Of a DNA stretch of 64,000 nucleotides, positions 1 to 64,000 are shown piece by piece. The stretch covers positions 93,820 through 157,819 of the forward strand of contig JAZDCY010000056.1 in the NCBI GenBank assembly GCA_036679645.1, read 5' to 3'. Position 1 is the first letter of the stretch. Each line of letters begins with the position of its first letter. The DNA comes from Gemmatimonadota bacterium (GTDB lineage Bacteria > Gemmatimonadota > Gemmatimonadetes > Gemmatimonadales > GWC2-71-9). The notes beneath the pieces are model-generated. The model saw nothing but the letters and a program-made list of their open reading frames with translations, was not told where the DNA came from and did no database searches. The position numbers and the translations under genes are program-made.

Positions 1-2
1 TC

Positions 3-71
3 ATCACGGTCACCCGGGGTGTGCACGCGGACACAATCGTCATCAGCACATGGGGCAGGATTCTAAAGTGA
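3..71 (+). CDS. 3' end of a GspH/FimT-like pseudopilin (partial)
   Basis: Frame reads ITVTRGVHADTIVISTWGRILK*. The TGA overlaps the GTG start of the next pilin gene (GTGA), and the pilin-cluster context fits. Confidence 0.55.
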   Translation: MTVTRGVHADTIVISTWGRILK

Positions 72-415
72 AGGGCTCCGACGGATTCACACTCGTGGAG
101 GTCCTCGTCGCGATGCTGATCCTGACGATCGGGATCATTGCCCTCATCGGATCGTCTGCCCTCGTGACGCGCATGATCACCCAGGGGCAGATCTTCAGCG
201 AGGCAAGCGCGTTGGCTGCGCAGCGGATCGAGACTTTGCGGAGCGGCGGCTGCGCTGGCATGGGTAGCGGCACTGCAGTCGATGGCCCGTATGCGCTCTC
301 ATGGACCGTGGTCCCGATCGCTGACGGGAAGGTGCAACGTGTCGAGCTTACCGTAACGATGCCCACTCGCCGCGGGACGACCGACCGGGTCTTTGCCACC
401 GCTGTCCTGTGTTGA
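68..415 (+). CDS. Prepilin-type N-terminal cleavage/methylation protein (PilV-like minor pilin)
   Basis: G|FTLVEVLVAMLIL type III signal with Glu5. Start placed at GTG 68 (ATG 50 is also in frame). Confidence 0.85.
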   Translation: MKGSDGFTLVEVLVAMLILTIGIIALIGSSALVTRMITQGQIFSEASALAAQRIETLRSGGCAGMGSGTAVDGPYALSWTVVPIADGKVQRVELTVTMPTRRGTTDRVFATAVLC

Positions 416-1287
416 TACACATTGAGAACGAACGCGGGTTCACGCTCATCGAGCTCCTGATATCCCTGGTGCTGGCCTCGCTGATCGGTACGGCGATCAT
501 CAAGACACTCACTGACAGCCAGCAGCTGTACCGAGCGCAGACGGAACGCTCGAGCATGAACAGCAACACACGGATGGCGACGGCGATCCTTCCTGCCGAG
601 ATGCGCGAGCTGAGCGCGACGGACACCATTGGCGGTGACATCACGGCGATGTCGCTCACCGACATCACCTTCAAAGCCATGCGGGGCCTGTTTTTCACCT
701 GCACCGCACCGGCGGATGGAGGAGCGACGGGCACCGTCGTGCTCTGGGGTACGCGGTCATTCGGAGTGCGCACCGACATCGACGGTGCACGGGATTCGGT
801 GGTCATCTTCGTGGAGGGTGACTCCAGTACGGCGACAGACAACTACTGGTTGCACGCGGGTGTGACCGGCACCCCCGCCATTGGAACGGCGTGTCCCGGA
901 GGGGCGGCCAGCATCACGGTGAGTCTGAGCAGTGTCCGACCCATCGGCGGCCTCGGCGGGGTCACTCCCGGCGGCCCGCTGCGCAGTTTCGAGATGATCC
1001 GGATCGCCGCCTACGCCGATGCCCTCGGTGATCGGTGGCTAGGAGCGCAACTGTACAGTGCAGGCGCCTGGGGCGCGATCGAACCGATACTCGGGCCGCT
1101 CGCCCCATCAGGGCTGCAGCTCACCTACTTCAACGCCGCGGGAGCCCCGACCACCTCCGTGGACTCCGTCGCCCGAATCGGGCTCGTCGTCATCGGGCAG
1201 ACATCGATCCCCGTGCGGGGGACGGGTGGGATGCGGCGAGCCGTGGACACGCTGATCACCGCCGTCGCCCTACGGAACAATCGATGA
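409..1287 (+). CDS. PilW-like minor pilin
   Basis: ERG|FTLIELLISLVL prepilin motif, in operon order after the PilV-like gene. Confidence 0.85.
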   Translation: MLIHIENERGFTLIELLISLVLASLIGTAIIKTLTDSQQLYRAQTERSSMNSNTRMATAILPAEMRELSATDTIGGDITAMSLTDITFKAMRGLFFTCTAPADGGATGTVVLWGTRSFGVRTDIDGARDSVVIFVEGDSSTATDNYWLHAGVTGTPAIGTACPGGAASITVSLSSVRPIGGLGGVTPGGPLRSFEMIRIAAYADALGDRWLGAQLYSAGAWGAIEPILGPLAPSGLQLTYFNAAGAPTTSVDSVARIGLVVIGQTSIPVRGTGGMRRAVDTLITAVALRNNR

Positions 1288-1308
1288 GAGACGGCTAGGG
1301 GTTTTGCC

Positions 1309-2427
1309 ATGAAATCACTCCGGCAAGAACGGGGTGTCGCGCTGGTGATAGCTGTATTCGCCCTCGTGGTCATCGGGACGCTGGTGGCCGCCGCGTTCTT
1401 CATAGGTGTGCAACAGCAACGCGTCGGGCGAAACACGTTGACGTTCCAGCAGGCGCTGTCCGCGGCCGAAGAGGGCTTGACGATGCAGGTCTCCAATTGG
1501 AACAGCACCACGTACAACGCGATGGCGATCGGTGACTCCGTAACGTTCACGGGAACGCTGCCGGGAAACGCGGCCTGGTATCGCGGCACGCTCACCCGGC
1601 TGAACCCGATGCTCTACTTCATCCGATCGGAAGGGTTCAGCGCCGATAGTCTCTCGCGCCAGCACGTGGGGTTGCTGATCCGACTCCGTCCACTCGAGCT
1701 GCAGATCAACGCCGCGCTCGAGACACAGGGCAGAACGGAACTCAGCGGCAGCGCGTTCCTCGACGGCAGCGACGGGGTGCCTGCCGGTTGGACCTGCCCA
1801 CCGGCCGGACCCGCACGCCCCGGGATCCGCATGACGGACTCGACGGAGCTGATCACCCGGGGCGGCTGCAGGGGCTGGGCCTGCCTGACCGGTGATCCGA
1901 AGGTCGAGGAAGATCCGACCATCGACAGCACGTCCCTCATGACCTTTGGGGACGCCGATTTTTCCGACCTCCGACAGTTCGCCAGCAAGATCCTGCCGCC
2001 CGCGACCTATACGGGCGTCGCGCCTGTCGTGGCCGGTGGCGAGTGCGTGACGTCGGAGATCAAGAACTGGGGAGAACCGCTGGCGCCCGGTTCCCCCTGT
2101 GCGGACTATTTCCCGTTCCTCTATGCCGACGGCAGTATCTCGGTCAACGGCGTTAGGGGCCAGGGCGTGTTGGTAGTGGCAGGCGACCTCAACGTGCAAG
2201 GCGGGTTCGAGTTCTTCGGGCCCGTCATAATACTGGGGCGGCTTTCCACGCAGGGAATCGGCGGCCACTTCACGGGGGGAGTCATTGCGGGAAACGTGTC
2301 TCTCGATCGGAACCAGATCGCTGGCGCCGCCAGCGCCGCCTACTCGAGCTGCGCGCTGGCCAGGGCGCTCATCGGATCGGCGGTCGCCCGCCCTCTCGAC
2401 GAGCGAAGCTGGGCAAACCTCTACTAG
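1309..2427 (+). CDS. PilX-like minor pilin
   Basis: ERG|VALVIAVFALVV lacks Glu5 as PilX/GspK do, followed by a QQALSAAEEG helix. Confidence 0.8.
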   Translation: MKSLRQERGVALVIAVFALVVIGTLVAAAFFIGVQQQRVGRNTLTFQQALSAAEEGLTMQVSNWNSTTYNAMAIGDSVTFTGTLPGNAAWYRGTLTRLNPMLYFIRSEGFSADSLSRQHVGLLIRLRPLELQINAALETQGRTELSGSAFLDGSDGVPAGWTCPPAGPARPGIRMTDSTELITRGGCRGWACLTGDPKVEEDPTIDSTSLMTFGDADFSDLRQFASKILPPATYTGVAPVVAGGECVTSEIKNWGEPLAPGSPCADYFPFLYADGSISVNGVRGQGVLVVAGDLNVQGGFEFFGPVIILGRLSTQGIGGHFTGGVIAGNVSLDRNQIAGAASAAYSSCALARALIGSAVARPLDERSWANLY

Positions 2428-2492
2428 CGTGCTCGACCAAGCGTTTCTGACCCAGATGGACAGTTCGGGAGGTGGCGCCTAGCTTCGCCCTT

Positions 2493-3350
2493 ATGGATGC
2501 ACCCCACCTCATCATCTCGAACCCGCCGCATGACGCGGGGGATCTGCGACCGGTAGCCCCCTGCTTCGGCCTCAGCGTGGCCGAAGTCAGGATGAAAACG
2601 AACTACCGGGTGCCGGAGATCTGGTTCGCGGAAAGAGATCCGCACGAGGTCGAGCCGATCAACGCACTGCTCACCGAAGCCGGCCTAAAGACCGTCGTCC
2701 GGACACAGATGGACCTCGCCCAAGTTCCGCCGCAAACCCAGGTCGAGTCCTTTTCGTTTGCCGAGACGGGTTTGGTTGCTCGTTGGGACGATAGCGAAGT
2801 GACCATACCATACGACGCCGAAACTATCGCCGTGTTCTGCCAGCCGGGTGGAGATGTCGCGGAATCGGAGTCGAGCGGCCGCGGTCTCTCGGCACGGTTG
2901 TCTCACGGCAGCGCCTACACCGGCACACACGGCCGATCCAGCCTGTCGTCGCTCGCGTCACAACTCTCCGCGACGCATAGCTCGACCTTTCTGGATCTTT
3001 ACGTGGCCCTCGACGGTGATTTGCAGCGAATCTCGTTCGTCGAGGCGACGGTCGACTTCGCGGGGTTGCACATGCGGCTCCCGCGAGCGACGGACAACAT
3101 GGTGATGTTCGTTGCCGAATGCGAAGATCGGTTTACCAACGCCCAGTTTGACCGACGCCTCGTTGGCATGCTGCTACGCAAGCGGCGGACGGCACCCACG
3201 CAGCCGCCGCCACAAACGTCTGGGCAACGGCGCCGTCTCTCTTTTGCCACGCCGGCGTTGACCGATCTGCTCGAGAAGGTCTCGGATGATTTGAAGGACG
3301 CGTCTCAGCCGGATTTCTCGTCCCGACTGGTCTATCTGACGAAGCGGTAG
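2493..3350 (+). CDS. Hypothetical protein
   Basis: Long ORF with protein-like composition filling the gap. No family recognised. Start uncertain (2472 GTG or 2493 ATG). Confidence 0.6.
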   Translation: MDAPHLIISNPPHDAGDLRPVAPCFGLSVAEVRMKTNYRVPEIWFAERDPHEVEPINALLTEAGLKTVVRTQMDLAQVPPQTQVESFSFAETGLVARWDDSEVTIPYDAETIAVFCQPGGDVAESESSGRGLSARLSHGSAYTGTHGRSSLSSLASQLSATHSSTFLDLYVALDGDLQRISFVEATVDFAGLHMRLPRATDNMVMFVAECEDRFTNAQFDRRLVGMLLRKRRTAPTQPPPQTSGQRRRLSFATPALTDLLEKVSDDLKDASQPDFSSRLVYLTKR

Positions 3351-3363
3351 AGGCATTTGATCG

Positions 3364-3404
3364 CGGCTAAAGCCGCGGCTCGGCTGGTGTCACTAAAGTG
3401 ACGT
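3364..3404. repeat. Left 41-bp palindromic inverted repeat (REP-like)
   Basis: cggctaaagccgcggctcggctggtgtcactaaagtgacgt matches the reverse complement of 3852-3892 at 36/41 positions and contains two internal hairpins. Confidence 0.85.
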
Positions 3405-3457
3405 TAGGGCGGTGGAATGATGATGGTCGCGCGCGGCCGGGATCGCATCCTACACGT

Positions 3458-3889
3458 ATGCGTGACCGGATCTTCGTGCACATCGCGTGGACCACCCGAG
3501 ATCGAGAGCGGACGATGGATCGGCGTGTGGCGGCGTTCCTCGTCGAGGCACTGCCGATCATCGCGAGACAGGAACGCGCGGTCATCCTCGAGATCGGGAT
3601 AGTCCGGACCCACCTCCACCTACTCGTTCGACTACATCCAACAACGACGATACCCCGCTTGATGCAGCGGATGAAGGGCGGTACGTCGATTGTGGCCAAC
3701 CGGGACGGGATCGCCACGCGCGAGCTGCGTTGGGCCAAGGGCTACAACATCGACTCGGTCAATCCACGAGGCCTCGAGACGGTCCGTCTCTATATCCGCA
3801 ACCAGGCCCTGCGTCACCCCGACGAGGCAATCCCTGACTGGAGCCCCCCACACGTCGCTTCAGCGACATCAGCCGAGTCGCGGCTTTAG
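3458..3889 (+). mobile_element. tnpA: IS200/IS605-family Y1 (HUH) transposase, RAYT-like
   Basis: HIAWTTRDR, HUH motif THLHLL, MQRMKGGTS, W-AKGY and catalytic-Tyr helix YIRNQ..H. Flanked by palindromic inverted repeats. Confidence 0.85.
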
Positions 3890-3892
3890 CCG
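3852..3892. repeat. Right 41-bp palindromic inverted repeat (REP-like)
   Basis: acgtcgcttcagcgacatcagccgagtcgcggctttagccg, the inverted partner of 3364-3404. Overlaps the tnpA stop. Confidence 0.85.
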
Positions 3893-3932
3893 TGGAAACC
3901 CGGCGGCGAAAACCCTATCTTCTTCCGGACCC

Positions 3933-6539
3933 GTGACCTCCACCGACCGTCTCAAGACCGCCCTCGCCAACCGCTACAAGATTGAGCGGGAGATCGGCAG
4001 TGGCGGCATGGCGACGGTCTACCTCGCCGAGGACCTGAAGCATCACCGTCAGGTGGCGGTGAAGGTGTTGCGCCCCGATCTCGCCGCCACGCTCGGCCCC
4101 GAGCGGTTCATTCGCGAGATCGAGACGGCCGCGCGACTCGAGCACCCGCACATCCTGACACTCATCGACTCGGGTGAGGCGGACGGATTTCTCTTCTTCG
4201 TCATGCCGTTCGTCCGGGGCGAGTCGCTGCGCGAGAAGTTGAACCACGGTGAACTCCCCATTAGCGAGGCCGTGCGCATTCTCCGGGACGTGGCCGATGC
4301 CCTGGCCTACGCGCACGGCGAGGGCCTCATCCACCGCGATGTGAAACCCGACAACGTGCTGCTTTCCGGTCATCACGCAGTCATCACAGATTTCGGCGTA
4401 GCCAAGGCCGTGAGCGAGGCAACGGGACGCCAGCATATCACGACCGCGGGCGTGGCACTTGGGACGCCTACGTACATGGCACCGGAACAAGCGTCTGCCG
4501 ACCCCAACGTCGACCATCGTGCCGATATCTACGCCCTCGGGTTGCTCGCCTATGAGATGCTGACAGGTAGCCCGCCGTTTACAGGACCGACGCAGCAGGC
4601 CGTGCTGGCGGCGCACATCACGCAAGCGCCGGCGCCGGTGACCGATATGCGCGAGGCCATTCCTGCTGCGCTGGCCGAGTTGGTGATGAAGTGCCTCGAG
4701 AAGAAGCCCGCCGATCGCTGGCAGCGCGCGGAGGACATTCTCACCCGGCTCGATGTGGCGGCTACGCCCAGCATGGGCGTCACGCCCACGGATACGCGAC
4801 CCATCCAGGCCATGCCCGCTGGGCGCACCCGGAGAAACGCCGCCATTCTGGGGGGCGCGGTCGTCGTCGCGGCCGTGGCGGTCGGGGTGATCCTGCTTCC
4901 GGACGGCGGCTCCCCGTTGGTGCAGGACCGCGTCGTCGTCGGCCTATTCGAGAACGAAACCGGTGACGCGGCGCTCGACCCGATCGGGAAGATGGCGGCC
5001 GACTGGATCACGCAGGGACTCCAGCGGACGGGGTCTGTCGATGTGATCGCATCCCCGACGGCGCTCCAGGCATCGAACTACGTGCGCGCCGAGTTGGAGG
5101 CGGGACGCGTGGCCGATCCCGTCGAAGCATTGGCGCGCGAAACGCGGGCAGGAATGGTCGTCTCAGGCACCTACTATCGGGACGGTAACAACATCCGTCT
5201 CCAAGTGCAGATCACAGACGCCGCGCGCGGGAAGTTGATCGGCACGCTCGACCCCGTGATCCGCCACCAAGACTCCGTAACCAGCGGCATCGAGGCGGTA
5301 CGCGAGCGTGTCATGGGACTGCTGGCCGTCACCTTGGACGAACGGATCGCCGGTGGGGCCGTGGCGACGGCTCGCCCCCCAACATTCGAAGCGTACCGCG
5401 CGTTCAACGATGGGCTCGAGCGGTACCTCGCGAACAGCAGTGACTCTAGCGCCGCGGCCGCGTTCCACCTCGCGTTCGAGCGGGACACCTCGTTCCTCGT
5501 ACCGCTGATCTACGCGGCGCTAGTAGAGCGCAACGCCGGCAGGTACGACGAAATGGATGCGACGACCCGCATCCTCGAGGCGCGTCGCGCCGAGTTGTCC
5601 GACTACCATCAGGCGTGGGTGGATTACAACCGCGCGCGTGTCGACGGAGACAATGAAGCGGCGTATCGCCATATCCGAAGGGCTGCCCAGCTCGCGCCGG
5701 GGTCGAAATCCGTTTACAACACGGCGTTCATTGCCGTGGAGACCAACAGGCCACGGGCCGCACTAGAACGACTCGCACAGCTGGATCCGGAGCGCGCCCC
5801 AATGCGCGGGTGGAGGGACTACTGGCAGGTATTTACCGGGGCAAACCATTTGGTGGGAGAGTTCTCAGCCGAGCTAGAGGCAGCGCGGCGCGGCAAAATA
5901 CAGTATCTCGACGCACCCGTTTTTCTGTACTCGGAACTCGTCGCGCTCGCAGCACTCGGGCAACTCGACACGCTCTTGGCACTCATGCCGGAGGCGGCGG
6001 CGAGCACGTCACCCGCCGAGTGGGCGGAACGGCTGAACGGCGTCGTCAACGAAGTTGCTGCCCACCAGCCTGACCGTGCGGGGCCCATGGTGGATAGCGC
6101 CGTTGCCTGGTTTGAGCGCAGGCCGGAACGCGAGCGCTCGGAGCAGTGGTACCGCAACCAGTACCAATTGGCGCTGGCGCGTGCGGGCCGGCTCGAAGAG
6201 AGCAAGGCGATCCTCCAGGACCTCGCGCGGGAGTACCCCGACCAATGGAGTCTGCGCGCGAATCTGGGCGTCCTCACAGCGCACATGGGCGGCCGCGCTG
6301 CAGCGGAGGACCTGTCCGACTGGCTCGCGCAACTCGACCTGCCGCACCTGCGCGGCGCGCACACCGCATGGCGCGCGAGAATCGCGGCGTATCTGGACCA
6401 ACCGGAGGTCGCAGTTCAACTGCTGCGTCAGTCAATTCGCGAGGGGCAGTCCTATTTGTGGATGCACCGCGATCCCGCCTTCGTGGAAGGACTCGCCAAT
6501 TACACTCCTTTTCAGGAGTTGTTGCGACCAAAGGGGTAG
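3933..6539 (+). CDS. Ser/Thr protein kinase with TM segment, TolB_N-like domain and TPR-like C-terminus
   Basis: GSGGMATVY, VAVK, HRDVKPDN, DFGVAK, GTPTYMAPE; hydrophobic AILGGAVVVAAVAVGVILL; helical repeats. Start reassigned to GTG 3933. Confidence 0.9.
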   Translation: MTSTDRLKTALANRYKIEREIGSGGMATVYLAEDLKHHRQVAVKVLRPDLAATLGPERFIREIETAARLEHPHILTLIDSGEADGFLFFVMPFVRGESLREKLNHGELPISEAVRILRDVADALAYAHGEGLIHRDVKPDNVLLSGHHAVITDFGVAKAVSEATGRQHITTAGVALGTPTYMAPEQASADPNVDHRADIYALGLLAYEMLTGSPPFTGPTQQAVLAAHITQAPAPVTDMREAIPAALAELVMKCLEKKPADRWQRAEDILTRLDVAATPSMGVTPTDTRPIQAMPAGRTRRNAAILGGAVVVAAVAVGVILLPDGGSPLVQDRVVVGLFENETGDAALDPIGKMAADWITQGLQRTGSVDVIASPTALQASNYVRAELEAGRVADPVEALARETRAGMVVSGTYYRDGNNIRLQVQITDAARGKLIGTLDPVIRHQDSVTSGIEAVRERVMGLLAVTLDERIAGGAVATARPPTFEAYRAFNDGLERYLANSSDSSAAAAFHLAFERDTSFLVPLIYAALVERNAGRYDEMDATTRILEARRAELSDYHQAWVDYNRARVDGDNEAAYRHIRRAAQLAPGSKSVYNTAFIAVETNRPRAALERLAQLDPERAPMRGWRDYWQVFTGANHLVGEFSAELEAARRGKIQYLDAPVFLYSELVALAALGQLDTLLALMPEAAASTSPAEWAERLNGVVNEVAAHQPDRAGPMVDSAVAWFERRPERERSEQWYRNQYQLALARAGRLEESKAILQDLAREYPDQWSLRANLGVLTAHMGGRAAAEDLSDWLAQLDLPHLRGAHTAWRARIAAYLDQPEVAVQLLRQSIREGQSYLWMHRDPAFVEGLANYTPFQELLRPKG

Positions 6540-6559
6540 CTGGAAACGCGTCTGTGCTC

Positions 6560-7084
6560 CTACTGAAACCTCCTCACATTCCTCCCCCCCGAACCCCTAC
6601 CCAGCTTCTCCTCCAGCGTCACCAACCGCGCCCGCGGCGGGATACCCGGCTCCAGCTCCATGAGGCCGATAGACGGCAACGCCTTGAGTCGCGACCGGCC
6701 CGACGCACCGGGGTTCATGACCGTCACCGTATCGTCCAGGAACTCCAGCACCGGCTCGTGCGTGTGGCCGTAGACCAGGATGTCGGCTTCGGGAAACTCG
6801 CGACGCAACGTATCGGGATCGAGCTGGCCAAACTGATCGCCGTGCGTGACCGTGATGTAGCAACCGTCCAGCTCCAGCTTGGCAATCCGCGGACAGCGGT
6901 CGCGAACGTCGAATCCGTCGGTATTGCCGTAAACAGCCGTGACGGGCGCGATCGTTTCCAATTCCGCGAGCAACTCGGCCGGCCCTATGTCGCCGGCATG
7001 CAGGATATGATCCACTTCCTCGAACATCTCGAAGATGCCGGGACGCAGCACACCGTGCGTGTCGGCGAGGATACCTAAGCGCAT
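6560..7084 (-). CDS. YfcE/MJ0936-family metallophosphoesterase
   Basis: ADTHG, HAGD, GNTD, THG, GHTH and NPG motifs. Confidence 0.9.
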   Translation of the reverse strand: MRLGILADTHGVLRPGIFEMFEEVDHILHAGDIGPAELLAELETIAPVTAVYGNTDGFDVRDRCPRIAKLELDGCYITVTHGDQFGQLDPDTLRREFPEADILVYGHTHEPVLEFLDDTVTVMNPGASGRSRLKALPSIGLMELEPGIPPRARLVTLEEKLGRGSGGRNVRRFQ

Positions 7085-7266
7085 CCCGTCACTGACCTCG
7101 GCGGTTGGGTGTTGGTGTTTGGTGCGGATGCGTCGGCGGCTTCTTGGGCGACGGCCGCCGCACCCGCTGAGGGCGGGACTTCTTCACGGGCCCGGTCTTG
7201 GTCGACCCTGCCCTCTCCCCCCCACCCACCACTACGCGTCTAGGCGTCTTCGCGTCCCCCTGTCAA

Positions 7267-7354
7267 CTGAGCATCTGAGCACCTGAGCACCTGAGCACCT
7301 GAGCGTCTGAGCACCTGAGCGTCTGAGCAGCTGAGCGCCTGAGCACCTGAGCGT
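7267..7354. repeat. Tandem octamer repeat (CTGAGCRN) x11
   Basis: Eleven contiguous 8-mers ctgagc(at/ac/gt/ag/gc) abutting the ubiE stop codon. Confidence 0.95.
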
Positions 7355-8074
7355 CTACACGGCACCCCAGTGCACCGCCACGATCCCCATCGTCAGCCGC
7401 TCGTACCCCACATCCTGAAACCCCGTATCCTCCATCAATCTCGCCAGATCGTCCGGCGCGGGAAAGCGCAACACGGACTGTGGCAGATACGTATAGGCTT
7501 CTCTATGTTTCGACACGATTCGTCCGATCAGCGGAAGCACGCGCCGGAAGTAGAAGAGGTAGACCGGACGGATCGGCCACGCGCTGGGCGTCGTGAACTC
7601 GAGAATGACGGCTCGCGCGCCTGGTTGCAACACCCGCCGCAGCTCTGTGAACCCCGACCGGAGGTCGACGAGATTCCGCACGCCGAATCCGACGGTCACT
7701 CCGGCGAACGACGCATCCGGAAACGGGAGCTGCAGCGTGTCGGCACCAACCGGCTCCAAGCCCGGTACCTTGCCTCGACCCAGCTGCAGCATAGGGACGA
7801 CAAAGTCGGCGCCCACCACCCGACCGCTGAAGCCATCGCGTCGCGCCAGCTCGGCCGCGAGATCGAGTGTCCCCGCGCACGCGTCGAGATAGGTGCCGTC
7901 CGGCACACGCTCCCAGCCCAGCCGATCGACCGCGCGGCGGCGCCATCTCTTGTCGACGTTGAGGCTCAGGAGATGGTTGAGCAGGTCGTACCGCGGAGCG
8001 ATGGCGGTGAACATGTTCCGCACGTACGAACGCCTCTCGGCCGGCGGCAGCGGGGTCTCCACGGCAGGCGTCAT
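7355..8074 (-). CDS. ubiE: Ubiquinone/menaquinone biosynthesis C-methyltransferase
   Basis: MFTAIAPRYDLLNHLLS, LDACAGTLD, GFGVRN, ILEF and AYTYLPQSV motifs. Confidence 0.92.
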   Translation of the reverse strand: MTPAVETPLPPAERRSYVRNMFTAIAPRYDLLNHLLSLNVDKRWRRRAVDRLGWERVPDGTYLDACAGTLDLAAELARRDGFSGRVVGADFVVPMLQLGRGKVPGLEPVGADTLQLPFPDASFAGVTVGFGVRNLVDLRSGFTELRRVLQPGARAVILEFTTPSAWPIRPVYLFYFRRVLPLIGRIVSKHREAYTYLPQSVLRFPAPDDLARLMEDTGFQDVGYERLTMGIVAVHWGAV

Positions 8075-8115
8075 GGGGCGGAAAGATACGAACCGCACCG
8101 CGCACGTATCAACCG

Positions 8116-8721
8116 GTGACCACGCCGCTCCCGGAGCTCATCGAAGCCAGCGACCGCGACATCGTCATCGCGGCCCAGGAAGGCCGCGAGTCGGCATTCC
8201 GCGAGCTGATCCGGCGCTACCAGCGGCCCGTATTCTCGCTCATCTATCGCATGGTCCGGGACCGGGAGCTGGCCGAAGATCTGGCGCAGGAGACGTTCAT
8301 CAAGGTCCTAAACGCGGTCGATTCCTACCGGCCGGAACACAAATTCTCATCGTGGATATTCAAGATCGCGAACAACGCGGCTATCGATCAGCTGCGGCGC
8401 CGCCAGCTCGATACGCTCTCGCTCGAGGGCGCTCCCGATGCAATCACGCAGGAACGGCAGGCGGCGACCGCCCTTCAGCTCAGCTCGGGTGGTGAATCCC
8501 CGCTGGACGAGCTGGAAGCGCGGGAGCTGGGATCGCAGATCGAAGCGGCGATAGCCCGGCTGAGACCGGAATACCGGGCATGTATCATCCTGCGACATGT
8601 CGAAGGGCGCCCTTACGATGAGATCGCCGAGACGCTAGGACTTCCTCTCGGCACGGTGAAGACCTACATCCACCGAGCCCGGGGAGAGCTGCGCGAATAC
8701 CTCGACCCGCTGCGCGAGTGA
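8116..8721 (+). CDS. ECF sigma-70 factor (SigW/RpoE-like)
   Basis: Region 2 AEDLAQETFIK..FSSWIFKIANN; region 4 YDEIAETLGLPLGTVKTYIHRAR. Confidence 0.93.
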   Translation: MTTPLPELIEASDRDIVIAAQEGRESAFRELIRRYQRPVFSLIYRMVRDRELAEDLAQETFIKVLNAVDSYRPEHKFSSWIFKIANNAAIDQLRRRQLDTLSLEGAPDAITQERQAATALQLSSGGESPLDELEARELGSQIEAAIARLRPEYRACIILRHVEGRPYDEIAETLGLPLGTVKTYIHRARGELREYLDPLRE

Positions 8722-8816
8722 CGGCCGCCGATGCCATCATCGAACCCGGATTTGTTGCAGAGAGGGACAAAGCATACAGAGGGGAATGTGACAGAAATCA
8801 CCCGCGGGAAACCTGT

Positions 8817-8842
8817 TGAAACCTCACGATCGGGACACCGTA
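8817..8842 (+). promoter_or_regulatory. Putative ECF (SigW-type) promoter TGAAAC-N16-CGTA
   Basis: tgaaac ctcacgatcgggacac cgta matches the SigW consensus and lies 13 nt before ATG 8856. Confidence 0.65.
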
Positions 8843-8855
8843 ATGGGGGGCAGAT

Positions 8856-9374
8856 ATGAACGACGATACTCGACATCCGACACCGCCCGGCGATACGCCG
8901 GCGCTGGACAGACTGCTGGCCGGCCTGGGGCGGCTGAGCCCCGGACGCGGCTTCGAGCAGAAGGTGCTGGCGCTCGTCCGCATCCCGCTGCCCAAATGGG
9001 CCTGGCGAATCCGTGAGACGTTTCGCGGGCTCACCTCAGGTCCTCGGGGCTGGGTCATTCTGGGAACGCTGTCGCTGGCAACCGCGACGGCGTGGTTCGG
9101 CACTGCGGCTTTTGCCTTCCGGTTTCGCCATGACGCGGAGCCGTACGTAAGCAGAGGCAGTGACATCCTCACAAGAATCGTCGAGCCGGTCTGGGGCGAG
9201 ATGCTCGCCCTTGGTGCGGCTCAGCGTGATGCCTTTGGCAACTCCGTCACGAACGCGTTCGGGGGATTGGGAGTCTCCTGGCCGGTGCTCGCAATCGGCT
9301 ACGGCGTGCTCGTCGTGGTCAGCGCGATCGGCCTCAGGCTCCTCATGAACCGGCACGCCAAGGTGGATGGTTAA
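8856..9374 (+). CDS. Membrane protein, putative anti-sigma factor
   Basis: Directly downstream of the ECF sigma. L..LSPGRGFEQKVL motif and two TM segments. Confidence 0.6.
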   Translation: MNDDTRHPTPPGDTPALDRLLAGLGRLSPGRGFEQKVLALVRIPLPKWAWRIRETFRGLTSGPRGWVILGTLSLATATAWFGTAAFAFRFRHDAEPYVSRGSDILTRIVEPVWGEMLALGAAQRDAFGNSVTNAFGGLGVSWPVLAIGYGVLVVVSAIGLRLLMNRHAKVDG

Positions 9375-10696
9375 CACTATGTGGCATAACACTTTTCGTG
9401 GGTTCGTCGGCCTCGCGGCGGTTGCCGTTGTGGCTCCATCTGCGGCTGCGCAACGCGCCGAGGTCGTGGGATACTCCCTCTCGACATCGTCCCGGGAAGC
9501 GCTCCTCACCTTCCATCTGACCGATGGAGCGACGCTGCCGGTCGGCCTTGTCGGCGGTACGGTGCGGATCGGCGAGGCCGCCGTGGGCGGCTACTCCCCT
9601 GGCGGGCAGCTCGAGTCTCAGTGGCGTGCCTTCCTGAATCAGTCCGCGGTCCTGTCGACCGCCGAGCTAATCGCGGCGGTCCACGAATGGGCGCCGGATG
9701 GTCTGGGCGATGGCGACCGGGAATCTGCCGGGATGCTGCGCGAGCTGTTCGTCCAGCTCCAGGCGGCCGCGATTACCACCCGGTTTCCGGCGGTCCCGCC
9801 CGTCCCGCAGATAGCCGGTGTTGGCAAAGTCAACCCGGCGATGGCGGGGGAAATCGCTGACGATGTGGTTGTCGCGACCGAGCTGGCAACTCGCATTGCA
9901 GAGGCGGTCGCTGGGGCGAGCGAAGCCCGCGAGCGCGCGTCGGGGGCCAGGGCGCTGCGCGACCGGATTCGCAACACGGTGCGGACGCGCGTGCGCGGCA
10001 ATACGCGGGATCGGGTTCAGCTTACATTCGGCGACCACGAGTCCCGGTCGGTCGGGGCCGTCGGACCCGTCGAAGCCGCCTGGCATGGGCTGCTTGGCGT
10101 CCTGGGAACGTTCGTGGCCCTGATGGGTGTGGGCTTTGGCGTGAGCTTCTTTGCCGACCGGCAGCTAGACGTCATGGCGGACACGGTGCAGAACTCGTTT
10201 GGCCGGTCGTTCTATGCTGGTGGGACTCACGCTCACCGTGATCGGCGTCCTGGTCATACCGATGGCGATAATAGCGTTCGTCGCCGCTCTGGCCGCTGCC
10301 GTCGCCGGCGGGTATCTGGCCGTCGCCCGGGTCGCCGGGGCCAAGTTCCTGTCCCGGAAACAACAGGACTACGGGGTCGAGGGTGCTGGCATGTTGCGGT
10401 CCCTCGCCTACGGCGTCGGCATCCTCCTGGCCATCTGGCTCCCAGCCGTGCTCCTGGGGTCGGCACCGGTTGCCGGATCGATCCTGACATGGACTGCCGT
10501 TGCAGCCACGTGGGGACTGGCCACGACGGGCTTTGGCGCCGCCATTCTGACGCGCGGTGGTCTGCGCGGCACCTTTGGACAGCGGTTCGCGCCGCATGCA
10601 ATCGCCCCCGATCACGTCTTCGCCGAACCTCTCGAAGACCCGCTGGCGACCAAGGTCGACACGGCCGAGTGGCTGGCAGAGGGAAGCCGGAAGTGA
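9367..10696 (+). pseudogene. Signal-peptide multi-TM envelope-stress membrane protein with frameshift at ~10214-10221
   Basis: Frame 1 is sensible up to SFGRSFYAG. The hydrophobic continuation MLVGLTLTVIGVLVIP...GLRGTFG lies in another frame (10199-10696). Confidence 0.7.
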
Positions 10697-11547
10697 GACG
10701 CCGCATCACGTTGCTGGCCAGCCTGGCCGTGCTTGCGACGGCTGGCTTGGCAAGCGCGCAGTCCTACCGCACGGTCGTGGAGTCACGACAGATGAGTGGT
10801 GAGCGAGACCTGAGTGTGAGCATCGGGTTCGCGGTTGGGCACATCCTGGTCGCACCCGCGCAGGGCCGCGAGCTTTACCGGCTCTCGATGGTCTACGACG
10901 AGGATTTCTTCCGACCCGATGTCCGGTACCGTGAGTCTCGCAACCGGCTCCGGGCCGAGCTCGAGTCGCTCGGTCGGCACGGTCGCCAGGACGCAGATCT
11001 GGACCAGCAGATCGACCTCGTCATCTCGCCATCGGTAGCGCTGGATCTGCATCTCAAGTTCGGCGCAGCGGAAGCGGATCTCGAGCTGGGCGGTCTGTCG
11101 CTCACGGAGGGACATATCGAGACCGGTGCGAGCGAAACAACCGTTCGCTTCTCCGCACCCAACCGCGCCGTCTGCGAGTCACTGCGATTTGAGGTCGGTG
11201 CCGCAGAGTTTGAAGCGCTGAATCTCGCAAACGCCCGCTGTCGCCTTATCAAGCTCTCCGCAGGCCTGGCTGAGATACTGCTCGACTTCACCGGTGAGTG
11301 GAGTGACGCGATCGAGACCAAGGTGGACATCGAGATGGGGTTGGGTGAGGTCCGACTGCGCTTCCCCGAAGACCTCGGCGTCCGGATCCGGGTCGATCGG
11401 TTTCTCGTCAGCGTCGATCGCAACGGCTTCGACAAGCGCGGCTCGACCTACACGTCGCGCAACTGGGACGACGTGACTACACACATCGAGATCGATATCG
11501 AGGCCGCACTCGGTAGCGTCGAAGTGGAGTGGGTGCCCAACCGGTAG
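10693..11547 (+). CDS. Exported LiaF/toast-rack-like beta protein
   Basis: GTG overlaps the upstream TGA. Signal peptide RRRITLLASLAVLATAGLASA; repeated G-A-(A/S)-E beta motifs; IEAALGSVEV C-terminus. Confidence 0.7.
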   Translation: MRRRITLLASLAVLATAGLASAQSYRTVVESRQMSGERDLSVSIGFAVGHILVAPAQGRELYRLSMVYDEDFFRPDVRYRESRNRLRAELESLGRHGRQDADLDQQIDLVISPSVALDLHLKFGAAEADLELGGLSLTEGHIETGASETTVRFSAPNRAVCESLRFEVGAAEFEALNLANARCRLIKLSAGLAEILLDFTGEWSDAIETKVDIEMGLGEVRLRFPEDLGVRIRVDRFLVSVDRNGFDKRGSTYTSRNWDDVTTHIEIDIEAALGSVEVEWVPNR

Positions 11548-11633
11548 GCACACCGCAGATCTGTGGACGAGTGAAGGCGCTCCGCGATCACCGCGGGGCG
11601 CTTCTTGCATCACCCTAGTATCTTCTTCCTCCC

Positions 11634-12617
11634 ATGTCGGTCACGATTCGACGCGCGGGCCCCGCCGATGCGGCAGCCCTGACGGCGATCGCCCTTGCGG
11701 CGAAATCACACTGGGGATACCCCGACGCCTGGCTCGCAGAGTGGCGACCGCAACTCACGCTCGCTCCCGACTACGTAACCCGTAATCCGGTGTTCGTCCT
11801 CGAAGAGTCACGGGAACCGGTCGGATTCTGCGCCCTCGCGCGTGAACCGGAACATTGGCTACTCGATCACCTGTGGGTGTCTCCCGCCGCGCACGGTCGT
11901 GGGTACGGACGCGCGCTGTTTCGACATGCCGTTTCGTACGCCGCCGCTGAAGCACCTGCGCTCGCGGTCCGCATCGAGTCCGATCCAAACGCCGAAGCGT
12001 TCTACGCCCACATGGGCGCACGGCGCACTAGCACCCACCCAGGGCCAGTGTGCGGACTGCCGCGCGAACTCCCCGTCCTCATCTATGAGACCCAAATGAT
12101 CATTTCACGACCCGCTCCCGACGAGTACGCCCCCTACTACGGCGGCTACATCGACCAGGTACCGGACGGTGACGTCTTGGACCTGTTGCAACACCAGATC
12201 GGGCAGACGACCGACCTCATCTCGGGCGTAGCACCTGAGCGCGGCACATATCGTTATGCGCCGGAGAAATGGTGCCTCAACGACGTCCTCGGGCACCTTT
12301 GCGACACCGAGCGCGTTTTCACCTATCGGGCACTCCGCTTCAGCCGCGGCGATGCACAGGCACTGCCCGGCATGGAGCAAGACGACTACGTGACCGGAGC
12401 GAACTTCGCGGACCGCTCGACGGCGGACCTGCTGGAAGAACTCCAAACGGTTCGTGCCGCGACCATCACACTTTTGCGTTCGCTGACGCCCGAGATGCTC
12501 GCGCGGCGGGGCACGGCAAGCGATTGCCAGTTCACGGCCCGCGCCATTGCCTATGTCATTGCGGGACACGAGCGACATCATGTGCAGGTGCTCCGCGAAC
12601 GCTACCTCGAACGCTGA
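11634..12617 (+). CDS. GNAT acetyltransferase-DinB family fusion
   Basis: N-half SHWGYP..W, LDHLWVSP..HGRGYGRAL, SDPNAEAFY. C-half RPAPDEYAPYY, RYAPEKW...GHLCDTERVF, GHERHH. Confidence 0.8.
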   Translation: MSVTIRRAGPADAAALTAIALAAKSHWGYPDAWLAEWRPQLTLAPDYVTRNPVFVLEESREPVGFCALAREPEHWLLDHLWVSPAAHGRGYGRALFRHAVSYAAAEAPALAVRIESDPNAEAFYAHMGARRTSTHPGPVCGLPRELPVLIYETQMIISRPAPDEYAPYYGGYIDQVPDGDVLDLLQHQIGQTTDLISGVAPERGTYRYAPEKWCLNDVLGHLCDTERVFTYRALRFSRGDAQALPGMEQDDYVTGANFADRSTADLLEELQTVRAATITLLRSLTPEMLARRGTASDCQFTARAIAYVIAGHERHHVQVLRERYLER

Positions 12618-12642
12618 ACGCCGAACCAAGGGAAGCCAACCC

Positions 12643-13824
12643 ATGGCGCAACTCCATCCGGGATCAAAGGATCGGCGTGCTCATGTCCGGCGTTGGGGCT
12701 GGACGCTCGCTGCGGGAGCGTTCGCCTGCGGGCCTTCGCTGGTTCCGACAGTGCCGGCCCCGGTGGTTCTTGCTGGAGCAATCGAGCACTCGGTCTTCTT
12801 CATCGGCGATGCCGGCGCTCCGGCCGTGCCCACCGATCCGGTCCTGATCGCCCTCCGCGCCGCGGCATCCGAGCACCCGGAGCGGAACAGCATCGTATTT
12901 CTCGGAGACAACGTGTACCCCATGGGGATGCCGGTGCGGGACGATCCGTCCCGGCAGGAATCGGAGCGGCGGCTCCAGGCACAGATCGATGCCGTGCCGC
13001 AGGGCGCCCGGGGCATCTTCGTCATGGGGAACCACGACTGGATTCGCGGCCGCGAGGGCGGGTTGGCAGCCGTTCGGCGCCAACTGGCCTACATCGCCGA
13101 TGCCGGCCGACCACTCGTCGTTGCGGCACCGACCGGTGGCTGCCCCGGGCCCGCGGTGATCGACGTCAGCGCGCGACTGCGCCTGGTGATGCTCGGCACC
13201 CAATGGTGGCTCCACGGGAGCGAGCGGCCCTCCGACCCGGCCTCCGCGTGCATCGCCGACTCGGAAGCGGAGGTCACCGACTCGCTCCGCACCGTCGTGC
13301 AAGCAGGTCCCGATCGCATCGTCTTGGTCGCCGGACACCACCCTTTGCGCTCAGGCGGGGTGCACGGCGGCAAGTTCGACTGGAAGGACCACATCTTCCC
13401 GCTGCGAGTCTGGAAGTCGTGGCTCTGGTTACCGCTTCCGATTATCGGGTCGCTGTATCCGCTGGTGCGGGGATCTGGCTTCTCGGCGCAGGACCTGGGC
13501 TCGGGACGCTACCAGACGATGCGGGACTCGATCGTCGCCGCCTTTGGCAGCCATCCGCCGCTTGCGTATGCAGCGGGGCACGAGCACAATCTGCAGGTTC
13601 TGGACGGCATGGGAGCTCGCTATCTCCTCGTATCGGGAGCCGGCATCTACGATCACCTCAGCCAGGCATTCCGACTCGAGGGTTCACTGTACGCGCGGGC
13701 CGCGAGCGGTTTCATCCGCATCGATCTCCTCCGAGATGGACGCGTTCGCCTCGCGGTGCTCTTGGCGGATGGAGACGGCCGGTTGACCGAGGATTTCTCG
13801 ATGTGGCTGGAGGAGAACCGATGA
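12643..13824 (+). CDS. Exported calcineurin-like metallophosphoesterase (probable lipoprotein)
   Basis: IGDAG, LGDNVY, GNHD, GHHP and GHEH motifs. LAAGAFAC lipobox-like N-terminus. Confidence 0.85.
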   Translation: MAQLHPGSKDRRAHVRRWGWTLAAGAFACGPSLVPTVPAPVVLAGAIEHSVFFIGDAGAPAVPTDPVLIALRAAASEHPERNSIVFLGDNVYPMGMPVRDDPSRQESERRLQAQIDAVPQGARGIFVMGNHDWIRGREGGLAAVRRQLAYIADAGRPLVVAAPTGGCPGPAVIDVSARLRLVMLGTQWWLHGSERPSDPASACIADSEAEVTDSLRTVVQAGPDRIVLVAGHHPLRSGGVHGGKFDWKDHIFPLRVWKSWLWLPLPIIGSLYPLVRGSGFSAQDLGSGRYQTMRDSIVAAFGSHPPLAYAAGHEHNLQVLDGMGARYLLVSGAGIYDHLSQAFRLEGSLYARAASGFIRIDLLRDGRVRLAVLLADGDGRLTEDFSMWLEENR

Positions 13825-16373
13825 GACGCAAGGTACCCGGCACGGCGCTCCTGTTGGCAGCCGTCTCAGTCGCGGGTCCCTCATCGACGCATGCACAACA
13901 GCGCGATAGCGTCCGGATCGCGGCCGGCTCCCAATACGATGCAGGTGGGTTCCACCGCCTCCTGTTCGGCGGTGATTATCGCGACCTGTGGCGTACCCCG
14001 ATCTCTGTGCTCATGCTCGACCTGGATACGGCGAGCGGCGGCCTCACACCGACGACCGCAGGTGGAGGATTCCAGACGAAGTCCCTGCGCTTCCGCGACG
14101 CGAACGGGTTCCTCTATGGATTTCGGTCGGTGGACAAGGACCCCGCCGTCCTGCCGGACGAGTTGGCCGGAACCTTCGTCGAGGACCTCGTACGGGACCA
14201 GACAAGCTCGGCCCATCCTGCCGGCTCCGGAATCGTTCCACCGTTATTGGAGGCGGTGGGCATTCTCCACACGGAGCCCCGGCTCGTCGTCCTCCCCGAC
14301 GACCCCAGGCTCGGTGTGTTCCGGGAACGCTTTGCCGGGACGTTGGGCTATTTCGAGCTGCGTGGAATTGTGGAACCCGGCGCGCAACGGTTCGCCAACG
14401 CGCTAGAGATTCTCGACAGCGACGACGTATACCCAATGGTGCGGCAGAGCCCGGCACATCGTATTGACACCCGCCAGTTTCTCACAGCACGGCTCATCGA
14501 TCTCTTGATCGGCGATTGGGATCGTCACCGGGGCCAGTGGGGCTGGGCGCGCTTCGATGACGCAACCGTCACCTATTGGACTCCCATACCCGAGGACCGC
14601 GATCAGGCCTTTGCGCGCTTCGACGGCCTGTTCCTGTCGCTGGGACGGGCAGCGGCCCCGCAGCTCGTGAACTTCGGCGATGACTATCCCAACATGGTGG
14701 GCCTCACGTGGAACGGGCGGGAGAGCGACCGGTGGTTTCTCGTCCAGCTGGAAAAATCCGTGTGGGATTCGGTGGCTGCCGCGGTGCAGGCGCGAATCAC
14801 GGACGCGGTCATCGACGCCGCGGTCGCGGGCATGCCCGTCGAGTATCAGGCAATCGACGGCGACCGCATGCGCCGGGCGTTGCGCGCGCGCCGCGACAAA
14901 CTGCTCGAGGCAACCGACCGGTTCTACCGCGTGATCGTGGGAGAGGTTGACCTCCACGCAACGGAGGCGGCGGAGTTCGTAACGATCGACCGACATGCCG
15001 ACGGCAATGTGACCGTCGAGATCACCGAGCGTCGTCCCGGCGCAACTCCCTGGCTCCGCCGCACGTTCGACGCGAGCGAGACCAGCGAAATACGGCTCTA
15101 TCTCTATGGCGGCAACGATCGCGTCGTCGTGCGCGGGGACGGGCGAGGCATTGGCTTGCGGATCATCGGAGGTGGGAGCGACGAGGTGGTGGATTCCTCG
15201 CGTGCCGGCGGCGTCAGGTTCTATGCGACGGGGGTCGATCGCACGAGTGGGCCCACCGGGGTGCAGGTGGACCGCCGCGTGTACACGCCACCAGCCAAAC
15301 GGTTCGAGAGGGAACTGCCGCCACGCGATTGGGGCCACCGCTGGATGCCGGTGCTCTGGGCCGGTGGCGGGCCCGACATCGGTGCATTCGCGGGATTCGG
15401 CGCGTTTGTAACTCGGTGGGGATTCCGCAAGCTGCCGTACACATATCGGATTCGCGTACGCGGTGGCTACGCCACGGCAGCAAGGGCATTCCGGACCGAC
15501 CTGCTCGCGACGTTCTATCGCATGAATTCCCGGATCCACGGTGACGTGTACGTCCGTGCGTCCGGAATCGAGGTGCTACGCTTCCACGGTCTAGGAAACG
15601 AGACGCAGCTCGACCGCCCGGATGATTTTTACCGTGTCACCCAGGACCAATACACTATCCAGCCGACGGTCACCGTTCCGCTGGGAACCCCCGCGACAAT
15701 CACGTTCGGGCCTCTCGCGACCATCAGCGATACCGAGGCGCAACCGAACCGGATCATCGATTCACTCCAATCACTCCAACCGTTATACGGGGCCGGACAC
15801 TTCAGTCAGGTCGGATGGCAGACTAGCGTGAGGTTCGATACCCGGGACGTCGCGGCCGCGGCTTCGCGGGGGGTAGCCATCGACGTTGGCGGCTCGGTCT
15901 ACCCCGAGCTGCTCGACGTGGTAACGACCTTTGGTGAGGCCCACGCCACGGCATCGACATATCTCTCCGTCGGTGGCCCGGGCGCGCCCGCAGCAACGCT
16001 TGCCCTCCGCGCCGGTGGAAAGAAAGTCTGGGGAACTTTCCCCTTCCACGAGGCCGCTTTCATAGGAGATGACGCGACGGTGCGCCTGGGCCGCCAAAAT
16101 CGTTTCGGCGGTGACGCCGCCGCGTGGGGCAACGCGGAACTCCGGCTGCGGGTGGCAAAGATCTCCTTTCCCTTGCCGGGCCATTTCGGCCTGCTAGGCC
16201 TCGCGGACGCCGGACGCGTGTTCCTCGAGGGCGAATCGTCGGACGACTGGCATACGGCGTTCGGAGGCGGCATCTGGTTTTCCTTCCTCCAACCGTCGAA
16301 TACCATAAGCGCGGCGGTTGCGCACAATAGTGAAGACGTGCGGTTGTATGTACGGGCCGGGTTTGCTTACTGA
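13821..16373 (+). CDS. Omp85/BamA-TamA-type barrel protein with N-terminal atypical kinase-like domain
   Basis: ATGA overlap with the phosphoesterase; signal peptide; GGGFQTKSL, IGDWDRHRGQW, PEDRDQAF; amphipathic beta C-half ending YVRAGFAY. Confidence 0.8.
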   Translation: MRRKVPGTALLLAAVSVAGPSSTHAQQRDSVRIAAGSQYDAGGFHRLLFGGDYRDLWRTPISVLMLDLDTASGGLTPTTAGGGFQTKSLRFRDANGFLYGFRSVDKDPAVLPDELAGTFVEDLVRDQTSSAHPAGSGIVPPLLEAVGILHTEPRLVVLPDDPRLGVFRERFAGTLGYFELRGIVEPGAQRFANALEILDSDDVYPMVRQSPAHRIDTRQFLTARLIDLLIGDWDRHRGQWGWARFDDATVTYWTPIPEDRDQAFARFDGLFLSLGRAAAPQLVNFGDDYPNMVGLTWNGRESDRWFLVQLEKSVWDSVAAAVQARITDAVIDAAVAGMPVEYQAIDGDRMRRALRARRDKLLEATDRFYRVIVGEVDLHATEAAEFVTIDRHADGNVTVEITERRPGATPWLRRTFDASETSEIRLYLYGGNDRVVVRGDGRGIGLRIIGGGSDEVVDSSRAGGVRFYATGVDRTSGPTGVQVDRRVYTPPAKRFERELPPRDWGHRWMPVLWAGGGPDIGAFAGFGAFVTRWGFRKLPYTYRIRVRGGYATAARAFRTDLLATFYRMNSRIHGDVYVRASGIEVLRFHGLGNETQLDRPDDFYRVTQDQYTIQPTVTVPLGTPATITFGPLATISDTEAQPNRIIDSLQSLQPLYGAGHFSQVGWQTSVRFDTRDVAAAASRGVAIDVGGSVYPELLDVVTTFGEAHATASTYLSVGGPGAPAATLALRAGGKKVWGTFPFHEAAFIGDDATVRLGRQNRFGGDAAAWGNAELRLRVAKISFPLPGHFGLLGLADAGRVFLEGESSDDWHTAFGGGIWFSFLQPSNTISAAVAHNSEDVRLYVRAGFAY

Positions 16374-16445
16374 CACCCCGCCATCGCTGCTAGGAGGCCC
16401 GATGACGAGCCACATGGATTCGATCGAGACGCTGGGACCTAGGCC

Positions 16446-18078
16446 GTGGAGGTAGTGAGCGACCGGGTCCGACCACTCACCACGACATCCACCAGCCAGC
16501 GCAGTTCCAGCGCGTGGACGTGGAGTCTGGCGTCGCTGCCACCGGATCTTCTCGAGCAATCGTGCAAGCGGATTGCCATCGTCGCGATGGTCTTTGCGGG
16601 GCTCTGGATGCTCCCTCTGGTTCTCAACCCGGTTGCGCTCCGATTCGCACCCGATGACCCGTTCGTGGCAGGCGCCGCGTGGCCCATGCCCGGCAGGTTA
16701 ATCGCGGGACTCGGGCTCCTGCTGTCGCTGGGAATGGTCTTCGTGGCGGCCAAGCTGCACCCCGCACCCTCCGTGCTGTTGAACACTGGGCTCGGATTCG
16801 AGGTCGCAACGGCCCTGCTGATCGGGATTCTCAATCAGTGGCAGCCCGTCCTCGTTCCCGGCCGTGCCTCCTGGATATGCATCATCATTCTGATCTATCC
16901 CGCGATCGTACCCAATACACCCACCAAGACGTTCATCGCCGCGTTTGCTGCCGCGTCGATGGACCCGCTCGGGTTCGGGATTGCCATGGCGCGCGGCGCC
17001 GTCCCCGCGGGTGAATTCACCGCCTTCACCGCCCTGTGGTATTTCCTCCCGGCGTACCTGTGTGCGGCCCTTGCAGTAGTTCCGGTACACATCATCCGGA
17101 AGCTCGGGCGACAGGTCAGCAAGGCCCGGGAGCTGGGCAGCTACCGCCTCGGCGAATCGATTGGGACAGGCGGGATGGGAGACGTCTACCGGGCGGAACA
17201 TCGGCTGCTGGCACGACCAGCCGCGATCAAGCTGATTCGCCCCGCGCTCCTTTCCACAAGCCGCCGGGAGGCGACGGTGATCCTCGAGCGATTCCGCCGC
17301 GAGGCCGAGGCGGCGGCGCTGTTGCGCTCCCCGCATACCATCGAACTCTACGATTTCGGCGTGGCCGAGGAAGGGACGTTCTACCTGGTAATGGAGCTAC
17401 TCGATGGACTCAGTTTCGAGGTGCTAGTCGAGCGATTCGGCCCGGTTCCGCCAGAACGCGCGGTGTATCTCATGCTCCAGGCCTGTGCCTCCCTGGCCGA
17501 AGCACATTCCACTGGTCTGATGCATCGTGACATCAAGCCATCCAATATCTTTACCAACCGTCTCGGGCTCGAGGTCGATTTCGTCAAAGTGCTCGATTTT
17601 GGCCTGGTCAAGGCAGACCCCGGAAACGGGGTCGAGCAATCGGACCGGCACGCCGGCGTTCATGGCGCCGGAGGTCGCGCTCGGCGAGGAGACCGCCGAC
17701 CACCGCCTCGACGTATACTCGCTTGGGGCGGTACTCTATTGGATGCTCACCGGTCAGCTTATCTTCGAGGCATCCAATCCGATCAAGATGATGCACCGAC
17801 ACATTAGAGACCAGCCGACGCCACCGTCGCAACGTACGGAACTCGACATACCACCCGAGCTCGACGACCTCGTCATGGCGTGTCTCGCGAAAGACCCTGA
17901 AGCGCGACCCGCGAACGCCGCGGCACTCGCCCATGCACTCGCCGAGATCGAGTTCCAAGAGCCGTGGACCACTGAGCGGGCGGAGCGTTGGTGGGATATG
18001 CACGTTCCAGACTGCATGACCGCCGGCGGCCCGTGCGACCAGGGAACGCTGGTACCTGCGTTGTCAGTCGCCGGGTAG
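16446..18078 (+). pseudogene. Membrane Ser/Thr kinase, frameshifted in the activation segment (~17643)
   Basis: N-terminal TM helices, GTGGMGDVY, HRDIKPSN and DFGLVK in one frame. TGTPAFMAPE..DVYSLG continues in another frame to 18078. Confidence 0.85.
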
Positions 18079-18089
18079 TCTCCACGCAC

Positions 18090-19514
18090 ATGCGCCGCGC
18101 CCTCCGAACCACCGTCGGCCTTACGGCGCTCCTTCTCGCGGGTCGTATTCCGATCATCGCGGCACAAGAGGCCGACACGGCCCGGCTTCGGAACATTCTC
18201 GATCTCAGTACGTCCCTGGAGACGCTCTCCACTCGGATAGCCCCGGCCGTCGTGCAGATCTTCACGACCGCCCTGGGACCCGTCGCGCCGGGATCCGGCG
18301 CCCAGCGAGTGGGTCTCCAACGGCGAGGTGGTTCCGGTTTCGTCCTGACATCGGACGGGTATATCCTGACGAACGCCCATGTGGTAGCGGGAGCACGCTC
18401 AGTACAGGTCCTGCTCGCACAGGCTGCCGCGCCCGATGCGCCCGGTCGGTCCGTCATACGGCCGGGGGGAAAGCGAGTGACCGGTACGGTTGTGGGGGCC
18501 GATTCAGAAACGGACTTGGCGCTCATCAAGATAGATGAGACCAATCTGCCGTTTCTCCAGTTTGGCGATTCGGACGAACTGGGCCCCGGGAACCTCGTAC
18601 TCGCCTTCGGAAGCCCCCTTGGTTTGGAGACCTCGATCAGTCTAGGCATCGTGAGCGCCGTGGGGCGGCAGCTGCGGCCGGAAAGCCCTATGGTCTATAT
18701 CCAGACAGATGCACCAATCAATCCTGGAAACAGCGGCGGTCCCCTCGTGGACACACGGGGACGTGTCATTGGCATCAACACGCTGATCCTCTCGCAGTCG
18801 GGCGGCAGCGAAGGCGTGGGCTTCGCGGTACCAAGCAACATCGCACGGAGCGTCTACGGGCAGCTCCGCAGTGCCGGGCATGTACGCCGCGGTATCGTCG
18901 GAGCCAACGTGCAGACGATCGACGTGGTCATGGCGGACGCACTTCGCCTTACGCAGGATTGGGGCGCGATCGTGACCGATGTGTTTCCGCGTTCCCCCGC
19001 CCAACAGGCGGGGCTGCAGGTGGGTGACATCATCGTCTCCCTCGATGGAAAGCCCATGGAGAACGGGCGCCAGTTCGACGTCAACGTCTATCAACGCGCC
19101 GCGGGCGACATCATCCGTCTCGACGTGCGGCGCAACCTCCAGCGGCTCTCCCTGCAGGTGCGCGTGGTTGAGCGCGACCGCGACCCGAATCGCTTCGCGG
19201 ATATGGCTCGCTCCGAAGAAAATCTGGTGCGTCGGCTCGGCATACTGGCCCTCGACGTGACGCCGGCCATTGCACGGCAGATGCCCTGGCTGCGCATGCA
19301 GACCGGCGTCGTCGTGGCCGCGCTTGCCGCCGACGTTCCGCGCATCGAGACCGGTCTCCGGGCAGGTGATGTGATTCATGCCGCGAACGGCGCCGCGGTC
19401 ACGTCGCTCGCGATGCTGGCGGCGTTCCTCAACCAGTTGGACGTGGGCGATGCGGTGGTGCTGCACGTCGGCCGGTTCGGACGTCTTCGGTTCGTTGCAT
19501 TCCGCATCGAGTAG
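18090..19514 (+). CDS. HtrA/DegP-family serine protease with two PDZ domains
   Basis: GSGF, LTNAHVV, DLALIK, IQTDAPINPGNSGGPL, two PDZ-like regions and a signal peptide. Confidence 0.93.
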   Translation: MRRALRTTVGLTALLLAGRIPIIAAQEADTARLRNILDLSTSLETLSTRIAPAVVQIFTTALGPVAPGSGAQRVGLQRRGGSGFVLTSDGYILTNAHVVAGARSVQVLLAQAAAPDAPGRSVIRPGGKRVTGTVVGADSETDLALIKIDETNLPFLQFGDSDELGPGNLVLAFGSPLGLETSISLGIVSAVGRQLRPESPMVYIQTDAPINPGNSGGPLVDTRGRVIGINTLILSQSGGSEGVGFAVPSNIARSVYGQLRSAGHVRRGIVGANVQTIDVVMADALRLTQDWGAIVTDVFPRSPAQQAGLQVGDIIVSLDGKPMENGRQFDVNVYQRAAGDIIRLDVRRNLQRLSLQVRVVERDRDPNRFADMARSEENLVRRLGILALDVTPAIARQMPWLRMQTGVVVAALAADVPRIETGLRAGDVIHAANGAAVTSLAMLAAFLNQLDVGDAVVLHVGRFGRLRFVAFRIE

Positions 19515-20910
19515 ACGCGCCCTGCGGTGCGCGTTCTCGACACTCCTGCTGTGTACGACATCAGGCGCGGCAACAGCCCAAACTCACGACGGTTCCGGCA
19601 ACAGCTATTGGGGAACCATACCACCACCGCACGATTCGGTAAGCGCGGTATTCGCCAGCGGGCCACGCCCCGTCTGGGAAACCGTCTTGCTCGTCCCATA
19701 CTGGATCATGGGACTCCCGCTACGACTCCTCGCGGTCGGCGTCGGGGAAGGTGTCGAGTCCCTCGACGAGTCGGGCATTGCCAGTACGGTGGGTGGCTGG
19801 CTGGGTCCACGCACCGGACCGTTCGGGGTCGTCGTCAGCGCGCGGGCCGGCGGATTGAGTGGCGTCGGAGGCGGAGTGGCCGTTGAGCACACGGAGCTGT
19901 TCAATCGACCGGGTACCGCATTTCGCGGGCGGGTAGCCGGTACGTTCATCGGTGACTTTCGCGCGAGCGGCGCGGTGCGAGTCCCCTTCTCGGAACGCAG
20001 CCTGCTCGACGTGGGCACTGGGTATCGATTTCGCAACAGGGTTCGCTACTTCGGTATCGGGCCCGAGCGCGGCGCTGAGGACGAATCGATATTCCGCCAA
20101 CGTACATGGTGGCTGGGAGGCGAGGTCACCGGCGGCTGGGGAGATCAGATCACCGCGACCGCCAGCCTCGTGTTTACGAGTGTCAAGCCACTCGACGCGC
20201 GTGAACAGGACCAGAACAGCGACGACCCGCCTATCACCGTACGCTACGCAGACTCCCTGCCACCTGGCTTTGGCGAGACCTCTAACGGCATGGCTCTGGG
20301 GGCGGAGATCATGCACCAGGACGCGACGGATACTGGTAGGCCGATGAGTGGCGGTATCCGTCGTGCCATAGTCGGCTACTTTCGTGGGACCGGCGGCGAG
20401 ACGACCGAGTTCTGGAACGTACGGGGAGAGCTGCAGCAGTTCGTGCCGCTGTGGTATCGACATCACGTACTCGCCCTTCGGCTGGCGACCTCGTGGATGC
20501 AGCAGATTGGCGACGCGCCCATTCCGTTCACTCGCCTCATCTCGAACGACGATCCGGACCTCCTGCGCGGCTTCGACGACTTTCGCTGGCGCGACCGTGG
20601 GCTCGCGGTGCTGTCAGCGGAGTACCGCTGGCCGTTGTGGGCGTATGAGCGTGCGCAAGGTGCGGGCCTCGACTTCTACCTGCTCACAGATGTGGGACAG
20701 GTCTTCAGCGACTTCGACGACATCCGCGGAGAGAACCTGACATTCTCGTATGGCGCCGGCCTGCGACTCGTCACTGCAGCGGGCTTCGCGCTGCGCATCG
20801 AGTATGCGCTCAGCAACGAGGACGTGGCGTTCCGCCTGCGTGGCGATCAGATCTTCCAGACCTTCCGAGGGGCGCTCTACCATGGACGCGAACCGAACCC
20901 CGCGCGCTAG
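19495..20910 (+). CDS. Omp85/BamA-TamA-type outer membrane barrel protein
   Basis: RYFGIG, LRGF loop-6 motif (DLLRGFDDFRWRD), SAEYRWPL, DVGQVF, SYGAGLR. Start uncertain (TTG 19495). Confidence 0.8.
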   Translation: MHSASSRRALRCAFSTLLLCTTSGAATAQTHDGSGNSYWGTIPPPHDSVSAVFASGPRPVWETVLLVPYWIMGLPLRLLAVGVGEGVESLDESGIASTVGGWLGPRTGPFGVVVSARAGGLSGVGGGVAVEHTELFNRPGTAFRGRVAGTFIGDFRASGAVRVPFSERSLLDVGTGYRFRNRVRYFGIGPERGAEDESIFRQRTWWLGGEVTGGWGDQITATASLVFTSVKPLDAREQDQNSDDPPITVRYADSLPPGFGETSNGMALGAEIMHQDATDTGRPMSGGIRRAIVGYFRGTGGETTEFWNVRGELQQFVPLWYRHHVLALRLATSWMQQIGDAPIPFTRLISNDDPDLLRGFDDFRWRDRGLAVLSAEYRWPLWAYERAQGAGLDFYLLTDVGQVFSDFDDIRGENLTFSYGAGLRLVTAAGFALRIEYALSNEDVAFRLRGDQIFQTFRGALYHGREPNPAR

Positions 20911-22564
20911 GCTCGTCTCGCTGGCTGCGGGCGCGCTCCTGGTTTCCGCTTCGGGAGCGCTGCTCACGCCGTTGCGCGACGCTCCCGTCGCGTGGTACGC
21001 GGATGATATGCGCAACATAGCGGAACCCGCGGAACGCGAGCCGCACATCGTCCGCGCGGCGATCGACGCCACGCTATTCAGGCCGTTCGGTCGCTTCTTC
21101 CATCCCGGGCGGCTTGTCCGTCGGGTCGGTACTGCATTTGGAGGAGATCATGTTCCGGCCGCGGCGAACCTCAATGCGCTGGACGAGGTCCCGAATTCGA
21201 GTTGGTTCACGAATCGCCTCGGGCTCTTCCCGAGCGCTCCCGCCGTCGCCGCGCGGGGCCCAGCGGTGGGTGAAGGTCCATCAGCCCCGTGGACGGTGAT
21301 TCGCCCGAAGACGCAAGGTGTGACACCAGGGTTCGATATTCGGGACGCCAACGGACAGGTCTGGGTCATCAAGTTCGACGTTGCAGGATTCCCCTCGATG
21401 TCCACAGCCGCAGGGGTCATCGCGGGGCGGATCTTCCATGCGGCGGGGTACAACGTGCCTGACGATCGGGTCGTAACGTTCACGCGCGACCAGCTCCAGG
21501 TCTCGCCCGATGCCGAGATGCGCGAGGGTGACGACCGCCGTCAAATGACCCATGCCGATCTGGACGAGCTACTGGCGCGCGTGGAGCGCAATCCGGACGG
21601 GAGCTGGCGCGCTCTCGCGAGCAGGTTCCTTTCCGGTACGCCGGTTGGGCGCTTCGACTGGCGAGGACGGAGGCGAGACGATCCCAACGATCGGGTCAAC
21701 CATGAGAACCGACGTGAGATTCGCGGTCTAGCGGTCTTCGCCGCGTGGCTCTGCCACTACGACACCAAGCAGGGGAACACGCTCGACATGTACGTCGAGG
21801 AAGATGGGCGTCGCTTCGTCCGTCACTACCTCATCGACTTTGCCTCCACCCTTGGGGCGGGCGGGACCGGTCCCTTCCCCGCCGCCTGCTACGAGTACTC
21901 ATTCGATTTCGGTGCTTCGTTCCTCCGTGTCCTGTCACTGGGCGTCTACCAGGACCCCTGGCGGCGGCTCGAGCGTCCCGAGGGGCTCGATGAGATTGGA
22001 TACTACGAGAGCGAGGTCTTCTCCCCTCGCGGGTTCAAGCCACTCGAGCCGAACGCCGCCTTCGCCAATCTGACGGATCGGGATGGCTATTGGGCAGCGA
22101 AAATCATATCAGCGTTCACGGACGCGCACCTGGAAGCGATGGTTGCGGGGGGACGCTACCGCACGCCGGAGGCGGCGCGTTGGATGCGGCGCGTGCTGGC
22201 AGAGCGGCGCGACGAGATCGTGCGGTACTGGTTCAGCCGGGTACCACCGCTGGATTTCTTCACGTACCATGACGGGACAGTGCGATTTCACGATCTCGGG
22301 ACGAGAAGCGGGATCTTTTCGGGGTCCGAGACGCGTTACCGTCTGAGGGTGGCCTACGCGACGCCGACGCGCGACCTTGGTCCCACGACCGACTGGCTCG
22401 AACTCGAGCGGACGGAGACGGCGCTCTCGCAGATCGCAATCCCGGGCACCCCGGAGCCGTTCATAGCGATCGAGACCCAGCTCACACGGGGGGCGCGCTG
22501 GAGCCATTCGGTGACCGTGTTCATCGCGGCCGCGAGCGGGCGCGTTGTTGCGCTCGAACGATAG
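20882..22564 (+). CDS. Exported protein with HipA/protein-kinase-like motifs
   Basis: Hydrophobic N-terminus; KTQGVTPG..RDANGQVWVIKFD; HYDTKQGN (DxKxxN); YLIDFAS (DFG-like). Confidence 0.7.
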   Translation: MDANRTPRARLVSLAAGALLVSASGALLTPLRDAPVAWYADDMRNIAEPAEREPHIVRAAIDATLFRPFGRFFHPGRLVRRVGTAFGGDHVPAAANLNALDEVPNSSWFTNRLGLFPSAPAVAARGPAVGEGPSAPWTVIRPKTQGVTPGFDIRDANGQVWVIKFDVAGFPSMSTAAGVIAGRIFHAAGYNVPDDRVVTFTRDQLQVSPDAEMREGDDRRQMTHADLDELLARVERNPDGSWRALASRFLSGTPVGRFDWRGRRRDDPNDRVNHENRREIRGLAVFAAWLCHYDTKQGNTLDMYVEEDGRRFVRHYLIDFASTLGAGGTGPFPAACYEYSFDFGASFLRVLSLGVYQDPWRRLERPEGLDEIGYYESEVFSPRGFKPLEPNAAFANLTDRDGYWAAKIISAFTDAHLEAMVAGGRYRTPEAARWMRRVLAERRDEIVRYWFSRVPPLDFFTYHDGTVRFHDLGTRSGIFSGSETRYRLRVAYATPTRDLGPTTDWLELERTETALSQIAIPGTPEPFIAIETQLTRGARWSHSVTVFIAAASGRVVALER

Positions 22565-22574
22565 GGAGAATCAG

Positions 22575-24071
22575 ATGGCTACGAACGCTTCGCGGGATGG
22601 CCAAGCAAGCGCCGTAGATCGTTTTCTGCGCCTGTTCACAGAGGTGCGGGGCGGCGAGAGCACGACGGCGCTGCTGCTCGCGCTCAATGTTTTCTTGTTC
22701 CTGATGGCCTACTCTGTCATAAAAGTGCTCCGAGAACCCCTCATCCTGGCCGGTGGGGGAGACACGCTGAGCGGCGCCCAGCTCAAGGCGTACACGGCCG
22801 CCGGCTCGGTGTTGCTGTTGGCGGTCATCGTCCCCCTGTACGGGGAACTCGCCGGCCGCGTTCCCCGGCGCCGTTTGATCAATATCGTAAGTGCGATATT
22901 CGTGCTGGCGCTCGGCGGATTCTTCCTGCTGGCCCAAACCGGTCTTAGCGTCGGGATTCCCTTCTTCATCTTCGTCGCGATCTTCAGCGTGATGATCATC
23001 GCCCAGTTCTGGGCGTTCGCGAACGACGTCTATACGGAAGAGGAAGGAAAACGCCTCTTCCCCATCGTGGGCTTTGGTATGTCGGCTGGAGCGATCGCCG
23101 GGGTGTCGGTTACAATAGCGCTCGAACCGCTGGGGCTCAACGTGCTCTTTCTCCTCTCGGCCGGGGTGCTCGTCCTGGCTACCGCGATGACCAACCTGAT
23201 CGACCACCGCGAGCGACGCCGCACCGAAGCAACCGTACCGGATGCCATGACGAGTGGATTCCTGCCGGCGGCGACGGGGCAGTTCCGTGCGGCGACGGGA
23301 GAACTCAAGGCCACCGCCGAGAGTGAGGAGTACCAACGTGAGACCGGCACCTTCCGGACGGTCAAGCCCGGACAATCCATCGAGGAGACCGAGAAGGAAC
23401 AGATCGAAAGCACCGCGGGCGCCTTCGCCCTGGTCTTCCGCAACCGGTACCTGCTCCTCATAGCACTCCTGGTCATGCTACTGAACTGGGTCAACACGAA
23501 CGGGGGGTTCTTCCTGGATGACTTCATCACGCGGAGCGCGGAAGCGACCGTGGCCGACAATCCCCAAAGCGACCTCAGCACGGGTGAAATCATAGGTTCG
23601 TTCTACGCACGATTCTATTTGGTCGTGAACATCGCCACGCTCTTGATCCAGGGCTTTGCGGTATCGCGCATCATCAAGTACTTCGGTGCACGAGGAGCGA
23701 TCCTCTTTCTGCCGATCATCGCGCTTGGCGCGTACACGCTCGTGGCCTTCATCCCAGTGCTGGCCGTCGCACGGTGGGCCAAGACCGCGGAGAACAGTAT
23801 CGATTACTCACTCAACAACACGGTGCGCAACGTGCTGTTCCTGCCGACGACGCGGGAGGAGAAGTACAAGGGCAAGCAGGTCACGGACGCCTTCTCCCAG
23901 CGCGCCGGCGATGTCCTGAGCTCCGCGACGGTGTTCGTGCTGACGGGCCTGCTGGGCTTTGGAGGAATCGCCCTCGTGTACCTCAACATCCCGCTGGTGA
24001 TCATCTGGCTGATCATCGCGGTGGCACTCGGGCGCCGGTACGGACGCCTCGCGGCCGCAACGGGGACCTAG
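22575..24071 (+). CDS. NTT/TLC (Npt1/Npt2) family nucleotide (ATP/ADP) translocase homologue
   Basis: AYSVIKVLRE, QFWAFANDVY..EEGKRLFP, KTAENSIDYSLNNT, EEKYKGK; many TM segments; GGGAG RBS. Confidence 0.88.
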   Translation: MATNASRDGQASAVDRFLRLFTEVRGGESTTALLLALNVFLFLMAYSVIKVLREPLILAGGGDTLSGAQLKAYTAAGSVLLLAVIVPLYGELAGRVPRRRLINIVSAIFVLALGGFFLLAQTGLSVGIPFFIFVAIFSVMIIAQFWAFANDVYTEEEGKRLFPIVGFGMSAGAIAGVSVTIALEPLGLNVLFLLSAGVLVLATAMTNLIDHRERRRTEATVPDAMTSGFLPAATGQFRAATGELKATAESEEYQRETGTFRTVKPGQSIEETEKEQIESTAGAFALVFRNRYLLLIALLVMLLNWVNTNGGFFLDDFITRSAEATVADNPQSDLSTGEIIGSFYARFYLVVNIATLLIQGFAVSRIIKYFGARGAILFLPIIALGAYTLVAFIPVLAVARWAKTAENSIDYSLNNTVRNVLFLPTTREEKYKGKQVTDAFSQRAGDVLSSATVFVLTGLLGFGGIALVYLNIPLVIIWLIIAVALGRRYGRLAAATGT

Positions 24072-26353
24072 TCGGCCTCGGACCGCCGTTTCTTGCGGAG
24101 TGCCTCGAGGTCTATCACGATCGAGGCGTTCGACTGCAGCAGGTCATTCAACACCGTATCGGCCGAACGGCGTTCGGTGGTCTGCTTCCGCGTATCCTCG
24201 AGAAACGGCCACAGGGCCTTGCGAATTTCATCCGGCAGCGCACTCTCCAGGTATTCGAGCGCGGTGCCGCGGAGGTGCGCGTCTTCCGTATGCAGGCCCC
24301 GGAACGCGATCTTGAGCGGCTGACGGGGCAAGACGAGCGCAAGCATCGTAAACACGTGCTCGAGGCTGCGATTCGCTCGCTGTCGCAGCATCTCATCCAT
24401 GACCGGAGACCAGGACTCGTCTTCCATCTGATCCAGGATGCGATGGCTCTTCCACACCCCCTGATCGACGGCAACCTCACTGAGCACCGCCTCCTCCACC
24501 CGTTGCCGGCTGATGACCAGCTTGGGATTCCGATCCAGGAGGCGTGACAGAGCGCGGCCACAGCGGTACCTCACCTCGAAGCGCGAGTCGCGCAGCGCGC
24601 TCAGAAGCCCATCCACGGCGCGCCGATTGGGGCATGACGCGAGGACGAGCGGAAGCCGCCGCCGCACGGCGAAGTCCTCATCGGGATCGAGCAGCCGATC
24701 GCACAATTGCCCGGTCGCGCGTGGTGCGACGTCGCGCAGGGTCGCAATAACGTCCTGAGCCACAGCGTCCCACGCGAGTAGCGGCACCGCATATGCGACG
24801 AGTGAGAGCGGGAACGGGCGGGTCGCGAGCACTCTGCGAACCGCGGTCGCGTCGCGAGACCGCAACTCGCCGATCTGCGCGAATTCCGGCGTGAGGGTGA
24901 CCGCCGACGGCGAGGACCGCGCCGGCACCGCCGGCCGCTGCGCAGATGCGCGGACCTCTTTCAATGCCGGTCCGCTCGTATCGAATAGCGTCATACCCAA
25001 CGCCCCGGCCGTCTGCAGCAATGCCGTGCGGGTAGCCGCCTCGCGCGCCTCAGCGAGATCCAACTGCCCTGCGCGCGATAGAAGACTCCGTTCCAGGGCC
25101 TTCACGTAACCGCGCTGCAGACGAATGGCGAGCATGGCACCAACGAGTGACACGGCGATCGTGAGTCCCAACAGGACTCCGGTCACCGCGCCGACCGCGA
25201 CCGCGACGATGGTAACCTGAACGATCGCGCCCCCGATCACATCTCCGAGCCGAACCGCGCCGACGTCTACCAATACCTTGGTCGCGCGTTTCTGGCGCGG
25301 GGCGAGCGGAGCGAACAGCATCTCGTAGCCGGCTCGGTATAGCCCGTTCCGCATCACAGACTCGGCGCCCCGGACACCGATGATCATGCCGAGCCGGGGC
25401 GCGACGAGCGCAGCCGCTCCACCGAGCGCTATGGTTGAGGGAAGGAGAGCAACCGTACGCCCGAGTCCCAACCGCTCCAGCGACAGGCGACTTCCGACCG
25501 CCTGCACGATCACCGTGAGAAGGGCGACGCCGGTATAGAACACCGCAAAGAAACGCAGCAGGGATTCCCCACTGCCGAACGACGCGGTCGCGCGCGCCTT
25601 GAACACGTAGTCGATGAGTCCTTCGCCAATCGTCGTGACGAGTACGAGTGCGACCAGACCACGCAGGTATCCTGTTCGAGCCAGGAGCTTGACGCCGGCG
25701 AACGTGCTCTTCTCGGTGCGGGCTCCTGCGCGTACCGCGACACCGCCGCCGCGACGCACTCCTAGGACCGTTACCGCACACAGGACGTGCAGTGCGGCGA
25801 GGATTGGAAGCATGGCGGTTATCGAAAGGAGCGCAGCGGATCGTTCGGCGAGAATTCCCCCAAGCAGCCCACCAACGGTACCACCCGCCGCTATCCGTCC
25901 GATCTGACGTTTCGCCGTACGCGGGTCGAAGCGCTCGCTCACGATCGACCAGAAACCGGAGATCAGGACCGCACCGAGACCGGAGAAGTGGAAGTACACG
26001 GCAACCGCGACCGGCCGGCGGAAGGTATCCACGAACATCCACTCCGTGAGGAGCAGCGCACCGCTCACCAGGAACGCCAGCGGGACCACCCGTGCCGGGC
26101 CGAGCGTCATCAGGACGCGCGTCGTGCCAAACGCGAGCAACACCGACACCACCGCCGCGGCCATGACCATCGCCGGCAACGCCGAGATATCGAAGCTCGA
26201 CAGGAACAGCGCGTCACGAGTCGCCTTGGCTGCCATCTGGAAGGCGATCATGACGGTGGCCGTCAGCGTCGCAGCAAAAACCGCGGAACGGAGATCCCGA
26301 TCAGCGGTGATGGTCAGGCTCCGATGGGGCAGGTGTGAGGGTGACAGGCACAC
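24068..26353 (-). CDS. NTT-family transporter fused to HEAT repeats
   Basis: KATRDALFLSSF, ISGFWSIVSERFDPRTAKR, LIDYVFK, KVLVDV. C-terminal HEAT-like repeats (DEDFAVRRR, DSRFEVRYR, EDAHLRGTALEYL). Start uncertain. Confidence 0.85.
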   Translation of the reverse strand: MCLSPSHLPHRSLTITADRDLRSAVFAATLTATVMIAFQMAAKATRDALFLSSFDISALPAMVMAAAVVSVLLAFGTTRVLMTLGPARVVPLAFLVSGALLLTEWMFVDTFRRPVAVAVYFHFSGLGAVLISGFWSIVSERFDPRTAKRQIGRIAAGGTVGGLLGGILAERSAALLSITAMLPILAALHVLCAVTVLGVRRGGGVAVRAGARTEKSTFAGVKLLARTGYLRGLVALVLVTTIGEGLIDYVFKARATASFGSGESLLRFFAVFYTGVALLTVIVQAVGSRLSLERLGLGRTVALLPSTIALGGAAALVAPRLGMIIGVRGAESVMRNGLYRAGYEMLFAPLAPRQKRATKVLVDVGAVRLGDVIGGAIVQVTIVAVAVGAVTGVLLGLTIAVSLVGAMLAIRLQRGYVKALERSLLSRAGQLDLAEAREAATRTALLQTAGALGMTLFDTSGPALKEVRASAQRPAVPARSSPSAVTLTPEFAQIGELRSRDATAVRRVLATRPFPLSLVAYAVPLLAWDAVAQDVIATLRDVAPRATGQLCDRLLDPDEDFAVRRRLPLVLASCPNRRAVDGLLSALRDSRFEVRYRCGRALSRLLDRNPKLVISRQRVEEAVLSEVAVDQGVWKSHRILDQMEDESWSPVMDEMLRQRANRSLEHVFTMLALVLPRQPLKIAFRGLHTEDAHLRGTALEYLESALPDEIRKALWPFLEDTRKQTTERRSADTVLNDLLQSNASIVIDLEALRKKRRSEAD

Positions 26354-26657
26354 CGGCGCGCACGTCTAGCGCCAACGCGGCCGATCCATCACGCACGGCA
26401 ATCTCGACGGTGCCGTTAGATCCGACGAAGGCCAGCAATGCCCCGACCACCAGATGAACCGTCCCTTTGGAAAACCGTTGCCAACTGCGCGCCAAGAGGT
26501 ACGTAGCCGAAGACACATCACCCAGCGAGAGATCATGCGTAATGTCTACGAAGCGGATCGTGGGATCGATGCCGAGCATGGCGGCCTTCATCTCGGCCAC
26601 GTAGGCATCGGCGGTGCCGAAATAAGTGAGGAGGGTGACGAGCGGCACTCCGCTCAA
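26301..26657 (-). pseudogene. Internally deleted SAM hydroxide adenosyltransferase / chlorinase-fluorinase (DUF62) gene
   Basis: N-terminus LT(Y)FG.ADAYVAEMK, DITH, GTVHLVV joins directly to C-terminus GS.G.VEIAVRDGSAA. The VDPGVG core is missing and the conserved Asp is Tyr. Confidence 0.75.
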
Positions 26658-26661
26658 CGGA

Positions 26662-27774
26662 TCACCCCGTCACAATGGGGAGGGAGATCGAGCGGCCCGC
26701 CTTCTTCTTCACCGCTCGCGCCATCTCGAGCAATGCCACCGCAGCGGCAGATTCGGGTTCCGCCACGACAATGGGTGTCCCGCTGTCGCCAAGGTTTGGC
26801 AAGCCAGCCTGCAGCGGAATCTGCCCCAGGAGGGGTACACCAACTTCCCGGGCAAGGCGCTCGCCGCCACCCGAGAGAAAGATCTCGGTACGTTCTCCAC
26901 AGTGGGGGCACGCGAAGTAGCTCATGTTCTCCACGATCCCCAACACGGGCACGCCAACGCGATCGAACATCTTCGCGCTGCGCAACGCGTCACCGATTGC
27001 AACCTCCTGCGGGGTCGTGACGATGACCGCCCCGGTGAGCTGGATCGCCTGCGCCAGTGAGAGCTGCGCATCGCCCGTACCAGGCGGCATGTCGACGATC
27101 AGGTAGTCGAGCACGCCCCATAGCACGTCGCGCAGAAACTGCTGGATCACCTTCGTAATGATGGGACCGCGCCAGATTGCCGGCTGGTCGCGCTCAATCA
27201 GTAGTCCCAACGAAATAAGCTTCAGGCCGTGCGCCTCGAGCGGCACGATCTTGTCGCCCGACACGACGGGACGCTCGGTTACACCAAACATGCGTGGGAT
27301 ATTCGGGCCGTAGACGTCTGCGTCCATCAGGCCGACCGTGGAGCCGGCGGCGGCGAGCGCAGTGGCCAGGTTCGCCGCGATGGTCGATTTACCGACACCG
27401 CCCTTGCCAGACGACACCGCGATGATCTTGCCCAGGTCGCCAGCCTCGGCCGGCTGCGGCCCCGCCGGCTGGGCCGGCCCCGGTCCCGCAACGGGCTGAG
27501 CGCCGCTAGGTGGCGCCGGTGCCGCCGCCCCCTGCGGCTCAACCACGTCTATCCGAACGGCGGTGACGCCATCGACCTGCTGCACCGCACGCCTGGCCTC
27601 CCGCACGAGCGACGCGGGCTCCTCGCGCCCCAAGGCGAACGTGAACGACACGACCCCATCGTCGGAGACGCTGAGCTGTTGCACCATCCCCGCCGAGATG
27701 ACGTCGTTGTTGACGCGCTGGCTGCGAACGTTGGTCAGGGCGCCAGCGACGCGGGCCTCGAGAGTGTTTGGCAT
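26662..27774 (-). CDS. mrp: Mrp/NBP35 (ApbC) Fe-S cluster carrier ATPase
   Basis: SGKGGVGKST, DADVYGP, WRGP, DMPPGTGDAQL, ENMS, CPHC. Confidence 0.95.
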   Translation of the reverse strand: MPNTLEARVAGALTNVRSQRVNNDVISAGMVQQLSVSDDGVVSFTFALGREEPASLVREARRAVQQVDGVTAVRIDVVEPQGAAAPAPPSGAQPVAGPGPAQPAGPQPAEAGDLGKIIAVSSGKGGVGKSTIAANLATALAAAGSTVGLMDADVYGPNIPRMFGVTERPVVSGDKIVPLEAHGLKLISLGLLIERDQPAIWRGPIITKVIQQFLRDVLWGVLDYLIVDMPPGTGDAQLSLAQAIQLTGAVIVTTPQEVAIGDALRSAKMFDRVGVPVLGIVENMSYFACPHCGERTEIFLSGGGERLAREVGVPLLGQIPLQAGLPNLGDSGTPIVVAEPESAAAVALLEMARAVKKKAGRSISLPIVTG

Positions 27775-27783
27775 GAGGCTAAT

Positions 27784-28827
27784 CTAGACGCTCAGCGTCT
27801 CGCGGGCCGCCTCGAGCACCTTCGCCTGGACATCTCCCATCGACCCTTTCAGGGAGGCCCCGGCAGCCTTGGGATGTCCACCGCCCCCAAACCGACCGGC
27901 GAGAACGGTGACGTCGACGGCACCGACCGACCGAAACGACACCTTGATGCGCCCGTTGTCGATTGCACGGAACAACATGGCCAGGCGAACACCGTCGATG
28001 GAACGTGGGAACTCGACGGCCCCCTCGAGCTCTTCTGCCGAGACACCGTGTCGCTCAAACGCGCCGCTCGGCACCGTGATCCACGCCAACCCCGGAGGCA
28101 ACTCGACGACGAGCGTTTCCAGGACCTCCGCGAGCAGGCGAAGTCGGCCTTCGGGGGCCGACGCGTACACCCGCGTGTAGATCTCTTCGGCGCTCAGTCC
28201 CTGCGAGAGGAGATCTGCCGCCACGTGAAGCGCGCGCGGCGTCGTATTACTGAAGCGGAACCCACCGGTGTCGGTGAGGATCGCGATGTACAGCGCCAGC
28301 GCAGCCGGCCGCGGCAGCTCCCAGCCCGCCGTGCGCGCCAGGTCGTAGACAAGCTCACCCGTGGCACTCGCCGCAGAGTCCACGAGCCGCGGCCCCGATG
28401 GCAGCACGCCGTCACTGGTGTGGTGGTCGATGCACGCCACGGGCACGCTGAGCCGTCTGAGACGGTCCGCCAGGTGTCCCAACCGCCCGGCGTCGGAGAT
28501 GTCGAGCACGATCACGAGATCCGCTCGATCCAGCTCCTTCACTGCCTTCGCGGACCGGTCCGCGCCGTTCGTCCCGTCGAGCAGAAATGTGTAGCGCTGC
28601 GGAAAGGGGGTCGGATTGGCGATGGTGACGTTCGCGCCCAGACGATCCAGGAGGTGCCACATGGCCACACCGCTCCCGGCGCCGTCACCGTCGGCGTTGA
28701 CGTGCGTCGTAAGCACGACGCGCATCCCCGGGCGGATCGCCTCGACGATTGCTGCCGCACCGGCCCGCCGCGACGTGGGCACCTCGAAGGTCCCGACGGG
28801 CAGAGACGAAGATTCATTGCTCGGCAT
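27784..28827 (-). CDS. nrnA: DHH-family nanoRNase / pAp phosphatase
   Basis: THVNADGD, IDHH, TDTGGF, GGGGHPKAAG. Confidence 0.92.
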   Translation of the reverse strand: MPSNESSSLPVGTFEVPTSRRAGAAAIVEAIRPGMRVVLTTHVNADGDGAGSGVAMWHLLDRLGANVTIANPTPFPQRYTFLLDGTNGADRSAKAVKELDRADLVIVLDISDAGRLGHLADRLRRLSVPVACIDHHTSDGVLPSGPRLVDSAASATGELVYDLARTAGWELPRPAALALYIAILTDTGGFRFSNTTPRALHVAADLLSQGLSAEEIYTRVYASAPEGRLRLLAEVLETLVVELPPGLAWITVPSGAFERHGVSAEELEGAVEFPRSIDGVRLAMLFRAIDNGRIKVSFRSVGAVDVTVLAGRFGGGGHPKAAGASLKGSMGDVQAKVLEAARETLSV

Positions 28828-28937
28828 GGGTCCAACAATACCACGCCGCGGCACGAATGCGAAGCGACGCGGTGCCCTTGCACACGGGTGTCCGCCGCGC
28901 CCATCTTGGGACCTCCTCGACCCATCACGGGAGACCA

Positions 28938-30662
28938 ATGGACCAGTTCGAGAGCATTGTCGATTTCCTGAGCGACATCGTCTGGAGCTTGGGTATACCT
29001 GCCGGCGCCGAGGTGATCCCGATCGTCGTGATCGCCCTGATGGGCACGGGTATCTACCTCACGCTCAGACTCGGGTTCATCCAACTGCGTCATCTGGGGC
29101 ATGGCTTTGGCGTCACGTCGGGCAAGTACGATGACCCCAACGAGCCGGGCGACGTATCGCACTTTCAGGCCCTCACCACGGCGCTCTCTGCAACGGTCGG
29201 GATCGGGAACATCGCCGGTGTCGCCATCGCGATTCACTGGGGCGGTCCGGGTGCGCTGTTCTGGATGTGGATGACCGCGTTCCTCGGGATGGCCACCAAG
29301 TACTCCGAGGTCACTCTCGCCCAGCACTTCCGCAAGGTCGAGACCGATGGCGGACGGAGGCAGGGTACGGTATCAGGCGGCCCCATGTACTACATCGAGC
29401 GCGGCCTGGGCACGCACTGGAAACCGCTCGCGGTGTTCTTCGCGGTGATGCTCGGCTTCACGGCGTTCCTGACCGGCAACGCCGTGCAGGCCAACACCGT
29501 GGCAGATACGATGAACACCGAATTCGGCATCCCGGCGTGGGTCACCGGGCTGATCACCGCGGGTGTCGTGTCCATGGTCATCATTGGTGGGATCAGCCGT
29601 ATTGGGAAAGTGACCGCTGTCGTCGCTCCGCTGATGGCGGCCGTCTACGTTACCGGCGCGCTCGCGATCATCGCGCTGCACGCAGATCAGGTCATTCCGA
29701 CGCTTGGCCTGATCTTCCGCGAAGCGTTCAACCCCACGGCAGGCGTTGCGGGCACCGGTGTCGGCGCGGTCCTGGTCACCCTCATGTGGGGAGTACGACG
29801 AGGCCTGTTCTCCAACGAAGCGGGCCAGGGGTCCGCGCCCATTGCGCACGCGGCCGCCAAGACCGATGAGCCCGTGTCCGAGGGCGTCGTGGCGCTGCTC
29901 GAGCCGTTCATCGACACGATCGTGATCTGTTCGATGACCGGCCTCGTGATCATCATGACCGGCGTGTGGAACGAAGCGGTGCCGACCGAACTGGTGCTCG
30001 ACGGCGGCGATGAGTCGTTTGTCGAGGCCAGCGCGAACGGCCGGCACCTCGAGGTGGACGTAGCGACACCCATTCAGGTCGCCGATGGTCGCCAGTCGGG
30101 TGATGTGCGGTTCGCGTGGCACGAGGTCGAGGTGGAGCGCCTCTACATCGACTCGTCCATGACCCAGACGTTCACGGGTGTGATCCAACCGGAAACCGGC
30201 ATCGCCGTCGACGCGGGGGGTCAGGAATACATGGCACTCTGGGGTGGCGCGGTGGAGAGCGGCGCGCCGCTCACGATGCTCGGATTCCAGCGCGGGCTGG
30301 GGACCGCAGGTCGCTTCATCGTGCTCATCAGCGTGCTGCTGTTCGCCATCTCGACCGCCATCTCGTGGAGCTACTACGGAGACCGGTGCGCCAACTATCT
30401 CTTTGGCGCGGGCGCGATTCTGCCTTACAAGATGGTCTTCGTCGGCATGCACTTCTTTGGTGCGGTGATCTCGCTCAACGTGATCTGGACGCTGGGGGAT
30501 GTAGCACTGGGCATCGTGATCTTGCCAAACCTGCTGGCGCTCGTGCTCCTCTTCCCGAAAATCAAGGAGCTCACCAACAGCTACTTCCAGCGGAAACCGT
30601 GGTTGGAAAACCTCGAAGTGCACAAGAAGATCGTCGCAGCAAGAAAGAAAGGCGGCTCCTAA
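28938..30662 (+). CDS. Alanine/glycine:cation symporter (AGCS)
   Basis: FQALTTALSATVGIGNIAGVA, GGPGALFWMW, RGLFSNEAGQGSAPIAHAAA, SWSYYG. Confidence 0.95.
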   Translation: MDQFESIVDFLSDIVWSLGIPAGAEVIPIVVIALMGTGIYLTLRLGFIQLRHLGHGFGVTSGKYDDPNEPGDVSHFQALTTALSATVGIGNIAGVAIAIHWGGPGALFWMWMTAFLGMATKYSEVTLAQHFRKVETDGGRRQGTVSGGPMYYIERGLGTHWKPLAVFFAVMLGFTAFLTGNAVQANTVADTMNTEFGIPAWVTGLITAGVVSMVIIGGISRIGKVTAVVAPLMAAVYVTGALAIIALHADQVIPTLGLIFREAFNPTAGVAGTGVGAVLVTLMWGVRRGLFSNEAGQGSAPIAHAAAKTDEPVSEGVVALLEPFIDTIVICSMTGLVIIMTGVWNEAVPTELVLDGGDESFVEASANGRHLEVDVATPIQVADGRQSGDVRFAWHEVEVERLYIDSSMTQTFTGVIQPETGIAVDAGGQEYMALWGGAVESGAPLTMLGFQRGLGTAGRFIVLISVLLFAISTAISWSYYGDRCANYLFGAGAILPYKMVFVGMHFFGAVISLNVIWTLGDVALGIVILPNLLALVLLFPKIKELTNSYFQRKPWLENLEVHKKIVAARKKGGS

Positions 30663-30726
30663 CCCCCTTCCTTCCGCAATCGGGCTCCGCGTCACATCTT
30701 AGGCTGTCCCCGCCAGGGAGTCTTCG

Positions 30727-31845
30727 ATGGAGCGTCGCGATTTCTTTCGTGCCGGGTTGGCGGCTAGCTTCGCCAGCCTCGGCGGCCCCGCCTCGGCCCT
30801 CGCGCTCGACCCGGTCGCAGCGCGCCGCCTCGGCCCGCTGCGTCTGAATTTCAACGAGAACGCGCTCGGCCTCTCAATGGCCGCTCGACGGGCCGTGATC
30901 GACGGTATCATGGAGGGCAATCGGTACCCCCACTCGGCCACGACCCCTCTCCTCGCGGCGCTTGCGCTGAAACACGACGTCCCGCCAGAGAGCATCGTGT
31001 TCGGAAACGGGTCCACTGAGATCCTGCGAATCGCGGTGAGCGCCCTTGGCGGTGCGGACGCAACCATCGTCCTCGCCGATCCCACGTTCGAGGACGTCCC
31101 TGGCTACTCCACGCCCTTTGGGCCTCGTCTGGAACGCATTCCGCTCGCGGGCGACTTCGCCCACGACATTCCCGCGATGCGCACACGAGCGGAAGCGGCC
31201 GACGGACCGGTATTGGTGTACATATGCAATCCGAACAATCCAACAGCTACGCTGACCGACTGCGACTCCATCGACGAGTGGATAGCACACGCACAGGACA
31301 ACGTATACTTCCTCATTGACGAGGCGTACTTCGAGTACGTTAACAGCAGTCACTATCGCACGTCGGTGAAGTGGGTGGCGGACAAGCGCAACGTACTGGT
31401 CGTGCGCACCTTCTCGAAGATCTACGCGATGGCCGGTATGCGCGTGGGGTACGGCATGGCACACCCGGAGACGGCTGCGAAACTCCGGGCCTACGTGACG
31501 CGGAACACACCGAATCACCTTGCCGGTGCCGCCGCTCTGGCCTCACTACAAGACGAGCACATGGTCCCACGCAGCCTCGAGAACAACCGGCGCTGTATGG
31601 AAATCGTCTTGGGTACGTTCGACGAACTCGGTATCGAGTACATACCGAGCCAGGCGAACTTCATGATGCACCGCGTGAGCGGTGATCTCGCGACGTACAT
31701 CGAGCGCATGCTGGAACACGGCGTTCGCGTGGGCCGTCAGTTCCCGCCGATGCTCGGCTACAACCGACTCTCGATGGGATTGCCGGAAGAGATGGAAACG
31801 TTTGTGGACGTCTTGCGGACGTTCAGGGAGAGAGGATGGGCGTGA
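30727..31845 (+). CDS. Tat-signal PLP-dependent class I/II aminotransferase (HisC-like)
   Basis: ERRDFF twin-Arg signal; LNFNEN, CNPNNPT, DEAY, RTFSKIYAMAGMRVGY. Confidence 0.88.
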   Translation: MERRDFFRAGLAASFASLGGPASALALDPVAARRLGPLRLNFNENALGLSMAARRAVIDGIMEGNRYPHSATTPLLAALALKHDVPPESIVFGNGSTEILRIAVSALGGADATIVLADPTFEDVPGYSTPFGPRLERIPLAGDFAHDIPAMRTRAEAADGPVLVYICNPNNPTATLTDCDSIDEWIAHAQDNVYFLIDEAYFEYVNSSHYRTSVKWVADKRNVLVVRTFSKIYAMAGMRVGYGMAHPETAAKLRAYVTRNTPNHLAGAAALASLQDEHMVPRSLENNRRCMEIVLGTFDELGIEYIPSQANFMMHRVSGDLATYIERMLEHGVRVGRQFPPMLGYNRLSMGLPEEMETFVDVLRTFRERGWA

Positions 31846-31846
31846 G

Positions 31847-31922
31847 GATTACAGATTACAGATTGGAGATTGGAGATTGGAATCGCCAATCTCTAATCGC
31901 CAATCGCTAATCTATAATCGAT
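31847..31922. repeat. Head-to-head heptamer repeats: GATT(ACA/GGA) x5 then AATCnnn x6
   Basis: gattaca x2 and gattgga x3, then aatcgcc aatctct aatcgcc aatcgct aatctat aatcgat. The two halves are imperfectly complementary. Confidence 0.9.
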
Positions 31923-34667
31923 ATGAGTGACATCACTGAGCGACTCACGGTCGCCATTGCCGACCGCTACAAGATCGAGTCCCACCTCGGCCAGGGTGGG
32001 ATGGCGACCGTCTACCTGGCGCACGACGTCAAGCACGACCGCAAGGTCGCGCTCAAAGTATTGCGCCCCGAGTTGGCCGCCGTGATCGGCGCCGAGCGGT
32101 TCCTGCAGGAGATCAAGGTCACCGCCAACCTGCAGCACCCCAACATCCTGGCGCTCTACGATTCCGGCGAGGCGGACACGTTCCTCTACTACGTCATGCC
32201 CTATATCGAGGGCGAGTCGTTACGCGACAAACTCGAGCGTGAGAAGCAGCTCGCCATCGAAGATGCCATCGAGATCACCCGTGGTGTCGCCGCAGCGTTG
32301 GACTACGCCCATCGGCAGGGCGTGATCCATCGGGACATCAAGCCAGAGAACATCCTGCTGCATGATGGCCGACCCGTGGTCGCGGATTTTGGCATAGCGT
32401 TGGCGGTGAGCGCGGCGGCGGGCGGCCGGATGACGGAAACGGGGCTCTCGCTCGGCACGCCGCATTACATGAGTCCCGAGCAGGCCACGGCGGAGAAGGA
32501 CATCACGAACCGGTCGGATGTCTACTCGTTGGGGTGTGTGCTGTACGAGATGCTGGCAGGCGATCCGCCCTACACGGGAAGCACCGCGCAGGCGATCGTG
32601 GCGAAGGTGATCACGGAAAAGGCGGCGCCCGTGACCGCCATCCGCGATACGGTGCCGCCGCACGTCGCCGCCGTGGTGCAGAAAGCGCTCAGCAAGCTCC
32701 CAGCGGATCGTTTCTCGACCGCGGCGACGCTCGCCGAGGCGCTCGTACGTCCCTCTCTGCTGGATGCCGACCGCCTATCGGTGACCGTGAGCGCGGGCGA
32801 GCCGTCGCGGCAGCGAATGCCTCGCGCGGTCTGGCTGCTCGCAGCCGCGCTCGTCGTCATGACGGCCGTGACCGGATGGGCGTTGTTGCGATCGCCTGAG
32901 TTACCGGTGGTGCGCCTCACGATTGGGATCCCGCAAGAACAGCAGCGCATTCTATATGGCGGCATCAACCTCACCCCCCCGCGGGTCGCACTGACACCGG
33001 ATGGATCGAGTCTCATCTACGTGGGCGTGGAAGAGAACTACACGGGTGTGGCCGTGTCCGGCTCCAGGACCCTGAGTGTGCGGTCGCAGCTCTGGTTCCG
33101 GCCGCTCGATGAATTGGAGGCGCGACCCATGCCGGGCACGCAAAACGGGTGGGCACCGGAGGTGTCACCGGACGGGGAGGAGTTCGTCTTCACCGTGTTC
33201 GGCGAGGGCCAGGCGCAGGTCAAGATCGCGGCGTTCTCCGGCGGTCCTCCATTGACGGTGGCGGCATCCGGTGTCGGTTCGTCAGCGTCCTGGGGGACTG
33301 ATGGCCACGTCTACTTCGTGGATGAGTCTGGAGTCGGCGTGCGGCGCGTGCCTCTCGGCGGAGGACCGGTCGAAGTCGTAACCACACTTGCTCCATTCCC
33401 CGATGGTGCCCGGCTCATGTGGCCCCACGTCCTCCCGGGGGCCCGAGGAGCCATCGCGACCGTCGGAACTCAGGCCCAATCTCGCCTGGCGAGTCACGAG
33501 CTTCATGCCATCGACTTCGCCTCCGGCACGTCGACTCCGCTCGTGGTTGGCGTGTACGGGATATACAGCCCTTCCGGGCACATTGTCTACGTAACGGCCG
33601 ACGGGGTGTTGATGGCTGTGCCGTTTGACGTCGACGGGTTGCGCACGACAGGTCGGCCCACGGCGCTTGTGCAAGGAGTGGACTACCGCAACAACGGGGC
33701 GAGTGACATCACAATCTCGAGCACGGGGACGCTGATCTACGCCACGGAAGGACTCAATGCTCCGGAGATCGCCGTCTGGGTCGATCGGACCGGGCGCGTC
33801 GAGCCCGTCGATCCTGGGTGGGCTGGTGAGCTCGAGTTCGAGGGCCTGGCGCTTTCCCCCGATGGATCCCGCTTGGCGGTCGAACTCGTCGCGGGCGGGC
33901 GCGGCGACATCTGGATCAAGCAACTCGACCGCGGGCCCCTATCGCGCCTCAGCTTCGAAGGCACGGACAATCGCACGCCGGCGTGGAGCCCCGATGGGCT
34001 GTCGGTATTGTACCTGTCTCTCGTCGAAGAGGGCGGGTGGGAGCTGCTCATGAGACGGTCCGACGGCAGTGGCGAGGCCGAGCGGCTGCCCTCACCCCAG
34101 GGCAGGGTTCGCGAGGCAGTGTGGACGCCCGACGGGACTTCCCTGGTTGCGGCCGTATCGGGCCCGACCGGCGACGATGTGCTTCTCCTCCGTCTCGACA
34201 CAGAGAGCTCCTGGACCGCAATTCTCGACGGAGCCGACGACGAATACCAGCCAGCCGTCTCACCGGACGGCCGTTGGCTCGCCTACGTCTCGGAGGAATC
34301 AGGACAACCTGAGGTTTATGTCCGCCCCTTCCCCAACACGGCCGGTGGGAAGTGGCAGATTTCTACGAGTGGCGGACTCGAGCCGTTGTGGAGCGCGGAC
34401 GGCCGCGAGCTCTACTACCGCACCTTCGGCGGTAGCACGGTCTGGGCCGCGTCGATGACCGGCGGGCCGGCGGGCGCGGTACGCCGCGAATTGTTCAGCA
34501 TCCCAGATGGGGTTTACGAAAACAATCCGCGGAACAAGCTCCACGCGCTCACGCCGGACGGCCGCCGCTTCATCATGATCAATCAGACGGGCGAGGGCGA
34601 CCTTTCCGGAGATCTCGTGTTCGTACAGAATTTCTTTGCTGAGCTGAAGGAGAAGACCGCAAGGTGA
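31923..34667 (+). CDS. Ser/Thr kinase with TM and TolB/PD40 beta-propeller
   Basis: HRDIKPEN, DFGIA, GTPHYMSPE and repeated SPDG motifs. Confidence 0.93.
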   Translation: MSDITERLTVAIADRYKIESHLGQGGMATVYLAHDVKHDRKVALKVLRPELAAVIGAERFLQEIKVTANLQHPNILALYDSGEADTFLYYVMPYIEGESLRDKLEREKQLAIEDAIEITRGVAAALDYAHRQGVIHRDIKPENILLHDGRPVVADFGIALAVSAAAGGRMTETGLSLGTPHYMSPEQATAEKDITNRSDVYSLGCVLYEMLAGDPPYTGSTAQAIVAKVITEKAAPVTAIRDTVPPHVAAVVQKALSKLPADRFSTAATLAEALVRPSLLDADRLSVTVSAGEPSRQRMPRAVWLLAAALVVMTAVTGWALLRSPELPVVRLTIGIPQEQQRILYGGINLTPPRVALTPDGSSLIYVGVEENYTGVAVSGSRTLSVRSQLWFRPLDELEARPMPGTQNGWAPEVSPDGEEFVFTVFGEGQAQVKIAAFSGGPPLTVAASGVGSSASWGTDGHVYFVDESGVGVRRVPLGGGPVEVVTTLAPFPDGARLMWPHVLPGARGAIATVGTQAQSRLASHELHAIDFASGTSTPLVVGVYGIYSPSGHIVYVTADGVLMAVPFDVDGLRTTGRPTALVQGVDYRNNGASDITISSTGTLIYATEGLNAPEIAVWVDRTGRVEPVDPGWAGELEFEGLALSPDGSRLAVELVAGGRGDIWIKQLDRGPLSRLSFEGTDNRTPAWSPDGLSVLYLSLVEEGGWELLMRRSDGSGEAERLPSPQGRVREAVWTPDGTSLVAAVSGPTGDDVLLLRLDTESSWTAILDGADDEYQPAVSPDGRWLAYVSEESGQPEVYVRPFPNTAGGKWQISTSGGLEPLWSADGRELYYRTFGGSTVWAASMTGGPAGAVRRELFSIPDGVYENNPRNKLHALTPDGRRFIMINQTGEGDLSGDLVFVQNFFAELKEKTAR

Positions 34668-37312
34668 GCGACATTACGGAGCGCCTTTCCACCGCGATCG
34701 CCGATCGCTACAAGATCGAGTCCCACCTCGGCCAGGGTGGGATGGCGACCGTGTATCTGGCGCACGACGTCAAGCACGACCGCAAGGTCGCGCTCAAAGT
34801 ATTGCGCCCCGAGTTGGCCGCCGTGATAGGCGCCGAGCGCTTCTTGCAGGAGATCAAGGTCACCGCCAACCTGCAGCATCCGCACATCCTGCCGCTGCAC
34901 GACTCCGGCGAAGCCGACACGTTCCTCTATTACGTGATGCCCTACATCGAGGGCGAGTCGTTGCGCGACAAGCTCGACCGTGAGAAGCAACTCGGCATCG
35001 AGGACGCCATCGACATCACCAAGAACGTGGCCGCAGCGTTGGACTACGCGCACCGTCAGGGTGTGATCCATCGTGACATTAAGCCCGAAAACATCCTGCT
35101 GCATGACGGGCAGGCGCAGGTGGCGGACTTCGGGATCGCGCTGGCGGTAAGCGAGGCGAGCGGGAATCGTCTGACGGAGACGGGCCTCAGCATCGGGACG
35201 CCGCACTACATGAGCCCCGAGCAGGCAATGGGCGACCGCGAGCTCGACTCGCGTAGCGACGTCTACTCGTTGGGCGCCATGCTGTACGAGATGCTGACCG
35301 GCGATCCGCCGTACACCGGGAGCACCGCGCAGGCGATCGTGGCAAAGGTGATCACGGAGAAGGCGCCACCGGTGACGGCCATTCGGGATACGGTCCCGAG
35401 CCACGTTGCGGCGGCAGTTGAGAAATCGCTCAGCAAGCTGCCGGCGGATCGGTTCACGACGGCGGCCGATTTCGCGGTCGCCCTGTCCCAACAGGCCGTA
35501 GCACCTGTTGCGGCCGCAGGCACCGGGACTGCCGGCGTGACGGGCGACGCCCAAACGTGGACCCTCACGCTGCCGAAGATCGACGTGCGGCGCGCAGTTC
35601 CGTGGGTACTGGTAGCCGCCATGGCTGTAGCGACCTGGTGGTTTGCAAGCCGACCGGCACCAGTCCAGCGCATCGTACGCCTACACGTCGCGCTCCCGGA
35701 GGACGCCGCACTCGGCGACGCCCTCAACGGCCGCTCGATTGCGCTGTCACCGGACGGGTCGCAGATCGTGTACGTCGGCGACGGTGGCCAACTCTACCTG
35801 CGGCGCCTCGACCAGCTAGAAGCACGTCCGCTGCCCGGAACCTCGAACGCGCACACCCCCTTCTTCTCACCGGACGGTGCGTGGGTGGGCTACAGCCAAC
35901 CGCCCGACCTGAAGAAGGTCGCACTGGCGTGGGGTCCCCCGCTCACAATCGGCGCGGCGCCCAACTTGCGCGGAGCGAGTTGGACGCCTGAAGGGACAAT
36001 CGTGTTCGCGCCGACGAATGCCAGTGGGCTCCTGCGCGTGTCAGACGGAGGGGGAACACCCGATACGCTGACGCGAGCCGATTCCGCGGGCGGCTCGGAC
36101 CGGTTGCCGCAGGTACTGCCTGGCGGGCGGGCAATACTTTTCACGCATTGGGTGAGTTCGGTAGACGATTCGTACACCGCCGTCCTCGATACGAGGACTG
36201 GCGAAACCACACGACTCCTCGCGGGCGTTGACGCACGCTATGTCGCAACCGGTCACCTGGTGTACGCGACCGCGGACGGTTCTCTGCTGGCGGTGCCGTT
36301 CGATGTGAATCGGCTCGAGGTCACTGGTAACCCGGTCGCGCTTCTCGAAGGAGTAACGGTCAAGGCAAGTGCCGTTGCAGAAGTCGCGATCGCAGGTGAT
36401 GGAACGCTGCTCTATGTCTCGGGCCTCGCGACCGAGCGGAACCTCATTGCCGCGGATCGCCGGGGCGTGCAGCGTATCTTGGTCGAGGAACTCAACGCCG
36501 CCGGGAGCCCACGTGTTTCGCCGGACGGTCGCCACATCGCGTTGAGGCTCGTAGTCGACGGCAACACGGACATTTGGATCTTCGATGTGAGCCAAGGGAC
36601 CCTTTCTCGTCTCACTTTCGAAGGAAACAACGACTACCCGGTGTGGTCGCTCGATGGCCGTTACGTGTATTTCGGTTCCGCCCGCCAAGAACGCGATCGT
36701 GATATTTACCGACGTGCCGCCGACGGCAGCGGCGCGATCGAGGAGGTGCTGATCCGGGATGGGTCCCAGTGGGAGTTCCTCCCCGTGCGCGGAGACAGCC
36801 TCTTCGTGTTCCGGGAAGGGTCGCCGACTGGCGGTCGCGATATCTGGGTTGGCCGAACCGACGGGTCCGATTTCACACCATATGTGGCAACCGAGTTCAA
36901 CGAGCGCGCTCCCGCGATCTCACCGGACGGCCGATGGCTGGCGTACACCTCGAATGAATCCGGGGTCGACGAGATCTACGTCAGGGAGTTCCCCGAGCCC
37001 AGCGGTCGCTGGCAAGTGTCCACGGACGGCGGGGTCGACGCCGTATGGGCCGTGTCCGGTAGCGAGATTTATTATCGCGACGGTCAACGGCTCATCGCAG
37101 TTCCCATGTCGGCCAACCCAACGCCGACCTTCGGGCAACGTGAGACTCTCTTCGAATGGCGTGCCACCGGCAACAGCCAGCATGCCCAGTACGACATCAA
37201 CTCCGCGACCGACGAGTTCGTGGCGCTCGTTCCCAGGGGCGATTCGAACGCGGAGATGATCGTGGTGCTGAACTGGTTCGAGGAGCTTCGGGCACGAACC
37301 GGCAGCAACTGA
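34664..37312 (+). CDS. Ser/Thr kinase with TM and TolB/PD40 beta-propeller (tandem paralogue)
   Basis: Same architecture as the upstream gene, GTGA overlap, near-identical kinase N-lobe. Confidence 0.93.
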   Translation: MSDITERLSTAIADRYKIESHLGQGGMATVYLAHDVKHDRKVALKVLRPELAAVIGAERFLQEIKVTANLQHPHILPLHDSGEADTFLYYVMPYIEGESLRDKLDREKQLGIEDAIDITKNVAAALDYAHRQGVIHRDIKPENILLHDGQAQVADFGIALAVSEASGNRLTETGLSIGTPHYMSPEQAMGDRELDSRSDVYSLGAMLYEMLTGDPPYTGSTAQAIVAKVITEKAPPVTAIRDTVPSHVAAAVEKSLSKLPADRFTTAADFAVALSQQAVAPVAAAGTGTAGVTGDAQTWTLTLPKIDVRRAVPWVLVAAMAVATWWFASRPAPVQRIVRLHVALPEDAALGDALNGRSIALSPDGSQIVYVGDGGQLYLRRLDQLEARPLPGTSNAHTPFFSPDGAWVGYSQPPDLKKVALAWGPPLTIGAAPNLRGASWTPEGTIVFAPTNASGLLRVSDGGGTPDTLTRADSAGGSDRLPQVLPGGRAILFTHWVSSVDDSYTAVLDTRTGETTRLLAGVDARYVATGHLVYATADGSLLAVPFDVNRLEVTGNPVALLEGVTVKASAVAEVAIAGDGTLLYVSGLATERNLIAADRRGVQRILVEELNAAGSPRVSPDGRHIALRLVVDGNTDIWIFDVSQGTLSRLTFEGNNDYPVWSLDGRYVYFGSARQERDRDIYRRAADGSGAIEEVLIRDGSQWEFLPVRGDSLFVFREGSPTGGRDIWVGRTDGSDFTPYVATEFNERAPAISPDGRWLAYTSNESGVDEIYVREFPEPSGRWQVSTDGGVDAVWAVSGSEIYYRDGQRLIAVPMSANPTPTFGQRETLFEWRATGNSQHAQYDINSATDEFVALVPRGDSNAEMIVVLNWFEELRARTGSN

Positions 37313-37328
37313 GTTGTGACGGGACCAT

Positions 37329-38900
<1,572 letters not shown>

Positions 38901-38908
38901 GCGGAGCG

Positions 38909-39313
38909 CTACTCCCCGGATTCGTCCACCTTTGCGGGCGTGTCGATGTCGGGCGGTGTCTCGGTAGCTGCCGCACTCGGCGCCGCATCCGGGACCGGCG
39001 CGGCTTCGGAGGCATCTGCGGCCGTCTTCCCCAACTCTTCCACCGCCGCACGTCCCGCGCCTGCCAGCTTGTCCAACGCCTTGGTCGCCGAGTCCATTGC
39101 GGACACGGTCCCGCGAATCGCCGCCGCGGGGAGTCGGCCCGCGCGCATGGTGTCTTCGACGCCTTCCGCGATCCGGTCGATGACAGACGCCTTGTGTTCG
39201 CCGGTGCCGTACTTGGTCTCGAGGAACTCCGCGTAATCGAGGACCTGGTATCCTTGCTCGTCCTTCAGGTTGGCTAGTCGCCGCTGAATGCGCTTCATCA
39301 GAAGTTCGTTCAT
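38909..39313 (-). CDS. Hypothetical protein (DUF2281-like N-terminus)
   Basis: L.DEQGYQVLDYAEFLETKY motif, GGAAGG RBS, Ala/Pro-rich tail. Confidence 0.65.
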   Translation of the reverse strand: MNELLMKRIQRRLANLKDEQGYQVLDYAEFLETKYGTGEHKASVIDRIAEGVEDTMRAGRLPAAAIRGTVSAMDSATKALDKLAGAGRAAVEELGKTAADASEAAPVPDAAPSAAATETPPDIDTPAKVDESGE

Positions 39314-39330
39314 TGCATCGTCACCTTCCA

Positions 39331-40353
39331 TCAGTGTTGGTTGGCCATGAGATCGACCAACTCCAAGACGGGGTTGCCAAGGTAATGCGACCGCCCGGTA
39401 CGGACGCGGCCGATGATTGTGATCTCCACCAGCGGCTCGAGCGCCTCCACTTCCGCAACCCGGTCATCGGGCAGGATGACATACACAAAACCGCGTTCCG
39501 GAACCGGTCCCCGTGCCAGCAGGTAGCGACTGCCCGCCGGAATCTCTCGGCGTAACTCGTCCGACGCCGGAACCGCGATGTATTGGAGCGTCCACTGTAG
39601 CAGTTGCCCCTCGAAATCCTGCGGGCGGCTGCGCACCTCCGTTCCCGTGACGCCCGCGAGCACGTCACCGCCCCCGGTATCGAGTTCGGTCGCGCGCACC
39701 CACCCATCTACCTGTACGCGCACCCACTCGCCCGACCGCGATACAACGCGAACCGAGGCTCCGGGACGGATGTGCCCCACCGAGTCCCCGTCCGCCGTGC
39801 GCAGCAGACCCGTCTCGCCCGCCACGCGAGCGCGGTCGAGCGTTGCGCCAGACGGGCGTGGAGCCGCCGTTCCGCCTCTAGGAGATGCGGCGGCCGTCGC
39901 GACCGGCTCGAGTGATCGCTTCCACATCCAACCCAAGCGGCGCACTCTGATCCAGTCACCCTGCCGCGCCAACTCCTCCATGAGGAACCCGTTCAGGAGC
40001 TGCGCCAACACCGGTCCGTTGGGCCGGGCGCGCAGGTTCTCACCGTTGGCCGCACTCACGCGCAGATCGAAGCCGCCGCGGGTGTCGGGCCGGACCGATT
40101 GGGACCAAATCCACCCCTCGAGGGTTACCTGCATCCAGTTACTGCGCTCGTCACGGACGATGAGTTGGGTCCCACGACTGACGCGCGCCAGGAGCCGCCC
40201 GGTCGCTTGCGGATCGAGCCGGAAGTTCTCCGCCCGGGCCGCACGATATCGCTCTTGCGCCGGAGCGGGCCGAGAGCCGGCAACCGAGAGCACAGCAACC
40301 AGTGCCAGTGAGGCTGGAAGCGCTCGGGGGAGGTAGCTACATTCTTTCATCAC
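39331..40353 (-). CDS. Exported protein with three SH3-like repeats
   Basis: Signal peptide; repeated EN(F/L)R..P..G..LA..., W..V...GW motifs. Confidence 0.7.
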   Translation of the reverse strand: MMKECSYLPRALPASLALVAVLSVAGSRPAPAQERYRAARAENFRLDPQATGRLLARVSRGTQLIVRDERSNWMQVTLEGWIWSQSVRPDTRGGFDLRVSAANGENLRARPNGPVLAQLLNGFLMEELARQGDWIRVRRLGWMWKRSLEPVATAAASPRGGTAAPRPSGATLDRARVAGETGLLRTADGDSVGHIRPGASVRVVSRSGEWVRVQVDGWVRATELDTGGGDVLAGVTGTEVRSRPQDFEGQLLQWTLQYIAVPASDELRREIPAGSRYLLARGPVPERGFVYVILPDDRVAEVEALEPLVEITIIGRVRTGRSHYLGNPVLELVDLMANQH

Positions 40354-40388
40354 CGATAGTTAGCTCATTCTAGGAGAACCCTCTCGCG

Positions 40389-41093
40389 ATGTCAAAGTGG
40401 CTCTCCCCGCTGCTCCTCACGTTGTTGGTTCCCACCGGCGCCTCAGCGCAGGTGGGGCACGATCCGGCCCATTCCCCGTACCGGGATATCCGCAACCGCA
40501 CCAGTTTCATCGCGACGGCGTGGCGCGTGACCGGTGGGGGCGGCAGCCTCGATATCGGTCCGCGGTCCGGCGAGGGTCTGGGTCTCCGGTACGAGATGCG
40601 TCTGACCGGCCCGAGCGACACGTTCTTCGAGGTCGCGTGGACCCGCCTCGAACGGAAGGTCATCGATCCCGACGGAGCGGAAGCGGACCGGGTTTCAGGT
40701 CCGGTGGACCAGTCCGTCGTCTTTGTGGGCTCGGGACTCAGCGTGTTGTTGGGCGGCGACAAGACGTGGAACGGTCTCGCACCCTATGTCGGCGGTTCGC
40801 TGGGTCTTGCCTTCGGAAGCGACGTCGCGTCCGACTCGAGTGGGTTCACCTTCAACGCGAAGTTGGTGAGCGGCCCGCACGCCGGCTTACGATGGTACGC
40901 CACGCGTGCGCTCTCGTTCCGCCTCGAGGGACGCCTGCTCTTTTGGCAGCTGAAGTACCCCAGCCGTTTCTTCGCCGATCCTCTCCGGGCTCCCGGCGAT
41001 TCTCCGGTGCTCAACCTGGCAACGGACCCCGACTCGGAGTGGACGTCGCATCCGACGCTCACCATCGCCGTGGGGTACGCCCTGCGGCTCTAA
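40389..41093 (+). CDS. Small outer-membrane beta-barrel protein
   Basis: Signal peptide; alternating strands APYVGGSLGL, AGLRWY, FRLEGR, LTIAVGYAL. Confidence 0.7.
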   Translation: MSKWLSPLLLTLLVPTGASAQVGHDPAHSPYRDIRNRTSFIATAWRVTGGGGSLDIGPRSGEGLGLRYEMRLTGPSDTFFEVAWTRLERKVIDPDGAEADRVSGPVDQSVVFVGSGLSVLLGGDKTWNGLAPYVGGSLGLAFGSDVASDSSGFTFNAKLVSGPHAGLRWYATRALSFRLEGRLLFWQLKYPSRFFADPLRAPGDSPVLNLATDPDSEWTSHPTLTIAVGYALRL

Positions 41094-41096
41094 CGC

Positions 41097-41801
41097 GTGG
41101 ACTTCATCGCCGACGGATTCCGGCGTGGTGCACAACTTGTCGCGACCGGAGACGCCGAGGTCTTCGGCATTGCGTTGCTGTCGTTTCGGGTCGCCGTCGT
41201 CGCCACCATTCTCTCGTGTTTCATCGGCATTCCAGTCGGATTCGTCGTGGGAACGACCCGTTTTTGGGGACGCCGCGCGGCGATTACCGCGCTCAACACG
41301 ATGCTGGCGTTTCCGACGGTCGTCGTAGGACTCCTCGTGTGGGGCCTGTTGGCGCGCGGCGGGCCGCTGGGCGGGATGGGCCTTCTCTACACGTGGTGGG
41401 CCATCGTGATCGCGGAGGTCGTGCTCGCCGTACCGATCGCGGCGGCGCTCACCGCTGCAGCCGTTCAGGGTATCGACCCGCGCGTACGGCGCACGGCCAT
41501 GACACTCGGGGCTGGGCCGTGGCGGGTTCACTGGACGGTGGCCCGTGAGGCACGTTATGCCCTGGGTGCCGCCGTGGTCGTCGCCTTCGGCCGGGTGCTG
41601 GCCGAGGTCGGGGCGGCGATGATCGTGGGCGGCAACATCCGTCACCACACCCGTACGCTCACGACTGCCGTGGCGCTCGCGACCTCACAGGGAGACTTCG
41701 CGTTGGCGATGGCGGTGGGTCTCGTGCTGATCTCCATTGCGCTCACCGTGAACGTCCTTCTCCAGATGCTGCAGGCGCGTGGTGATGCTGCAGGCGCGTA
41801 A
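41097..41801 (+). CDS. tupB: Tungstate ABC transporter permease
   Basis: PTVVVGL..W.LL.R.GPLG, AFGRVLAEVGAAMIVGGNI..HTRTLTTA. Confidence 0.85.
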   Translation: MDFIADGFRRGAQLVATGDAEVFGIALLSFRVAVVATILSCFIGIPVGFVVGTTRFWGRRAAITALNTMLAFPTVVVGLLVWGLLARGGPLGGMGLLYTWWAIVIAEVVLAVPIAAALTAAAVQGIDPRVRRTAMTLGAGPWRVHWTVAREARYALGAAVVVAFGRVLAEVGAAMIVGGNIRHHTRTLTTAVALATSQGDFALAMAVGLVLISIALTVNVLLQMLQARGDAAGA

Positions 41802-42780
41802 CCTCACCCAACGGCGTGCCGGTCGTTCGGTCATCGATATTGCGGAGCTCGATCTTCCGCCCGGCACCGGAACTGCCATCGTGGGCCCCAACGGGTCGGG
41901 GAAGAGCACGTTGCTCCGCCTGCTTGCGTTCGTCGACACACCAACTGGAGGGTCACTGACCTTCGAGGGGCGGCCGATTCGAACGCGCGCCGACCGGAAG
42001 ACGGCGCGCCGTGCCGTAACGCTGGTCGAGCAACACCCGCTGCTGTTCGACGTGACGGTGCAAGCGAACCTGCGCTACCCACTCGCCCTGCGCCGGCTCG
42101 ACCCCTCGGAGATCGACCGTCGCATTGCCGCGAGCCTCGAGGCGCTCGGCGCCGCGCATCTGCGCCATCGGCCCGCCCGCGCCCTCTCGGGCGGCGAGAC
42201 GCAGCGCGTCGCCCTCGCGCGGGCCCTGGCCCTGCAACCGCGCCTCCTGCTGCTGGACGAGCCGCTCAGCGCCGCCGACCGGTCGGCCACTGCCCTGCTG
42301 GCCGCTGCCCTCGGGCAGCTCCTGGCCGAGGGCACCACCGTCTGTTTCACCTCGCACCAGCTGGAGGACGCCTACCGTTGGGCGGACCGGGTCGTTGCGC
42401 TCACCGACGGCCGCATCACCGGCGTCACGCCAGAAAACCTGTTTCGGACGGACCTTCCCGCCGGGTACGGATCGAAGACGGTGCGCGCCGGTCCGCTCGA
42501 GCTGATCGTGGTGACGGATCTCACTGGCCCGGCAACCGTACTCATTCCACCGGACGACATCGTCGTGAGCACGCAGCGTTTCGAGTCGAGCGCCCGCAAT
42601 CAGTTCGCCGGTAAGATCATCCGTCTGGCTGACGACGGGCACGGGCGCGTGTCGCTCACCGTAGATGTCGGAACGGATCTGATCGTGCGGATCACCCCCG
42701 CCGCCCTCGCCGATCTGGGGCTCGGGCTCGGATCTGAGGTCATGCTCTCGGTCAAGGCGATGGCCGTGCAGGTGATCTGA
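41785..42780 (+). CDS. tupC: Tungstate/molybdate ABC ATPase with TOBE domain
   Basis: GPNGSGKST, LSGGETQRVALARAL, LLLDEP, SARNQF...VKAMAV TOBE domain. Confidence 0.85.
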   Translation: MLQARNLTQRRAGRSVIDIAELDLPPGTGTAIVGPNGSGKSTLLRLLAFVDTPTGGSLTFEGRPIRTRADRKTARRAVTLVEQHPLLFDVTVQANLRYPLALRRLDPSEIDRRIAASLEALGAAHLRHRPARALSGGETQRVALARALALQPRLLLLDEPLSAADRSATALLAAALGQLLAEGTTVCFTSHQLEDAYRWADRVVALTDGRITGVTPENLFRTDLPAGYGSKTVRAGPLELIVVTDLTGPATVLIPPDDIVVSTQRFESSARNQFAGKIIRLADDGHGRVSLTVDVGTDLIVRITPAALADLGLGLGSEVMLSVKAMAVQVI

Positions 42781-42800
42781 CCGGCGAGTAGATTGCTAGC

Positions 42801-43226
42801 GTGCCGACCGCCCGTCTGACCCGCATCGTGCCTTTCAGCGCGGCGCACCGCTACTATCGGCCCGAGTGGTCAGACGAGCGCAACGACGAGGTGTTCGGTC
42901 TATGCGCGCGCGAGCACGGACACGGGCACAATTACCGCTGTCACGTAACGGTGAGCGGTCCCGTGTCGGAGGAGACGGGCATGCTCGTGGACCTGGCGAC
43001 GCTCGATGGTCTCCTGGACGAGGAGATCCGCCAGCCATTCGATCATCGGCATCTGAACCACGATGTTGCCGAGTTCGCGTTTGGGAAACGGATTCCCACC
43101 GCGGAGGCGCTGGCAATCTACGTCTGGGACCGACTGACGCCGCGCTTGCCTACCACCATCAGCCTGGAAACCGTCCGGATCGAGGAGGATCACGATCTCT
43201 ACGCCGAGTACCATGGCGAGCCCTGA
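42801..43226 (+). CDS. queD: 6-carboxy-tetrahydropterin synthase / PTPS family
   Basis: FSAAH, C...HGHGHNY, GMLVD, FDHRHLN, PTAE. Confidence 0.85.
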   Translation: MPTARLTRIVPFSAAHRYYRPEWSDERNDEVFGLCAREHGHGHNYRCHVTVSGPVSEETGMLVDLATLDGLLDEEIRQPFDHRHLNHDVAEFAFGKRIPTAEALAIYVWDRLTPRLPTTISLETVRIEEDHDLYAEYHGEP

Positions 43227-43974
43227 CCCGGTACCGACGCGCAAGCGCGGCGGCCGCTTGGCGCATCACGCGCTAGTGGACGAGGTTCCCGTGTGGCTCG
43301 AGATCAATGGCACCCCGACCGTGACCTGGATGTGCACACCGGAGCTGCTCGAGGAGTTGGCAATCGGTTGGCTCCACGGTGAGGGATACATCCGATCCAC
43401 TGATGACGTCGTGAGTTTGCGACCGTGCGCGACCGACCTCGGCTTCTGGGCGGACGTGAGTAGTGATCTGGTAGACGCAGTGCGCGCGGAAGACCGGACA
43501 CCCGTACTGGCTTCGGGCTGTGGGTCGGTTTCGATCATGTTGGCCGATCCGTCCACGCAGTCGCGCCAGGATGTACGCGGCCCCGCGCCCGACACGGCGT
43601 CATTGCGCGGATTGTTCAAGCAAGTTTTTGCGCGGGGCGAACGGTATCAGACGACCGGCGGGATTCATGCGGCCGCTCTGACCGACGGCGAGGCGCTCTT
43701 CCACCACGCGGAGGACATCGGCCGGCACAACGCCGTAGACAAGGTAATCGGCGCCGCCCTGTTGGACCGTCGCAACGTCGTGGGGCTCGGGCTTCTCGTG
43801 ACTGGGAGGATCTCCGCGGAGCTGGCGTTCAAGGCCGCACGGGCGGGGTTGGACTGGGTCGCCACCCCATCGGTCCCGTCAACGCTCGCGGCGCGGGTCG
43901 CCGCGCGCGCCGGTATGTACCTCGTGGGCCGGGCAGTGAGCGGGACTCCCCACGTGCACCATCCGCACGCGTGA
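43213..43974 (+). CDS. fdhD: Formate dehydrogenase accessory sulfurtransferase
   Basis: SGCG, TGGIHAAAL, EDIGRHNAVDK, TGRIS. Confidence 0.9.
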   Translation: MASPDPVPTRKRGGRLAHHALVDEVPVWLEINGTPTVTWMCTPELLEELAIGWLHGEGYIRSTDDVVSLRPCATDLGFWADVSSDLVDAVRAEDRTPVLASGCGSVSIMLADPSTQSRQDVRGPAPDTASLRGLFKQVFARGERYQTTGGIHAAALTDGEALFHHAEDIGRHNAVDKVIGAALLDRRNVVGLGLLVTGRISAELAFKAARAGLDWVATPSVPSTLAARVAARAGMYLVGRAVSGTPHVHHPHA

Positions 43975-44576
43975 CCGTACGTGGCGCGGTGCTCGCCGGC
44001 GGGAAGGCCAGTCGCTACGACGGGCGGCCCAAGGGACTCGAGCGTGTCGGTGGCGAGCGTATCCTCGACCGTGTCATCGCGGCCATGAAGATCGCGGTCG
44101 GGACACCGCCTCTCCTGATCGCGAACGCCGAGGACGCGAAAACCTGGAGATCCGATCTGACAATCATGGCCGATCTCCGACCCGATTGCGGCAGCCTGGG
44201 TGGTCTCTACACGGCCGTAGGCGCGGGAAGCGAACCCGTGCTCACAGTGGCCTGGGATATGCCGTTCGTGCCGCCGGAGTTGCTCAAGGCGCTCATCGAC
44301 GGGGCCGAGGGATACGACGTCTTCCTCCCCGAAAGCGGCGGACGCCGAGGGGTGGAACCATTATGCGGTGTCTACGGTCCCAACTGCGGGGATGCAATAC
44401 AGCTATCGCTCGACGACGAAGATTTTCGGGCAATCGGGTTCCACCGCGCGGTGCGCGTGGGAACCCTCCCGCTCGAGACGGTGTCGTCCTTTGGCGATCC
44501 GGAGACGCTGTTTTTCAACGTGAACTCGACTGAAGACCTCAAAACTGCAGAGGAGCTGTGGCGCCAACTCGCATGA
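43971..44576 (+). CDS. mobA: Molybdenum cofactor guanylyltransferase
   Basis: LAGGKASRY...KG, G.LGGL, DMPF, EPLC.VY, FFNVN. Confidence 0.92.
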   Translation: MTVRGAVLAGGKASRYDGRPKGLERVGGERILDRVIAAMKIAVGTPPLLIANAEDAKTWRSDLTIMADLRPDCGSLGGLYTAVGAGSEPVLTVAWDMPFVPPELLKALIDGAEGYDVFLPESGGRRGVEPLCGVYGPNCGDAIQLSLDDEDFRAIGFHRAVRVGTLPLETVSSFGDPETLFFNVNSTEDLKTAEELWRQLA

Positions 44577-45094
44577 TGTCCGTCATCGGACGGAAGAACG
44601 CCGGGAAGACCACGCTCGTGGTTGCGCTCGCGCAGGAGTACGCACGTCGCGGCCGCAAGGTGGCAACGATCAAGCACGGACACCACCCGACCGTGCTTGA
44701 CCAGGAGGGAAAAGACACCTGGCGTCACTACCATGAAGGGAAAGCCTTCCAGACGCTAATCGAGTCACCCGGCGAGAGAGCACTCTTCGAGCGTACCGAC
44801 GAGGAGGCAAGCCCGCTCGTTCTGGCCAGGCGGTACATGAGCAACGCGGACGTCGTCATTGTCGAGGGCTTCAGTCAGCACGAGATCCCGAAGATCGAGG
44901 TGTATCGCAAGAGCGAGCACCCCACGCCGATCTTCGACGAGGCGAAACACGATCCGTCACAGTGGATCGCGATACTGGTCGACGACCGAACCCTCCGGTT
45001 CCCTTTCCCGGTGTTTTCCTTCGGCGATACGAGTTGGTTCAACAACCTCGCCCACGTCGCCTGGAGCCGTGCCATGGTGCTCGACGCCGAGTAG
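44558..45094 (+). CDS. mobB: Molybdopterin-guanine dinucleotide biosynthesis protein B
   Basis: GRKNAGKTTL, IKHGHH, GKDT.R, VEGF, PKIEV. Confidence 0.9.
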   Translation: MAPTRMMSVIGRKNAGKTTLVVALAQEYARRGRKVATIKHGHHPTVLDQEGKDTWRHYHEGKAFQTLIESPGERALFERTDEEASPLVLARRYMSNADVVIVEGFSQHEIPKIEVYRKSEHPTPIFDEAKHDPSQWIAILVDDRTLRFPFPVFSFGDTSWFNNLAHVAWSRAMVLDAE

Positions 45095-45095
45095 C

Positions 45096-46349
45096 ATGCG
45101 TTCTCCCGGCCAGGCGGCCCGTGACATCCTCGAACACATCAACGCGCTCGCCGTCGAGCGACTCCCGATTCCGGAAGCGCTCGGGCGGGTTGCGGCGGCG
45201 GATGTCTCCAGTCCCATAGATCTCCCGCCGTGGGACAACTCGGCTATGGATGGTTACGCCGCCCGGAGCACGGACCTCACGGGCGCCGCCACGGGAGCGC
45301 CCGCACCGGAACTCCGCGTTGTCGAGGTGATACCAGCCGGCGCGTTCCCGTCACGGGCGCTCCGGCCAGGTGAGTGCAGCCGCATCTTCACGGGCGCACC
45401 GCTACCGGACGGATCGGATACGGTGATCCGTCAGGAGGATGTCACTGACCTCGATGCGGGACGTGTTCGCATCAACGATCTCCGTGACGTCGGACGTAAC
45501 GTGCGGCGCCACGGGGAGGACATCGAGCGAGATCACATCGTCATCGAGCAGGGCACGCCAATCGACCCGGCGCACGTGGGCTTGCTCGCTTCGATCGCGC
45601 AGCTGGACGTGCCGGTCTACCGGAAGCCGAAAGTCGCGATTCTGGGTTCCGGCGACGAGATCGTCGACCTCGACGAGCGCGATGCGATCTTGCGGGGACG
45701 CAAGATTGCGTCGTCGAACACGTACACGCTCGTCGCCATGATCGCGCAGGCGGGTGCTACGGCCACCAACCTCGGGATCGCGCGAGACGATCCCGCGGAC
45801 CTGCGGGCTCGCCTTGCCGGTGCGGCCGACGCCGATCTACTCGTGACGTCTGCCGGTATCAGCGTCGGCGAGCACGACCACATGCGGACCGTACTCGAGG
45901 ACATGGGCGCCGATCTCAAGTTCTGGCGATTGGGCATGCGACCGGGAGCGCCGGTGGGGTTCGGCATCGTCGATGCCACCCCCTGGATTGGTTTGCCGGG
46001 AAACCCGGTCAGCACCATGGTCACATTCGAGCTGTTTGCGCGGCCGGCGATCCGCAAAATGCTGGGCCACCGCGCATTGTTCCGCCGGACAGTGCGCGTA
46101 CACCTCGCGGAGCCGCTCCAGATCAAGAGCAGGCTCACCCACTTCCTGCGAGCTATCGTGACCGAGCATGACGGGACGCTGTCAGCCCGACTCACCGGCC
46201 CGCAAGGGTCGGGAATCCTCACCTCGATGGCCAAGGCCAACGCCTTGCTCATCGTTCCCGCAGATGAGGACGAGTTTGCTGAAGGGGAGACCCTATCGGC
46301 GATGATGCTCCATGAACCAATACACGTGGAGGAACCGCCGTTCGAGTAG
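45096..46349 (+). CDS. moeA: Molybdopterin molybdotransferase
   Basis: DNSAMDGYA, IFTGAPLP, SGDE, GLPGNPVS, QGSGIL.SM..AN. Confidence 0.95.
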   Translation: MRSPGQAARDILEHINALAVERLPIPEALGRVAAADVSSPIDLPPWDNSAMDGYAARSTDLTGAATGAPAPELRVVEVIPAGAFPSRALRPGECSRIFTGAPLPDGSDTVIRQEDVTDLDAGRVRINDLRDVGRNVRRHGEDIERDHIVIEQGTPIDPAHVGLLASIAQLDVPVYRKPKVAILGSGDEIVDLDERDAILRGRKIASSNTYTLVAMIAQAGATATNLGIARDDPADLRARLAGAADADLLVTSAGISVGEHDHMRTVLEDMGADLKFWRLGMRPGAPVGFGIVDATPWIGLPGNPVSTMVTFELFARPAIRKMLGHRALFRRTVRVHLAEPLQIKSRLTHFLRAIVTEHDGTLSARLTGPQGSGILTSMAKANALLIVPADEDEFAEGETLSAMMLHEPIHVEEPPFE

Positions 46350-46373
46350 CGGTCGCGTCGCGACCCGTCTCGG

Positions 46374-48035
46374 CTACATCCGCTTGTACGTCGGACCCGA
46401 TCCACCTTCCCGCGGTGTCCACCGGGGACCCAGCACGTCCGTCGCCTTGCAATCGACGCAGTTGGGCGCATTCACGCGTAACGCCCCCTCAACCCATTCA
46501 TAGACGCCCGCGGGGCACATGCGCACGTACATTTCCGCCGTCGCCTGGTCGATATCATCGGCCGCAATGAGATGGCTCGGAATGTCGTCGCGCGTGGCAT
46601 TCCCGGACTTGAACACGGCGTCCACCTTGGAGATCGTGGTACTGCCATCGGGTACAAACGGCTTGGCTGCACGCGCCACCTTGGGCTCCGCGGCATCTTC
46701 CGACACGGCAATCCGCCACCCGGGAAACCAGCCCCCGGTCGCTGTCATCAGAGCCGCTTTCAGGCCGCCACGGTAGAACCCGCTCTTGAACGCCAGGCGC
46801 ATGTTTCGTGTGCGTTTGAGATCCGACACGATGTAGGACGCGTCGACGAGTCTGTCGTACTCCTCGAGTTGCGCTGCCGACGTATCGTCGGTTTGCAGAG
46901 CCCGGTAGATGGCACGCGCCGCGTAGATGCCCGATTGGACCGCGTAGTGGATGCCCTTCAACGAGGGCACATCGACGAAACCCGCGGCGTCTCCGAGCAA
47001 GACAATGCCGTCACCGTGACAGCGGTCGGGAAGCGAGTAGTAGCCCCCTTCGGGAATCGTCTTCGCACCCCATTCCACCAATTCACCGCCAGCCAGATAT
47101 TTTTGGAAGAGCGGGTGCAGCTTCAGGTGTTGCAACAGCTCGTGTACGTCGAGCGCGGCATCGCCGTAGTCTAGTCCGACCACGAGCCCAAGGGCCACGA
47201 CATTGGGTTCCATGGGATACATGAAGCTGCCGCCAAACGCGTCACGAGGGAGCGGCCATCCCATCGTATGAATCACGCGGTCGAGCGATTGCTTCGTTTC
47301 CCAGATTTCCTTGACGCCCAGTGCAAAGATCTGCGGATTCTGCGATCCTACATGCTGCCACTCGAGGTATGCTTGTGTGAGCGTCCCGCGAGTGCCCTCC
47401 GACAGGGCGGTCACCTTGGCCACGATGTCGGCGGCGGGCATGTAGTTGGCCTGGGGCTCGCCGTCGCGCCCGAGTCCGGTGGGTTCGGTACGAACACCGG
47501 TGACCCGGTCCCCCTCGACCAAGAGTGACTCCGCGGGGAACCCGGCGAACACGTTGACGCCGAGCCCTTCCGCCTTCTCTCCCAACCAGCGCACGATCTC
47601 GCTGATCGACGCCACGAAGTTGGCTCTGTTGTGCATCGTTGGCGGCGCGGGAATTCGCTGCGCGCGCCCTGATGTCAGGAGGTATACCGCGTCCTTCGGA
47701 GCCGGGCCACGAAACGGGAACTCGTCGTCGGATAGATCGGGAAAGAGCTCACGGAACGCTCGTGGGTTGACGACCGCACCGGAGAGGTTGTGCTCCCCAA
47801 GCGTACCGGCCTTCTCCAGCACCCCGATCTCGACGTCCCCAATCCCGGTGCCGGCTTCGTTGTCCCGCTGCACGAGGCGAGCGAGCTCAATGGCACCAGC
47901 CAGTCCCGCCGGTCCACCGCCGACGAACACGACATCCATGGGGATGTGCTCGTCGTGGGGGGCCTCGGAGAGGATGAGTCGGTCGAGCGGAAGCCGCGGT
48001 TGGCGGTCGGACGGGATCACCCGCCGCCCGCTCAT
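46374..48035 (-). CDS. Electron transfer flavoprotein-quinone oxidoreductase
   Basis: GGGPAGL, SGAV, GVKEIW, GAKTIPEGGY, KGIH, CPAGVYE...NCVDCKA.D, PREGGSGP.Y. Confidence 0.92.
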   Translation of the reverse strand: MSGRRVIPSDRQPRLPLDRLILSEAPHDEHIPMDVVFVGGGPAGLAGAIELARLVQRDNEAGTGIGDVEIGVLEKAGTLGEHNLSGAVVNPRAFRELFPDLSDDEFPFRGPAPKDAVYLLTSGRAQRIPAPPTMHNRANFVASISEIVRWLGEKAEGLGVNVFAGFPAESLLVEGDRVTGVRTEPTGLGRDGEPQANYMPAADIVAKVTALSEGTRGTLTQAYLEWQHVGSQNPQIFALGVKEIWETKQSLDRVIHTMGWPLPRDAFGGSFMYPMEPNVVALGLVVGLDYGDAALDVHELLQHLKLHPLFQKYLAGGELVEWGAKTIPEGGYYSLPDRCHGDGIVLLGDAAGFVDVPSLKGIHYAVQSGIYAARAIYRALQTDDTSAAQLEEYDRLVDASYIVSDLKRTRNMRLAFKSGFYRGGLKAALMTATGGWFPGWRIAVSEDAAEPKVARAAKPFVPDGSTTISKVDAVFKSGNATRDDIPSHLIAADDIDQATAEMYVRMCPAGVYEWVEGALRVNAPNCVDCKATDVLGPRWTPREGGSGPTYKRM

Positions 48036-48694
48036 GATCCGATGTTGATGCGGGCGCCGATCGTCAGAATCGCGTCGCGCGCGGTTCCGGTGGCTGCGAA
48101 CGTGGACGGAAGACCCGACTCTTCCGGGAACATGAAGTAGTTCAGGAAGGCGACACGCACACCTGCGCGCCGGCCGATTGCCGCGTCATAGCCGATGGAG
48201 ATGACGAACCCGTATTCCGAAACTGCCTGGTTCTGGCCAACAACCGGACCGGGATTCCCCCACCGCACCGTCGCGCCGCCCAACCCGAAGTAGATTGGCG
48301 CCCGCGCCTTGAACCGCCACAAGAGCAGCGCCGTCCCACGAACCGTCGTGACACGATCCCGTGAGGAACAGTTCTCCAGAATGCAGACGAGCTGCCTGGG
48401 CCGTGCAAACGATCCCGCGACCGAAAGGCCAAACGTACCGAAGAGCGGAATCTGCACCTGGGCTCCGACCTCCGGCCCGGAGCTGGCCTTGTGCTTGAAG
48501 CACTCGTCGGGCGTAGCCGGACATGTCGCCGCGTCGGCTTGATTGGCGCGTACCCCCCGGGACCCGAGCGCGACGTACGGCGTGACCGCGAAACCAAACG
48601 CGTGCCGCCGAACCCGGCGCACACCCGTTTGCGCCCCAGCTACGGAAGTGACGATGACCAGCGCGCATACAGCCACGATCCCACGTGCGTACAT
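48032..48694 (-). CDS. Exported beta-barrel-like hypothetical protein
   Basis: Signal peptide; alternating strands (PIYFGLGG, IGYD, RVAF, LTIGARI). Overlaps both neighbours. Confidence 0.65.
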   Translation of the reverse strand: MYARGIVAVCALVIVTSVAGAQTGVRRVRRHAFGFAVTPYVALGSRGVRANQADAATCPATPDECFKHKASSGPEVGAQVQIPLFGTFGLSVAGSFARPRQLVCILENCSSRDRVTTVRGTALLLWRFKARAPIYFGLGGATVRWGNPGPVVGQNQAVSEYGFVISIGYDAAIGRRAGVRVAFLNYFMFPEESGLPSTFAATGTARDAILTIGARINIGS

Positions 48695-49665
48695 CAGTTC
48701 CCCCTGACCTTGCGAATCTCCTCGGTAAGGCGCGGGACCACCTTGAAGAGATCACCAACGATACCGTAGTCGGCAACTTTGAAGATCGGCGCGTCCTTGT
48801 CTTTGTTGATCGCGACGATCACCTTGGCCGTACGCATTCCTGCCAGATGCTGGATGGCGCCGGAAATACCGACCGCGACGTATAGATTAGGGCTCACAGT
48901 CTTGCCCGTCTGACCAACCTGTTCCGCGTGCGGACGCCATCCGGCATCGACGACCGCTCGTGATGCCCCGACCGCCGCATTGCCCAACGCCGCCGCAAGG
49001 TCCTCGATGAGCTTGAAGTGCTCGGGCTCCTTGAGCCCTCGCCCGCCACTCACGACGATCGGCGCCTCTGCCACATCGAGCGCAGCCTTCCCCGGCTCTT
49101 TTACCAGCACCGTGCACGCAACCCCATCTGACGCTCCCGCAAACCCCACTGTCTCTATTGCACCGGCGGCCTGCGACTCGCTGGGCGAGAAATTATTGGG
49201 GCGCAACGTGATGACGCACGGCGAATTGGTAATGCGTAGACGATAGTCTGCCTTCCCTGCGTACACTGGCCGACCGACCACGATCCCCTCGTCGTACTCC
49301 AGCGCCGTCACGTCGCCCGCGAGCGGGCACCCGAGCCGTGCCGCGATGCGCGGTGCCAGATCCCGCCCCATGGCCGTCGCCGCGAGCAGCACCGCACCGT
49401 AGGTGCCGTCGGCGACGCGGGAGGTCACCACGTCCGCGTAGGACGACGCCTGATACAGTGCCAGCGCGTCGTCTGCCGTCACGAAGACCGTGTCCGCGCC
49501 CCAGGCACCCAGCCCGTCGCCATCCATCCCTCCAGGGCCGATGAGTACCGCGTGCAGCTCCCCCCCGATGGCGCTCGCCAGCGTGCGGCCCGCCGATAGG
49601 GTCTCGTGGGAAACACGTTTCAGTGTCCCGTCACGTTGCTCGAGCACTGCCAAGACGTTCGCCAT
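48694..49665 (-). CDS. etfA: ETF alpha subunit
   Basis: [40 protein letters not shown]. Confidence 0.96.
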
Positions 49666-50417
49666 CAGAGCACCTTCGCTTCCGTCCGCAGGGCCTCGAT
49701 GAGAGCTGGTACCGCGTCGGCGCCTTCGCCCACAATGCGGCCTCCCTGTCGCTCGGGCGGGAGCGTCAGCGTCACGACCTCTATACCGCCAGATGTCAAC
49801 TCGACGTCGCGCACCTCGAGCGGCTTCTTCTTGGCCATCATGATGCCCTTCAACGCGGGGTAGCGCGGCTCATTCAACCCCTTGTCGGTCGTCACCACCG
49901 CCGGAAGCGGGAAGTCGACGACCTCGACCCCCCCCTCGATCTCCCGCTCGGCGGTCCCCTTCCCGTCCGCGATCATCAGATGAGCCACCGCGCTCACCGA
50001 CGGAATACCGAGTAGCTCGGCGACCATCGTTCCCACGGCGTGACTGTAGTCATCGACGGCGAGCTTGCCGGTCAGGATCAGATCGAAGCCCTCGTCTCGT
50101 AGCGCGTCGGCAAGCAGTCGCGCAACGGGAAGCGGATCGAGCGAGCGCTCATTTGTCTTGAGCAGAACACCGCGGTCCGCGCCCATGGCGAGCACCGTCC
50201 GAATCGTCTCCTGGCACGCGTCCCCGCCCAGGGAGTAGACGACCACCTCTCCCGTCCCGGCGGCTTCCTTCAAGCGCAGCGCTTCCTCGACCGCGTACTC
50301 GTCGTACGGGTTGAGTACGAACTTGACGCCCGCCTCGTTGATGGACTTCCCGTCGGGGCCAATCTTGATGCGCGTCTCGGTGTCCGGAACACGCTTCACG
50401 CTGACAGCGATCTTCAC
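49665..50417 (-). CDS. etfB: ETF beta subunit
   Basis: VKRVPD, NPYDEYAVEEAL, AMGAD, NEPRYP.LKGIM.AKKK. Confidence 0.96.
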   Translation of the reverse strand: MKIAVSVKRVPDTETRIKIGPDGKSINEAGVKFVLNPYDEYAVEEALRLKEAAGTGEVVVYSLGGDACQETIRTVLAMGADRGVLLKTNERSLDPLPVARLLADALRDEGFDLILTGKLAVDDYSHAVGTMVAELLGIPSVSAVAHLMIADGKGTAEREIEGGVEVVDFPLPAVVTTDKGLNEPRYPALKGIMMAKKKPLEVRDVELTSGGIEVVTLTLPPERQGGRIVGEGADAVPALIEALRTEAKVL

Positions 50418-50646
50418 TGTAACCTCAGATGACACTTGTATTTAGCTGGACTGCGCGGCGAGCGCCGCACGTCGCCGGAAACTACTCCCCCGTGCGAATG
50501 GGGGCAACGTCGTTGGTCCGTCACACCGCCTCGTGGCCAAAGCGCCCGGCGAGTCCGCGCAGGACATACCGCACCATGAGTCACCGTATCCCGGGAAGTC
50601 CGCGATGGCGGTGGGGTATGCGGAAAGTCTAGTCGGACGGGAGACA

Positions 50647-51789
50647 TCACTCGGCATCACGCGCGAGTCGGTACACTGTTCCCGACTCGCTCAGGACGTA
50701 GAGTTCACCCGCGGCATCTGCTCCAAAGGACGTCACGCCGCCGACGTCTGGGAAGTCCCACTGGCGCGTATCGGTCACCGCGGCACCGTCGTAGCGGAAG
50801 CTCCGAATCCAGCCCGCACAGAAATCCGAGTAGAAATAGTGGCCACTAATCTCGGGAAGATCGCTGCCCCTATAGACGAAGCCCCCGGTGATTGCACATC
50901 CGCTCGGGTGAGCGTACTCGAGGGCGGGCACGACAAAATCAGACCGGTCGCACGTAGGTGGCCCAAAACAGTGGTCCCCCTCAGCGAGGTTCCACCCGTA
51001 ATTGAGCCCACCCTGGCCGGCCGGTACGACGTTCACCTCCTCCCACGCATCCTGTCCGACATCTGCCACGTACAGTAGTCCCTCGTCGAACGCCCAGCGC
51101 CATGGGTTCCGCAGTCCATACGCCCAGATCTCGGCGCGCGCGGACGGATCATTCGCGAAAGGATTATCGCCAGGAATGGCGTACGGCGACCCGCCGTCCA
51201 CATCGATGCGCAACAGGCTGCCCAAGAGCGTGCCGGTGTTCTGCCCGTGTCCTAACGGATCGGCTCCACTACCCCCGTCGCCAAGGCCGACATACAAGAA
51301 CCCGTCGCCACCGAAAAGGATGAGCCCACCATTGTGATTGGAGAAAGGCTGCGCAACGGAGAGCACCAATACGGCCGACGAAGGATCGGCCGCATCCGGA
51401 TCTGCGGATACTGCATACCGCACGATTTGCGTGGCTCCCGCACGATCCGTGTAGCTCGCGTACATGAAGCCGTTCGAAGCGTAGTCCGGATGGAAGGCAA
51501 TCGACAGCAGGCCTTGCTCCCCACCGCTACTCACTGCCGCGGAGAGGTCGAGAAACGGGGTCGGCAACACGACGCCATCACGAATCACGCGGACACGACC
51601 GTTCTTCTCCACGACGAACAGTCGAGGATCGCCGGCGGGCGAGGTCAGATACACGGGAGTCGACAACCCCGAGACCACCTCAACTAGTGCGATTCCGGCT
51701 GACGTACGTGGTCCTGACATATCGGTCCCCGTCCTGCTGCACCCGATCAGCACGAGGAACGTGAGGAGAGGCGCGCACCGTCGAATCAT
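50647..51789 (-). CDS. PQQ-dependent sugar dehydrogenase (GSDH family) lipoprotein
   Basis: LIGC lipobox, EQGLL, NHNGG, GDGG, YGLRNPWR, DVGQ..WEE. Confidence 0.9.
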   Translation of the reverse strand: MIRRCAPLLTFLVLIGCSRTGTDMSGPRTSAGIALVEVVSGLSTPVYLTSPAGDPRLFVVEKNGRVRVIRDGVVLPTPFLDLSAAVSSGGEQGLLSIAFHPDYASNGFMYASYTDRAGATQIVRYAVSADPDAADPSSAVLVLSVAQPFSNHNGGLILFGGDGFLYVGLGDGGSGADPLGHGQNTGTLLGSLLRIDVDGGSPYAIPGDNPFANDPSARAEIWAYGLRNPWRWAFDEGLLYVADVGQDAWEEVNVVPAGQGGLNYGWNLAEGDHCFGPPTCDRSDFVVPALEYAHPSGCAITGGFVYRGSDLPEISGHYFYSDFCAGWIRSFRYDGAAVTDTRQWDFPDVGGVTSFGADAAGELYVLSESGTVYRLARDAE

Positions 51790-52265
51790 TGCTTCGCCCG
51801 TCCCATCTTGCGCACGATATCGAAATCCTGTTTCGCCACCGGTTGCACCGAGAGCCGCATCCCCTTCTTCACAACCCACATCTTGGCGAGCAGCGGAGCC
51901 GCCTTCAACTCGGCGAGGGAGACCGTGTCGGCAAACTTCTCGACGAACTCGATATCGACGGCGTACCACGGCGGGGCGTCCTTCTTGGCCCTGGGATCGG
52001 CGTACTTGTGTCCCTTGCGAAACTGATAGGGATCCGGATACCCGTCTCGGACGACCGTGGCGATGCCGGTCACACCCGACGGATCGGCGTTCGACGCGTA
52101 AAAGAGTACGACGTCCCCCTGCTTGATCTCATCCCGCAGAAAATTCCGCGCCCGGTAGTTCCGGACACCTTCCCAACTGGTCGTACCATCCCGTTCGAGA
52201 TCCTCGATCGAGTAGGGCGATGGCTCGACCTTCATCAGCCAGTAGTGTTTCGGTCTCGGTGGCAC
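51786..52265 (-). CDS. EVE domain protein
   Basis: YWLMK.EP, WEGVRNYRARNF, RLSVQPV. GGAGGAGG RBS before GTG 52265. Confidence 0.92.
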   Translation of the reverse strand: MPPRPKHYWLMKVEPSPYSIEDLERDGTTSWEGVRNYRARNFLRDEIKQGDVVLFYASNADPSGVTGIATVVRDGYPDPYQFRKGHKYADPRAKKDAPPWYAVDIEFVEKFADTVSLAELKAAPLLAKMWVVKKGMRLSVQPVAKQDFDIVRKMGRAKQ

Positions 52266-52329
52266 GGTCCTCCTCCTTCCGTGCGGCGGCTCTCCCAATG
52301 GCCAAGGGAGGCGGCGCCTGGCAATCGCG

Positions 52330-52547
52330 TCAACGCCCGCGTGCGCGGGATTTCATCAGGCGCTTGAACCCGTACACGAGTTCCGTATCGCACAGGTGCC
52401 CGACGACCTCGATGACAGACCACCTACCCGGTGCTTCCGGTGTGCGCAACGTGGTCTCCGGCAGATCGGGATGATCTCGAGCAGTGATTGTACGTATGCA
52501 CTGGGATCACGGGCCGCATCTGGCACTCGGTTCGACAACGACATCAC
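52330..52547 (-). pseudogene. DinB-family remnant
   Basis: MSLSN..AYVQSLLEII, then in a shifted frame LRTPEAPGRWSVIEVVGHLCDTELVYGF, then truncated. Confidence 0.7.
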
Positions 52548-52556
52548 AGCACCCCT

Positions 52557-53741
52557 TCACCCGGCAAACGCGTTCAGTCCCGTCACCGCCTGGCCCAGAA
52601 TCAGCGTGTGCATATCGTGTGTCCCCTCGTAGGTGTACACGCTCTCGAGGTTGGCGAGGTGACGCATCGCCTGGTACTCCACCAGAATGCCATTCGCGCC
52701 CAGCAGCCGCCGGGCTTCCCGAGCGCATTCCGAGGCCATGTTCACGTTGTTGCGTTTTGCCAGGGATACCTGCTGAGGTGTTACCCGCCCTCCGTCCTTC
52801 AGACGTCCGAGCTGAATGTTCAGCAACTGCGCTTTGGTGATCTCGGTGAGCATTTCCGCGAGACGCGCCTGCTGAATCTGGAATCCGCCAATCGGCCGGT
52901 CGAACATCACGCGGTTCTTCGCGTACGACAGTGCCTCATCGTAACACGCCATCGCGGCACCGACCGCACCGAACGCAATACCATAGCGCGCCTGCGTAAG
53001 ACACATGAGCGGGGACTTGAGTCCGCCGCTGCTTGGCATCAAGGCGTCGTCCGGCACCCACACGTCGTCGAGCACCAACTCACTCGTGTCGCTCGCGCGG
53101 AGACTGAGTTTGCCCTTCTGGTCCTTAGCGCTGAACCCCTTCGTGTCCGTGGGCACGATGAAGCCGCGGATGCTGCTAGTGTCGTCGGGCTCACCGGTCT
53201 TGGCCCAGATGATCGCGACGTGCGCTGTGGAGCCGTTGGTAATCCACATCTTGGCGCCGTTGATCACCCACCCACCGTCGGACGCGCGGGCCGTTGTGAT
53301 CATCCCACCGGGATTGGATCCGAAGTCCGGTTCCGTGAGACCAAAGCAGCCAATTCTCGCGCCGCTGGCCAGCTGCGGCAGCCAATGCCGCTTCTGTTCC
53401 TCGCTGCCAAACGCGAAGATGGGATACATGACGAGCGCGCCCTGGACCGACGCGAACGAGCGCACGCCGGAATCGCCGCGCTCCAGCTCCTGCATGATCA
53501 AGCCGTACGCAACGTTGTTCAGCCCGGCGCACCCGTACTCTTCCGGCAGGTTGGCGCCGAACATGCCCAGCTCGGCCATCTTGGGAACTAGTCCCTTCGG
53601 GAACGTCCCCTCGATATAGTGCTCGCCGATAACCGGCATCACCTCGTCATCCACGAAGCGCCGCACCGTGTCCCGGACCGCGCGTTCCTCTTCGGATAAC
53701 AGCGTATCGCTCTCGTAGAAATCCACGCCCTCGAAAGGCAT
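52557..53741 (-). CDS. Acyl-CoA dehydrogenase (glutaryl-CoA dehydrogenase-like)
   Basis: ELERGDSG.RS, CFGLTEPDFGS, KMWITNG, SLRAS.T, TYEGTHD. Confidence 0.92.
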   Translation of the reverse strand: MPFEGVDFYESDTLLSEEERAVRDTVRRFVDDEVMPVIGEHYIEGTFPKGLVPKMAELGMFGANLPEEYGCAGLNNVAYGLIMQELERGDSGVRSFASVQGALVMYPIFAFGSEEQKRHWLPQLASGARIGCFGLTEPDFGSNPGGMITTARASDGGWVINGAKMWITNGSTAHVAIIWAKTGEPDDTSSIRGFIVPTDTKGFSAKDQKGKLSLRASDTSELVLDDVWVPDDALMPSSGGLKSPLMCLTQARYGIAFGAVGAAMACYDEALSYAKNRVMFDRPIGGFQIQQARLAEMLTEITKAQLLNIQLGRLKDGGRVTPQQVSLAKRNNVNMASECAREARRLLGANGILVEYQAMRHLANLESVYTYEGTHDMHTLILGQAVTGLNAFAG

Positions 53742-54451
53742 TATTCCTCCGGAAACAGTGATGCTTCGACGGCGGCTGGCGTCGACTCCAGGTCGCGCCG
53801 CGCCGTGGGTTCGATACCTACCTCCAACGCCTTGCGCCGGAAACCGGGACCGTGATCGACGTCGATTCCCGACTCGGCCTGCCATTGGTGCACCATCTCG
53901 TGGAGCAGCGTCTTCGCGGCTTCCACCCATCCGTCCCGCTCGATGTGCTGCCGGTTGAGCGCAATTTCCACGGCGCCGTGCCGCTCGTCCAAGACCAGCG
54001 CCCCCAGCTGGGTCCGCATGCGTCGGGAGAGGCGAAACCGAATGGCCGAGAGGGTCCCGCCAAAGAAGCGCTCGTTCAGAAGCGCGTGACGGCGTCGCGC
54101 CTCGGACAACAGGGAATGTTCGTCGCGCCGGATCTTGCGTCGGCGGCGCGGCGCCGCCGCATAGTGCTCAACCGGAAAGATCAGCAATTGCCGCTCCGCG
54201 TCGAGACGTTCGCGGCGCGTACGCGCCCGGAGGAACTTCACGATGGCCCCGAGCACGCGATCGGACGCGTACGCGTATCCGCGATGCAGACGAAGGGTCT
54301 GCTGTGATACGCTTACCATCACGGTACGATTCTGGTGCACGGCGACCCGGTCCACGCCACTCAGGCCCAGGGCCGTCAGCCGCCGTGCCAGCAATGCTTC
54401 ATCCGCGAGGCGGCCCGCCTCGTCAGTTCGGGACGCCGACTTCCGCTTCAT
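53741..54451 (-). CDS. SprT-like zinc metalloprotease
   Basis: TLLHEMVHQWQ...DHGPGF; LNERFFGG.L. Confidence 0.85.
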   Translation of the reverse strand: MKRKSASRTDEAGRLADEALLARRLTALGLSGVDRVAVHQNRTVMVSVSQQTLRLHRGYAYASDRVLGAIVKFLRARTRRERLDAERQLLIFPVEHYAAAPRRRRKIRRDEHSLLSEARRRHALLNERFFGGTLSAIRFRLSRRMRTQLGALVLDERHGAVEIALNRQHIERDGWVEAAKTLLHEMVHQWQAESGIDVDHGPGFRRKALEVGIEPTARRDLESTPAAVEASLFPEE

Positions 54452-55286
54452 CGGGCTTCGTCTCGAGCCGGCGTGTGCGCGCAAACTGGTGCCTGTCCGA
54501 TCGCTTGAACACGCCGCGCGCAACATCCCACCGATAGCACTCGATGTGGATCGCATCCTCCTCGACCAGAATCCGGTGGAACACCGGCGGCCCGCCGCCA
54601 CGCGAGCGCGCCGAGAGCGTGCCGGCGCACGAAACGACCACGCCGTCGAGTGTGTCCACCTGTTCCTGATGGTCGTGGCCACACAATACGAGTTCCGCTC
54701 CCGACGCCACGATACGGCGCTGCGCCTGTCGCCACCGAGCTAGCCCCATTCGCTGCGACAGCTCGCCGCGCAACACGTTGTGATGCAGCACGAGCACGCG
54801 GATCTGGTCTGGGGTAGCCCGCTGCAACGCCTCCCCGGCGCGAAGGATCTCCCGCTTCGGGAGGTGTCCCTTCACCGCGATGTCCCGAATCCTGGGCGTG
54901 AGCGATCCCCACGCGACGCCGTGTGCGGTCAACGTGCCAGTAATCAGGGCTTGCGGGAGCTCGAGCGTGGGCGTGAGCGTGGGTCCGAAGTAGCGGCGGT
55001 ACTTCTCGTACTTCACCGCGCCCGCAAAGGGCACGAAGGGGCGCCACCACCACTGGACATCGTGGTTTCCGGGTAGGACATACACCGGTGCCGTTCGCTC
55101 GAGTTCGCGCACGTGGGCCCGAGCCCGCTGAAACTCGCCATGACGGGCGCGTTGTGAGACATCACCCGAGATGACGATGACCTCTGGTTCGAGATCTGGC
55201 ACCAGCGCCTCCACCGCCTCGATCTGCGCGAGGTCGGCGAAGCCACCAAAGTGGAGATCCGACAAATGAATGAGACTGAAGGTCAC
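54423..55286 (-). CDS. CpdA-like metallophosphoesterase
   Basis: HLSDLHFG, SGD, PGNHD, HHN, GHDH. Confidence 0.9.
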   Translation of the reverse strand: MTFSLIHLSDLHFGGFADLAQIEAVEALVPDLEPEVIVISGDVSQRARHGEFQRARAHVRELERTAPVYVLPGNHDVQWWWRPFVPFAGAVKYEKYRRYFGPTLTPTLELPQALITGTLTAHGVAWGSLTPRIRDIAVKGHLPKREILRAGEALQRATPDQIRVLVLHHNVLRGELSQRMGLARWRQAQRRIVASGAELVLCGHDHQEQVDTLDGVVVSCAGTLSARSRGGGPPVFHRILVEEDAIHIECYRWDVARGVFKRSDRHQFARTRRLETKPDEAEVGVPN

Positions 55287-55296
55287 GCGTCGCCCT

Positions 55297-55614
55297 CTAG
55301 TAGCGCAGAAACCACTCGCGCGCGATCCGCAGCGCCATGATTCGCGTCACGATAAACCACATCACGACCGCTCCCCCGCTGACGGTGCGCACCGTCTGGT
55401 CCTGCGGAACCCGCACGAACACATAGGCCCCGAATATGATGGTGGTGCCAAGACTCACCCACCGTGCGATGCGTGCCGCTTTTCGGTTTGCCTCGCGCCA
55501 GCACTGCGCGCAAATCTGCCCGAGCGGAAGATCCACGTCCCGATGACAGCGCGGACACTCTCGCTCACGCAAGCCGCCGAACGGCGGCGTCTGCGAACTC
55601 AGCGGTCGAAGCAT
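55297..55614 (-). CDS. Small membrane protein with two CxxC motifs
   Basis: CPRC..CAQC followed by two TM segments. AGGAGG RBS. Confidence 0.6.
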   Translation of the reverse strand: MLRPLSSQTPPFGGLRERECPRCHRDVDLPLGQICAQCWREANRKAARIARWVSLGTTIIFGAYVFVRVPQDQTVRTVSGGAVVMWFIVTRIMALRIAREWFLRY

Positions 55615-56581
55615 TGCCTCCTAGGTCCCGCGTCCGGATACTATCGTCACGGAGCGTCTGCACGACGGCTTTTCGGATCCGGGCAGCAACGTCCGGTTGC
55701 CCGAGATGATCCAGCATCATACACGCGGCGAGAATGAGTGCCGTCGGATTGGCAACACCCTGTCCCGCGATATCCGGAGCCGAACCGTGTACTGCCTCGA
55801 AGAGCGCGGCATCCCGGCCGATGTTTGCCCCCGGGGTAAGCCCGAGACCACCAACTAGGCCAGCGATCTCATCGCTCAGGATGTCGCCAAACATGTTCGT
55901 CGTCACGAGCACGTCGAACTGTGTAGGGTCGAGGACGAGTTTCATTGCACATGCATCGATTATGACGTCATCCACTGCAATGCGGTCGCCGTACTGCTCG
56001 GATACGTCGCGCGCGACATCTAGAAAGAGCCCGCTCACCGCCTTCAGGATATTGGCCTTGTGCACGACCGTCACCTTCCGCCGGCCGTGCCGCACGGCGT
56101 AGTCGAAAGCGTACTGCACGATACGCTCGCATCCCTTCCGCGTCACGATAGCGGTGGATTGCGCTACGGCGTGCGGGTCCCCGTCGATGGCGATGAACGT
56201 CTCATGCCCAATGTACAGTCCTTCGGTGTTCTCCCGGACCAGAACGAGATCGATATCGTCATAGCGACCCCCGGGGATGATCGTTTGCGCCGGTCGTACG
56301 TTAGCGAACAGATCGAACTCGCGGCGCAACGCCACGTTTACCGATCGGAACCCCTTCCCCACCGGCGTCGTGAGCGGCCCTTTCAGCACCGTACGGTTGT
56401 GCCGCACACTCTCGATCGTCGCATCCGGGAGCGGATCGCCCGCATCGTCGAGCGCCGCCATGCCGCCGAGTTGCCGATCCCACATCACGTCGGTCCCTGC
56501 GCATTCGAGGACCCGCAACGTCGCATCGGTGATCTCAGGTCCGATTCCGTCACCCGGAATCAGCGTCACCGTCGCGGTCAC
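55565..56581 (-). CDS. Isocitrate/isopropylmalate dehydrogenase family (NAD-IDH-like)
   Basis: IPGDGIGPE, KGPLTTP, RENTE, HKANI, NMFGDILSD, EAVHGSAPDIAG. Confidence 0.93.
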   Translation of the reverse strand: MTATVTLIPGDGIGPEITDATLRVLECAGTDVMWDRQLGGMAALDDAGDPLPDATIESVRHNRTVLKGPLTTPVGKGFRSVNVALRREFDLFANVRPAQTIIPGGRYDDIDLVLVRENTEGLYIGHETFIAIDGDPHAVAQSTAIVTRKGCERIVQYAFDYAVRHGRRKVTVVHKANILKAVSGLFLDVARDVSEQYGDRIAVDDVIIDACAMKLVLDPTQFDVLVTTNMFGDILSDEIAGLVGGLGLTPGANIGRDAALFEAVHGSAPDIAGQGVANPTALILAACMMLDHLGQPDVAARIRKAVVQTLRDDSIRTRDLGGNASTAEFADAAVRRLA

Positions 56582-57213
56582 GGCAGCCCGGGTGTCAGGC
56601 GTTTGAACGCTTCTCGGAGCGCGGTCCACGGGTCGGTTGCGGCAGCCCTGGCCACGGTGCGCCAGACGAGGCGGCCCGTACGTACGTCTGTGAGGACGAG
56701 CGTCAACTGGGCCTCTCCCAGATCGGTACTGTCGGGCCCCTCGACGAACACGAGGCTGGCGGGCACGAGCGCGAACCGCCCACCCGCCACTCCATTCAAC
56801 GTGCGCATCTGAGATCGGAGGGGATCGGGTACCTGGGACAATCCCGGCGTCCGGAGGAGGGCCGTTCCCATCCGGTAGGGGTCGGCGAGCATGCCCGGCG
56901 CCCGCCGCGACGCACGCAGAAGCTGAGCCGGCAAGATCCACGTCACCTCGGGCGACCGCTCGAGCAGCAACGCCCGGATAATGCTGTCGGCGCGGTCAAG
57001 CGCTTCCCGACGCGGCGACATCTCGTCACTCCATCCGAGTGTCTCGACGGCCACCACTAGCGTCATCGGATACACGGTCACCTGCTGGCCCGCCAACCCT
57101 CCGGTCGGAAGCGGCGAGGTGGGAGCGGGAACGGTCACGGCCGGCTGAGAGCTCCCGCAGCCGGCCGTACCAAGCACGAGCGCTACAAGGACGGCGCTCA
57201 GGCGTTGCGCCAC
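56578..57213 (-). CDS. Hypothetical lipoprotein
   Basis: LVLGTAGC lipobox; LVLTDVRTGRLVW motif. Confidence 0.7.
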   Translation of the reverse strand: MAQRLSAVLVALVLGTAGCGSSQPAVTVPAPTSPLPTGGLAGQQVTVYPMTLVVAVETLGWSDEMSPRREALDRADSIIRALLLERSPEVTWILPAQLLRASRRAPGMLADPYRMGTALLRTPGLSQVPDPLRSQMRTLNGVAGGRFALVPASLVFVEGPDSTDLGEAQLTLVLTDVRTGRLVWRTVARAAATDPWTALREAFKRLTPGLP

Positions 57214-57971
57214 ACCGGCCGCCGCTTCTCAAGGAACGCCGCTATCCCTTCATGGGGATCGGCAAGTGCCATTAGCTCACGGAGATACAGGTTCTCGACC
57301 TTATAGAGCGCTTCCTCATACGTCGAGTAGTACGTGGCGGTTTGCGCGCGGCGGGCGATCTGCATGACCGGCCCCGAGTTCTCCGTGAGACGGTCGATGA
57401 GAGCATCCAGATCCGCATCGAACGTCTCGTCGGGAAAGACGCAGTTGACCAACCCGTACGTCGCCAACTCGGTCGCGGTAATCTCCTGTCCCAACAGAAT
57501 CCACTCCATCGCCTTCCGGCGGGGAGCCGCCCGCGGCAGCACCACGCATGCGACCGGGGGAAACACACCTTGGCGAACCTGCGGCAAGCTGAAACGCGCC
57601 GATTCCTTCGCCATGACGAGATTGCACCCGATAGCCAGTTCGAAACCGCTGGCCGCCGCGGTCCCGTTGACAGCCGCCACAGACACCACGTCCAGTAGCC
57701 GGATCGTCTCGAACGTGCGATGGAATACTTGGAGCATTCGCGAAATCTTGTCGCGCGTGTGGTCCTTCACATCGACCCCGCCGCAGAACACGTCCCCCTT
57801 ACCCTGCAGCACCAGGACCTTCAAGTTCTTGCGCCCGCGCAGCTCCAGCAGGGCGTGGTTCAACTCCTCCATCATCTCGATGGTCATGATATTGAGCGGC
57901 GGGCGGTCCAGCGTCAGCCGGGCCGCCTGACCGTCGCGCGTCAGTTCGGAGATCAGGAACTCACTGCTCAC
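57198..57971 (-). CDS. Enoyl-CoA hydratase/isomerase family protein
   Basis: RPPLN, FCGGVDV, AAVNG...GFEL, EGIAAFLEKR.P.W. Confidence 0.9.
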   Translation of the reverse strand: MSSEFLISELTRDGQAARLTLDRPPLNIMTIEMMEELNHALLELRGRKNLKVLVLQGKGDVFCGGVDVKDHTRDKISRMLQVFHRTFETIRLLDVVSVAAVNGTAAASGFELAIGCNLVMAKESARFSLPQVRQGVFPPVACVVLPRAAPRRKAMEWILLGQEITATELATYGLVNCVFPDETFDADLDALIDRLTENSGPVMQIARRAQTATYYSTYEEALYKVENLYLRELMALADPHEGIAAFLEKRRPVWRNA

Positions 57972-58013
57972 CGTTGGCCTCGCGGCGCAAAGGGAAACGG
58001 GCGGGCCGCCACG

Positions 58014-58808
58014 TCAGGAGACGCTGAGCCCACCGTCCACAAAGATAACCTGTCCGGTGATGTGTCGCGCTTGGTGGGAACAGAGAAACAGTACCACGTT
58101 GGCGATGTCCTCCGGCTCGGCGAGCCGCCCCAGAACCGCATCACGCTTGGCGCGCTCGAGCACGTCTTCCGGGAGGGCCTCGATCAGTTCCGTCCTGACA
58201 AAACCGGGCGCCACCGCATTGACGTTAACGTTGGAAGGACCCAACTCGACCGCCGCCGAGCGTGTGAGGCCCACGAGCGCGGACTTGCTCGCCGCGTAGG
58301 CCGCCACCCCAAAGCTCGGGTAATAGGCTTGTATGGATGAGATACTGACAATCTTGCCACCGTGCTGTTCGCGGTAGATCCGGGACACCGCCTGTGTGAA
58401 GTGAAACGCACCGGCGATGTTGGTATCCATCACATCCTTCCACGATTCTGAGCTGAGACGCCATAACGCGCCATCGCGGGCGATTCCGGCGTTGTTGACG
58501 AGATAGTGGATACCACCCAACTCGGCGCGGACATCCGCGACGAACTGCTCGACGGCTTCCTGATCGCGCACGTCACAGCGATCAGCGTAAACCGAGACCC
58601 CTTGCGCCCGGAGCGCGGTCTCCGACAGGAGTGCCTGCGCGGCAATGTCGCGACCGGGAAGATCTACGTAGTTGAAGCCGACGTTGACGCCCCGCCGGGC
58701 AAACTCCATCGCGATGGCTCGACCGATGCCCGTCGCTCCACCCGTTACGACCGCGGTGTTGCCCCGCATTTCGGAGTCGTCCCAGGCGTCACGCTTCGGC
58801 TGCGGCAC
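58014..58808 (-). CDS. FabG-like short-chain dehydrogenase/reductase
   Basis: TGGATGIG, NNAGI, YAASK, NAVAPG. Confidence 0.92.
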   Translation of the reverse strand: MPQPKRDAWDDSEMRGNTAVVTGGATGIGRAIAMEFARRGVNVGFNYVDLPGRDIAAQALLSETALRAQGVSVYADRCDVRDQEAVEQFVADVRAELGGIHYLVNNAGIARDGALWRLSSESWKDVMDTNIAGAFHFTQAVSRIYREQHGGKIVSISSIQAYYPSFGVAAYAASKSALVGLTRSAAVELGPSNVNVNAVAPGFVRTELIEALPEDVLERAKRDAVLGRLAEPEDIANVVLFLCSHQARHITGQVIFVDGGLSVS

Positions 58809-58912
58809 GGGTGCCAGCGCCGCGCCCGATTCACGCTGCGGGCTGGAGCTCGCGAGCCACTCGGGCTCCTGAGGCGTAAATGGTATGGGGACCGCCAGTT
58901 AGCAGAGGGGGG

Positions 58913-58941
58913 AACGTACGACCCGGTACTTGCGACGGCAA
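58913..58941 (-). promoter_or_regulatory. Putative sigma-70 promoter (TTGCCG-N17-TACGTT) for the SDR operon
   Basis: Hexamers at 58936-58941 and 58913-58918 with a 17-nt spacer. Confidence 0.45.
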
Positions 58942-59015
58942 GCGTGGGACGCGACACCTTCGCGCCCACAGTCCACCGTACAGAGCCACCCGCGGGAGAC
59001 GGGTTTGGGTGCGTC

Positions 59016-60779
59016 TTATCCGGTCTGGCCCGGCGGCCGCGAAGATGCCGCGCGCGCCGCCAGTGCGCCGCGCAGCGCGACCACCGCCTCGAACACGAGC
59101 CACAGCTCCAGCACGAAGATCGCTCCACCCACCACCAGGAGCAGCACTTGGCTGTCGCTGTAGTAACGGATCAGGTTGAGTACCATCGCCCAGGTGGTCA
59201 TCACCAGAAGAAACACCATGGGGATAACCGTCACCCAGATGCGACGCCCCAGCCGGTACAGGAAGAGCGTAATGACCAGCAGGCTAAGACCGCCGGTCAG
59301 TTGGTTGGTCGTGCCAAACAGCGCCCAGAGCCGCATGCCGCCCGCTCCCCGGTCGAGCCCAAGCGCCAAGAAAGCGCAGCTCACGACCGCGATAGTCGTA
59401 GCGAACACGCGGTGCTGCACGAAGCGCACTTTGTATTGGGCACCGAGTTCGGCAATGATGTAACGCTGGAGCCGCACACCGGTATCCATCGTCGTCGCGG
59501 CGAACGTGATGACGACAACGGCGGCGAAAATCACCGCAACGTCGTGCGGGATCCCGATCCCTTGCGCGAGTTGGCCGACGCCCTGCACAAACGCGGTCGT
59601 GGCGCCGGCCGATGCCCGCGCCCACGTTCCATAGTGCTCGTGCCACCCGTCGACACCAACCACCACCGCAAAGCCTGCCGTGGTCGCAAGGATGGCCGTG
59701 AGCGCCAACATGCCTTCCCCAATGGCCCCTCCGTAGCCCACGTAGCGCGCGTCTGTTTCCTTGTCCAGTTGCTTGGAGGACGTTCCCGACGCGACAAGAC
59801 CGTGAAACCCACTGATGGCCCCGCACGCAATCGTGATGAACAGTAGCGGAAACCAGTTCGGGGCATCGGCCGGCAATTGGCGGTTCACCGCTGGCGCCAC
59901 GACATCGGGATTAGTAAACAGCACCCCGAGGAAAATGATACCGAGGGCCACGAACAGCTGATGGCTGTTGACGTAGTCGCGCGGCTGGAGCAGCAACCAC
60001 ACCGGAAGGACACTCGCAATAAACGCGTAGACGAACAGGAGGATCACCCAGCCGGCACGTACACCGTCCGTACGGGTGGCATCGGCCGCCGCTCCGGCCC
60101 CTTCCGCCAACTGGGCGGCGGTTGGGCTGAATCCAAAAAAATCGGGAAGGTTGAAGGACGCATATTGCCCAAGCCATATCATCAGGTACAACACCGCTAG
60201 CGCACCGAGCGACGGCCACAGGATCCCGACCCGCGTGCGATAGATGAGGAACCCGACAATGAGAGCGACTGCCAGGCTCCCCCAGACCGGGAGAACGGCA
60301 CCAGGATTGGCAAGCAGGAGGTTGGCGATGACGACGGCGAAGACCGCGTTCACCAGCAGCAACAGGAAGAAGATGATCAGCAAGAAGAGCACGCGCGCGC
60401 GGCCGCCCACGAGAGACTCCGCCAGCGTGCCGATCGAATTCGCTTTGTGCCGCGTCGAGATCCACAGGGTCCCGAAATCGTGAACCGCGCCCGCCAATAT
60501 GGTTCCCAATACGACCCAGAGAAACGCCGGCAACCATCCCCAGATGACGGCTATCGCAGGACCCACGATGGGCGCCGCACCAGCGACCGACGTGAAGTGG
60601 TGACCAAACAACACGTGCCGGTTGGTCGGGACAAAATCCACGCCGTCCTGAAACTCGTGGGCGGGCGTGCGAAAATCTGGGTCGAGTTGGTAGATCCGCT
60701 GCGCGAGGTACCGCGAGTAGATGCGGTAGCCTGTGAGGAATGCCAGTAATCCGACGACCAGGAGGGCGATGGAACTCAC
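59016..60779 (-). CDS. cstA: Carbon starvation protein A transporter
   Basis: TPAHEF.DG.DFVP, GHHFTSVAGAAPIVGP, LLLQPRDY, ACGAISGFH, LFGTTNQL. Confidence 0.95.
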   Translation of the reverse strand: MSSIALLVVGLLAFLTGYRIYSRYLAQRIYQLDPDFRTPAHEFQDGVDFVPTNRHVLFGHHFTSVAGAAPIVGPAIAVIWGWLPAFLWVVLGTILAGAVHDFGTLWISTRHKANSIGTLAESLVGGRARVLFLLIIFFLLLLVNAVFAVVIANLLLANPGAVLPVWGSLAVALIVGFLIYRTRVGILWPSLGALAVLYLMIWLGQYASFNLPDFFGFSPTAAQLAEGAGAAADATRTDGVRAGWVILLFVYAFIASVLPVWLLLQPRDYVNSHQLFVALGIIFLGVLFTNPDVVAPAVNRQLPADAPNWFPLLFITIACGAISGFHGLVASGTSSKQLDKETDARYVGYGGAIGEGMLALTAILATTAGFAVVVGVDGWHEHYGTWARASAGATTAFVQGVGQLAQGIGIPHDVAVIFAAVVVITFAATTMDTGVRLQRYIIAELGAQYKVRFVQHRVFATTIAVVSCAFLALGLDRGAGGMRLWALFGTTNQLTGGLSLLVITLFLYRLGRRIWVTVIPMVFLLVMTTWAMVLNLIRYYSDSQVLLLVVGGAIFVLELWLVFEAVVALRGALAARAASSRPPGQTG

Positions 60780-60804
60780 GCGAACCTCGTAATGGACTCC
60801 ACGC

Positions 60805-61758
60805 CTAATGTAGGCCGGCGATCAGGTGGTGCAACGCCTCGCGCCCAACGACATCGGTCTCCTGCAAGCGCACACGAAGCAGCGGGTACGCCCCGAGGTC
60901 CCGTTCGATGCGCTCCATGTACTCGCGCTCGCGCTCGCGACGGCGCTCGATGAACGCCCCTTCCGCGCTGTCGGGAATGATACGATTGATCACGACCGCC
61001 CCAATGGGAATACCGTGTGCGGCAAGCGCGGTAGCTGCCTTCTCCGTCTCGAGAATTGGGAGTCGTTCGGGGATGAGCACAAACACGAACGCGGTCCGCT
61101 TTGCATCTGTGAGGACCGTGCGAACGCGCGCAAACCGGGCGCTCCGCTCCTCGAGCGCTTCCAGCACGCGGTCGCTCCGGCGCTCGGCATGGTCCTCGGT
61201 CCCTGCCACGCGCTGCCACATCCGGTTGAGCGCGTTCACCTTCTTGCGTCGCCCGATGAGGGCACTCATCCACGCGTGCATGTGTTCGGGCAACCCGAGC
61301 AGGCGCAGCGTGTGGCCGAGCGGTGCCGTGTCGAAGATCAGGCGGTCGTAGCGGCTGCCCTCAACCTCAATGAGAGTCGTAAACCGATCGAACAGGGCCG
61401 ACTCCTCCGCACCGGGCGTCAATCTCGCAATGTCGATCTGCCGCTCGACTTCCTGGACGAGACGCGGCGGGGTCGACTCCGCAATCCGCTCCTTTACGTC
61501 GCGGATGTAGCGGTCGGCTTCGGCGGTGGGGTCGATCTCCAGCACCGTCAGATTCGGGATGACCTCAGTTGGCTCTGCGCCGAGGCTGATCTCGAGCATA
61601 TCACCTGTGGAATGCGCTGGATCGGTCGAGACCAGCAGGGTCTTTTCCCCCCGCTCCGCAGCGTATTGCGCCACCGCCACCGCGAGCGTGGTCTTGCCCA
61701 CGCCGCCTTTCCCCCCGAAGAAGAGCAACCGGCGCTCGAGGAGACGATCGACGGTCAC
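60805..61758 (-). CDS. ArsA/GET3-family ATPase (single domain, no cysteines)
   Basis: GGKGGVGKTT, STDPAHS, PGAEE, FDTAPLGHTLRLL. Confidence 0.9.
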   Translation of the reverse strand: MTVDRLLERRLLFFGGKGGVGKTTLAVAVAQYAAERGEKTLLVSTDPAHSTGDMLEISLGAEPTEVIPNLTVLEIDPTAEADRYIRDVKERIAESTPPRLVQEVERQIDIARLTPGAEESALFDRFTTLIEVEGSRYDRLIFDTAPLGHTLRLLGLPEHMHAWMSALIGRRKKVNALNRMWQRVAGTEDHAERRSDRVLEALEERSARFARVRTVLTDAKRTAFVFVLIPERLPILETEKAATALAAHGIPIGAVVINRIIPDSAEGAFIERRREREREYMERIERDLGAYPLLRVRLQETDVVGREALHHLIAGLH

Positions 61759-61762
61759 CGAG

Positions 61763-62035
61763 TCAACAACAGCGGAAACCGCCGTCCGGCGCGTGCTCCA
61801 TTCCCAGCCGCAGGTGCCACTCGTGGAACTGCTCGATCAACTCCGGATACAACTCGAGCGTGTAGAACCCAACCGGGTTGGGGACGCCGATGAGGTCGGC
61901 GAAACCCAGCAGAAAGAAGAGATCGCGCTGCCGGAGATACTCGCGGTAGATCTCCGCCCGATAAGGCGCGATGAAGATCCCCTCGTAAATATCCCGCGCC
62001 GCCCGTAGCTTGGCCCGTATTTTCGACCACGACAT
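61763..62035 (-). CDS. Small CstA-associated protein ending Cys-Cys-stop (cory-CC-star-like)
   Basis: DLFFLL...GVPNP...YTLEL.P.L...FHEWH.R.GM...GFRCC*. Operonic with the ArsA-like gene and cstA. Confidence 0.8.
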   Translation of the reverse strand: MSWSKIRAKLRAARDIYEGIFIAPYRAEIYREYLRQRDLFFLLGFADLIGVPNPVGFYTLELYPELIEQFHEWHLRLGMEHAPDGGFRCC

Positions 62036-62131
62036 CCGCTCGCTCCTGATGATGCTTCCGCCGGCCAGTCGCCCACGTCATATATACCGCAGAAGTGCCG
62101 CCGCAATGCCCGCTCAGATCAGGAGGACGAT

Positions 62132-62620
62132 GTGACCAGTCCCGATTCCGCCACCGCAACCGCCGGCGTCACGGAACGCCTCGAGCGCCTGGAGCGCTCC
62201 GACCGACGTACGCAGATCGCCGCGCTCGGCCTCACCGCACTCGTGGTCTTCGTCGGATTCCTCCTGCCCCTCATGCGGCAGGAGGTCGCTGCCCAGACAT
62301 TTGTACTACGCTCCGGTGGCCACACCCGTGCGTTGCTCACGGTGACGCCGTCGGGTGCCCCGGCGCTCTCGTTCTTCGATCGGGATGAGAATGTGCGCGC
62401 TGATTTGTCGCTGCGCGAGGACGGATCACCCGGTCTGGTCCTGATTGACGAACACGGTCGCGTCCGTGGAATGTTCCGGCTCACACCAGAAGGCGTCCCG
62501 AGTATCGTGTTCACCGATCTGGAGGGCCAGCCGCGTGCCGCAATGGGCCTGCCGACCGACGGCCTCCCCGCCCTCGTCCTCCTCGGAGACAGCGGACGAG
62601 TACGGTACATGACGCCATAA
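62132..62620 (+). CDS. Membrane-anchored protein with ~22-aa beta repeats
   Basis: AGGAGG RBS, short coiled coil plus TM, then four G.P.L.(F/L).D..G..R repeats. Confidence 0.7.
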   Translation: MTSPDSATATAGVTERLERLERSDRRTQIAALGLTALVVFVGFLLPLMRQEVAAQTFVLRSGGHTRALLTVTPSGAPALSFFDRDENVRADLSLREDGSPGLVLIDEHGRVRGMFRLTPEGVPSIVFTDLEGQPRAAMGLPTDGLPALVLLGDSGRVRYMTP

Positions 62621-62634
62621 TGGCGCATGCACGT

Positions 62635-63864
62635 TCATCCCAACTCGGCTGCCAAGGCGTGGCACTCGTCCTCGGTCAGGAGACGGTCGGCTTGCTTGGC
62701 CGCCGCAAAGATTCGTTCACAGAGCACCTCGTCGTTGGGGTCGTATCCGTGCTCCTCGAGCCAGCATTTCACGTTGGAGAGCCCGGAGACGGGCGAGATC
62801 TCGATCCGCTGACGCGCCCCGAACGAGGCCGCCGGGACGCTCGAGTACACGCGGTCAGCCAACCAGTCGTCGCCTTTCCGGCGGGCCTTGATGATAGCCG
62901 CCGCGTGCACCCCCGTCCCGGTCCGGAACGCGTCATCGCCCATCACGGGGTAGTTGCCCGGAAGCGGAGCACCAATCGTCTCGGCCGCCAGCGCGCAGTA
63001 TTCGCGCAGCGCCGTGACACTCTGCCGGTGGGTACCGAGGAGATGCAGGTTCACAATCAGCAGATCCATTTCGGCGTTCCCCACCCGTTCTCCCACACCA
63101 AGTGCCGTCGCGTGCACGCGGTCTACACCAGCCTCGATGGCAGCCAGGCAATTCACGACCCCCATACCGCGGTCTCGGTGCCCATGCCAATCCACCTTCA
63201 CGTCTTCACCGGACGGGGCAACGATTTCGTCTATGACGAACCGTACGAGCCGTCGCACGCCGCTCGGCACCGCGTGGCCCACGGTGTCGCAGAGACAAAT
63301 ACGCCGCGCCCCGCAGCGGATGGCGTTTCCGTACAACGCCTCGAGCGTCTCCGGGCGTGCCCGCGTCGTGTCCTCCGTCACGTACATGACCGGAAGACCC
63401 TCCTTCACCGCGAAGGTCACCGCCTCCTCGCTCACCCGTAGCATCTTCTCGAGCGTCCAGTTCTCTGCGTACTGCCGGATGGGCGAGGAGCCAATGAAGG
63501 TCGCCACTTCGATCGGGATTCCGACCTCCTGCGAAATGCTGACGACTGGCTCGACATCGACGACAACCGTGCGTGCCGCACAATTGGGGAGGATGGGGAG
63601 ACGCTGGTCGGCGATCTCCTTCGCCAGCGCGCGAACCGCTGCTACCACGCGCGGACCCGCACCCGGTAGCCCGATGTCGGCTGCGACGATGCCGAGGTCC
63701 GCCATGAGGTGCAGAAAGTGCTTCTTCGTCTCGATGGGCGGGTCGATGGCGGAAGGAGATTGCAACCCGTCGCGCAGCGTCTCGTCGTTCAGGTCGACAG
63801 TTGCCGCCGTCCAATCGAACGCCGGGTCGGCGTTCCAATCGTAGATCAGCTCGGATTCCTGCAT
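62635..63864 (-). CDS. LeuA-family (2-isopropylmalate/homocitrate synthase-like) DRE-TIM enzyme lacking the regulatory domain
   Basis: DETLRDGLQ, EDTTR, CDTVG, HGHRDRG, GERVGN, GVHA. Confidence 0.88.
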   Translation of the reverse strand: MQESELIYDWNADPAFDWTAATVDLNDETLRDGLQSPSAIDPPIETKKHFLHLMADLGIVAADIGLPGAGPRVVAAVRALAKEIADQRLPILPNCAARTVVVDVEPVVSISQEVGIPIEVATFIGSSPIRQYAENWTLEKMLRVSEEAVTFAVKEGLPVMYVTEDTTRARPETLEALYGNAIRCGARRICLCDTVGHAVPSGVRRLVRFVIDEIVAPSGEDVKVDWHGHRDRGMGVVNCLAAIEAGVDRVHATALGVGERVGNAEMDLLIVNLHLLGTHRQSVTALREYCALAAETIGAPLPGNYPVMGDDAFRTGTGVHAAAIIKARRKGDDWLADRVYSSVPAASFGARQRIEISPVSGLSNVKCWLEEHGYDPNDEVLCERIFAAAKQADRLLTEDECHALAAELG

Positions 63865-63932
63865 AGTGCTGAATGTCCAACGGAGAACACGCATTGTCCA
63901 TCCGGACAGACGATGCGCGTTGATCCCGACCG

Positions 63933-64000
63933 CTACGTCGGGCCGTCGACTCCTGCACGTGTGCTGCGACGCTCCAGGAGTACCACGTCACGCCACATAC
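63933..64000 (-). CDS. 3' end of a phosphinothricin/ArsN1-like GNAT acetyltransferase (partial)
   Basis: MWRDVVLLERRSTRAGVDGPT* matches the WRDVVLLERRS C-terminal motif of this family. Confidence 0.6.
   Translation of the reverse strand, partial: MWRDVVLLERRSTRAGVDGPT

Follow-up and report, generated by a model that had tools for sequence, protein, structure and literature searches.

The periplasm is taught as a compartment free of ATP, and the locus at positions 12643-26353 of the window (a 64,000-nucleotide stretch of Gemmatimonadota contig JAZDCY010000056.1) raises the question of what carriers of the NTT/TLC nucleotide-translocase family do when they are encoded among exported kinase-like and phosphatase-like enzymes. 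The role of NTTs in free-living bacteria was itself posed as an open question by Major, Embley and Williams (2017, PMC5381601). The answer towards which we lean, with slightly more than even confidence, is that the carrier exports ATP to the periplasm for phosphorylation by kinase-like enzymes held at outer-membrane barrels. The eight closely packed genes proposed in the initial annotation, seven on the plus strand and one convergent, were all confirmed by gene calls and a Pfam check (Table 1). The intergenic gaps are -4, 29 and 11 nt from MPP through HtrA and -29, 10 and -4 nt from Omp2 onward, and the HtrA/Omp2 spacing depends on the Omp2 start codon, which is uncertain: starting at an in-frame TTG near 19495, Omp2 would overlap HtrA by ~20 nt. 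A scan of the locus for promoters and terminators gave signals at chance level.

Table 1. Genes of the locus, with coordinates in the window and the main features of each product.
Feature	Coordinates	Strand	Remarks
MPP, predicted exported metallophosphoesterase	12643..13824	+	393 aa; Pfam PF00149 (Metallophos) E 2e-5
K1-Omp85 fusion	13821..16373	+	850 aa; putative signal peptide, kinase ~61-372, beta-rich linker, barrel 506-846
Membrane Hanks-type Ser/Thr kinase	16403..18078	+	~five N-terminal hydrophobic segments; Pkinase in two frames; accessory
HtrA/DegP-like protease	18090..19514	+	Pfam Trypsin_2, PDZ_2; two PDZ domains; accessory
Omp2, POTRA-less Omp85 barrel	19495..20910	+	short N-terminal segment; PF01103 E 1e-12
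K2, predicted exported kinase-like protein	20882..22564	+	560 aa; putative signal peptide, no lipobox here
Stand-alone NTT/TLC-family carrier	22575..24071	+	498 aa; PF03219 (TLC) E 6e-12
NTT-HEAT fusion	24068..26353	-	~760 aa; TLC E 1.5e-6, HEAT_2 E 1.2e-5; convergent with NTT gene

Two modules, often encoded apart, are joined in the locus: module A comprises the Omp85 barrel Omp2, the exported kinase-like protein K2 and the NTT carrier, and module B comprises the phosphoesterase MPP and the kinase-barrel fusion K1. The locus had been described as a complete writer/eraser/energy module, of which the clustering of the genes stood, being beyond chance, while the single complete unit proved to be a union of these two modules. 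K1 or K2 was present in 25/25 Gemmatimonadota genomes with a full-length carrier of the kinase-linked clade (background 79/201), within 8 kb of the carrier in 19 of the 25. The carrier was found in 39 of the 52 K2 loci having 6 kb downstream, with 13 holding no carrier in the locus, and in a second phylum it occurred in 8 of 10 K2 genomes, six of them within 6 kb. In 76 of 77 related loci K2 is immediately preceded by Omp2. MPP is present in 37 of 79 K1 loci and directly adjoins K1 in many of them. The expected conserved co-occurrence of NTTs with kinase-like and barrel families was borne out in these gene-neighbourhood surveys, in which one carrier clade pairs with two kinase-like families showing no significant alignment to each other (K1 versus K2 profile comparison, probability 3.5 and 15.7).

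The kinase-like domain claimed for the K1-Omp85 fusion is supported at the level of fold by an AlphaFold2 model (114-row alignment, pLDDT 89.9, pTM 0.87), in which it is predicted to be a bilobal kinase fold of the CotH/PI4K/HipA/CtkA group, with matches to CotH 5jda (Z 14.9, 246 aligned, rmsd 4.0), PI4KIIa 4pla (Z 14.3, 266 aligned, rmsd 4.7), CtkA 3akj (Z 13.3) and HipA (Z 11.3). D234 and D259 are invariant in 114/114 rows and the Asn site is Gln in 109/114; their catalytic Asp and metal-binding roles are those we presume from motif spacing. The kinase-like domains of K1 and K2 gave no Pfam or NCBIfam match, neither matched the CotH family PF08757 at E 0.1, and the viral structure library gave only weak kinase matches to the K1 model. 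With the complete K1 model as query, all matches listed by Foldseek were BamA/TamA barrels; the barrel has 16 strands and matches that of TamA (Z 26.7), which places it in the Omp85 superfamily, with its Pfam Omp85 match (E 6e-5) just under the cut-off. MPP carries a lipobox-like AFAC at Cys29 and metal motifs that we take to be of the purple-acid-phosphatase-like class. MPP, K1 and the barrel form one protein in 114 of 120 longer homologues, and are a single protein in Bacteroidota; here they are split into two genes with a 4-nt overlap, and the pair is not itself a 'Metallo' fusion. A Riemerella metallophosphoesterase, described as T9SS-secreted, was set aside, as it was not linked to the MPP family.

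For K2, the part of the earlier description that stood is the conservation of catalytic-type motifs (Lys, Asp-x4-Asn, Asp-Phe), with K164 in 132/135, D294 in 131/135, N299 in 127/135 and D319 in 131/135 diverse homologues, whereas its kinase fold is suggested by these motifs and by weak matches. The nearest named atlas clusters, which serve as leads only, are Fam20C (0.81), HipA_2, LepB_N and PI3/4K, in the range 0.79-0.81; 5 of 36 homologues gave HipA-type Pfam matches that stayed under the cut-off, searches of PDB sequences with K2 profiles gave no match, and a single-sequence AlphaFold model reached a pLDDT of 37. The exported location claimed for both families agrees with a heuristic based on hydrophobicity only, by which signal-peptide-like N-termini occur in 105/120 K2 proteins (internal controls 0-1/120) and 98/120 K1 proteins (controls 13-25/120).

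Omp2 exceeds the Pfam cut-off for PF01103 and aligns with the barrel of K1 (probability 96). The predicted Omp2-K2 complex scored 0.85 against 0.00 for the best control, on a measure whose mark is passed by 116 of 157 solved pairs and 2 of 215 mismatched pairs, with prediction runs sharing at least 90% of contacts and a partner pLDDT of at least 87. In the predicted complex K2 docks against the periplasmic face of Omp2, touching its pre-barrel segment and turns assigned to even-to-odd strand connections. The barrels had been proposed as a route of display or export, and a related reading would have them translocate the kinase domains to the surface, in a type V or two-partner-like manner, where external ATP would be used or other cells targeted. 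Hanson et al. (2024, PMC11116518) do describe Omp85/TpsB barrels as exporting partner proteins, the genes for Omp2 and K2 are ordered much like those of a two-partner pair, and CtkA, a fold match of K1, is a secreted kinase. We nevertheless regard surface display as highly improbable: no POTRA domain was found by Pfam, and the K1 model shows no POTRA-like alpha/beta element in the stretch that links kinase to barrel, K2 is predicted on the pre-barrel segment and even-to-odd turns, a lipobox-like motif occurs in 53 of 128 diverse K2 proteins (absent from the K2 here), and the enzyme domain of PlpD, a patatin-Omp85 protein, stays periplasmic in the portion of PMC11116518 that describes it. The barrels look like periplasm-side anchors, a view that draws on the predicted docking and on the PlpD precedent, and the display or export role was not upheld.

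Both NTT proteins belong to the NTT/TLC family, scoring 45.6 and 27.8 bits against a PF03219 cut-off of 21. The stand-alone carrier matches the solved NTT1 structures over its whole length (9j3n E 1.5e-15, 9j3j E 1.3e-10), has ~ten hydrophobic segments by a heuristic count and a C-terminal K-x-K-x-K...D motif shared with the known ATP/ADP translocases, and reaches 38 bits against the cut-off of 387 for NCBIfam TIGR00769. Kinase-linked carriers form one branch of 33 rows with a support of 100. Canonical ATP transport has been tied to four charged residues, K155, E245, E385 and K527 (PMC10654386, PMC4256464), which were mapped by hand with a single offset of 84 on chain 9j3j in a profile alignment. 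E245 is replaced by Gly, E385 by Asn (38/38) and K527 by Asp (38/38), and at the K155 position the residue is small, 37/38 rows having a Lys four positions before it. With three of the four residues replaced, the carrier does not qualify as a canonical ATP/ADP translocase, a correction to the initial annotation. Its Asp446 occupies the site of the gamma-phosphate/Pi lysine (AtNTT1 K527, PamNTT1 K446). Like the three replacements, it counts against export of ATP that K527 was described as required for triphosphate and dispensable for diphosphate transport (PMC4256464) and that the K446E variant of PamNTT1 had a low Vmax, its ATP export being judged impaired (PMC2606016). In favour of export, K446E blocked the transport of Pi and, with ATP as the internal substrate, lowered the Km of ADP import from 1401 to 29 uM (PMC2606016). 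Asp446 was rejected as a specific marker of ATP export, since 21 of 22 sister-clade rows share the Asp.

The characterised NTTs discussed in PMC5381601 are all nucleotide importers of parasites or organelles, which favours inward scavenging, with barrels admitting nucleotides or phosphorylated nutrients, the kinase folds and phosphoesterase binding or processing them, and the carriers importing the products. It also fits, and weighs against the favoured export of ATP, that among 18 myxobacterial genomes with the carrier, 10 have neither K2 nor the K1 kinase domain. Exported acid-phosphatase-like enzymes, moreover, are often phosphate scavengers. Against this, the residue that favours ATP import is Asp in the carrier, the catalytic-type kinase residues hardly vary, a constancy that binding alone would not require, and the genome encodes atpD, purM and pyrB (ATP synthase, de novo purine and pyrimidine genes); scavenging therefore appears quite unlikely to us, and energy parasitism as the carrier role is likewise not supported by this gene content. 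In three of the ten kinase-less genomes the carrier lies 2.3-2.4 kb from a signal-peptide-bearing protein with PEP-utiliser and PPDK_N domains (dikinase-like), and in the other seven no dikinase-like neighbour was seen among the proteins scanned.

The phosphoryl donor of K1 also bears on the favoured export of ATP. K1 relatives adjoin DUF4956 and a CYTH-PPK1 fusion, and around 150 K1 domains the neighbours were NTT or NTT-HEAT in 22, DUF4956/PPK1 in 80, both in 0 and neither donor module in 48; that K1 never stands beside both is expected if both supply phosphoryl donor. In a tree of 47 hand-picked rows, K1 proteins from the NTT side fall on a single branch (support 79), and the exclusivity between carrier and polyphosphate genes may therefore possibly reflect a single switch; repeated swaps were dropped when three clusters in an open polytomy became one branch in this tree. 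The carrier might instead move another nucleotide, or only retrieve ADP/AMP, with polyphosphate or another NTP as donor for K1 and perhaps K2. In keeping with this, the carrier has lost the triphosphate lysine, K1 stands far more commonly with DUF4956/CYTH-PPK1 than with NTT, and the host genome holds DUF4956 and PPK1 elsewhere. The dikinase reaction releases AMP, not ADP, and dikinase-type partners would thus yield AMP. However, DUF4956 or PPK1 occurred at 0 of 80 K2 loci and a DUF4956 match was absent from 13 of 22 genomes holding K1 and the carrier, and we judge this alternative unlikely.

The remaining genes are less constant. The gene for the Hanks kinase carries a frameshift near 17642 of the window, with a 23-nt gap relative to a same-genus homologue, and because the probable source run yields a contig (depth 108) with 23 additional bases at this site the gene is probably intact and the frameshift an assembly error; a pseudogene was rejected on the same ground. 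In the NTT-HEAT protein TLC exceeds the Pfam cut-off and HEAT_2 falls just under, and profile matches to 9j3j (E 1.2e-20) and to alphaRep HEAT repeats agree with an NTT-HEAT architecture. Both modules have NTT-HEAT and the membrane Hanks kinase as recurrent neighbours, which would suit NTT proteins acting as membrane sensors or scaffolds that signal with HEAT, Hanks kinase and HtrA, the exported kinase folds being non-catalytic or otherwise fed. The loss of canonical transport residues points the same way, as do the NTT-HEAT(-cNBD) fusions of free-living bacteria, including Gemmatimonadetes in the taxon table, for which PMC5381601 gives no known activity in its available text. Yet many charged residues of the carrier are invariant, and the 35 fully flanked K2 loci hold the stand-alone carrier in 28 against NTT-HEAT in 16 and the Hanks kinase in 13 (HtrA in 8), which makes a sensor or scaffold role decidedly improbable in our view. 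The Hanks kinase and HtrA are accessory to the locus.

In the export of ATP that we favour, an inner-membrane NTT-type carrier would pass ATP out to the periplasm and take ADP in, K1 (by fusion) and K2 (by predicted docking) would be held beneath their own Omp85 barrels on the periplasmic side and phosphorylate an envelope substrate, MPP would dephosphorylate it as a candidate eraser, and NTT-HEAT, Hanks kinase and HtrA may have a regulatory role. A kinase yields ADP and no free phosphate, and therefore a carrier lacking a phosphate site could sustain electrogenic exchange of outgoing ATP for incoming ADP, the membrane potential assisting. As a guess, the substrate passes through or is held at the barrel, a protein and a glycan or lipid head group having about equal chances. 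In the sister carrier clade, 12 of 19 loci have NAD(P)-type reductases alongside, with twin-arginine-like N-termini in 7 of 8 reductases inspected. Somewhat short of an even chance, we would tentatively see in NTT carriers running in reverse a general supply of periplasmic cofactors, in which the ATP clade would feed barrel-anchored kinases and, in some myxobacteria, an exported dikinase-like enzyme, the sister clade would feed exported NAD(P) enzymes, and exported polyphosphate would be an interchangeable donor.

The locus offers a testable role for NTTs in free-living bacteria, as it brings together two candidate consumers with their anchors, a candidate eraser and a carrier; if the general supply of cofactors holds true, bacteria would have reversible periplasmic phosphorylation resembling the eukaryotic Golgi kinase system. 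The Bacteroidota 'Metallo' Omp85 proteins contain a hidden domain of predicted kinase fold, and the idea is therefore testable in cultured, tractable hosts, the named MPP-K1-Omp85 homologues including Chitinophaga, Adhaeribacter and Mucilaginibacter.

A literature search that covered few subscription papers returned no description of a carrier-kinase-barrel system. The carrier resembles the NTT/TLC ATP/ADP translocases AtNTT1 (9j3j), Chlamydia NTT1 (9j3n) and PamNTT1 in full-length homology and C-terminal motif, and differs from them in the replaced equivalents of E245, E385 and K527, the outward direction proposed, its host, which is free-living and encodes ATP synthase and de novo nucleotide synthesis, and its setting among exported enzymes. 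The NTT-HEAT protein has the same NTT and HEAT arrangement as the fusions of PMC5381601, with no cNBD gene following it here, and the main text of that paper is silent on neighbouring genes for Omp85 proteins, exported kinases or phosphatases. MPP with K1-Omp85 corresponds to a split form of the PF00149-Omp85 'Metallo' fusion, and Omp2 resembles the 'noNterm' barrels, of Heinz and Lithgow (2014, PMC4104836), whose main text calls PF00149 a metalloprotease and does not use the word 'kinase', whereas the middle domain here is predicted to be a kinase fold. Gram-positive pel operons have alongside them an accessory cassette of cotH, polyphosphate polymerase and DUF4956, for which donor export is not proposed in the accessible text (bioRxiv 10.1101/768473); K1 is similar in that its best non-barrel match is CotH and its relatives adjoin DUF4956 and CYTH-PPK1, and different in having no Pfam CotH match, being fused to an outer-membrane barrel and standing here beside an NTT carrier. 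As in PlpD, the enzyme domain of K1 is N-terminal to an Omp85 barrel, although PlpD, as described in the available part of PMC11116518, is a nucleotide-independent phospholipase with POTRA. The barrels also differ from BamA/TamA/TpsB translocases, as no periplasmic POTRA domains were found here. The eukaryotic secretory-pathway kinases of the Fam20C group are fed by an ATP/ADP exchanger of the ER/Golgi. The proposed system would share with them an atypical kinase outside the cytosol and a nucleotide exchanger, with Fam20C as a lead from the nearest named cluster of K2, and would differ in its bacterial periplasm, its other carrier family and its Omp85 anchoring.

The gene content and linkage of the locus are directly evident: seven plus-strand genes and one convergent gene at 12643-26353, and, wherever the starts are settled, neighbouring genes lie -29 to 29 nt apart. 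Pfam backed the labels of the initial annotation for the phosphoesterase (MPP), both Omp85 barrels, the Hanks kinase, HtrA, the NTT carrier and the convergent NTT-HEAT fusion, and gave, as did NCBIfam, no family match for the two kinase-like domains (K1, fused to the first barrel, and K2, a separate, putatively exported protein). Close homologues carry the label Gemmatimonadota, and the genome (4.05 Mb, completeness 92.7%) has atpD, purM and pyrB all above cut-off. A contig (depth 108) from the run that probably gave rise to this assembly carries 23 bases at position 17642 that the window lacks, and the frameshift that the Hanks kinase gene shows in the window is likely an assembly error. Further upstream, a long ORF (9367-11547 and 10199-10696) resembles genes for a membrane protein and a LiaF-like protein fused across a frame change near 10200, which may be another assembly indel, and is preceded by an ECF sigma factor gene and an anti-sigma-like gene. 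A GNAT-DinB fusion (Pfam; 11634-12617, +) lies directly upstream of MPP and adjoins K1 in just 1/79 loci, and directly upstream of NTT-HEAT lies a SAM hydroxide adenosyltransferase gene (26301-26657, -) with a large internal deletion, its 118 aa holding N- and C-domain fragments (Pfam).

The K1-Omp85 model (114-row input alignment) reached pLDDT 89.9 and pTM 0.87, and its predicted fold bore out the kinase-like label of K1: residues 61-372 matched CotH (Z 14.9, 246 aligned, rmsd 4.0), PI4KIIa (Z 14.3), CtkA (Z 13.3) and HipA (Z 11.3), and residues 506-848 of the model matched the TamA barrel (Z 26.7). D234 and D259 are invariant, and 109/114 rows have Gln at the position normally occupied by Asn. 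Of 7992 candidates scored for K2, at least 3203 are homologues, and 1218 representatives fall at E < 1e-30. The same kinase-like label for this protein stands on conserved residues but not on fold: kinase-type residues are kept in 127-132 of 135 diverse rows, whereas PDB profile searches gave no match. Single-sequence structure prediction of K2 gave no usable fold, 5/36 homologues had HipA-type Pfam matches below threshold, and the nearest named atlas clusters (Fam20C, HipA_2, LepB_N and PI3/4K, 0.79-0.81) are leads only. Export of both proteins, also proposed initially, agrees with a hydrophobicity heuristic, signal-peptide-like N-termini being found in 98/120 K1 homologues (13-25/120 internal segments) and 105/120 K2 homologues (0-1/120). 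Two further K2 paralogues occur in the same genome (C66:66445-69467, with its own Omp2-like barrel, and C17:3367-6510), no carrier match being found near either, and another homologue, P0323, has a C-terminal PAP2 phosphatase domain, a second kinase-phosphatase pairing.

The predicted complex of K2 with the second barrel, Omp2, scored 0.85 (best control 0.00), a mark reached by 116/157 solved pairs and 2/215 mismatched pairs; runs shared at least 90% of contacts with partner pLDDT of at least 87, and this modelling supports binding of K2 to Omp2. The predicted interface on Omp2 consists of the pre-barrel segment and two turns, whose aligned counterparts in the K1 barrel join strands 12 to 13 and 14 to 15, presumably on the periplasmic side according to Omp85 topology. 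Surface display of the kinases, set beside this interface, appears very improbable, and PlpD, whose enzyme domain remains periplasmic, offers a precedent for the predicted placement of K2 and K1 (PMC11116518, in the portion available).

From 585 confirmed K2 loci the best 80 were taken for the neighbourhood set, which is therefore skewed towards close relatives; 20 of them are without label and the rest span seven phyla. Omp2 was immediately upstream of K2 in 76/77 loci with enough flank, the carrier immediately downstream in 36/67, and the carrier or NTT-HEAT present in 39/52 having 6 kb downstream; neither DUF4956 nor PPK1 occurred in these best 80. K1 was present in 1/80, and thus the two modules, Omp2-K2-carrier and MPP-K1-Omp85, are usually apart. 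Since the order Hanks-[HtrA]-NTT-[MPP]-K1-Omp85-NTT-HEAT recurs with K2 absent, the locus represents a union of two carrier-linked arrangements; of the supposed complete module, the carrier linkage of both parts is retained, but not its unity. Among 79 K1 metagenome loci, the phosphoesterase was found in 37, the carrier in 6, DUF4956 in 32 and a CYTH-PPK1 fusion in 32. In six loci mostly labelled Krumholzibacteriota (L041, L051, L062, L068, L072 and L077), the Omp2-K2-NTT trio, often preceded by an NlpC/P60 lipoprotein, runs into an operon judged by eye as chemotaxis-like (CheA/CheW/CheR-like). Elsewhere in the same genome (L239:4819-8108, contig C6), the gene after DUF4956 encodes an exported protein of 363 aa without a Pfam match, perhaps one more kinase-like protein outside the cytoplasm; it is convergent with another metallophosphoesterase, and PPK1 lies about 55 kb away on that contig.

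Across 201 Gemmatimonadota genomes, matches were found for K2 in 20, any NTT in 101, K1 in 70 and DUF4956 in 86. A cut of 600 bits, placed at a score gap after seeing it, left 25 full-length carriers; the expected co-occurrence with kinase-like families was confirmed here, K1 or K2 being present in 25/25 of these genomes versus 79/201 overall, and within 8 kb of the carrier in 19/25. In a FastTree phylogeny, the 33 rows of kinase-linked carriers fall together on a single branch with support 100. Among 95 of 98 listed K1 matches (two second pieces and one weak match left out), 17 were near the carrier, 37 near DUF4956, 0 near both and 41 near neither, and with fetched loci added the 150 K1 domains were divided into 22, 80, 0 and 48, respectively, relatives not being independent in these counts. 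The NTT-side K1 rows fall into three clusters in an open polytomy and, in a 47-row subset, into one branch (support 79), so a single switch could explain the carrier/DUF4956 exclusivity. The alternative that polyphosphate is the donor, or that another nucleotide is moved, is considered unlikely.

In a Myxococcota sample of 121 genomes (carrier clade called at E < 1e-90), K2 was found in 10, the carrier in 18 and both in 8; in six of these eight, the listed coordinates place K2 and the carrier on the same contig, less than 6 kb apart. Neither K2 nor a K1 kinase domain was found in 10 carrier genomes, which argues against strict carrier-kinase coupling. Three of these 10 encode a 1000-residue protein with a signal-peptide-like N-terminus near the carrier, whose domain order we take to be water-dikinase-like and which, from its sequence, is possibly a third, unrelated ATP-type phosphotransferase and exported ATP consumer. 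Dikinases release AMP and Pi, so such a neighbour would favour ATP supply, not simple ADP return. Beta-lactamase-like neighbours were seen in 4 of these 10 genomes (18 neighbours scanned, a subset); in L264 and L267 exported beta-lactamase-like genes separate the dikinase-like gene from the carrier gene, and in L267 and L268 an NTT-HEAT-like start follows.

Dikinase-like genes near carriers in Myxococcota genomes lacking K1 and K2
Feature	Coordinates	Strand	Neighbour
PEP-utiliser + PPDK_N protein	L264:10042-13452	-	same NTT clade 2.3-2.4 kb away
PEP-utiliser + PPDK_N protein	L267:9956-13027	-	same NTT clade 2.3-2.4 kb away
PEP-utiliser + PPDK_N protein	L268:10067-13192	-	same NTT clade 2.3-2.4 kb away

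The carrier is homologous to solved NTT1 by profile search. Four AtNTT1 residues are linked to ATP transport (PMC10654386 and PMC4256464, both in part); by hand mapping on chain 9j3j with a single offset, the carrier has Gly in place of E245, Asn in place of E385 and Asp in place of K527, and K155 is shifted. It is therefore not a canonical ATP/ADP translocase. In PamNTT1, K446E blocks Pi transport and shifts the Km values in opposite directions, from 8.6 up to 552 uM when ATP is imported in exchange for ADP and from 1401 down to 29 uM when ADP is imported in exchange for ATP, with low Vmax; in the authors' judgement, it impairs ATP export (PMC2606016, in the sections available). By analogy, the carrier would fit a Pi-free, outward-ATP exchanger or, equally, a non-triphosphate carrier. 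Inward scavenging seems quite unlikely, and a sensor or scaffold role of the NTT is more doubtful still. A sister clade has the same Asp in 21/22 rows and adjoins NAD(P)-type reductases in 12/19 loci, a pattern that points to a general role of free-living NTTs in serving exported enzymes that depend on nucleotides. Among the sister-clade loci (L182-L199), these neighbours are aldo-keto reductase or NAD-epimerase-like genes within 125 nt, many with twin-arginine-like N-termini; a sister-clade NTT also occurs in the same genome (C25:756-2036), and others form divergent pairs (L180, L181).

We hold it somewhat probable that the carrier would move ATP outward and return ADP, that K1 and K2 would act as kinases beneath the Omp85 barrels with MPP as eraser, and that polyphosphate would be an alternative donor route for most K1 relatives; cargo, direction, catalysis and substrate are what we infer here. 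A literature search, with subscription papers and supplements outside its scope, found no description of the carrier-barrel-kinase system. Within the text available, PMC5381601 documents NTT and NTT-HEAT among free-living bacteria, its main text giving neither function nor these neighbours, bioRxiv 10.1101/768473 notes a cotH/polyphosphate polymerase/DUF4956 cassette, and PMC12189002 describes CotH alone. MPP and K1-Omp85 are fused in relatives, with all three parts in 114/120 longer homologues, and the named fusion proteins are mostly from Bacteroidota. The word 'kinase' is absent from the available main text of PMC4104836, whose 'Metallo' Omp85 subfamily is this MPP-K1-Omp85 fusion.

Follow-up and report, generated by a model that had tools for sequence, protein, structure and literature searches.

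A Gemmatimonadota gene pair encoding a predicted kinase domain on an Omp85 barrel and an overlapping putative phosphatase-type lipoprotein

A stretch of 64,000 nucleotides from a Gemmatimonadota bacterium (contig JAZDCY010000056.1), called the window below, was analysed. The ORF at 13821..16373 (+) encodes a protein of 850 amino acids without an internal stop codon. Its start codon overlaps, as ATGA, with the stop codon of an upstream phosphoesterase gene (12643..13824, +), as a first-pass annotation of this DNA had claimed. In the AlphaFold2 model of the 850-aa protein (mean pLDDT 90.9), an alpha/beta domain (residues 27-373) leads into a short, parallel beta-roll (residues 375-485), and the barrel has 16 strands (506-847). 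The polypeptide ends in FAY, so that the aromatic last residue noticed earlier is present. The signal peptide noticed earlier is predicted from the sequence to be of the Sec type (13821..13895, +; cleavage before Gln26); Q26 is found in 115 of the 118 homologues, and the N-termini of the 25 homologues compared are alike in this region. The alignment of homologues (A1) kept 118 of 120 sequences after P0019 and P0071 were removed for length, and a second alignment (A2) lost one of 120 (P0199) likewise. A promoter and terminator scan gave no signal above chance.

Is the division into two genes real? An independent contig (run X1, depth 108), which is possibly the source of the present DNA, has zero differing letters over the ORF and the junction. 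Thus, an assembly error does not account for the split into two genes. A frameshift artefact behind the split was rejected in view of this identical contig, the signal peptide of the second gene and the many relatives that are also split. A longer ORF of 1226 aa (12693-16373), which extends in frame upstream across the phosphatase gene, was without support.

The same-strand run continues downstream with a membrane Hanks-type Ser/Thr kinase gene (16446..18078, +; PF00069 in two frames), a gene for a DegP/HtrA-family periplasmic protease (18090..19514, +; Trypsin_2 and two PDZ domains; TIGR02037 at E 8.7e-106, under the cut-off) and one for a second Omp85 barrel that lacks a large N-terminal domain, its start codon being uncertain (19522..20910, +; PF01103, E 1.1e-12). 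Then comes kin2 (20882..22564, +), encoding a second kinase-like protein, predicted to be exported, with a C-terminal FN3-like domain (model pLDDT 84.4). The last gene of the run, TLC1 (22572..24071, +), encodes an inner-membrane carrier of the NTT/TLC family (PF03219, 45.8 bits against a cut-off of 21; Atlas 0.99; TIGR00769 far under its cut-off) that matches plant and bacterial NTT structures (9j3j, 9j3n). Within the window, TLC1 directly follows kin2 and not the kinase-barrel gene. Convergent with it lies TLC2 (24068..26353, -), a carrier with PF03219 and HEAT_2 domains.

The first-pass annotation had read the N-terminal domain of the 850-aa protein (13899..14939, +) as an atypical kinase of the PI3/4K-, HipA- and Fam20-like group, and this reading was borne out. 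Full-length structure searches (Foldseek and VIA; top 1000) were dominated by barrels, and a wide search resolved the kinase domain. Residues 61-372 match CotH (Z 14.7, rmsd 4.0, 248 residues aligned), PI4KIIa (Z 14.3), CtkA (Z 13.0, rmsd 4.3, 221 aligned) and HipA (Z 11.5), and a bilobed fold is seen in the model comparison. The identity is 10-15% in the structural alignments with the CtkA, PI4KIIa, HipA and Fam20 group. Among viral models, the top Foldseek match is a PI3/4-kinase-domain protein (E 2.5e-6). The domain is thus predicted to have a kinase fold of the CotH/CtkA type with conserved catalytic residues. Protein-kinase and lipid-kinase structures tie as its fold matches, and CotH, PI4KIIa, CtkA and HipA act on proteins or lipids. 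At the profile level, no Pfam match to CotH, HipA_C, PI3_PI4_kinase or Fam20C was obtained for the kinase-barrel protein at E up to 0.1, and Pfam and NCBIfam assigned no kinase family to it or to kin2. In the PDB profile search it found CtkA alone, as a weak match at the catalytic loop (E 0.058). Its Atlas neighbours score 0.78-0.79 and are no more than leads.

The motifs GGGFQT (81-86), RDANGFLYGFR (92-102), IGDWDRHRGQW (230-240) and PEDRDQAF (257-264) contain the Gly loop (81-86), R102 and, just beyond the second motif, K106, a catalytic loop D234-R-H-x-x-Q239 and a metal-binding D259-R-D261, whose catalytic and metal-binding roles are presumed from the motif positions. Conservation was counted in 298 distinct kinase domains with 34-74% identity to the query, domains of <280 profile columns being left out. 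R102 is kept in 292 of them, K106 in 289 and D126 in 290; in the catalytic loop, D234 in 291, R235 in 290, H236 in 270 and Q/N239 in 290 (Gln in 269, Asn in 21); in the metal-binding loop, D259 in 291, R260 in 288 and D261 in 292. The full R-K-D-DRH-[Q/N]-DRD set occurs in 256 of the 298 domains, so the motifs singled out earlier are conserved. The domain shares the bilobed fold and the D-R-H catalytic loop with CtkA, PI4KIIa, HipA and Fam20, whereas it has Gln for the usual Asn, a D-R-D metal loop and no match to their family models. Judging from this conservation, it would very probably be an active phosphotransferase.

Between the kinase domain and the barrel lies the beta-roll (14943..15275, +), a spacer recognised from the model secondary structure and from conservation, with invariant G431 and D433. 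It occupies the place where POTRA domains would be. No POTRA match was found in the kinase-barrel protein by Pfam at E up to 0.1, and the model has the beta-roll instead. The first-pass annotation had overlooked the beta-roll and had not noted that POTRA is missing. The C-terminal part (15336..16373, +) forms a 16-stranded barrel with a C-terminal aromatic residue. Although PF01103 (E 5.6e-5) is just under its cut-off and NF047779 (E 3.8e-17) far under, the barrel matches TamA and BamA in structure (TamA: Z 24.1, rmsd 3.6, 309 aligned), which agrees with the Omp85 assignment made earlier.

Does this barrel carry the kinase to the cell surface? The type Vd-like frame proposed earlier implies a passenger, and a barrel that passes the kinase outside, in this or a two-partner-like manner, would let it act on external targets with external ATP. 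An enzyme is indeed fused to an Omp85 barrel, and the adjoining beta-roll has a G-x-D motif that recalls secreted beta-helical proteins. The two-partner barrels FhaC and CdiB match at Z 19-21, and CtkA, one of the fold matches, is a host-directed kinase. However, TamA and BamA are closer to the barrel than FhaC and CdiB, and the lid-lock motifs, as defined in the available part of PMC11358297, are kept: V-R755-L-G in loop 6 and L-x-D796-x-G in strand 13, with R755 in 118, D796 in 117 and G798 in 117 of the 118 homologues. Fused forms have LRG[F/Y] in loop 6, where the present protein has the variant VRLG. PlpD, the type Vd prototype, has an enzyme domain on an Omp85 barrel, as here, likely periplasmic under the outer membrane; it has a patatin domain and POTRA, whereas the present protein has a kinase domain and the beta-roll. 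Neither patatin (Pfam, structure search) nor a POTRA between enzyme and barrel (Pfam, model) was found in the kinase-barrel protein. The parts of PMC11116518 available state that PlpD's own enzyme domain stays periplasmic and argue against a route for folded domains through a barrel that is closed. In fused forms, some 850 residues that include two enzymes would need to cross the barrel, and surface display leaves the linked inner-membrane carriers, described below, unexplained. I regard it as very unlikely, and the passenger frame as weak. The absence of POTRA, the kept lid-lock, the PlpD precedent, the closed-barrel argument and the lipoprotein nature of the partner together favour the opposite orientation; the kinase domain likely lies beneath the outer membrane, on its periplasmic side.

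The partner is a metallophosphoesterase of the purple-acid-phosphatase type, predicted to be a lipoprotein (Cys29), with PF00149 above the cut-off. In the PDB, it comes closest to purple acid phosphatases/TRAP (E about 1e-9). C29, D56, D89, Y92, N130, H232, H313 and H315 are invariant in 18/18 phosphatase sequences, and I take the latter seven to be the purple acid phosphatase metal ligands D, D, Y, N, H, H and H. It is 28-34% identical to the N-termini of all six fused proteins tested, and the kinase-barrel protein itself shares 27-31% identity over 820-855 columns with six proteins of the same phylum in which phosphoesterase, kinase and barrel are fused. The phosphatase is fused to the kinase-barrel in L187, L189, L193 and most of the 40 loci of the Bacteroidota phylum, where it is fused or within 8 kb in 32; in Gemmatimonadota the phosphoesterase gene is present in 28 of 60 loci. 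Thus, the pairing of the kinase with an opposing phosphoesterase, proposed earlier from the ATGA overlap, is borne out by fusion in Bacteroidota, and the phosphatase lipoprotein likely works with the overlapping kinase gene.

The upstream phosphatase is the separately encoded N-terminal half of fused Metallo-Omp85 proteins, and the kinase-barrel is probably a split form of this 'Metallo' Omp85 subfamily. The architecture itself is not new. In the part of Heinz & Lithgow 2014 available (PMC4104836), Table S3 gives a CtkA-like domain (c3akjB, 99.6-99.8) before the 'Metallo' barrel and places phosphatase-less, kinase-first members, termed 'truncated', in the same cluster; architecture alone is therefore no discovery. 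The domain is labelled a metalloprotease there, the word kinase has 0 occurrences in the text available, and no remark on gene neighbours of Metallo members was found in it. The present locus shares with the subfamily an Omp85 barrel without POTRA, a CtkA-like domain before the barrel and a PF00149 domain in the module. It differs in that PF00149 is absent from the kinase-barrel polypeptide and sits on the overlapping upstream gene as a separate lipoprotein, while the kinase-barrel has a signal peptide of its own. Thus, the 'truncated' form exists as a genuine and widespread gene, and the subfamily may be re-read as phosphatase plus kinase, not metalloprotease. A main-text literature search covering few subscription journals found no paper on this kinase-barrel/phosphatase system.

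Is the kinase common, and what lies beside it? The domain is present in 101/301 genomes of this phylum and in 82/201 sampled genomes of a second phylum, with strongly conserved catalytic residues, despite the view of the periplasm as ATP-free, taken in passing in the available part of PMC11116518. Neighbours were examined at 178 loci in three sets (60 Gemmatimonadota, 79, and 40 of the Bacteroidota phylum; the duplicate locus L155 was dropped). Within 8 kb of the kinase, DUF4956 was found in 49, PycTM in 39 and NTT in 10, any of the three in 98 and none in 80. No locus has two of them, whereas shuffling inside each of the three sets predicts 8.2; the shuffles ignore kinship and so overstate the contrast. 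Profile comparison found no kinship among the three families (probability <1%). In the 101 kinase genomes, DUF4956 lies within 10 kb in 47, NTT in 19 and both in none, and neither is adjacent in 35. This alternation of three unrelated inner-membrane proteins beside the kinase was not found in print. A close NTT orthologue occurs in 37/301 genomes, and 37/37 carry this kinase or kin2 against a baseline of 112/301 (hypergeometric p 1.6e-18, which ignores kinship and overstates). The NTT-linked kinases form one clade (1 change), and there are 5 changes among the three neighbour states. DUF4956 is found in 129/301 genomes, often without the kinase (in one family, f2, 41/69 against 13/69 for the kinase); in the source genome it is on a different contig from this window. 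In the available part of 10.1101/768473, Gram-positive CotH directly adjoins a polyphosphate polymerase and DUF4956. CotH (structure 5jda), the best fold match, and relatives of the present kinase have in common a DUF4956 neighbour and an enzyme that makes polyphosphate. The kinase-barrel protein, in contrast, has no Pfam CotH match and is fused to an outer-membrane barrel; its relatives have PPK1 instead of the polymerase, and NTTs take the place of DUF4956 in this window.

Of the 40 loci of the Bacteroidota phylum, 25 have PycTM (Pfam 'Pycsar effector protein') within 8 kb and 18 an adenylate/guanylate cyclase domain. These cyclases and pore-type membrane effectors would suit an envelope signalling or defence sensor, with the kinase fold as a binding site for a nucleotide or a ligand and phosphotransfer as a secondary function, and one clade has retained full-length barrel fusions despite degenerate motifs. 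Yet the large majority keep the catalytic residues, the loci look stable and syntenic, and most Gemmatimonadota have DUF4956 or NTT in place of PycTM. A sensor thus seems highly improbable. The eight degenerate kinases without partners form one clade (0/8 with any partner against 41/52 intact loci); loss of partners in such kinases was not significant in an independent-pairs test (5 pairs, p 1).

Other recurrent neighbours are related to phosphate. PPK1 is near the kinase in 10/60, 19/79 and 3/40 loci, and an SdiA-regulated propeller in 22/60, 25/79 and 11/40. Together with the purple acid type of the phosphatase, they speak for phosphorus harvesting, in which barrel, phosphatase, propeller and kinase process periplasmic organophosphate or polyphosphate and the carrier imports the product; the kinase would here have a small molecule as its substrate or work in reverse, capturing phosphate on a nucleotide. 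I consider harvesting unlikely. The substrates of the close fold matches are all proteins or lipids, scavenging by a phosphatase requires no anchored kinase, the lid-lock of the barrel is kept, and the Pfam scan found no PPK1 or propeller near the kinase-barrel gene in this window. The direction of transport is in its favour, since characterised NTTs import nucleotides according to the available part of PMC5381601.

The second kinase-like gene and the carriers of the window were also compared. Kin2 matches CtkA (Z 14.0; profile match E 1.5e-4) and Fam20C (Z 13.7), whereas its profile match to the first kinase is weak and confined to the C-lobe (probability 27%). Kin2 is a separate family, and a recent duplication of the two genes was rejected. 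TLC1 and TLC2 both belong to the TLC family, TLC2 being of the NTT-HEAT fusion type of free-living bacteria. A gene for such a fusion stands in line with that of the kinase in L038, L043, L084, L132, L137, L142 and L148. Unlike canonical ATP/ADP NTTs, TLC1 has no equivalents of AtNTT1 E245 and K527: in a low-identity pairwise alignment (offset 84, fitting all three residues in chain 9j3j), K72 corresponds to K155, Ala stands at E245 and D447 (19/19) at K527. K527E abolishes ATP binding in AtNTT1, as given in the available part of PMC3306366.

The preferred reading is a periplasm-facing outer-membrane kinase that phosphorylates an envelope component, the overlapping phosphatase lipoprotein reversing the reaction. 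The signal peptide and barrel suggest that the protein would be exported by Sec and inserted into the outer membrane. There, the barrel would probably be a closed anchor with the beta-roll holding the kinase beneath the membrane, and such an anchor favours an acceptor at the inner leaflet. The purple-acid-phosphatase-type partner, tied to the kinase by fusion and synteny, may take the phosphate off. Taken together, export, anchoring, phosphorylation and its reversal have in my estimate slightly better than an even chance. A further step, in which the neighbouring carrier would take the donor (ATP, another nucleotide or polyphosphate) across the inner membrane, is tentative and somewhat doubtful; gene context would assign it to the NTT pair in this lineage and to DUF4956 or PycTM elsewhere. 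Against the carrier step stand the few independent events and the lack of the ATP-binding lysine in TLC1. If it is true, phosphorylation occurs in a compartment thought to lack ATP. Rather unlikely in its full breadth is a widespread periplasmic phosphorylation by anchored kinase and phosphatase with the free-living NTT clade, DUF4956 and HD-PycTM as interchangeable donor exporters. It may nonetheless offer a single testable explanation for three orphan families of membrane proteins, namely free-living NTTs, DUF4956 and PycTM outside Pycsar.

The contig of run X1 also bears on the Hanks-type kinase gene, in which it has 23 more bases after 17642. The apparent frameshift in this gene is likely an assembly error, 23 bases being missing at that position.

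The protein encoded at 13821-16373 has 850 residues and ends in Tyr; the start codon of its gene overlaps the stop codon of the upstream phosphatase gene (12643-13824) as ATGA. The motifs from which the first-pass annotation had proposed an atypical kinase on an Omp85 barrel were all found, at residues 81-86, 92-102, 230-240, and 257-264. A homologue search (7992 candidates scored, 2824 matches) provided an alignment of 118 sequences for structure prediction; those homologues that carry a taxon name indicate Gemmatimonadota. The predicted structure (mean pLDDT 90.9) lacks a POTRA domain: residues 27-373 form a kinase-like domain, 375-485 a short parallel beta-roll, and 506-847 a barrel of 16 strands. 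When it was compared with 48,161 PDB representatives, the N-terminal domain matched CotH (Z 14.7, rmsd 4.0, 248 aligned) and PI4KIIa (Z 14.3), which tie, as well as CtkA (Z 13.0) and HipA (Z 11.5), while a PI3/4-kinase-domain protein ranked first in a separate search of viral models. The barrel matched TamA at Z 24.1. Both parts of the proposal agree with the model. Each putative catalytic residue, including those of the catalytic loop and the metal-binding position, is conserved in 270-292 of 298 distinct kinase domains, and the full set in 256. In passing, pseudokinases that keep the full-length kinase-barrel layout but have degenerate catalytic motifs form a clade (L048, L049, L075-L079, and L089), often with two per genome and none of the usual neighbours. 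Paired kinase-barrel paralogues within one locus (L064, L069, L139, L140, L164, L166, L176, L179, and L182) often flank DUF4956 and SdiA-regulated genes.

Is the separation from the phosphatase genuine? A contig from a separate assembly, possibly of the same source sample, is letter-identical across the kinase-barrel ORF and the junction. Since the kinase-barrel protein also has its own predicted signal peptide, and the lipobox Cys and seven purple-acid-phosphatase ligands are invariant in the upstream enzyme, the two-gene split is real. In Bacteroidota, by contrast, the phosphoesterase lies on the same polypeptide, in fused phosphoesterase-kinase-roll-barrel proteins of 1200-1300 amino acids (L187, L189, L193, and many of L194-L233). 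The two genes of the window align to the respective two parts of these proteins, which bears out the annotated pairing of the two enzymes. Other arrangements were seen: at L141:9800-13800 three separate genes encode the kinase-roll, the phosphatase, and the barrel, and at L087:10181-13492 one ORF joins phosphatase and kinase, but no barrel was detected.

The architecture of the kinase-barrel protein is already known. Heinz and Lithgow (2014; PMC4104836) defined as the 'Metallo' subfamily those Omp85 proteins that bear a PF00149 domain, in their terms a metalloprotease. A column of their Table S3 gives a CtkA-like domain between the PF00149 domain and the barrel (c3akjB, 99.6-99.8); in the CtkA-like rows the POTRA entry reads 'no potra match' or gives a match that was rejected, and at least four rows, among 25 of the 62 3akj occurrences, are marked 'N-terminal; truncated protein'. 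One member in Table S2 has the CotH family PF08757, and the word 'kinase' does not occur in the main text. The window's protein, with the same CtkA-like domain ahead of a barrel lacking POTRA, is a split variant of this described but uncharacterised subfamily. No published discussion of the kinase, of its lipoprotein phosphatase partner, or of the alternating carriers described below was found in the literature searched.

The annotated likeness to PlpD, the type Vd prototype, holds for an enzyme on an Omp85 barrel but not further, as PlpD has POTRA and patatin and this protein has neither. The enzyme domain of PlpD was located in the periplasm by Hanson et al. (2024; PMC11116518), who argued that a folded domain cannot cross a finished barrel. 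Together with the lack of POTRA and patatin, the retained lid-lock (loop-6 Arg and strand-13 Asp; motifs as in PMC11358297), and the closer match of the barrel to TamA/BamA than to FhaC/CdiB, this suggests that the kinase probably faces the periplasm. The beta-roll makes display of the kinase on the cell surface possible, but the same evidence renders it improbable.

The kinase domain is present in 101/301 genomes of the window's phylum and in 82/201 genomes of the phylum of a Flavobacteriales genome; further loci occur in Ignavibacteria, Chlorobi, Acidobacteriota, Latescibacterota, Poribacteria, KSB1, and one gammaproteobacterium. I analysed 60 own-phylum loci (chosen on contig size and spread before their neighbours were seen), 79 homologous loci, and 40 loci picked from 100 places in the phylum of the Flavobacteriales genome, giving 178 after removal of one duplicate. 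Three mutually unrelated inner-membrane carriers, DUF4956 (about 4 hydrophobic segments), PycTM (about 3, in the C-terminal part only), and the NTT/TLC clade (about 8-11), lie within 8 kb of the kinase gene in 49, 39, and 10 loci, respectively. Two carriers never occur together (0 observed vs 8.2 expected from shuffles), and 80 loci, some on short contigs, have none. With the 23 weakest DUF4956 places outside the count, DUF4956 is within 10 kb in at least 47 of the 101 kinase genomes and both it and a close NTT orthologue in none, among the matches listed; the orthologue itself is within 10 kb in 19, of which 16 lack the second kinase family at E 1e-20. A close NTT orthologue (E under 1e-50) is present in 37 genomes, every one of which also has a gene of either kinase-like family (baseline 112/301), adjacent to it in 26. 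Among the matches listed, the 15 kinase genomes of genus g4 (18 sampled) divide into 7 with NTT and 8 with DUF4956, and the 6 kinase genomes of g11 are its 6 DUF4956 genomes; in g7 the kinase and the NTT occur in the same 7 genomes. A Granulosicoccus locus (L186) retains NTT beside the kinase. DUF4956 is likewise contiguous with cotH and a polyphosphate polymerase in Gram-positives (10.1101/768473), and NTT fusions in free-living bacteria are of unknown function (PMC5381601).

On a FastTree tree of 179 kinase domains, NTT linkage corresponds to one change and the three carrier states to five in all; thus, few events underlie the carrier pattern. The eight loci whose kinase motifs are degenerate have no partner gene at all, and they form one clade, an independent-pairs test being not significant. 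DUF4956 and distant TLC relatives (the latter in 153/301 genomes) often occur without the kinase. In this genome, DUF4956 (G000 C6:85085-86068) and a more distant TLC paralogue (G000 C25:759-2054) lie on contigs other than the window's; in the 20 kb and 10 kb examined there, no kinase-like gene was detected.

From the predicted fold, residue conservation, fusion, and synteny, I somewhat favour a mechanism in which a kinase anchored in the outer membrane on the periplasmic side would phosphorylate an envelope component and the partner phosphatase would remove the phosphate. Export of the phosphoryl donor by the neighbouring carrier would be the boldest step, and a tentative one even if the rest holds. 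Other recurring neighbours are SdiA-regulated propellers, PPK1, and phosphoesterases, with cyclase domains in Bacteroidota; phosphorus harvesting is an unlikely account of the locus, and a signalling or defence sensor a very unlikely one. Beside the fused protein in Bacteroidota (L194-L233) lie HD-PycTM genes or genes with PycTM alone, together with cyclase-TPR genes, all of them in no obvious Pycsar operon.

The kinase-barrel gene sits near the start of a same-strand run (12643-24071) of phosphatase, kinase-barrel, Hanks kinase, HtrA, second Omp85 barrel, second kinase-like protein (20882-22564), and the NTT/TLC carrier TLC1 (22572-24071), which abuts the preceding gene. A convergent NTT-HEAT gene (24068-26353) meets its 3' end. 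At the position of K527 in plant NTT1, where substitution by Glu abolishes the binding of ATP (PMC3306366), my mapping places Asp in TLC1; judged by this residue, TLC1 is not a standard ATP/ADP exchanger, and many conserved basic residues are retained. Export is predicted for the second kinase-like protein, whose modelled structure matches CtkA (Z 14.0) and Fam20C (Z 13.7). Its family, with a CtkA/Fam20 fold plus an FN3-like domain and no Pfam match, was found in 25/301 genomes, with further copies here at G000 C66:66442-68049 and G000 C17:5113-6285; in L091-L096 it lies beside an Omp85 barrel, HtrA, and the NTT pair. The Hanks kinase (16446-18078) has an apparent frameshift, which is likely an assembly error, since the separate contig carries 23 extra bases after 17642, the sole difference across 12600-24100.

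Upstream, an ECF sigma factor, a likely anti-sigma membrane protein, and genes with a LiaF-like C-terminal domain occupy 8116-11547, where overlapping frames (9367-11547 and 10199-10696) suggest a further frameshift or assembly error. One ORF just before the phosphatase gene (11634-12617) combines GNAT acetyltransferase and DinB-like domains. More long ORFs with Hanks-kinase N-termini, including two in tandem with near-identical starts, lie at 3690-6539 (checked with Pfam) and 31923-37312.

Follow-up and report, generated by a model that had tools for sequence, protein, structure and literature searches.

Fam20C and CotH are active outside the cytosol, and the usual substrates of PAP2 enzymes are lipid phosphates at the periplasmic face; the periplasm, to our knowledge, is generally treated as being without ATP supply. 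POTRA-less (noNterm) barrels of the Omp85 superfamily were described by Heinz and Lithgow in 2014 (PMC4104836), and Leptospira paralogues are described in PMC11358297; the word 'kinase' is absent from the main text of both papers. For the Omp85 protein PlpD, a section heading in the available part of PMC11116518 names an altered lipid composition of the mutant. According to the available part of PMC5381601, the characterised NTT nucleotide carriers all serve uptake into parasites or plastids, and some members of the family transport NAD or nucleotides of other kinds or gave no sign of transport; no function is known for NTT-HEAT-cNBD proteins, and the NTT role in free-living bacteria is left open.

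Here we analyzed a window of 64,000 nucleotides from a Gemmatimonadota bacterium (GCA_036679645.1, contig JAZDCY010000056.1), in which a barrel gene overlaps the gene of a kinase-fold protein. This window is useful because two kinase-barrel families sit in one cassette there. The literature searched contained no published description of such a module, with most subscription papers and supplements outside its scope, and a search for a CotH/VTC/DUF4956 parallel returned nothing bearing on a barrel-kinase module.

Results

A predicted POTRA-less Omp85 barrel overlaps the kinase gene

The barrel gene (19495..20910, plus strand; the start codon is uncertain, and TTG at 19495 was taken) encodes a protein of 471 aa, P0003, with a signal-like N-terminus and a short helical-looking region in front of the barrel. 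Pfam family PF01103 (Omp85) matched P0003 with an E-value of 8.9e-13 (48.9 bits vs a cut-off of 24), NCBIfam model NF047779 matched it with 3.3e-16, a score under the model's own cut-off, and none of the POTRA families in Pfam matched at E 0.1. The barrel profile match starts at residue 124, so that fewer than 100 residues are left after the signal. The loop-6 motif LRGF (residues 357-360, nt 20563-20574) fits the pattern (L/M/V)RG(F/W/Y), and the FxDxG-like motif of strand 13 is LTDVG (residues 397-401, with the strand motif TDVG); R358, G359, D399 and G401 were invariant in 99 homologue rows. By these matches and motifs, P0003 is a predicted Omp85-superfamily protein of the noNterm type. The initial annotation, which had described a stand-alone Omp85 barrel with LRGF overlapping the kinase gene, was correct on this point.

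It had also stated that the barrel ends with GREPNPAR in place of the usual terminal aromatic residue. The protein does end with this sequence, but the aromatic residue is present internally as F454, which aligns to the final position (423/423) of NF047779 and is followed by a 17-residue clade-specific tail (F454 of the last barrel strand and tail, 20854..20910, plus strand). The tail overlaps the ribosome-binding site and the ATG of the kinase gene (29-nt overlap), and the kinase start codon is embedded at the same position in 37/44 tail-bearing barrels. Since length and residues are kept in the 7/44 barrels without an embedded start codon, the tail is not explained by the overlap alone, and we rejected its being a mere by-product of it. 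In other clades, most barrels have an aromatic residue at or close to their end. Over the barrel, kinase and NTT genes, the window was identical to contigs of run X1, possibly the source sample.

P0001 is a putative exported kinase of atypical fold

The downstream gene (20882..22564, plus strand) encodes P0001 (560 aa), which consists of signal-like residues 1-26, a kinase core at about 128-454 and an FN3-like domain (455-552). All four kinase motifs claimed for it are present: KTQGVTPG (143-150), RDANGQVWVIK (154-164), HYDTKQGN (292-299) and YLIDFAS (316-322). In 137 family representatives from 50% clustering, the conservation was 0.90 for K143, 0.96 for G146, 0.98 for K164 (nt 21371), 0.97 for D294 (nt 21761), 0.94 for N299 and 0.97 for D319 (nt 21836); the motifs go beyond chance. 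The catalytic roles (beta3 Lys, catalytic Asp, metal-binding Asn and Asp) were assigned by motif position, without residue-level superposition.

No Pfam or NCBIfam family matched P0001, and PDB sequence searches with the protein and with its family profile returned no relative. A kinase fold was nevertheless apparent in the AlphaFold2 model (pLDDT 87.8): the top 14 VIA rows of the fold search were kinase-fold entries with Z-scores of 8.9-14.0, and Foldseek gave probabilities of up to 1.00, yet with E-values above 0.001. The best match was CtkA (3akj; Z 14.0, rmsd 3.9, 229 aligned residues), followed by Fam20C/Fam20 (5yh0, 5xom, 4kqa; Z 13.0), PI4KII-alpha (4pla; Z 12.6), CotH (5jda; Z 12.3) and HipA (4pu3, 5k98; Z 10.9). 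The identity to the matched atypical kinases was 9-14%, and the fold does not tell protein, glycan and lipid kinases apart (Z 12.3-14.0). Atlas placed P0001 with unnamed clusters at 0.98 and with kinase families at 0.79-0.81; its HipA_2 cluster (0.80) is a lead only. We conclude from the model that P0001 is a predicted atypical member of the protein-kinase-like superfamily, on the PI3K/CtkA/Fam20/CotH/HipA side, with putative phosphotransfer activity.

The label 'HipA-like' given previously thus holds at the level of the fold, but CtkA, Fam20, PI4KII and CotH score higher. A HipBA toxin was rejected, as neither HipA_C nor Couple_hipA of Pfam/NCBIfam matched, and so was a cytoplasmic HipA with an HTH antitoxin, given the signal-like N-termini and the barrel as upstream gene; no HipB-type gene was found among the recurring neighbours of the family (clustered ORFs of at least 140 aa). 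The proposed export of P0001 gained support: a hydrophobic N-terminus was present in 125/129 Met-starting representatives vs 0/129 and 1/129 in two control windows, and a lipobox-like pattern occurred in 66/137, so that about half of the family is lipoprotein-like. A hydrophobic-moment analysis for membrane-binding helices, which would have pointed to a lipid substrate, gave candidates not distinct from ordinary helices, and we do not count it as evidence. The family comprises 3743 representatives at 50% identity and has no Pfam model.

Barrel and kinase-fold genes form a conserved pair

The barrel gene was located directly upstream of the 20882-family kinase gene in 77 of 80 loci; two of the others are cut at the stretch edge. 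L164 is a kinase without a barrel. All three paralogues of the kinase in the organism's own genome have a barrel upstream, and conservation of the pair extends over several phyla. The two genes are therefore a conserved overlapping pair, as expected from the initial annotation. Furthermore, the 20882 family itself contains four kinase-barrel fusions, kinase first, at two separate places on a quick, midpoint-rooted tree, which argues for a partnership by fusion logic. The fusion originally offered as the sign of partnership, 13821, belongs to another family.

The fused kinase-barrel protein belongs to a separate family

The fused protein P0002 (13821..16373, plus strand; 850 aa) had been regarded as the fused form of the 19495/20882 pair. 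Its model comprises a kinase fold (63-373), a beta-rich linker and an Omp85 barrel (506-848), and the fold matches were the TamA barrel (Z 24.3), PI4KII (Z 14.5), CotH (14.3) and CtkA (12.8). The barrels of P0003 and P0002 matched in a profile comparison with a probability of 92.7%. For the kinase domains, hhalign profile-profile comparison gave a probability of 4.6%, the best BLASTP E-value between P0002 and P0001 was 0.83, and the 20882-family kinase HMM did not match P0002. The kinase domains have the fold class in common, with sequence homology undetectable, and the claim was abandoned.

The RDANG sequence is indeed present in each protein (residues 92-96 in P0002), but it is a generic hairpin turn: the 20882 family conserves no more of it than D155 and G158, and the consensus of the fused family is GADG. 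The shared RDANG means less than had been claimed, and we rejected it as a specific link between the two kinases. The fused family has Arg (R102, 29/29) where the 20882 family has Lys, and keeps its catalytic residues. Members of the 13821 family lie near a 20882-family kinase in 2/81 loci, one of which is the window, and in 0/80 loci of a second set. Elsewhere they sit in the same cassette of STK, NTT, phosphoesterase and NTT-HEAT genes (6/20 loci). Because the 13821 family fills the same cassette slot in other genomes, the notion of the two proteins as counterparts holds at the functional level.

NTT carriers and other genes of the cassette

An NTT/TLC nucleotide-carrier homologue with a single domain (22575..24071, plus strand) begins 10 nt past the kinase stop. 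This neighbour had been missed previously, and we take it as the strongest functional clue. Pfam TLC (PF03219) matched the protein with an E-value of 5.7e-12 (45.6 bits vs a cut-off of 21), TIGR00769 scored 38.5 bits against a cut-off of 387, and the family profile matched the solved ADP,ATP carrier 9j3n over the full length (E 5.7e-33). The window protein has Gly311 where 30/32 relatives have Glu. An NTT-HEAT fusion (24068..26353, minus strand; Pfam TLC and HEAT_2) is convergent with this gene.

Single-domain NTTs were found near a 20882-family kinase in 42/80 loci, NTT-HEAT in 40/80 and either kind in 51/80, with differing gene orders and in three phylum-level groups. In one sequence, P0397, the NTT is fused to the kinase, whose signal-like segment is retained as a linker. 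By hand comparison of genome lists, the NTT subfamily of the window occurred in 26/201 genomes: all 26 belong to the 81 genomes that carry at least one of the two kinase-barrel families, and the 120 others lack it; NTT-like genes are common regardless (99/201 genomes), and related genomes are not independent in these counts. The linkage is partial. Neither kind of NTT was found near the kinase in 29/80 loci, including all 8 rows of the deepest kinase clade in the midpoint-rooted tree and the two other kinase paralogues of the own genome. The window subfamily occurs in only 12/19 kinase genomes and is lacking in 55/81 kinase-barrel genomes, and at least five fused-family genomes (G031, G035, G038, G042 and G053) had no NTT match at E 1e-8. 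Around the window NTT subfamily, 6/12 loci had no kinase-barrel within the stretch.

A calcineurin-like metallophosphoesterase with a signal-like N-terminus (12547..13824, plus strand; Pfam PF00149; true start probably near 12634) is coupled to the fused kinase-barrel gene, and such enzymes lie near the fused family in 8/20 loci. They were found in 27/47 loci of the G202 group, and PAP2 proteins in 7/14 loci of the G201 group; a kinase-PAP2 fusion is known from one sequence. Phosphatase partners of unrelated folds thus substitute for one another across loci. A membrane-anchored Hanks-type Ser/Thr kinase is split into two ORFs in the window (16446..18078, plus strand; Pfam Pkinase on both pieces). 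Run X1 has 23 extra bases in this gene near 17642, and the split is probably an assembly deletion at that place; related Ser/Thr kinases lie near the 20882 family in 26/80 loci. We rejected the HtrA/DegP-type protease (17988..19514, plus strand; Pfam Trypsin_2 and PDZ) as a core member, since it belongs to the same gene row in the window but stands beside the pair in only 5/80 loci.

Discussion

The reading we prefer, to which we give about an even chance, is that the module is an ATP-fed periplasmic kinase/phosphatase unit which the barrel anchors at the outer membrane. The barrel, an Omp85-family protein, would be exported and inserted into the outer membrane. The kinase would be exported by its signal peptide (in about half of the family, as a lipoprotein) and would dock on the periplasmic face of the barrel, as the in-family fusions and the PlpD analogy suggest. 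The linked NTT would exchange cytoplasmic ATP for periplasmic ADP, in reverse of its use in parasites, and the kinase would then phosphorylate an envelope substrate, with the exported metallophosphoesterase or the PAP2 phosphatase reversing the reaction. NTT-HEAT, cNMP-binding and membrane Ser/Thr kinase genes may be regulatory. As substrate class, we weakly prefer a membrane lipid or a lipid-linked glycan over protein.

The opposite direction of traffic has to be weighed, since the characterised NTTs all import, as far as the available part of PMC5381601 goes. The barrel could channel external nucleotides, nucleosides or phosphorylated solutes, which the kinase and the phosphoesterase process or trap in the periplasm before the NTT imports the product; a barrel, a periplasmic enzyme and an inner-membrane carrier are the typical layout of an uptake operon, and exported phosphoesterases often adjoin. 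However, the barrel keeps the lid-lock residues of loop 6 and strand 13 (motif described in PMC11358297), and Omp85-type barrels have been described as closed toward the outside (PMC4104836). A kinase with conserved ATP-site residues would still need a phosphate donor. PAP2 partners fit small soluble nucleotides poorly, and we regard uptake or scavenging as unlikely. The two-partner-like export suggested by the initial annotation, or a type Vd-like variant, in which the kinase would pass by way of the barrel to the cell surface or into the medium and act on external targets, is very doubtful. Operon coupling and kinase-first fusions do resemble type V layouts, CtkA, the best fold match, has a title that calls it a proinflammatory kinase, and a translocating role of noNterm Omp85s has been proposed (PMC11358297). 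But Pfam detected neither POTRA nor a ShlB/FhaC family on P0003, P0001 has no TPS domain match in Pfam and no beta-helix in its model, and about half of the kinase family is lipoprotein-like. Coupling to an inner-membrane NTT and PAP2 makes less sense for a released enzyme, and PlpD, the proposed type Vd prototype, stays periplasmic according to the available part of PMC11116518.

It is also quite improbable, in our estimate, that the barrel and kinase are a real unit with another donor (stray periplasmic ATP, polyphosphate or lipid pyrophosphate), the NTT, NTT-HEAT, cNMP-binding and Ser/Thr kinase genes being an optional, non-fuelling signalling or co-regulated add-on. This would agree with a near-absolute barrel linkage (77/80) beside a partial NTT linkage (51/80), with the many fused-family genomes without such an NTT, and with the lack of a known function for NTT-HEAT-cNBD proteins in the available text of PMC5381601. 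Against it, the NTT subfamily never occurred without a kinase-barrel (26/26 genomes), the NTT has been recruited next to kinases of two unrelated families, and there is one protein in which NTT and kinase are directly fused.

Extending the preferred reading of an ATP-fed unit, we tentatively propose, and hold it possible though short of probable, that diverse free-living Gram-negatives run a dedicated ATP-fuelled periplasmic kinase/phosphatase cycle, in which a reversed NTT, a carrier familiar from parasites that steal ATP with it, feeds at least two unrelated Omp85-anchored kinase families that would probably remodel envelope lipids or glycans, and that this cycle is a bacterial counterpart of secretory-pathway phosphorylation. 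In short, these bacteria likely bring ATP into the space between inner and outer membrane, where it would serve to phosphorylate some component of the envelope. A conserved module of exported kinase and nucleotide carrier makes the assumption of an ATP-free periplasm directly testable, and it offers one function for three orphans: free-living NTTs, POTRA-less Omp85 barrels and a kinase family without a Pfam model.

Two-partner secretion (TpsB/TpsA, type Vb) likewise combines an Omp85-superfamily barrel with an adjacently encoded exported protein. However, TpsB has two POTRA domains and a ShlB/FhaC-type barrel, whereas P0003 has no POTRA_2 or ShlB match, and TpsA has an N-terminal TPS domain and a beta-helix, whereas P0001 has a kinase and FN3 model and no Pfam family. 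P0003 shares the RG of loop 6, the DxG of strand 13 and the lack of POTRA with noNterm Omp85 (PMC4104836, PMC11358297), but its translation is coupled to that of an exported kinase, and in its clade it carries the 17-residue tail. In the 'Metallo' Omp85 subfamily (PF00149 and Omp85; PMC4104836), a metallophosphoesterase is tied to an Omp85 barrel, as at 12547 and 13821, and by its description this layout may have its split form in these two genes. In that paper, however, the domain is called a metalloprotease and a kinase domain is not described, and the 19495/20882 pair forms a family of its own. CtkA, Fam20C/Fam20, PI4KII-alpha, CotH and HipA resemble P0001 in the fold and in the Lys, Asp-x-x-x-x-Asn and Asp motifs, but P0001 differs from them by its FN3-like tail and its barrel and NTT partners. 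To NTT/TLC translocases and NTT-HEAT(-cNBD) proteins (PF03219; 9j3n; PMC5381601) there is full-length homology, and NTT-HEAT genes and cNMP-binding neighbours are alike; the available part of PMC5381601 does not link NTTs to exported kinases, and the export direction is proposed here. PlpD (patatin-like domain, POTRA and Omp85 barrel), as described in the available part of PMC11116518, is unlike the 19495/20882 pair in being lipase-like, with POTRA, a single chain and without a nucleotide carrier, but its barrel-attached enzyme domain stays periplasmic, as we propose for the kinase.

Gene row around the barrel-kinase pair

The forward-strand row in the window begins with a metallophosphoesterase (start 12547) and a fused kinase-barrel (13821-16373), and continues with a membrane Ser/Thr kinase (16446-18078), HtrA (start 17988), an Omp85 barrel (19495-20910), the kinase (20882-22564) and, last, an NTT/TLC nucleotide-carrier homologue (NTT; 22575-24071, PF03219), after which comes a convergent NTT-HEAT gene (24068-26353). 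Translation of the open reading frames confirmed the kinase motifs, coordinates, 29-nt barrel-kinase overlap and barrel ending of the initial annotation, which had overlooked the NTT carrier. Contigs from sequencing run X1, which may come from the source sample, match the window in the barrel, kinase and NTT genes. Since they carry 23 more bases near 17642, where the Ser/Thr kinase gene is frameshifted, and 47 more near 10213 in the frameshifted membrane-protein gene starting at 9367, these two frameshifts near the barrel-kinase pair are probably assembly deletions.

The 20882 protein, a predicted exported kinase

The 560-aa product of 20882-22564 had no match in Pfam, NCBIfam or PDB sequences; the closest titled relative (L001, 85% identity) is labelled Gemmatimonadetes. 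Its family comprised 3203 hits among 7992 scored candidates, with 3743 representatives at 50% identity. In the predicted structure (pLDDT 87.8, pTM 0.89), residues ~128-454 matched CtkA (Z 14.0, rmsd 3.9, 229 aligned), Fam20C (Z 13.0), Hydra Fam20 (12.8), PI4KII-alpha (12.6), CotH (12.3) and HipA (10.9 and 8.9), and residues 455-552 matched FN3 domains (Z about 8). Foldseek recovered these families as well, at E slightly over 0.001.

For conservation analysis we aligned the protein with 136 of the 150 listed representatives, those 500-620 aa in length (137 rows). K164, D294, N299 and D319 were conserved in 94-98% of the rows, and position 296 was Arg in 61 and Lys in 55. Of the 129 rows starting with Met, 125 had a hydrophobic N-terminus, compared with 0 and 1 in control windows. 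A crude lipobox pattern matched 66/137 rows; the 20882 sequence itself lacks it. The fold of the model, the retained catalytic residues and the export-type N-termini across the family support the earlier proposal of an exported kinase. The FN3-like domain is absent in one subfamily (L156, L159-L163, L166, L170, L171, L173, L183 and L185) and is therefore dispensable. Four family members (P0394, P0395, P0398 and P0390) have C-terminal extensions of 200-600 aa; those of P0394 and P0390, the two scanned, matched no Pfam family.

Coupling of barrel and kinase

A barrel was present in 77 of 81 loci (the best 80 plus the window), the other four having the kinase at a contig edge. A second set of 80 loci drew 18 from the own phylum (23 matches), 14 from the phylum of genome G201 (16 matches; its locus L058 is labelled Polyangiales), 47 from that of G202 (more than 100 matches, of which those on long contigs were preferred) and one from G204; 15 of these duplicate first-set loci, several labelled Candidatus Eisenbacteria. 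Here, a same-strand barrel lay directly upstream of the kinase in 77/80. Two misses were cut at an edge and one, L164, is a genuine exception, whose barrel-less kinase stands head-to-head with a PMT_2-family (GT-C) glycosyltransferase gene (L164:7180-10688). All three paralogues in the own genome follow a barrel. The two further pairs (G000:C66:66412-69467 and G000:C17:3367-6507) have no NTT neighbour and adjoin a 760-780 aa gene resembling another outer-membrane protein. At L150:10694-16774 (the L049 locus), a 2027-codon open frame continues into the barrel, which could reflect a genuine fusion or an ORF called too long.

The barrel is an Omp85 protein without a POTRA domain (Pfam), and R358-G359 and D399-x-G401 were invariant across 99 homologues. 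The NF047779 match stops at F454, so the barrel does have its closing aromatic residue, followed by a tail of 17 residues. A strict tail pattern was matched by 44 of 69 close barrels, most of the remaining 25 having variants of the same length. Because 37 of the 44 embed a start codon at one fixed position, 29 nt before the barrel end (30 ATG, 6 GTG, 1 TTG; two ATGs lead to an early stop), seven retain the tail without one, and in more distant barrels the last residue is mostly aromatic or close to an aromatic one, the tail is clade-specific and conserved at the protein level while also serving as a translational-coupling site.

Fusions and the 13821 family

A search for longer proteins yielded eight relatives: four kinase-barrel fusions (P0393, P0396, P0399 and P0400), a single NTT-kinase fusion (P0397) and three carrying an unknown extension. 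Since P0393 was separate from the other three kinase-barrel fusions in a quick tree, this fusion may have arisen in two events. Coupling and in-family fusions uphold the kinase-barrel partnership suggested at first, but the 850-aa 13821 protein was the wrong fusion to cite for it, as homology to the 20882 kinase was undetectable. No descent as a fused form of the pair could be detected (BLASTP E 0.83, hhalign 4.6%, no hit with the kinase HMM); in profile comparison the barrels alone align (92.7%). Its model combines a kinase fold (PI4KII Z 14.5, CotH 14.3, CtkA 12.8) with an Omp85 barrel (TamA Z 24.3), and R102, K106, D232-W-D-R-H, D259 and D261 are invariant in 29 rows.

Among 201 genomes of the phylum, the fused family occurs in 72, the 20882 family in 19 and both in 10; the fused family lay near the 20882 family in 2/81 first-set and 0/80 second-set loci. 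It also occurs in gene rows that hold a Ser/Thr kinase, an NTT, a phosphoesterase, the kinase-barrel and an NTT-HEAT gene: among 20 loci chosen from those 72 genomes, six had an NTT and eight a phosphoesterase, and of 12 loci retrieved around NTT hits six carried the fused family in such a cassette. In this one cassette either family can take the kinase-barrel place, and the window holds both.

Carriers, phosphatases and other neighbours

The profile of the 22575 family aligns with the solved carrier 9j3n along its full length. Of the second-set loci, 42/80 had a single-domain NTT near the kinase (41 of them no more than 4 kb away and 41 sharing its strand), 40/80 an NTT-HEAT and 51/80 either kind (5/18 own phylum, 10/14 G201, 36/47 G202, 0/1 G204), in a gene order that varies between groups. 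The window's NTT subfamily occurred in 26 of 201 genomes, all within the 81 with a kinase-barrel and in none of the 120 others, by hand comparison of lists in which kin are not independent. The window NTT deviates at the near-invariant positions S47, Q69, F133, A135, G311, F312 and G433, which may reflect altered specificity or drift. The own genome has a second, more distant NTT (C25:759-2036).

Metallophosphoesterases of export-like appearance accompany 27/47 G202-group loci and PAP2 phosphatases 7/14 G201-group loci; this exchange of phosphatase folds points to a kinase/phosphatase cycle that is reversible. One kinase-PAP2 fusion (P0324) was found, and an ORF in L163 joins PAP2 to the barrel. 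The PAP2 partner hints at a lipid-phosphate substrate; helix analysis added no support for this. Membrane Ser/Thr kinases were near the 20882 family in 26/80 loci; cNMP-binding neighbours formed two clusters, of 12 and 5 loci. At 8116-11547 in the window, upstream on the same strand, lie genes for an ECF sigma factor and a probable anti-sigma membrane protein, together with LiaF-like genes; a cluster of ECF sigma genes also recurs near the kinase in 9/80 second-set loci.

Discussion

The barrel-kinase module is real and conserved: established here are the fold class of the kinase (from the model), the conservation of its catalytic residues, its N-termini of export type, its coupling to the barrel, the fusions, and the linkage to carrier and phosphatase genes. 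The kinase would reside in the periplasm, dock on the barrel and act on a presumed substrate there, using ATP exported by the NTT. We give such an ATP-fed periplasmic kinase about an even chance. That the genes form an uptake system instead seems unlikely to us.

Export of the kinase through the barrel, which the initial annotation had considered as two-partner-like secretion, is probably wrong, and we regard it as improbable. We think equally little of a kinase independent of the carrier. Several findings count against the NTT link: 55 of the 81 kinase-barrel genomes lack the window's subfamily, NTT-like genes of some sort occur in 99/201 genomes, at least five of the fused-family genomes listed have no NTT match, an 8-row clade of the 20882 family has no NTT neighbour (quick tree), and the window NTT has Gly311 where Glu is near-invariant.

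Our search, largely of open-access literature, found no paper describing a barrel-kinase-NTT module, which thus appears undescribed in the literature searched. The noNterm and Metallo Omp85 subfamilies were defined in PMC4104836 and noNterm barrels are treated in PMC11358297; the word 'kinase' is absent from both main texts. NTTs and NTT-HEAT(-cNBD) proteins occur in free-living bacteria, where their roles are unknown according to PMC5381601, and the enzyme domain of PlpD was shown to be periplasmic (PMC11116518).
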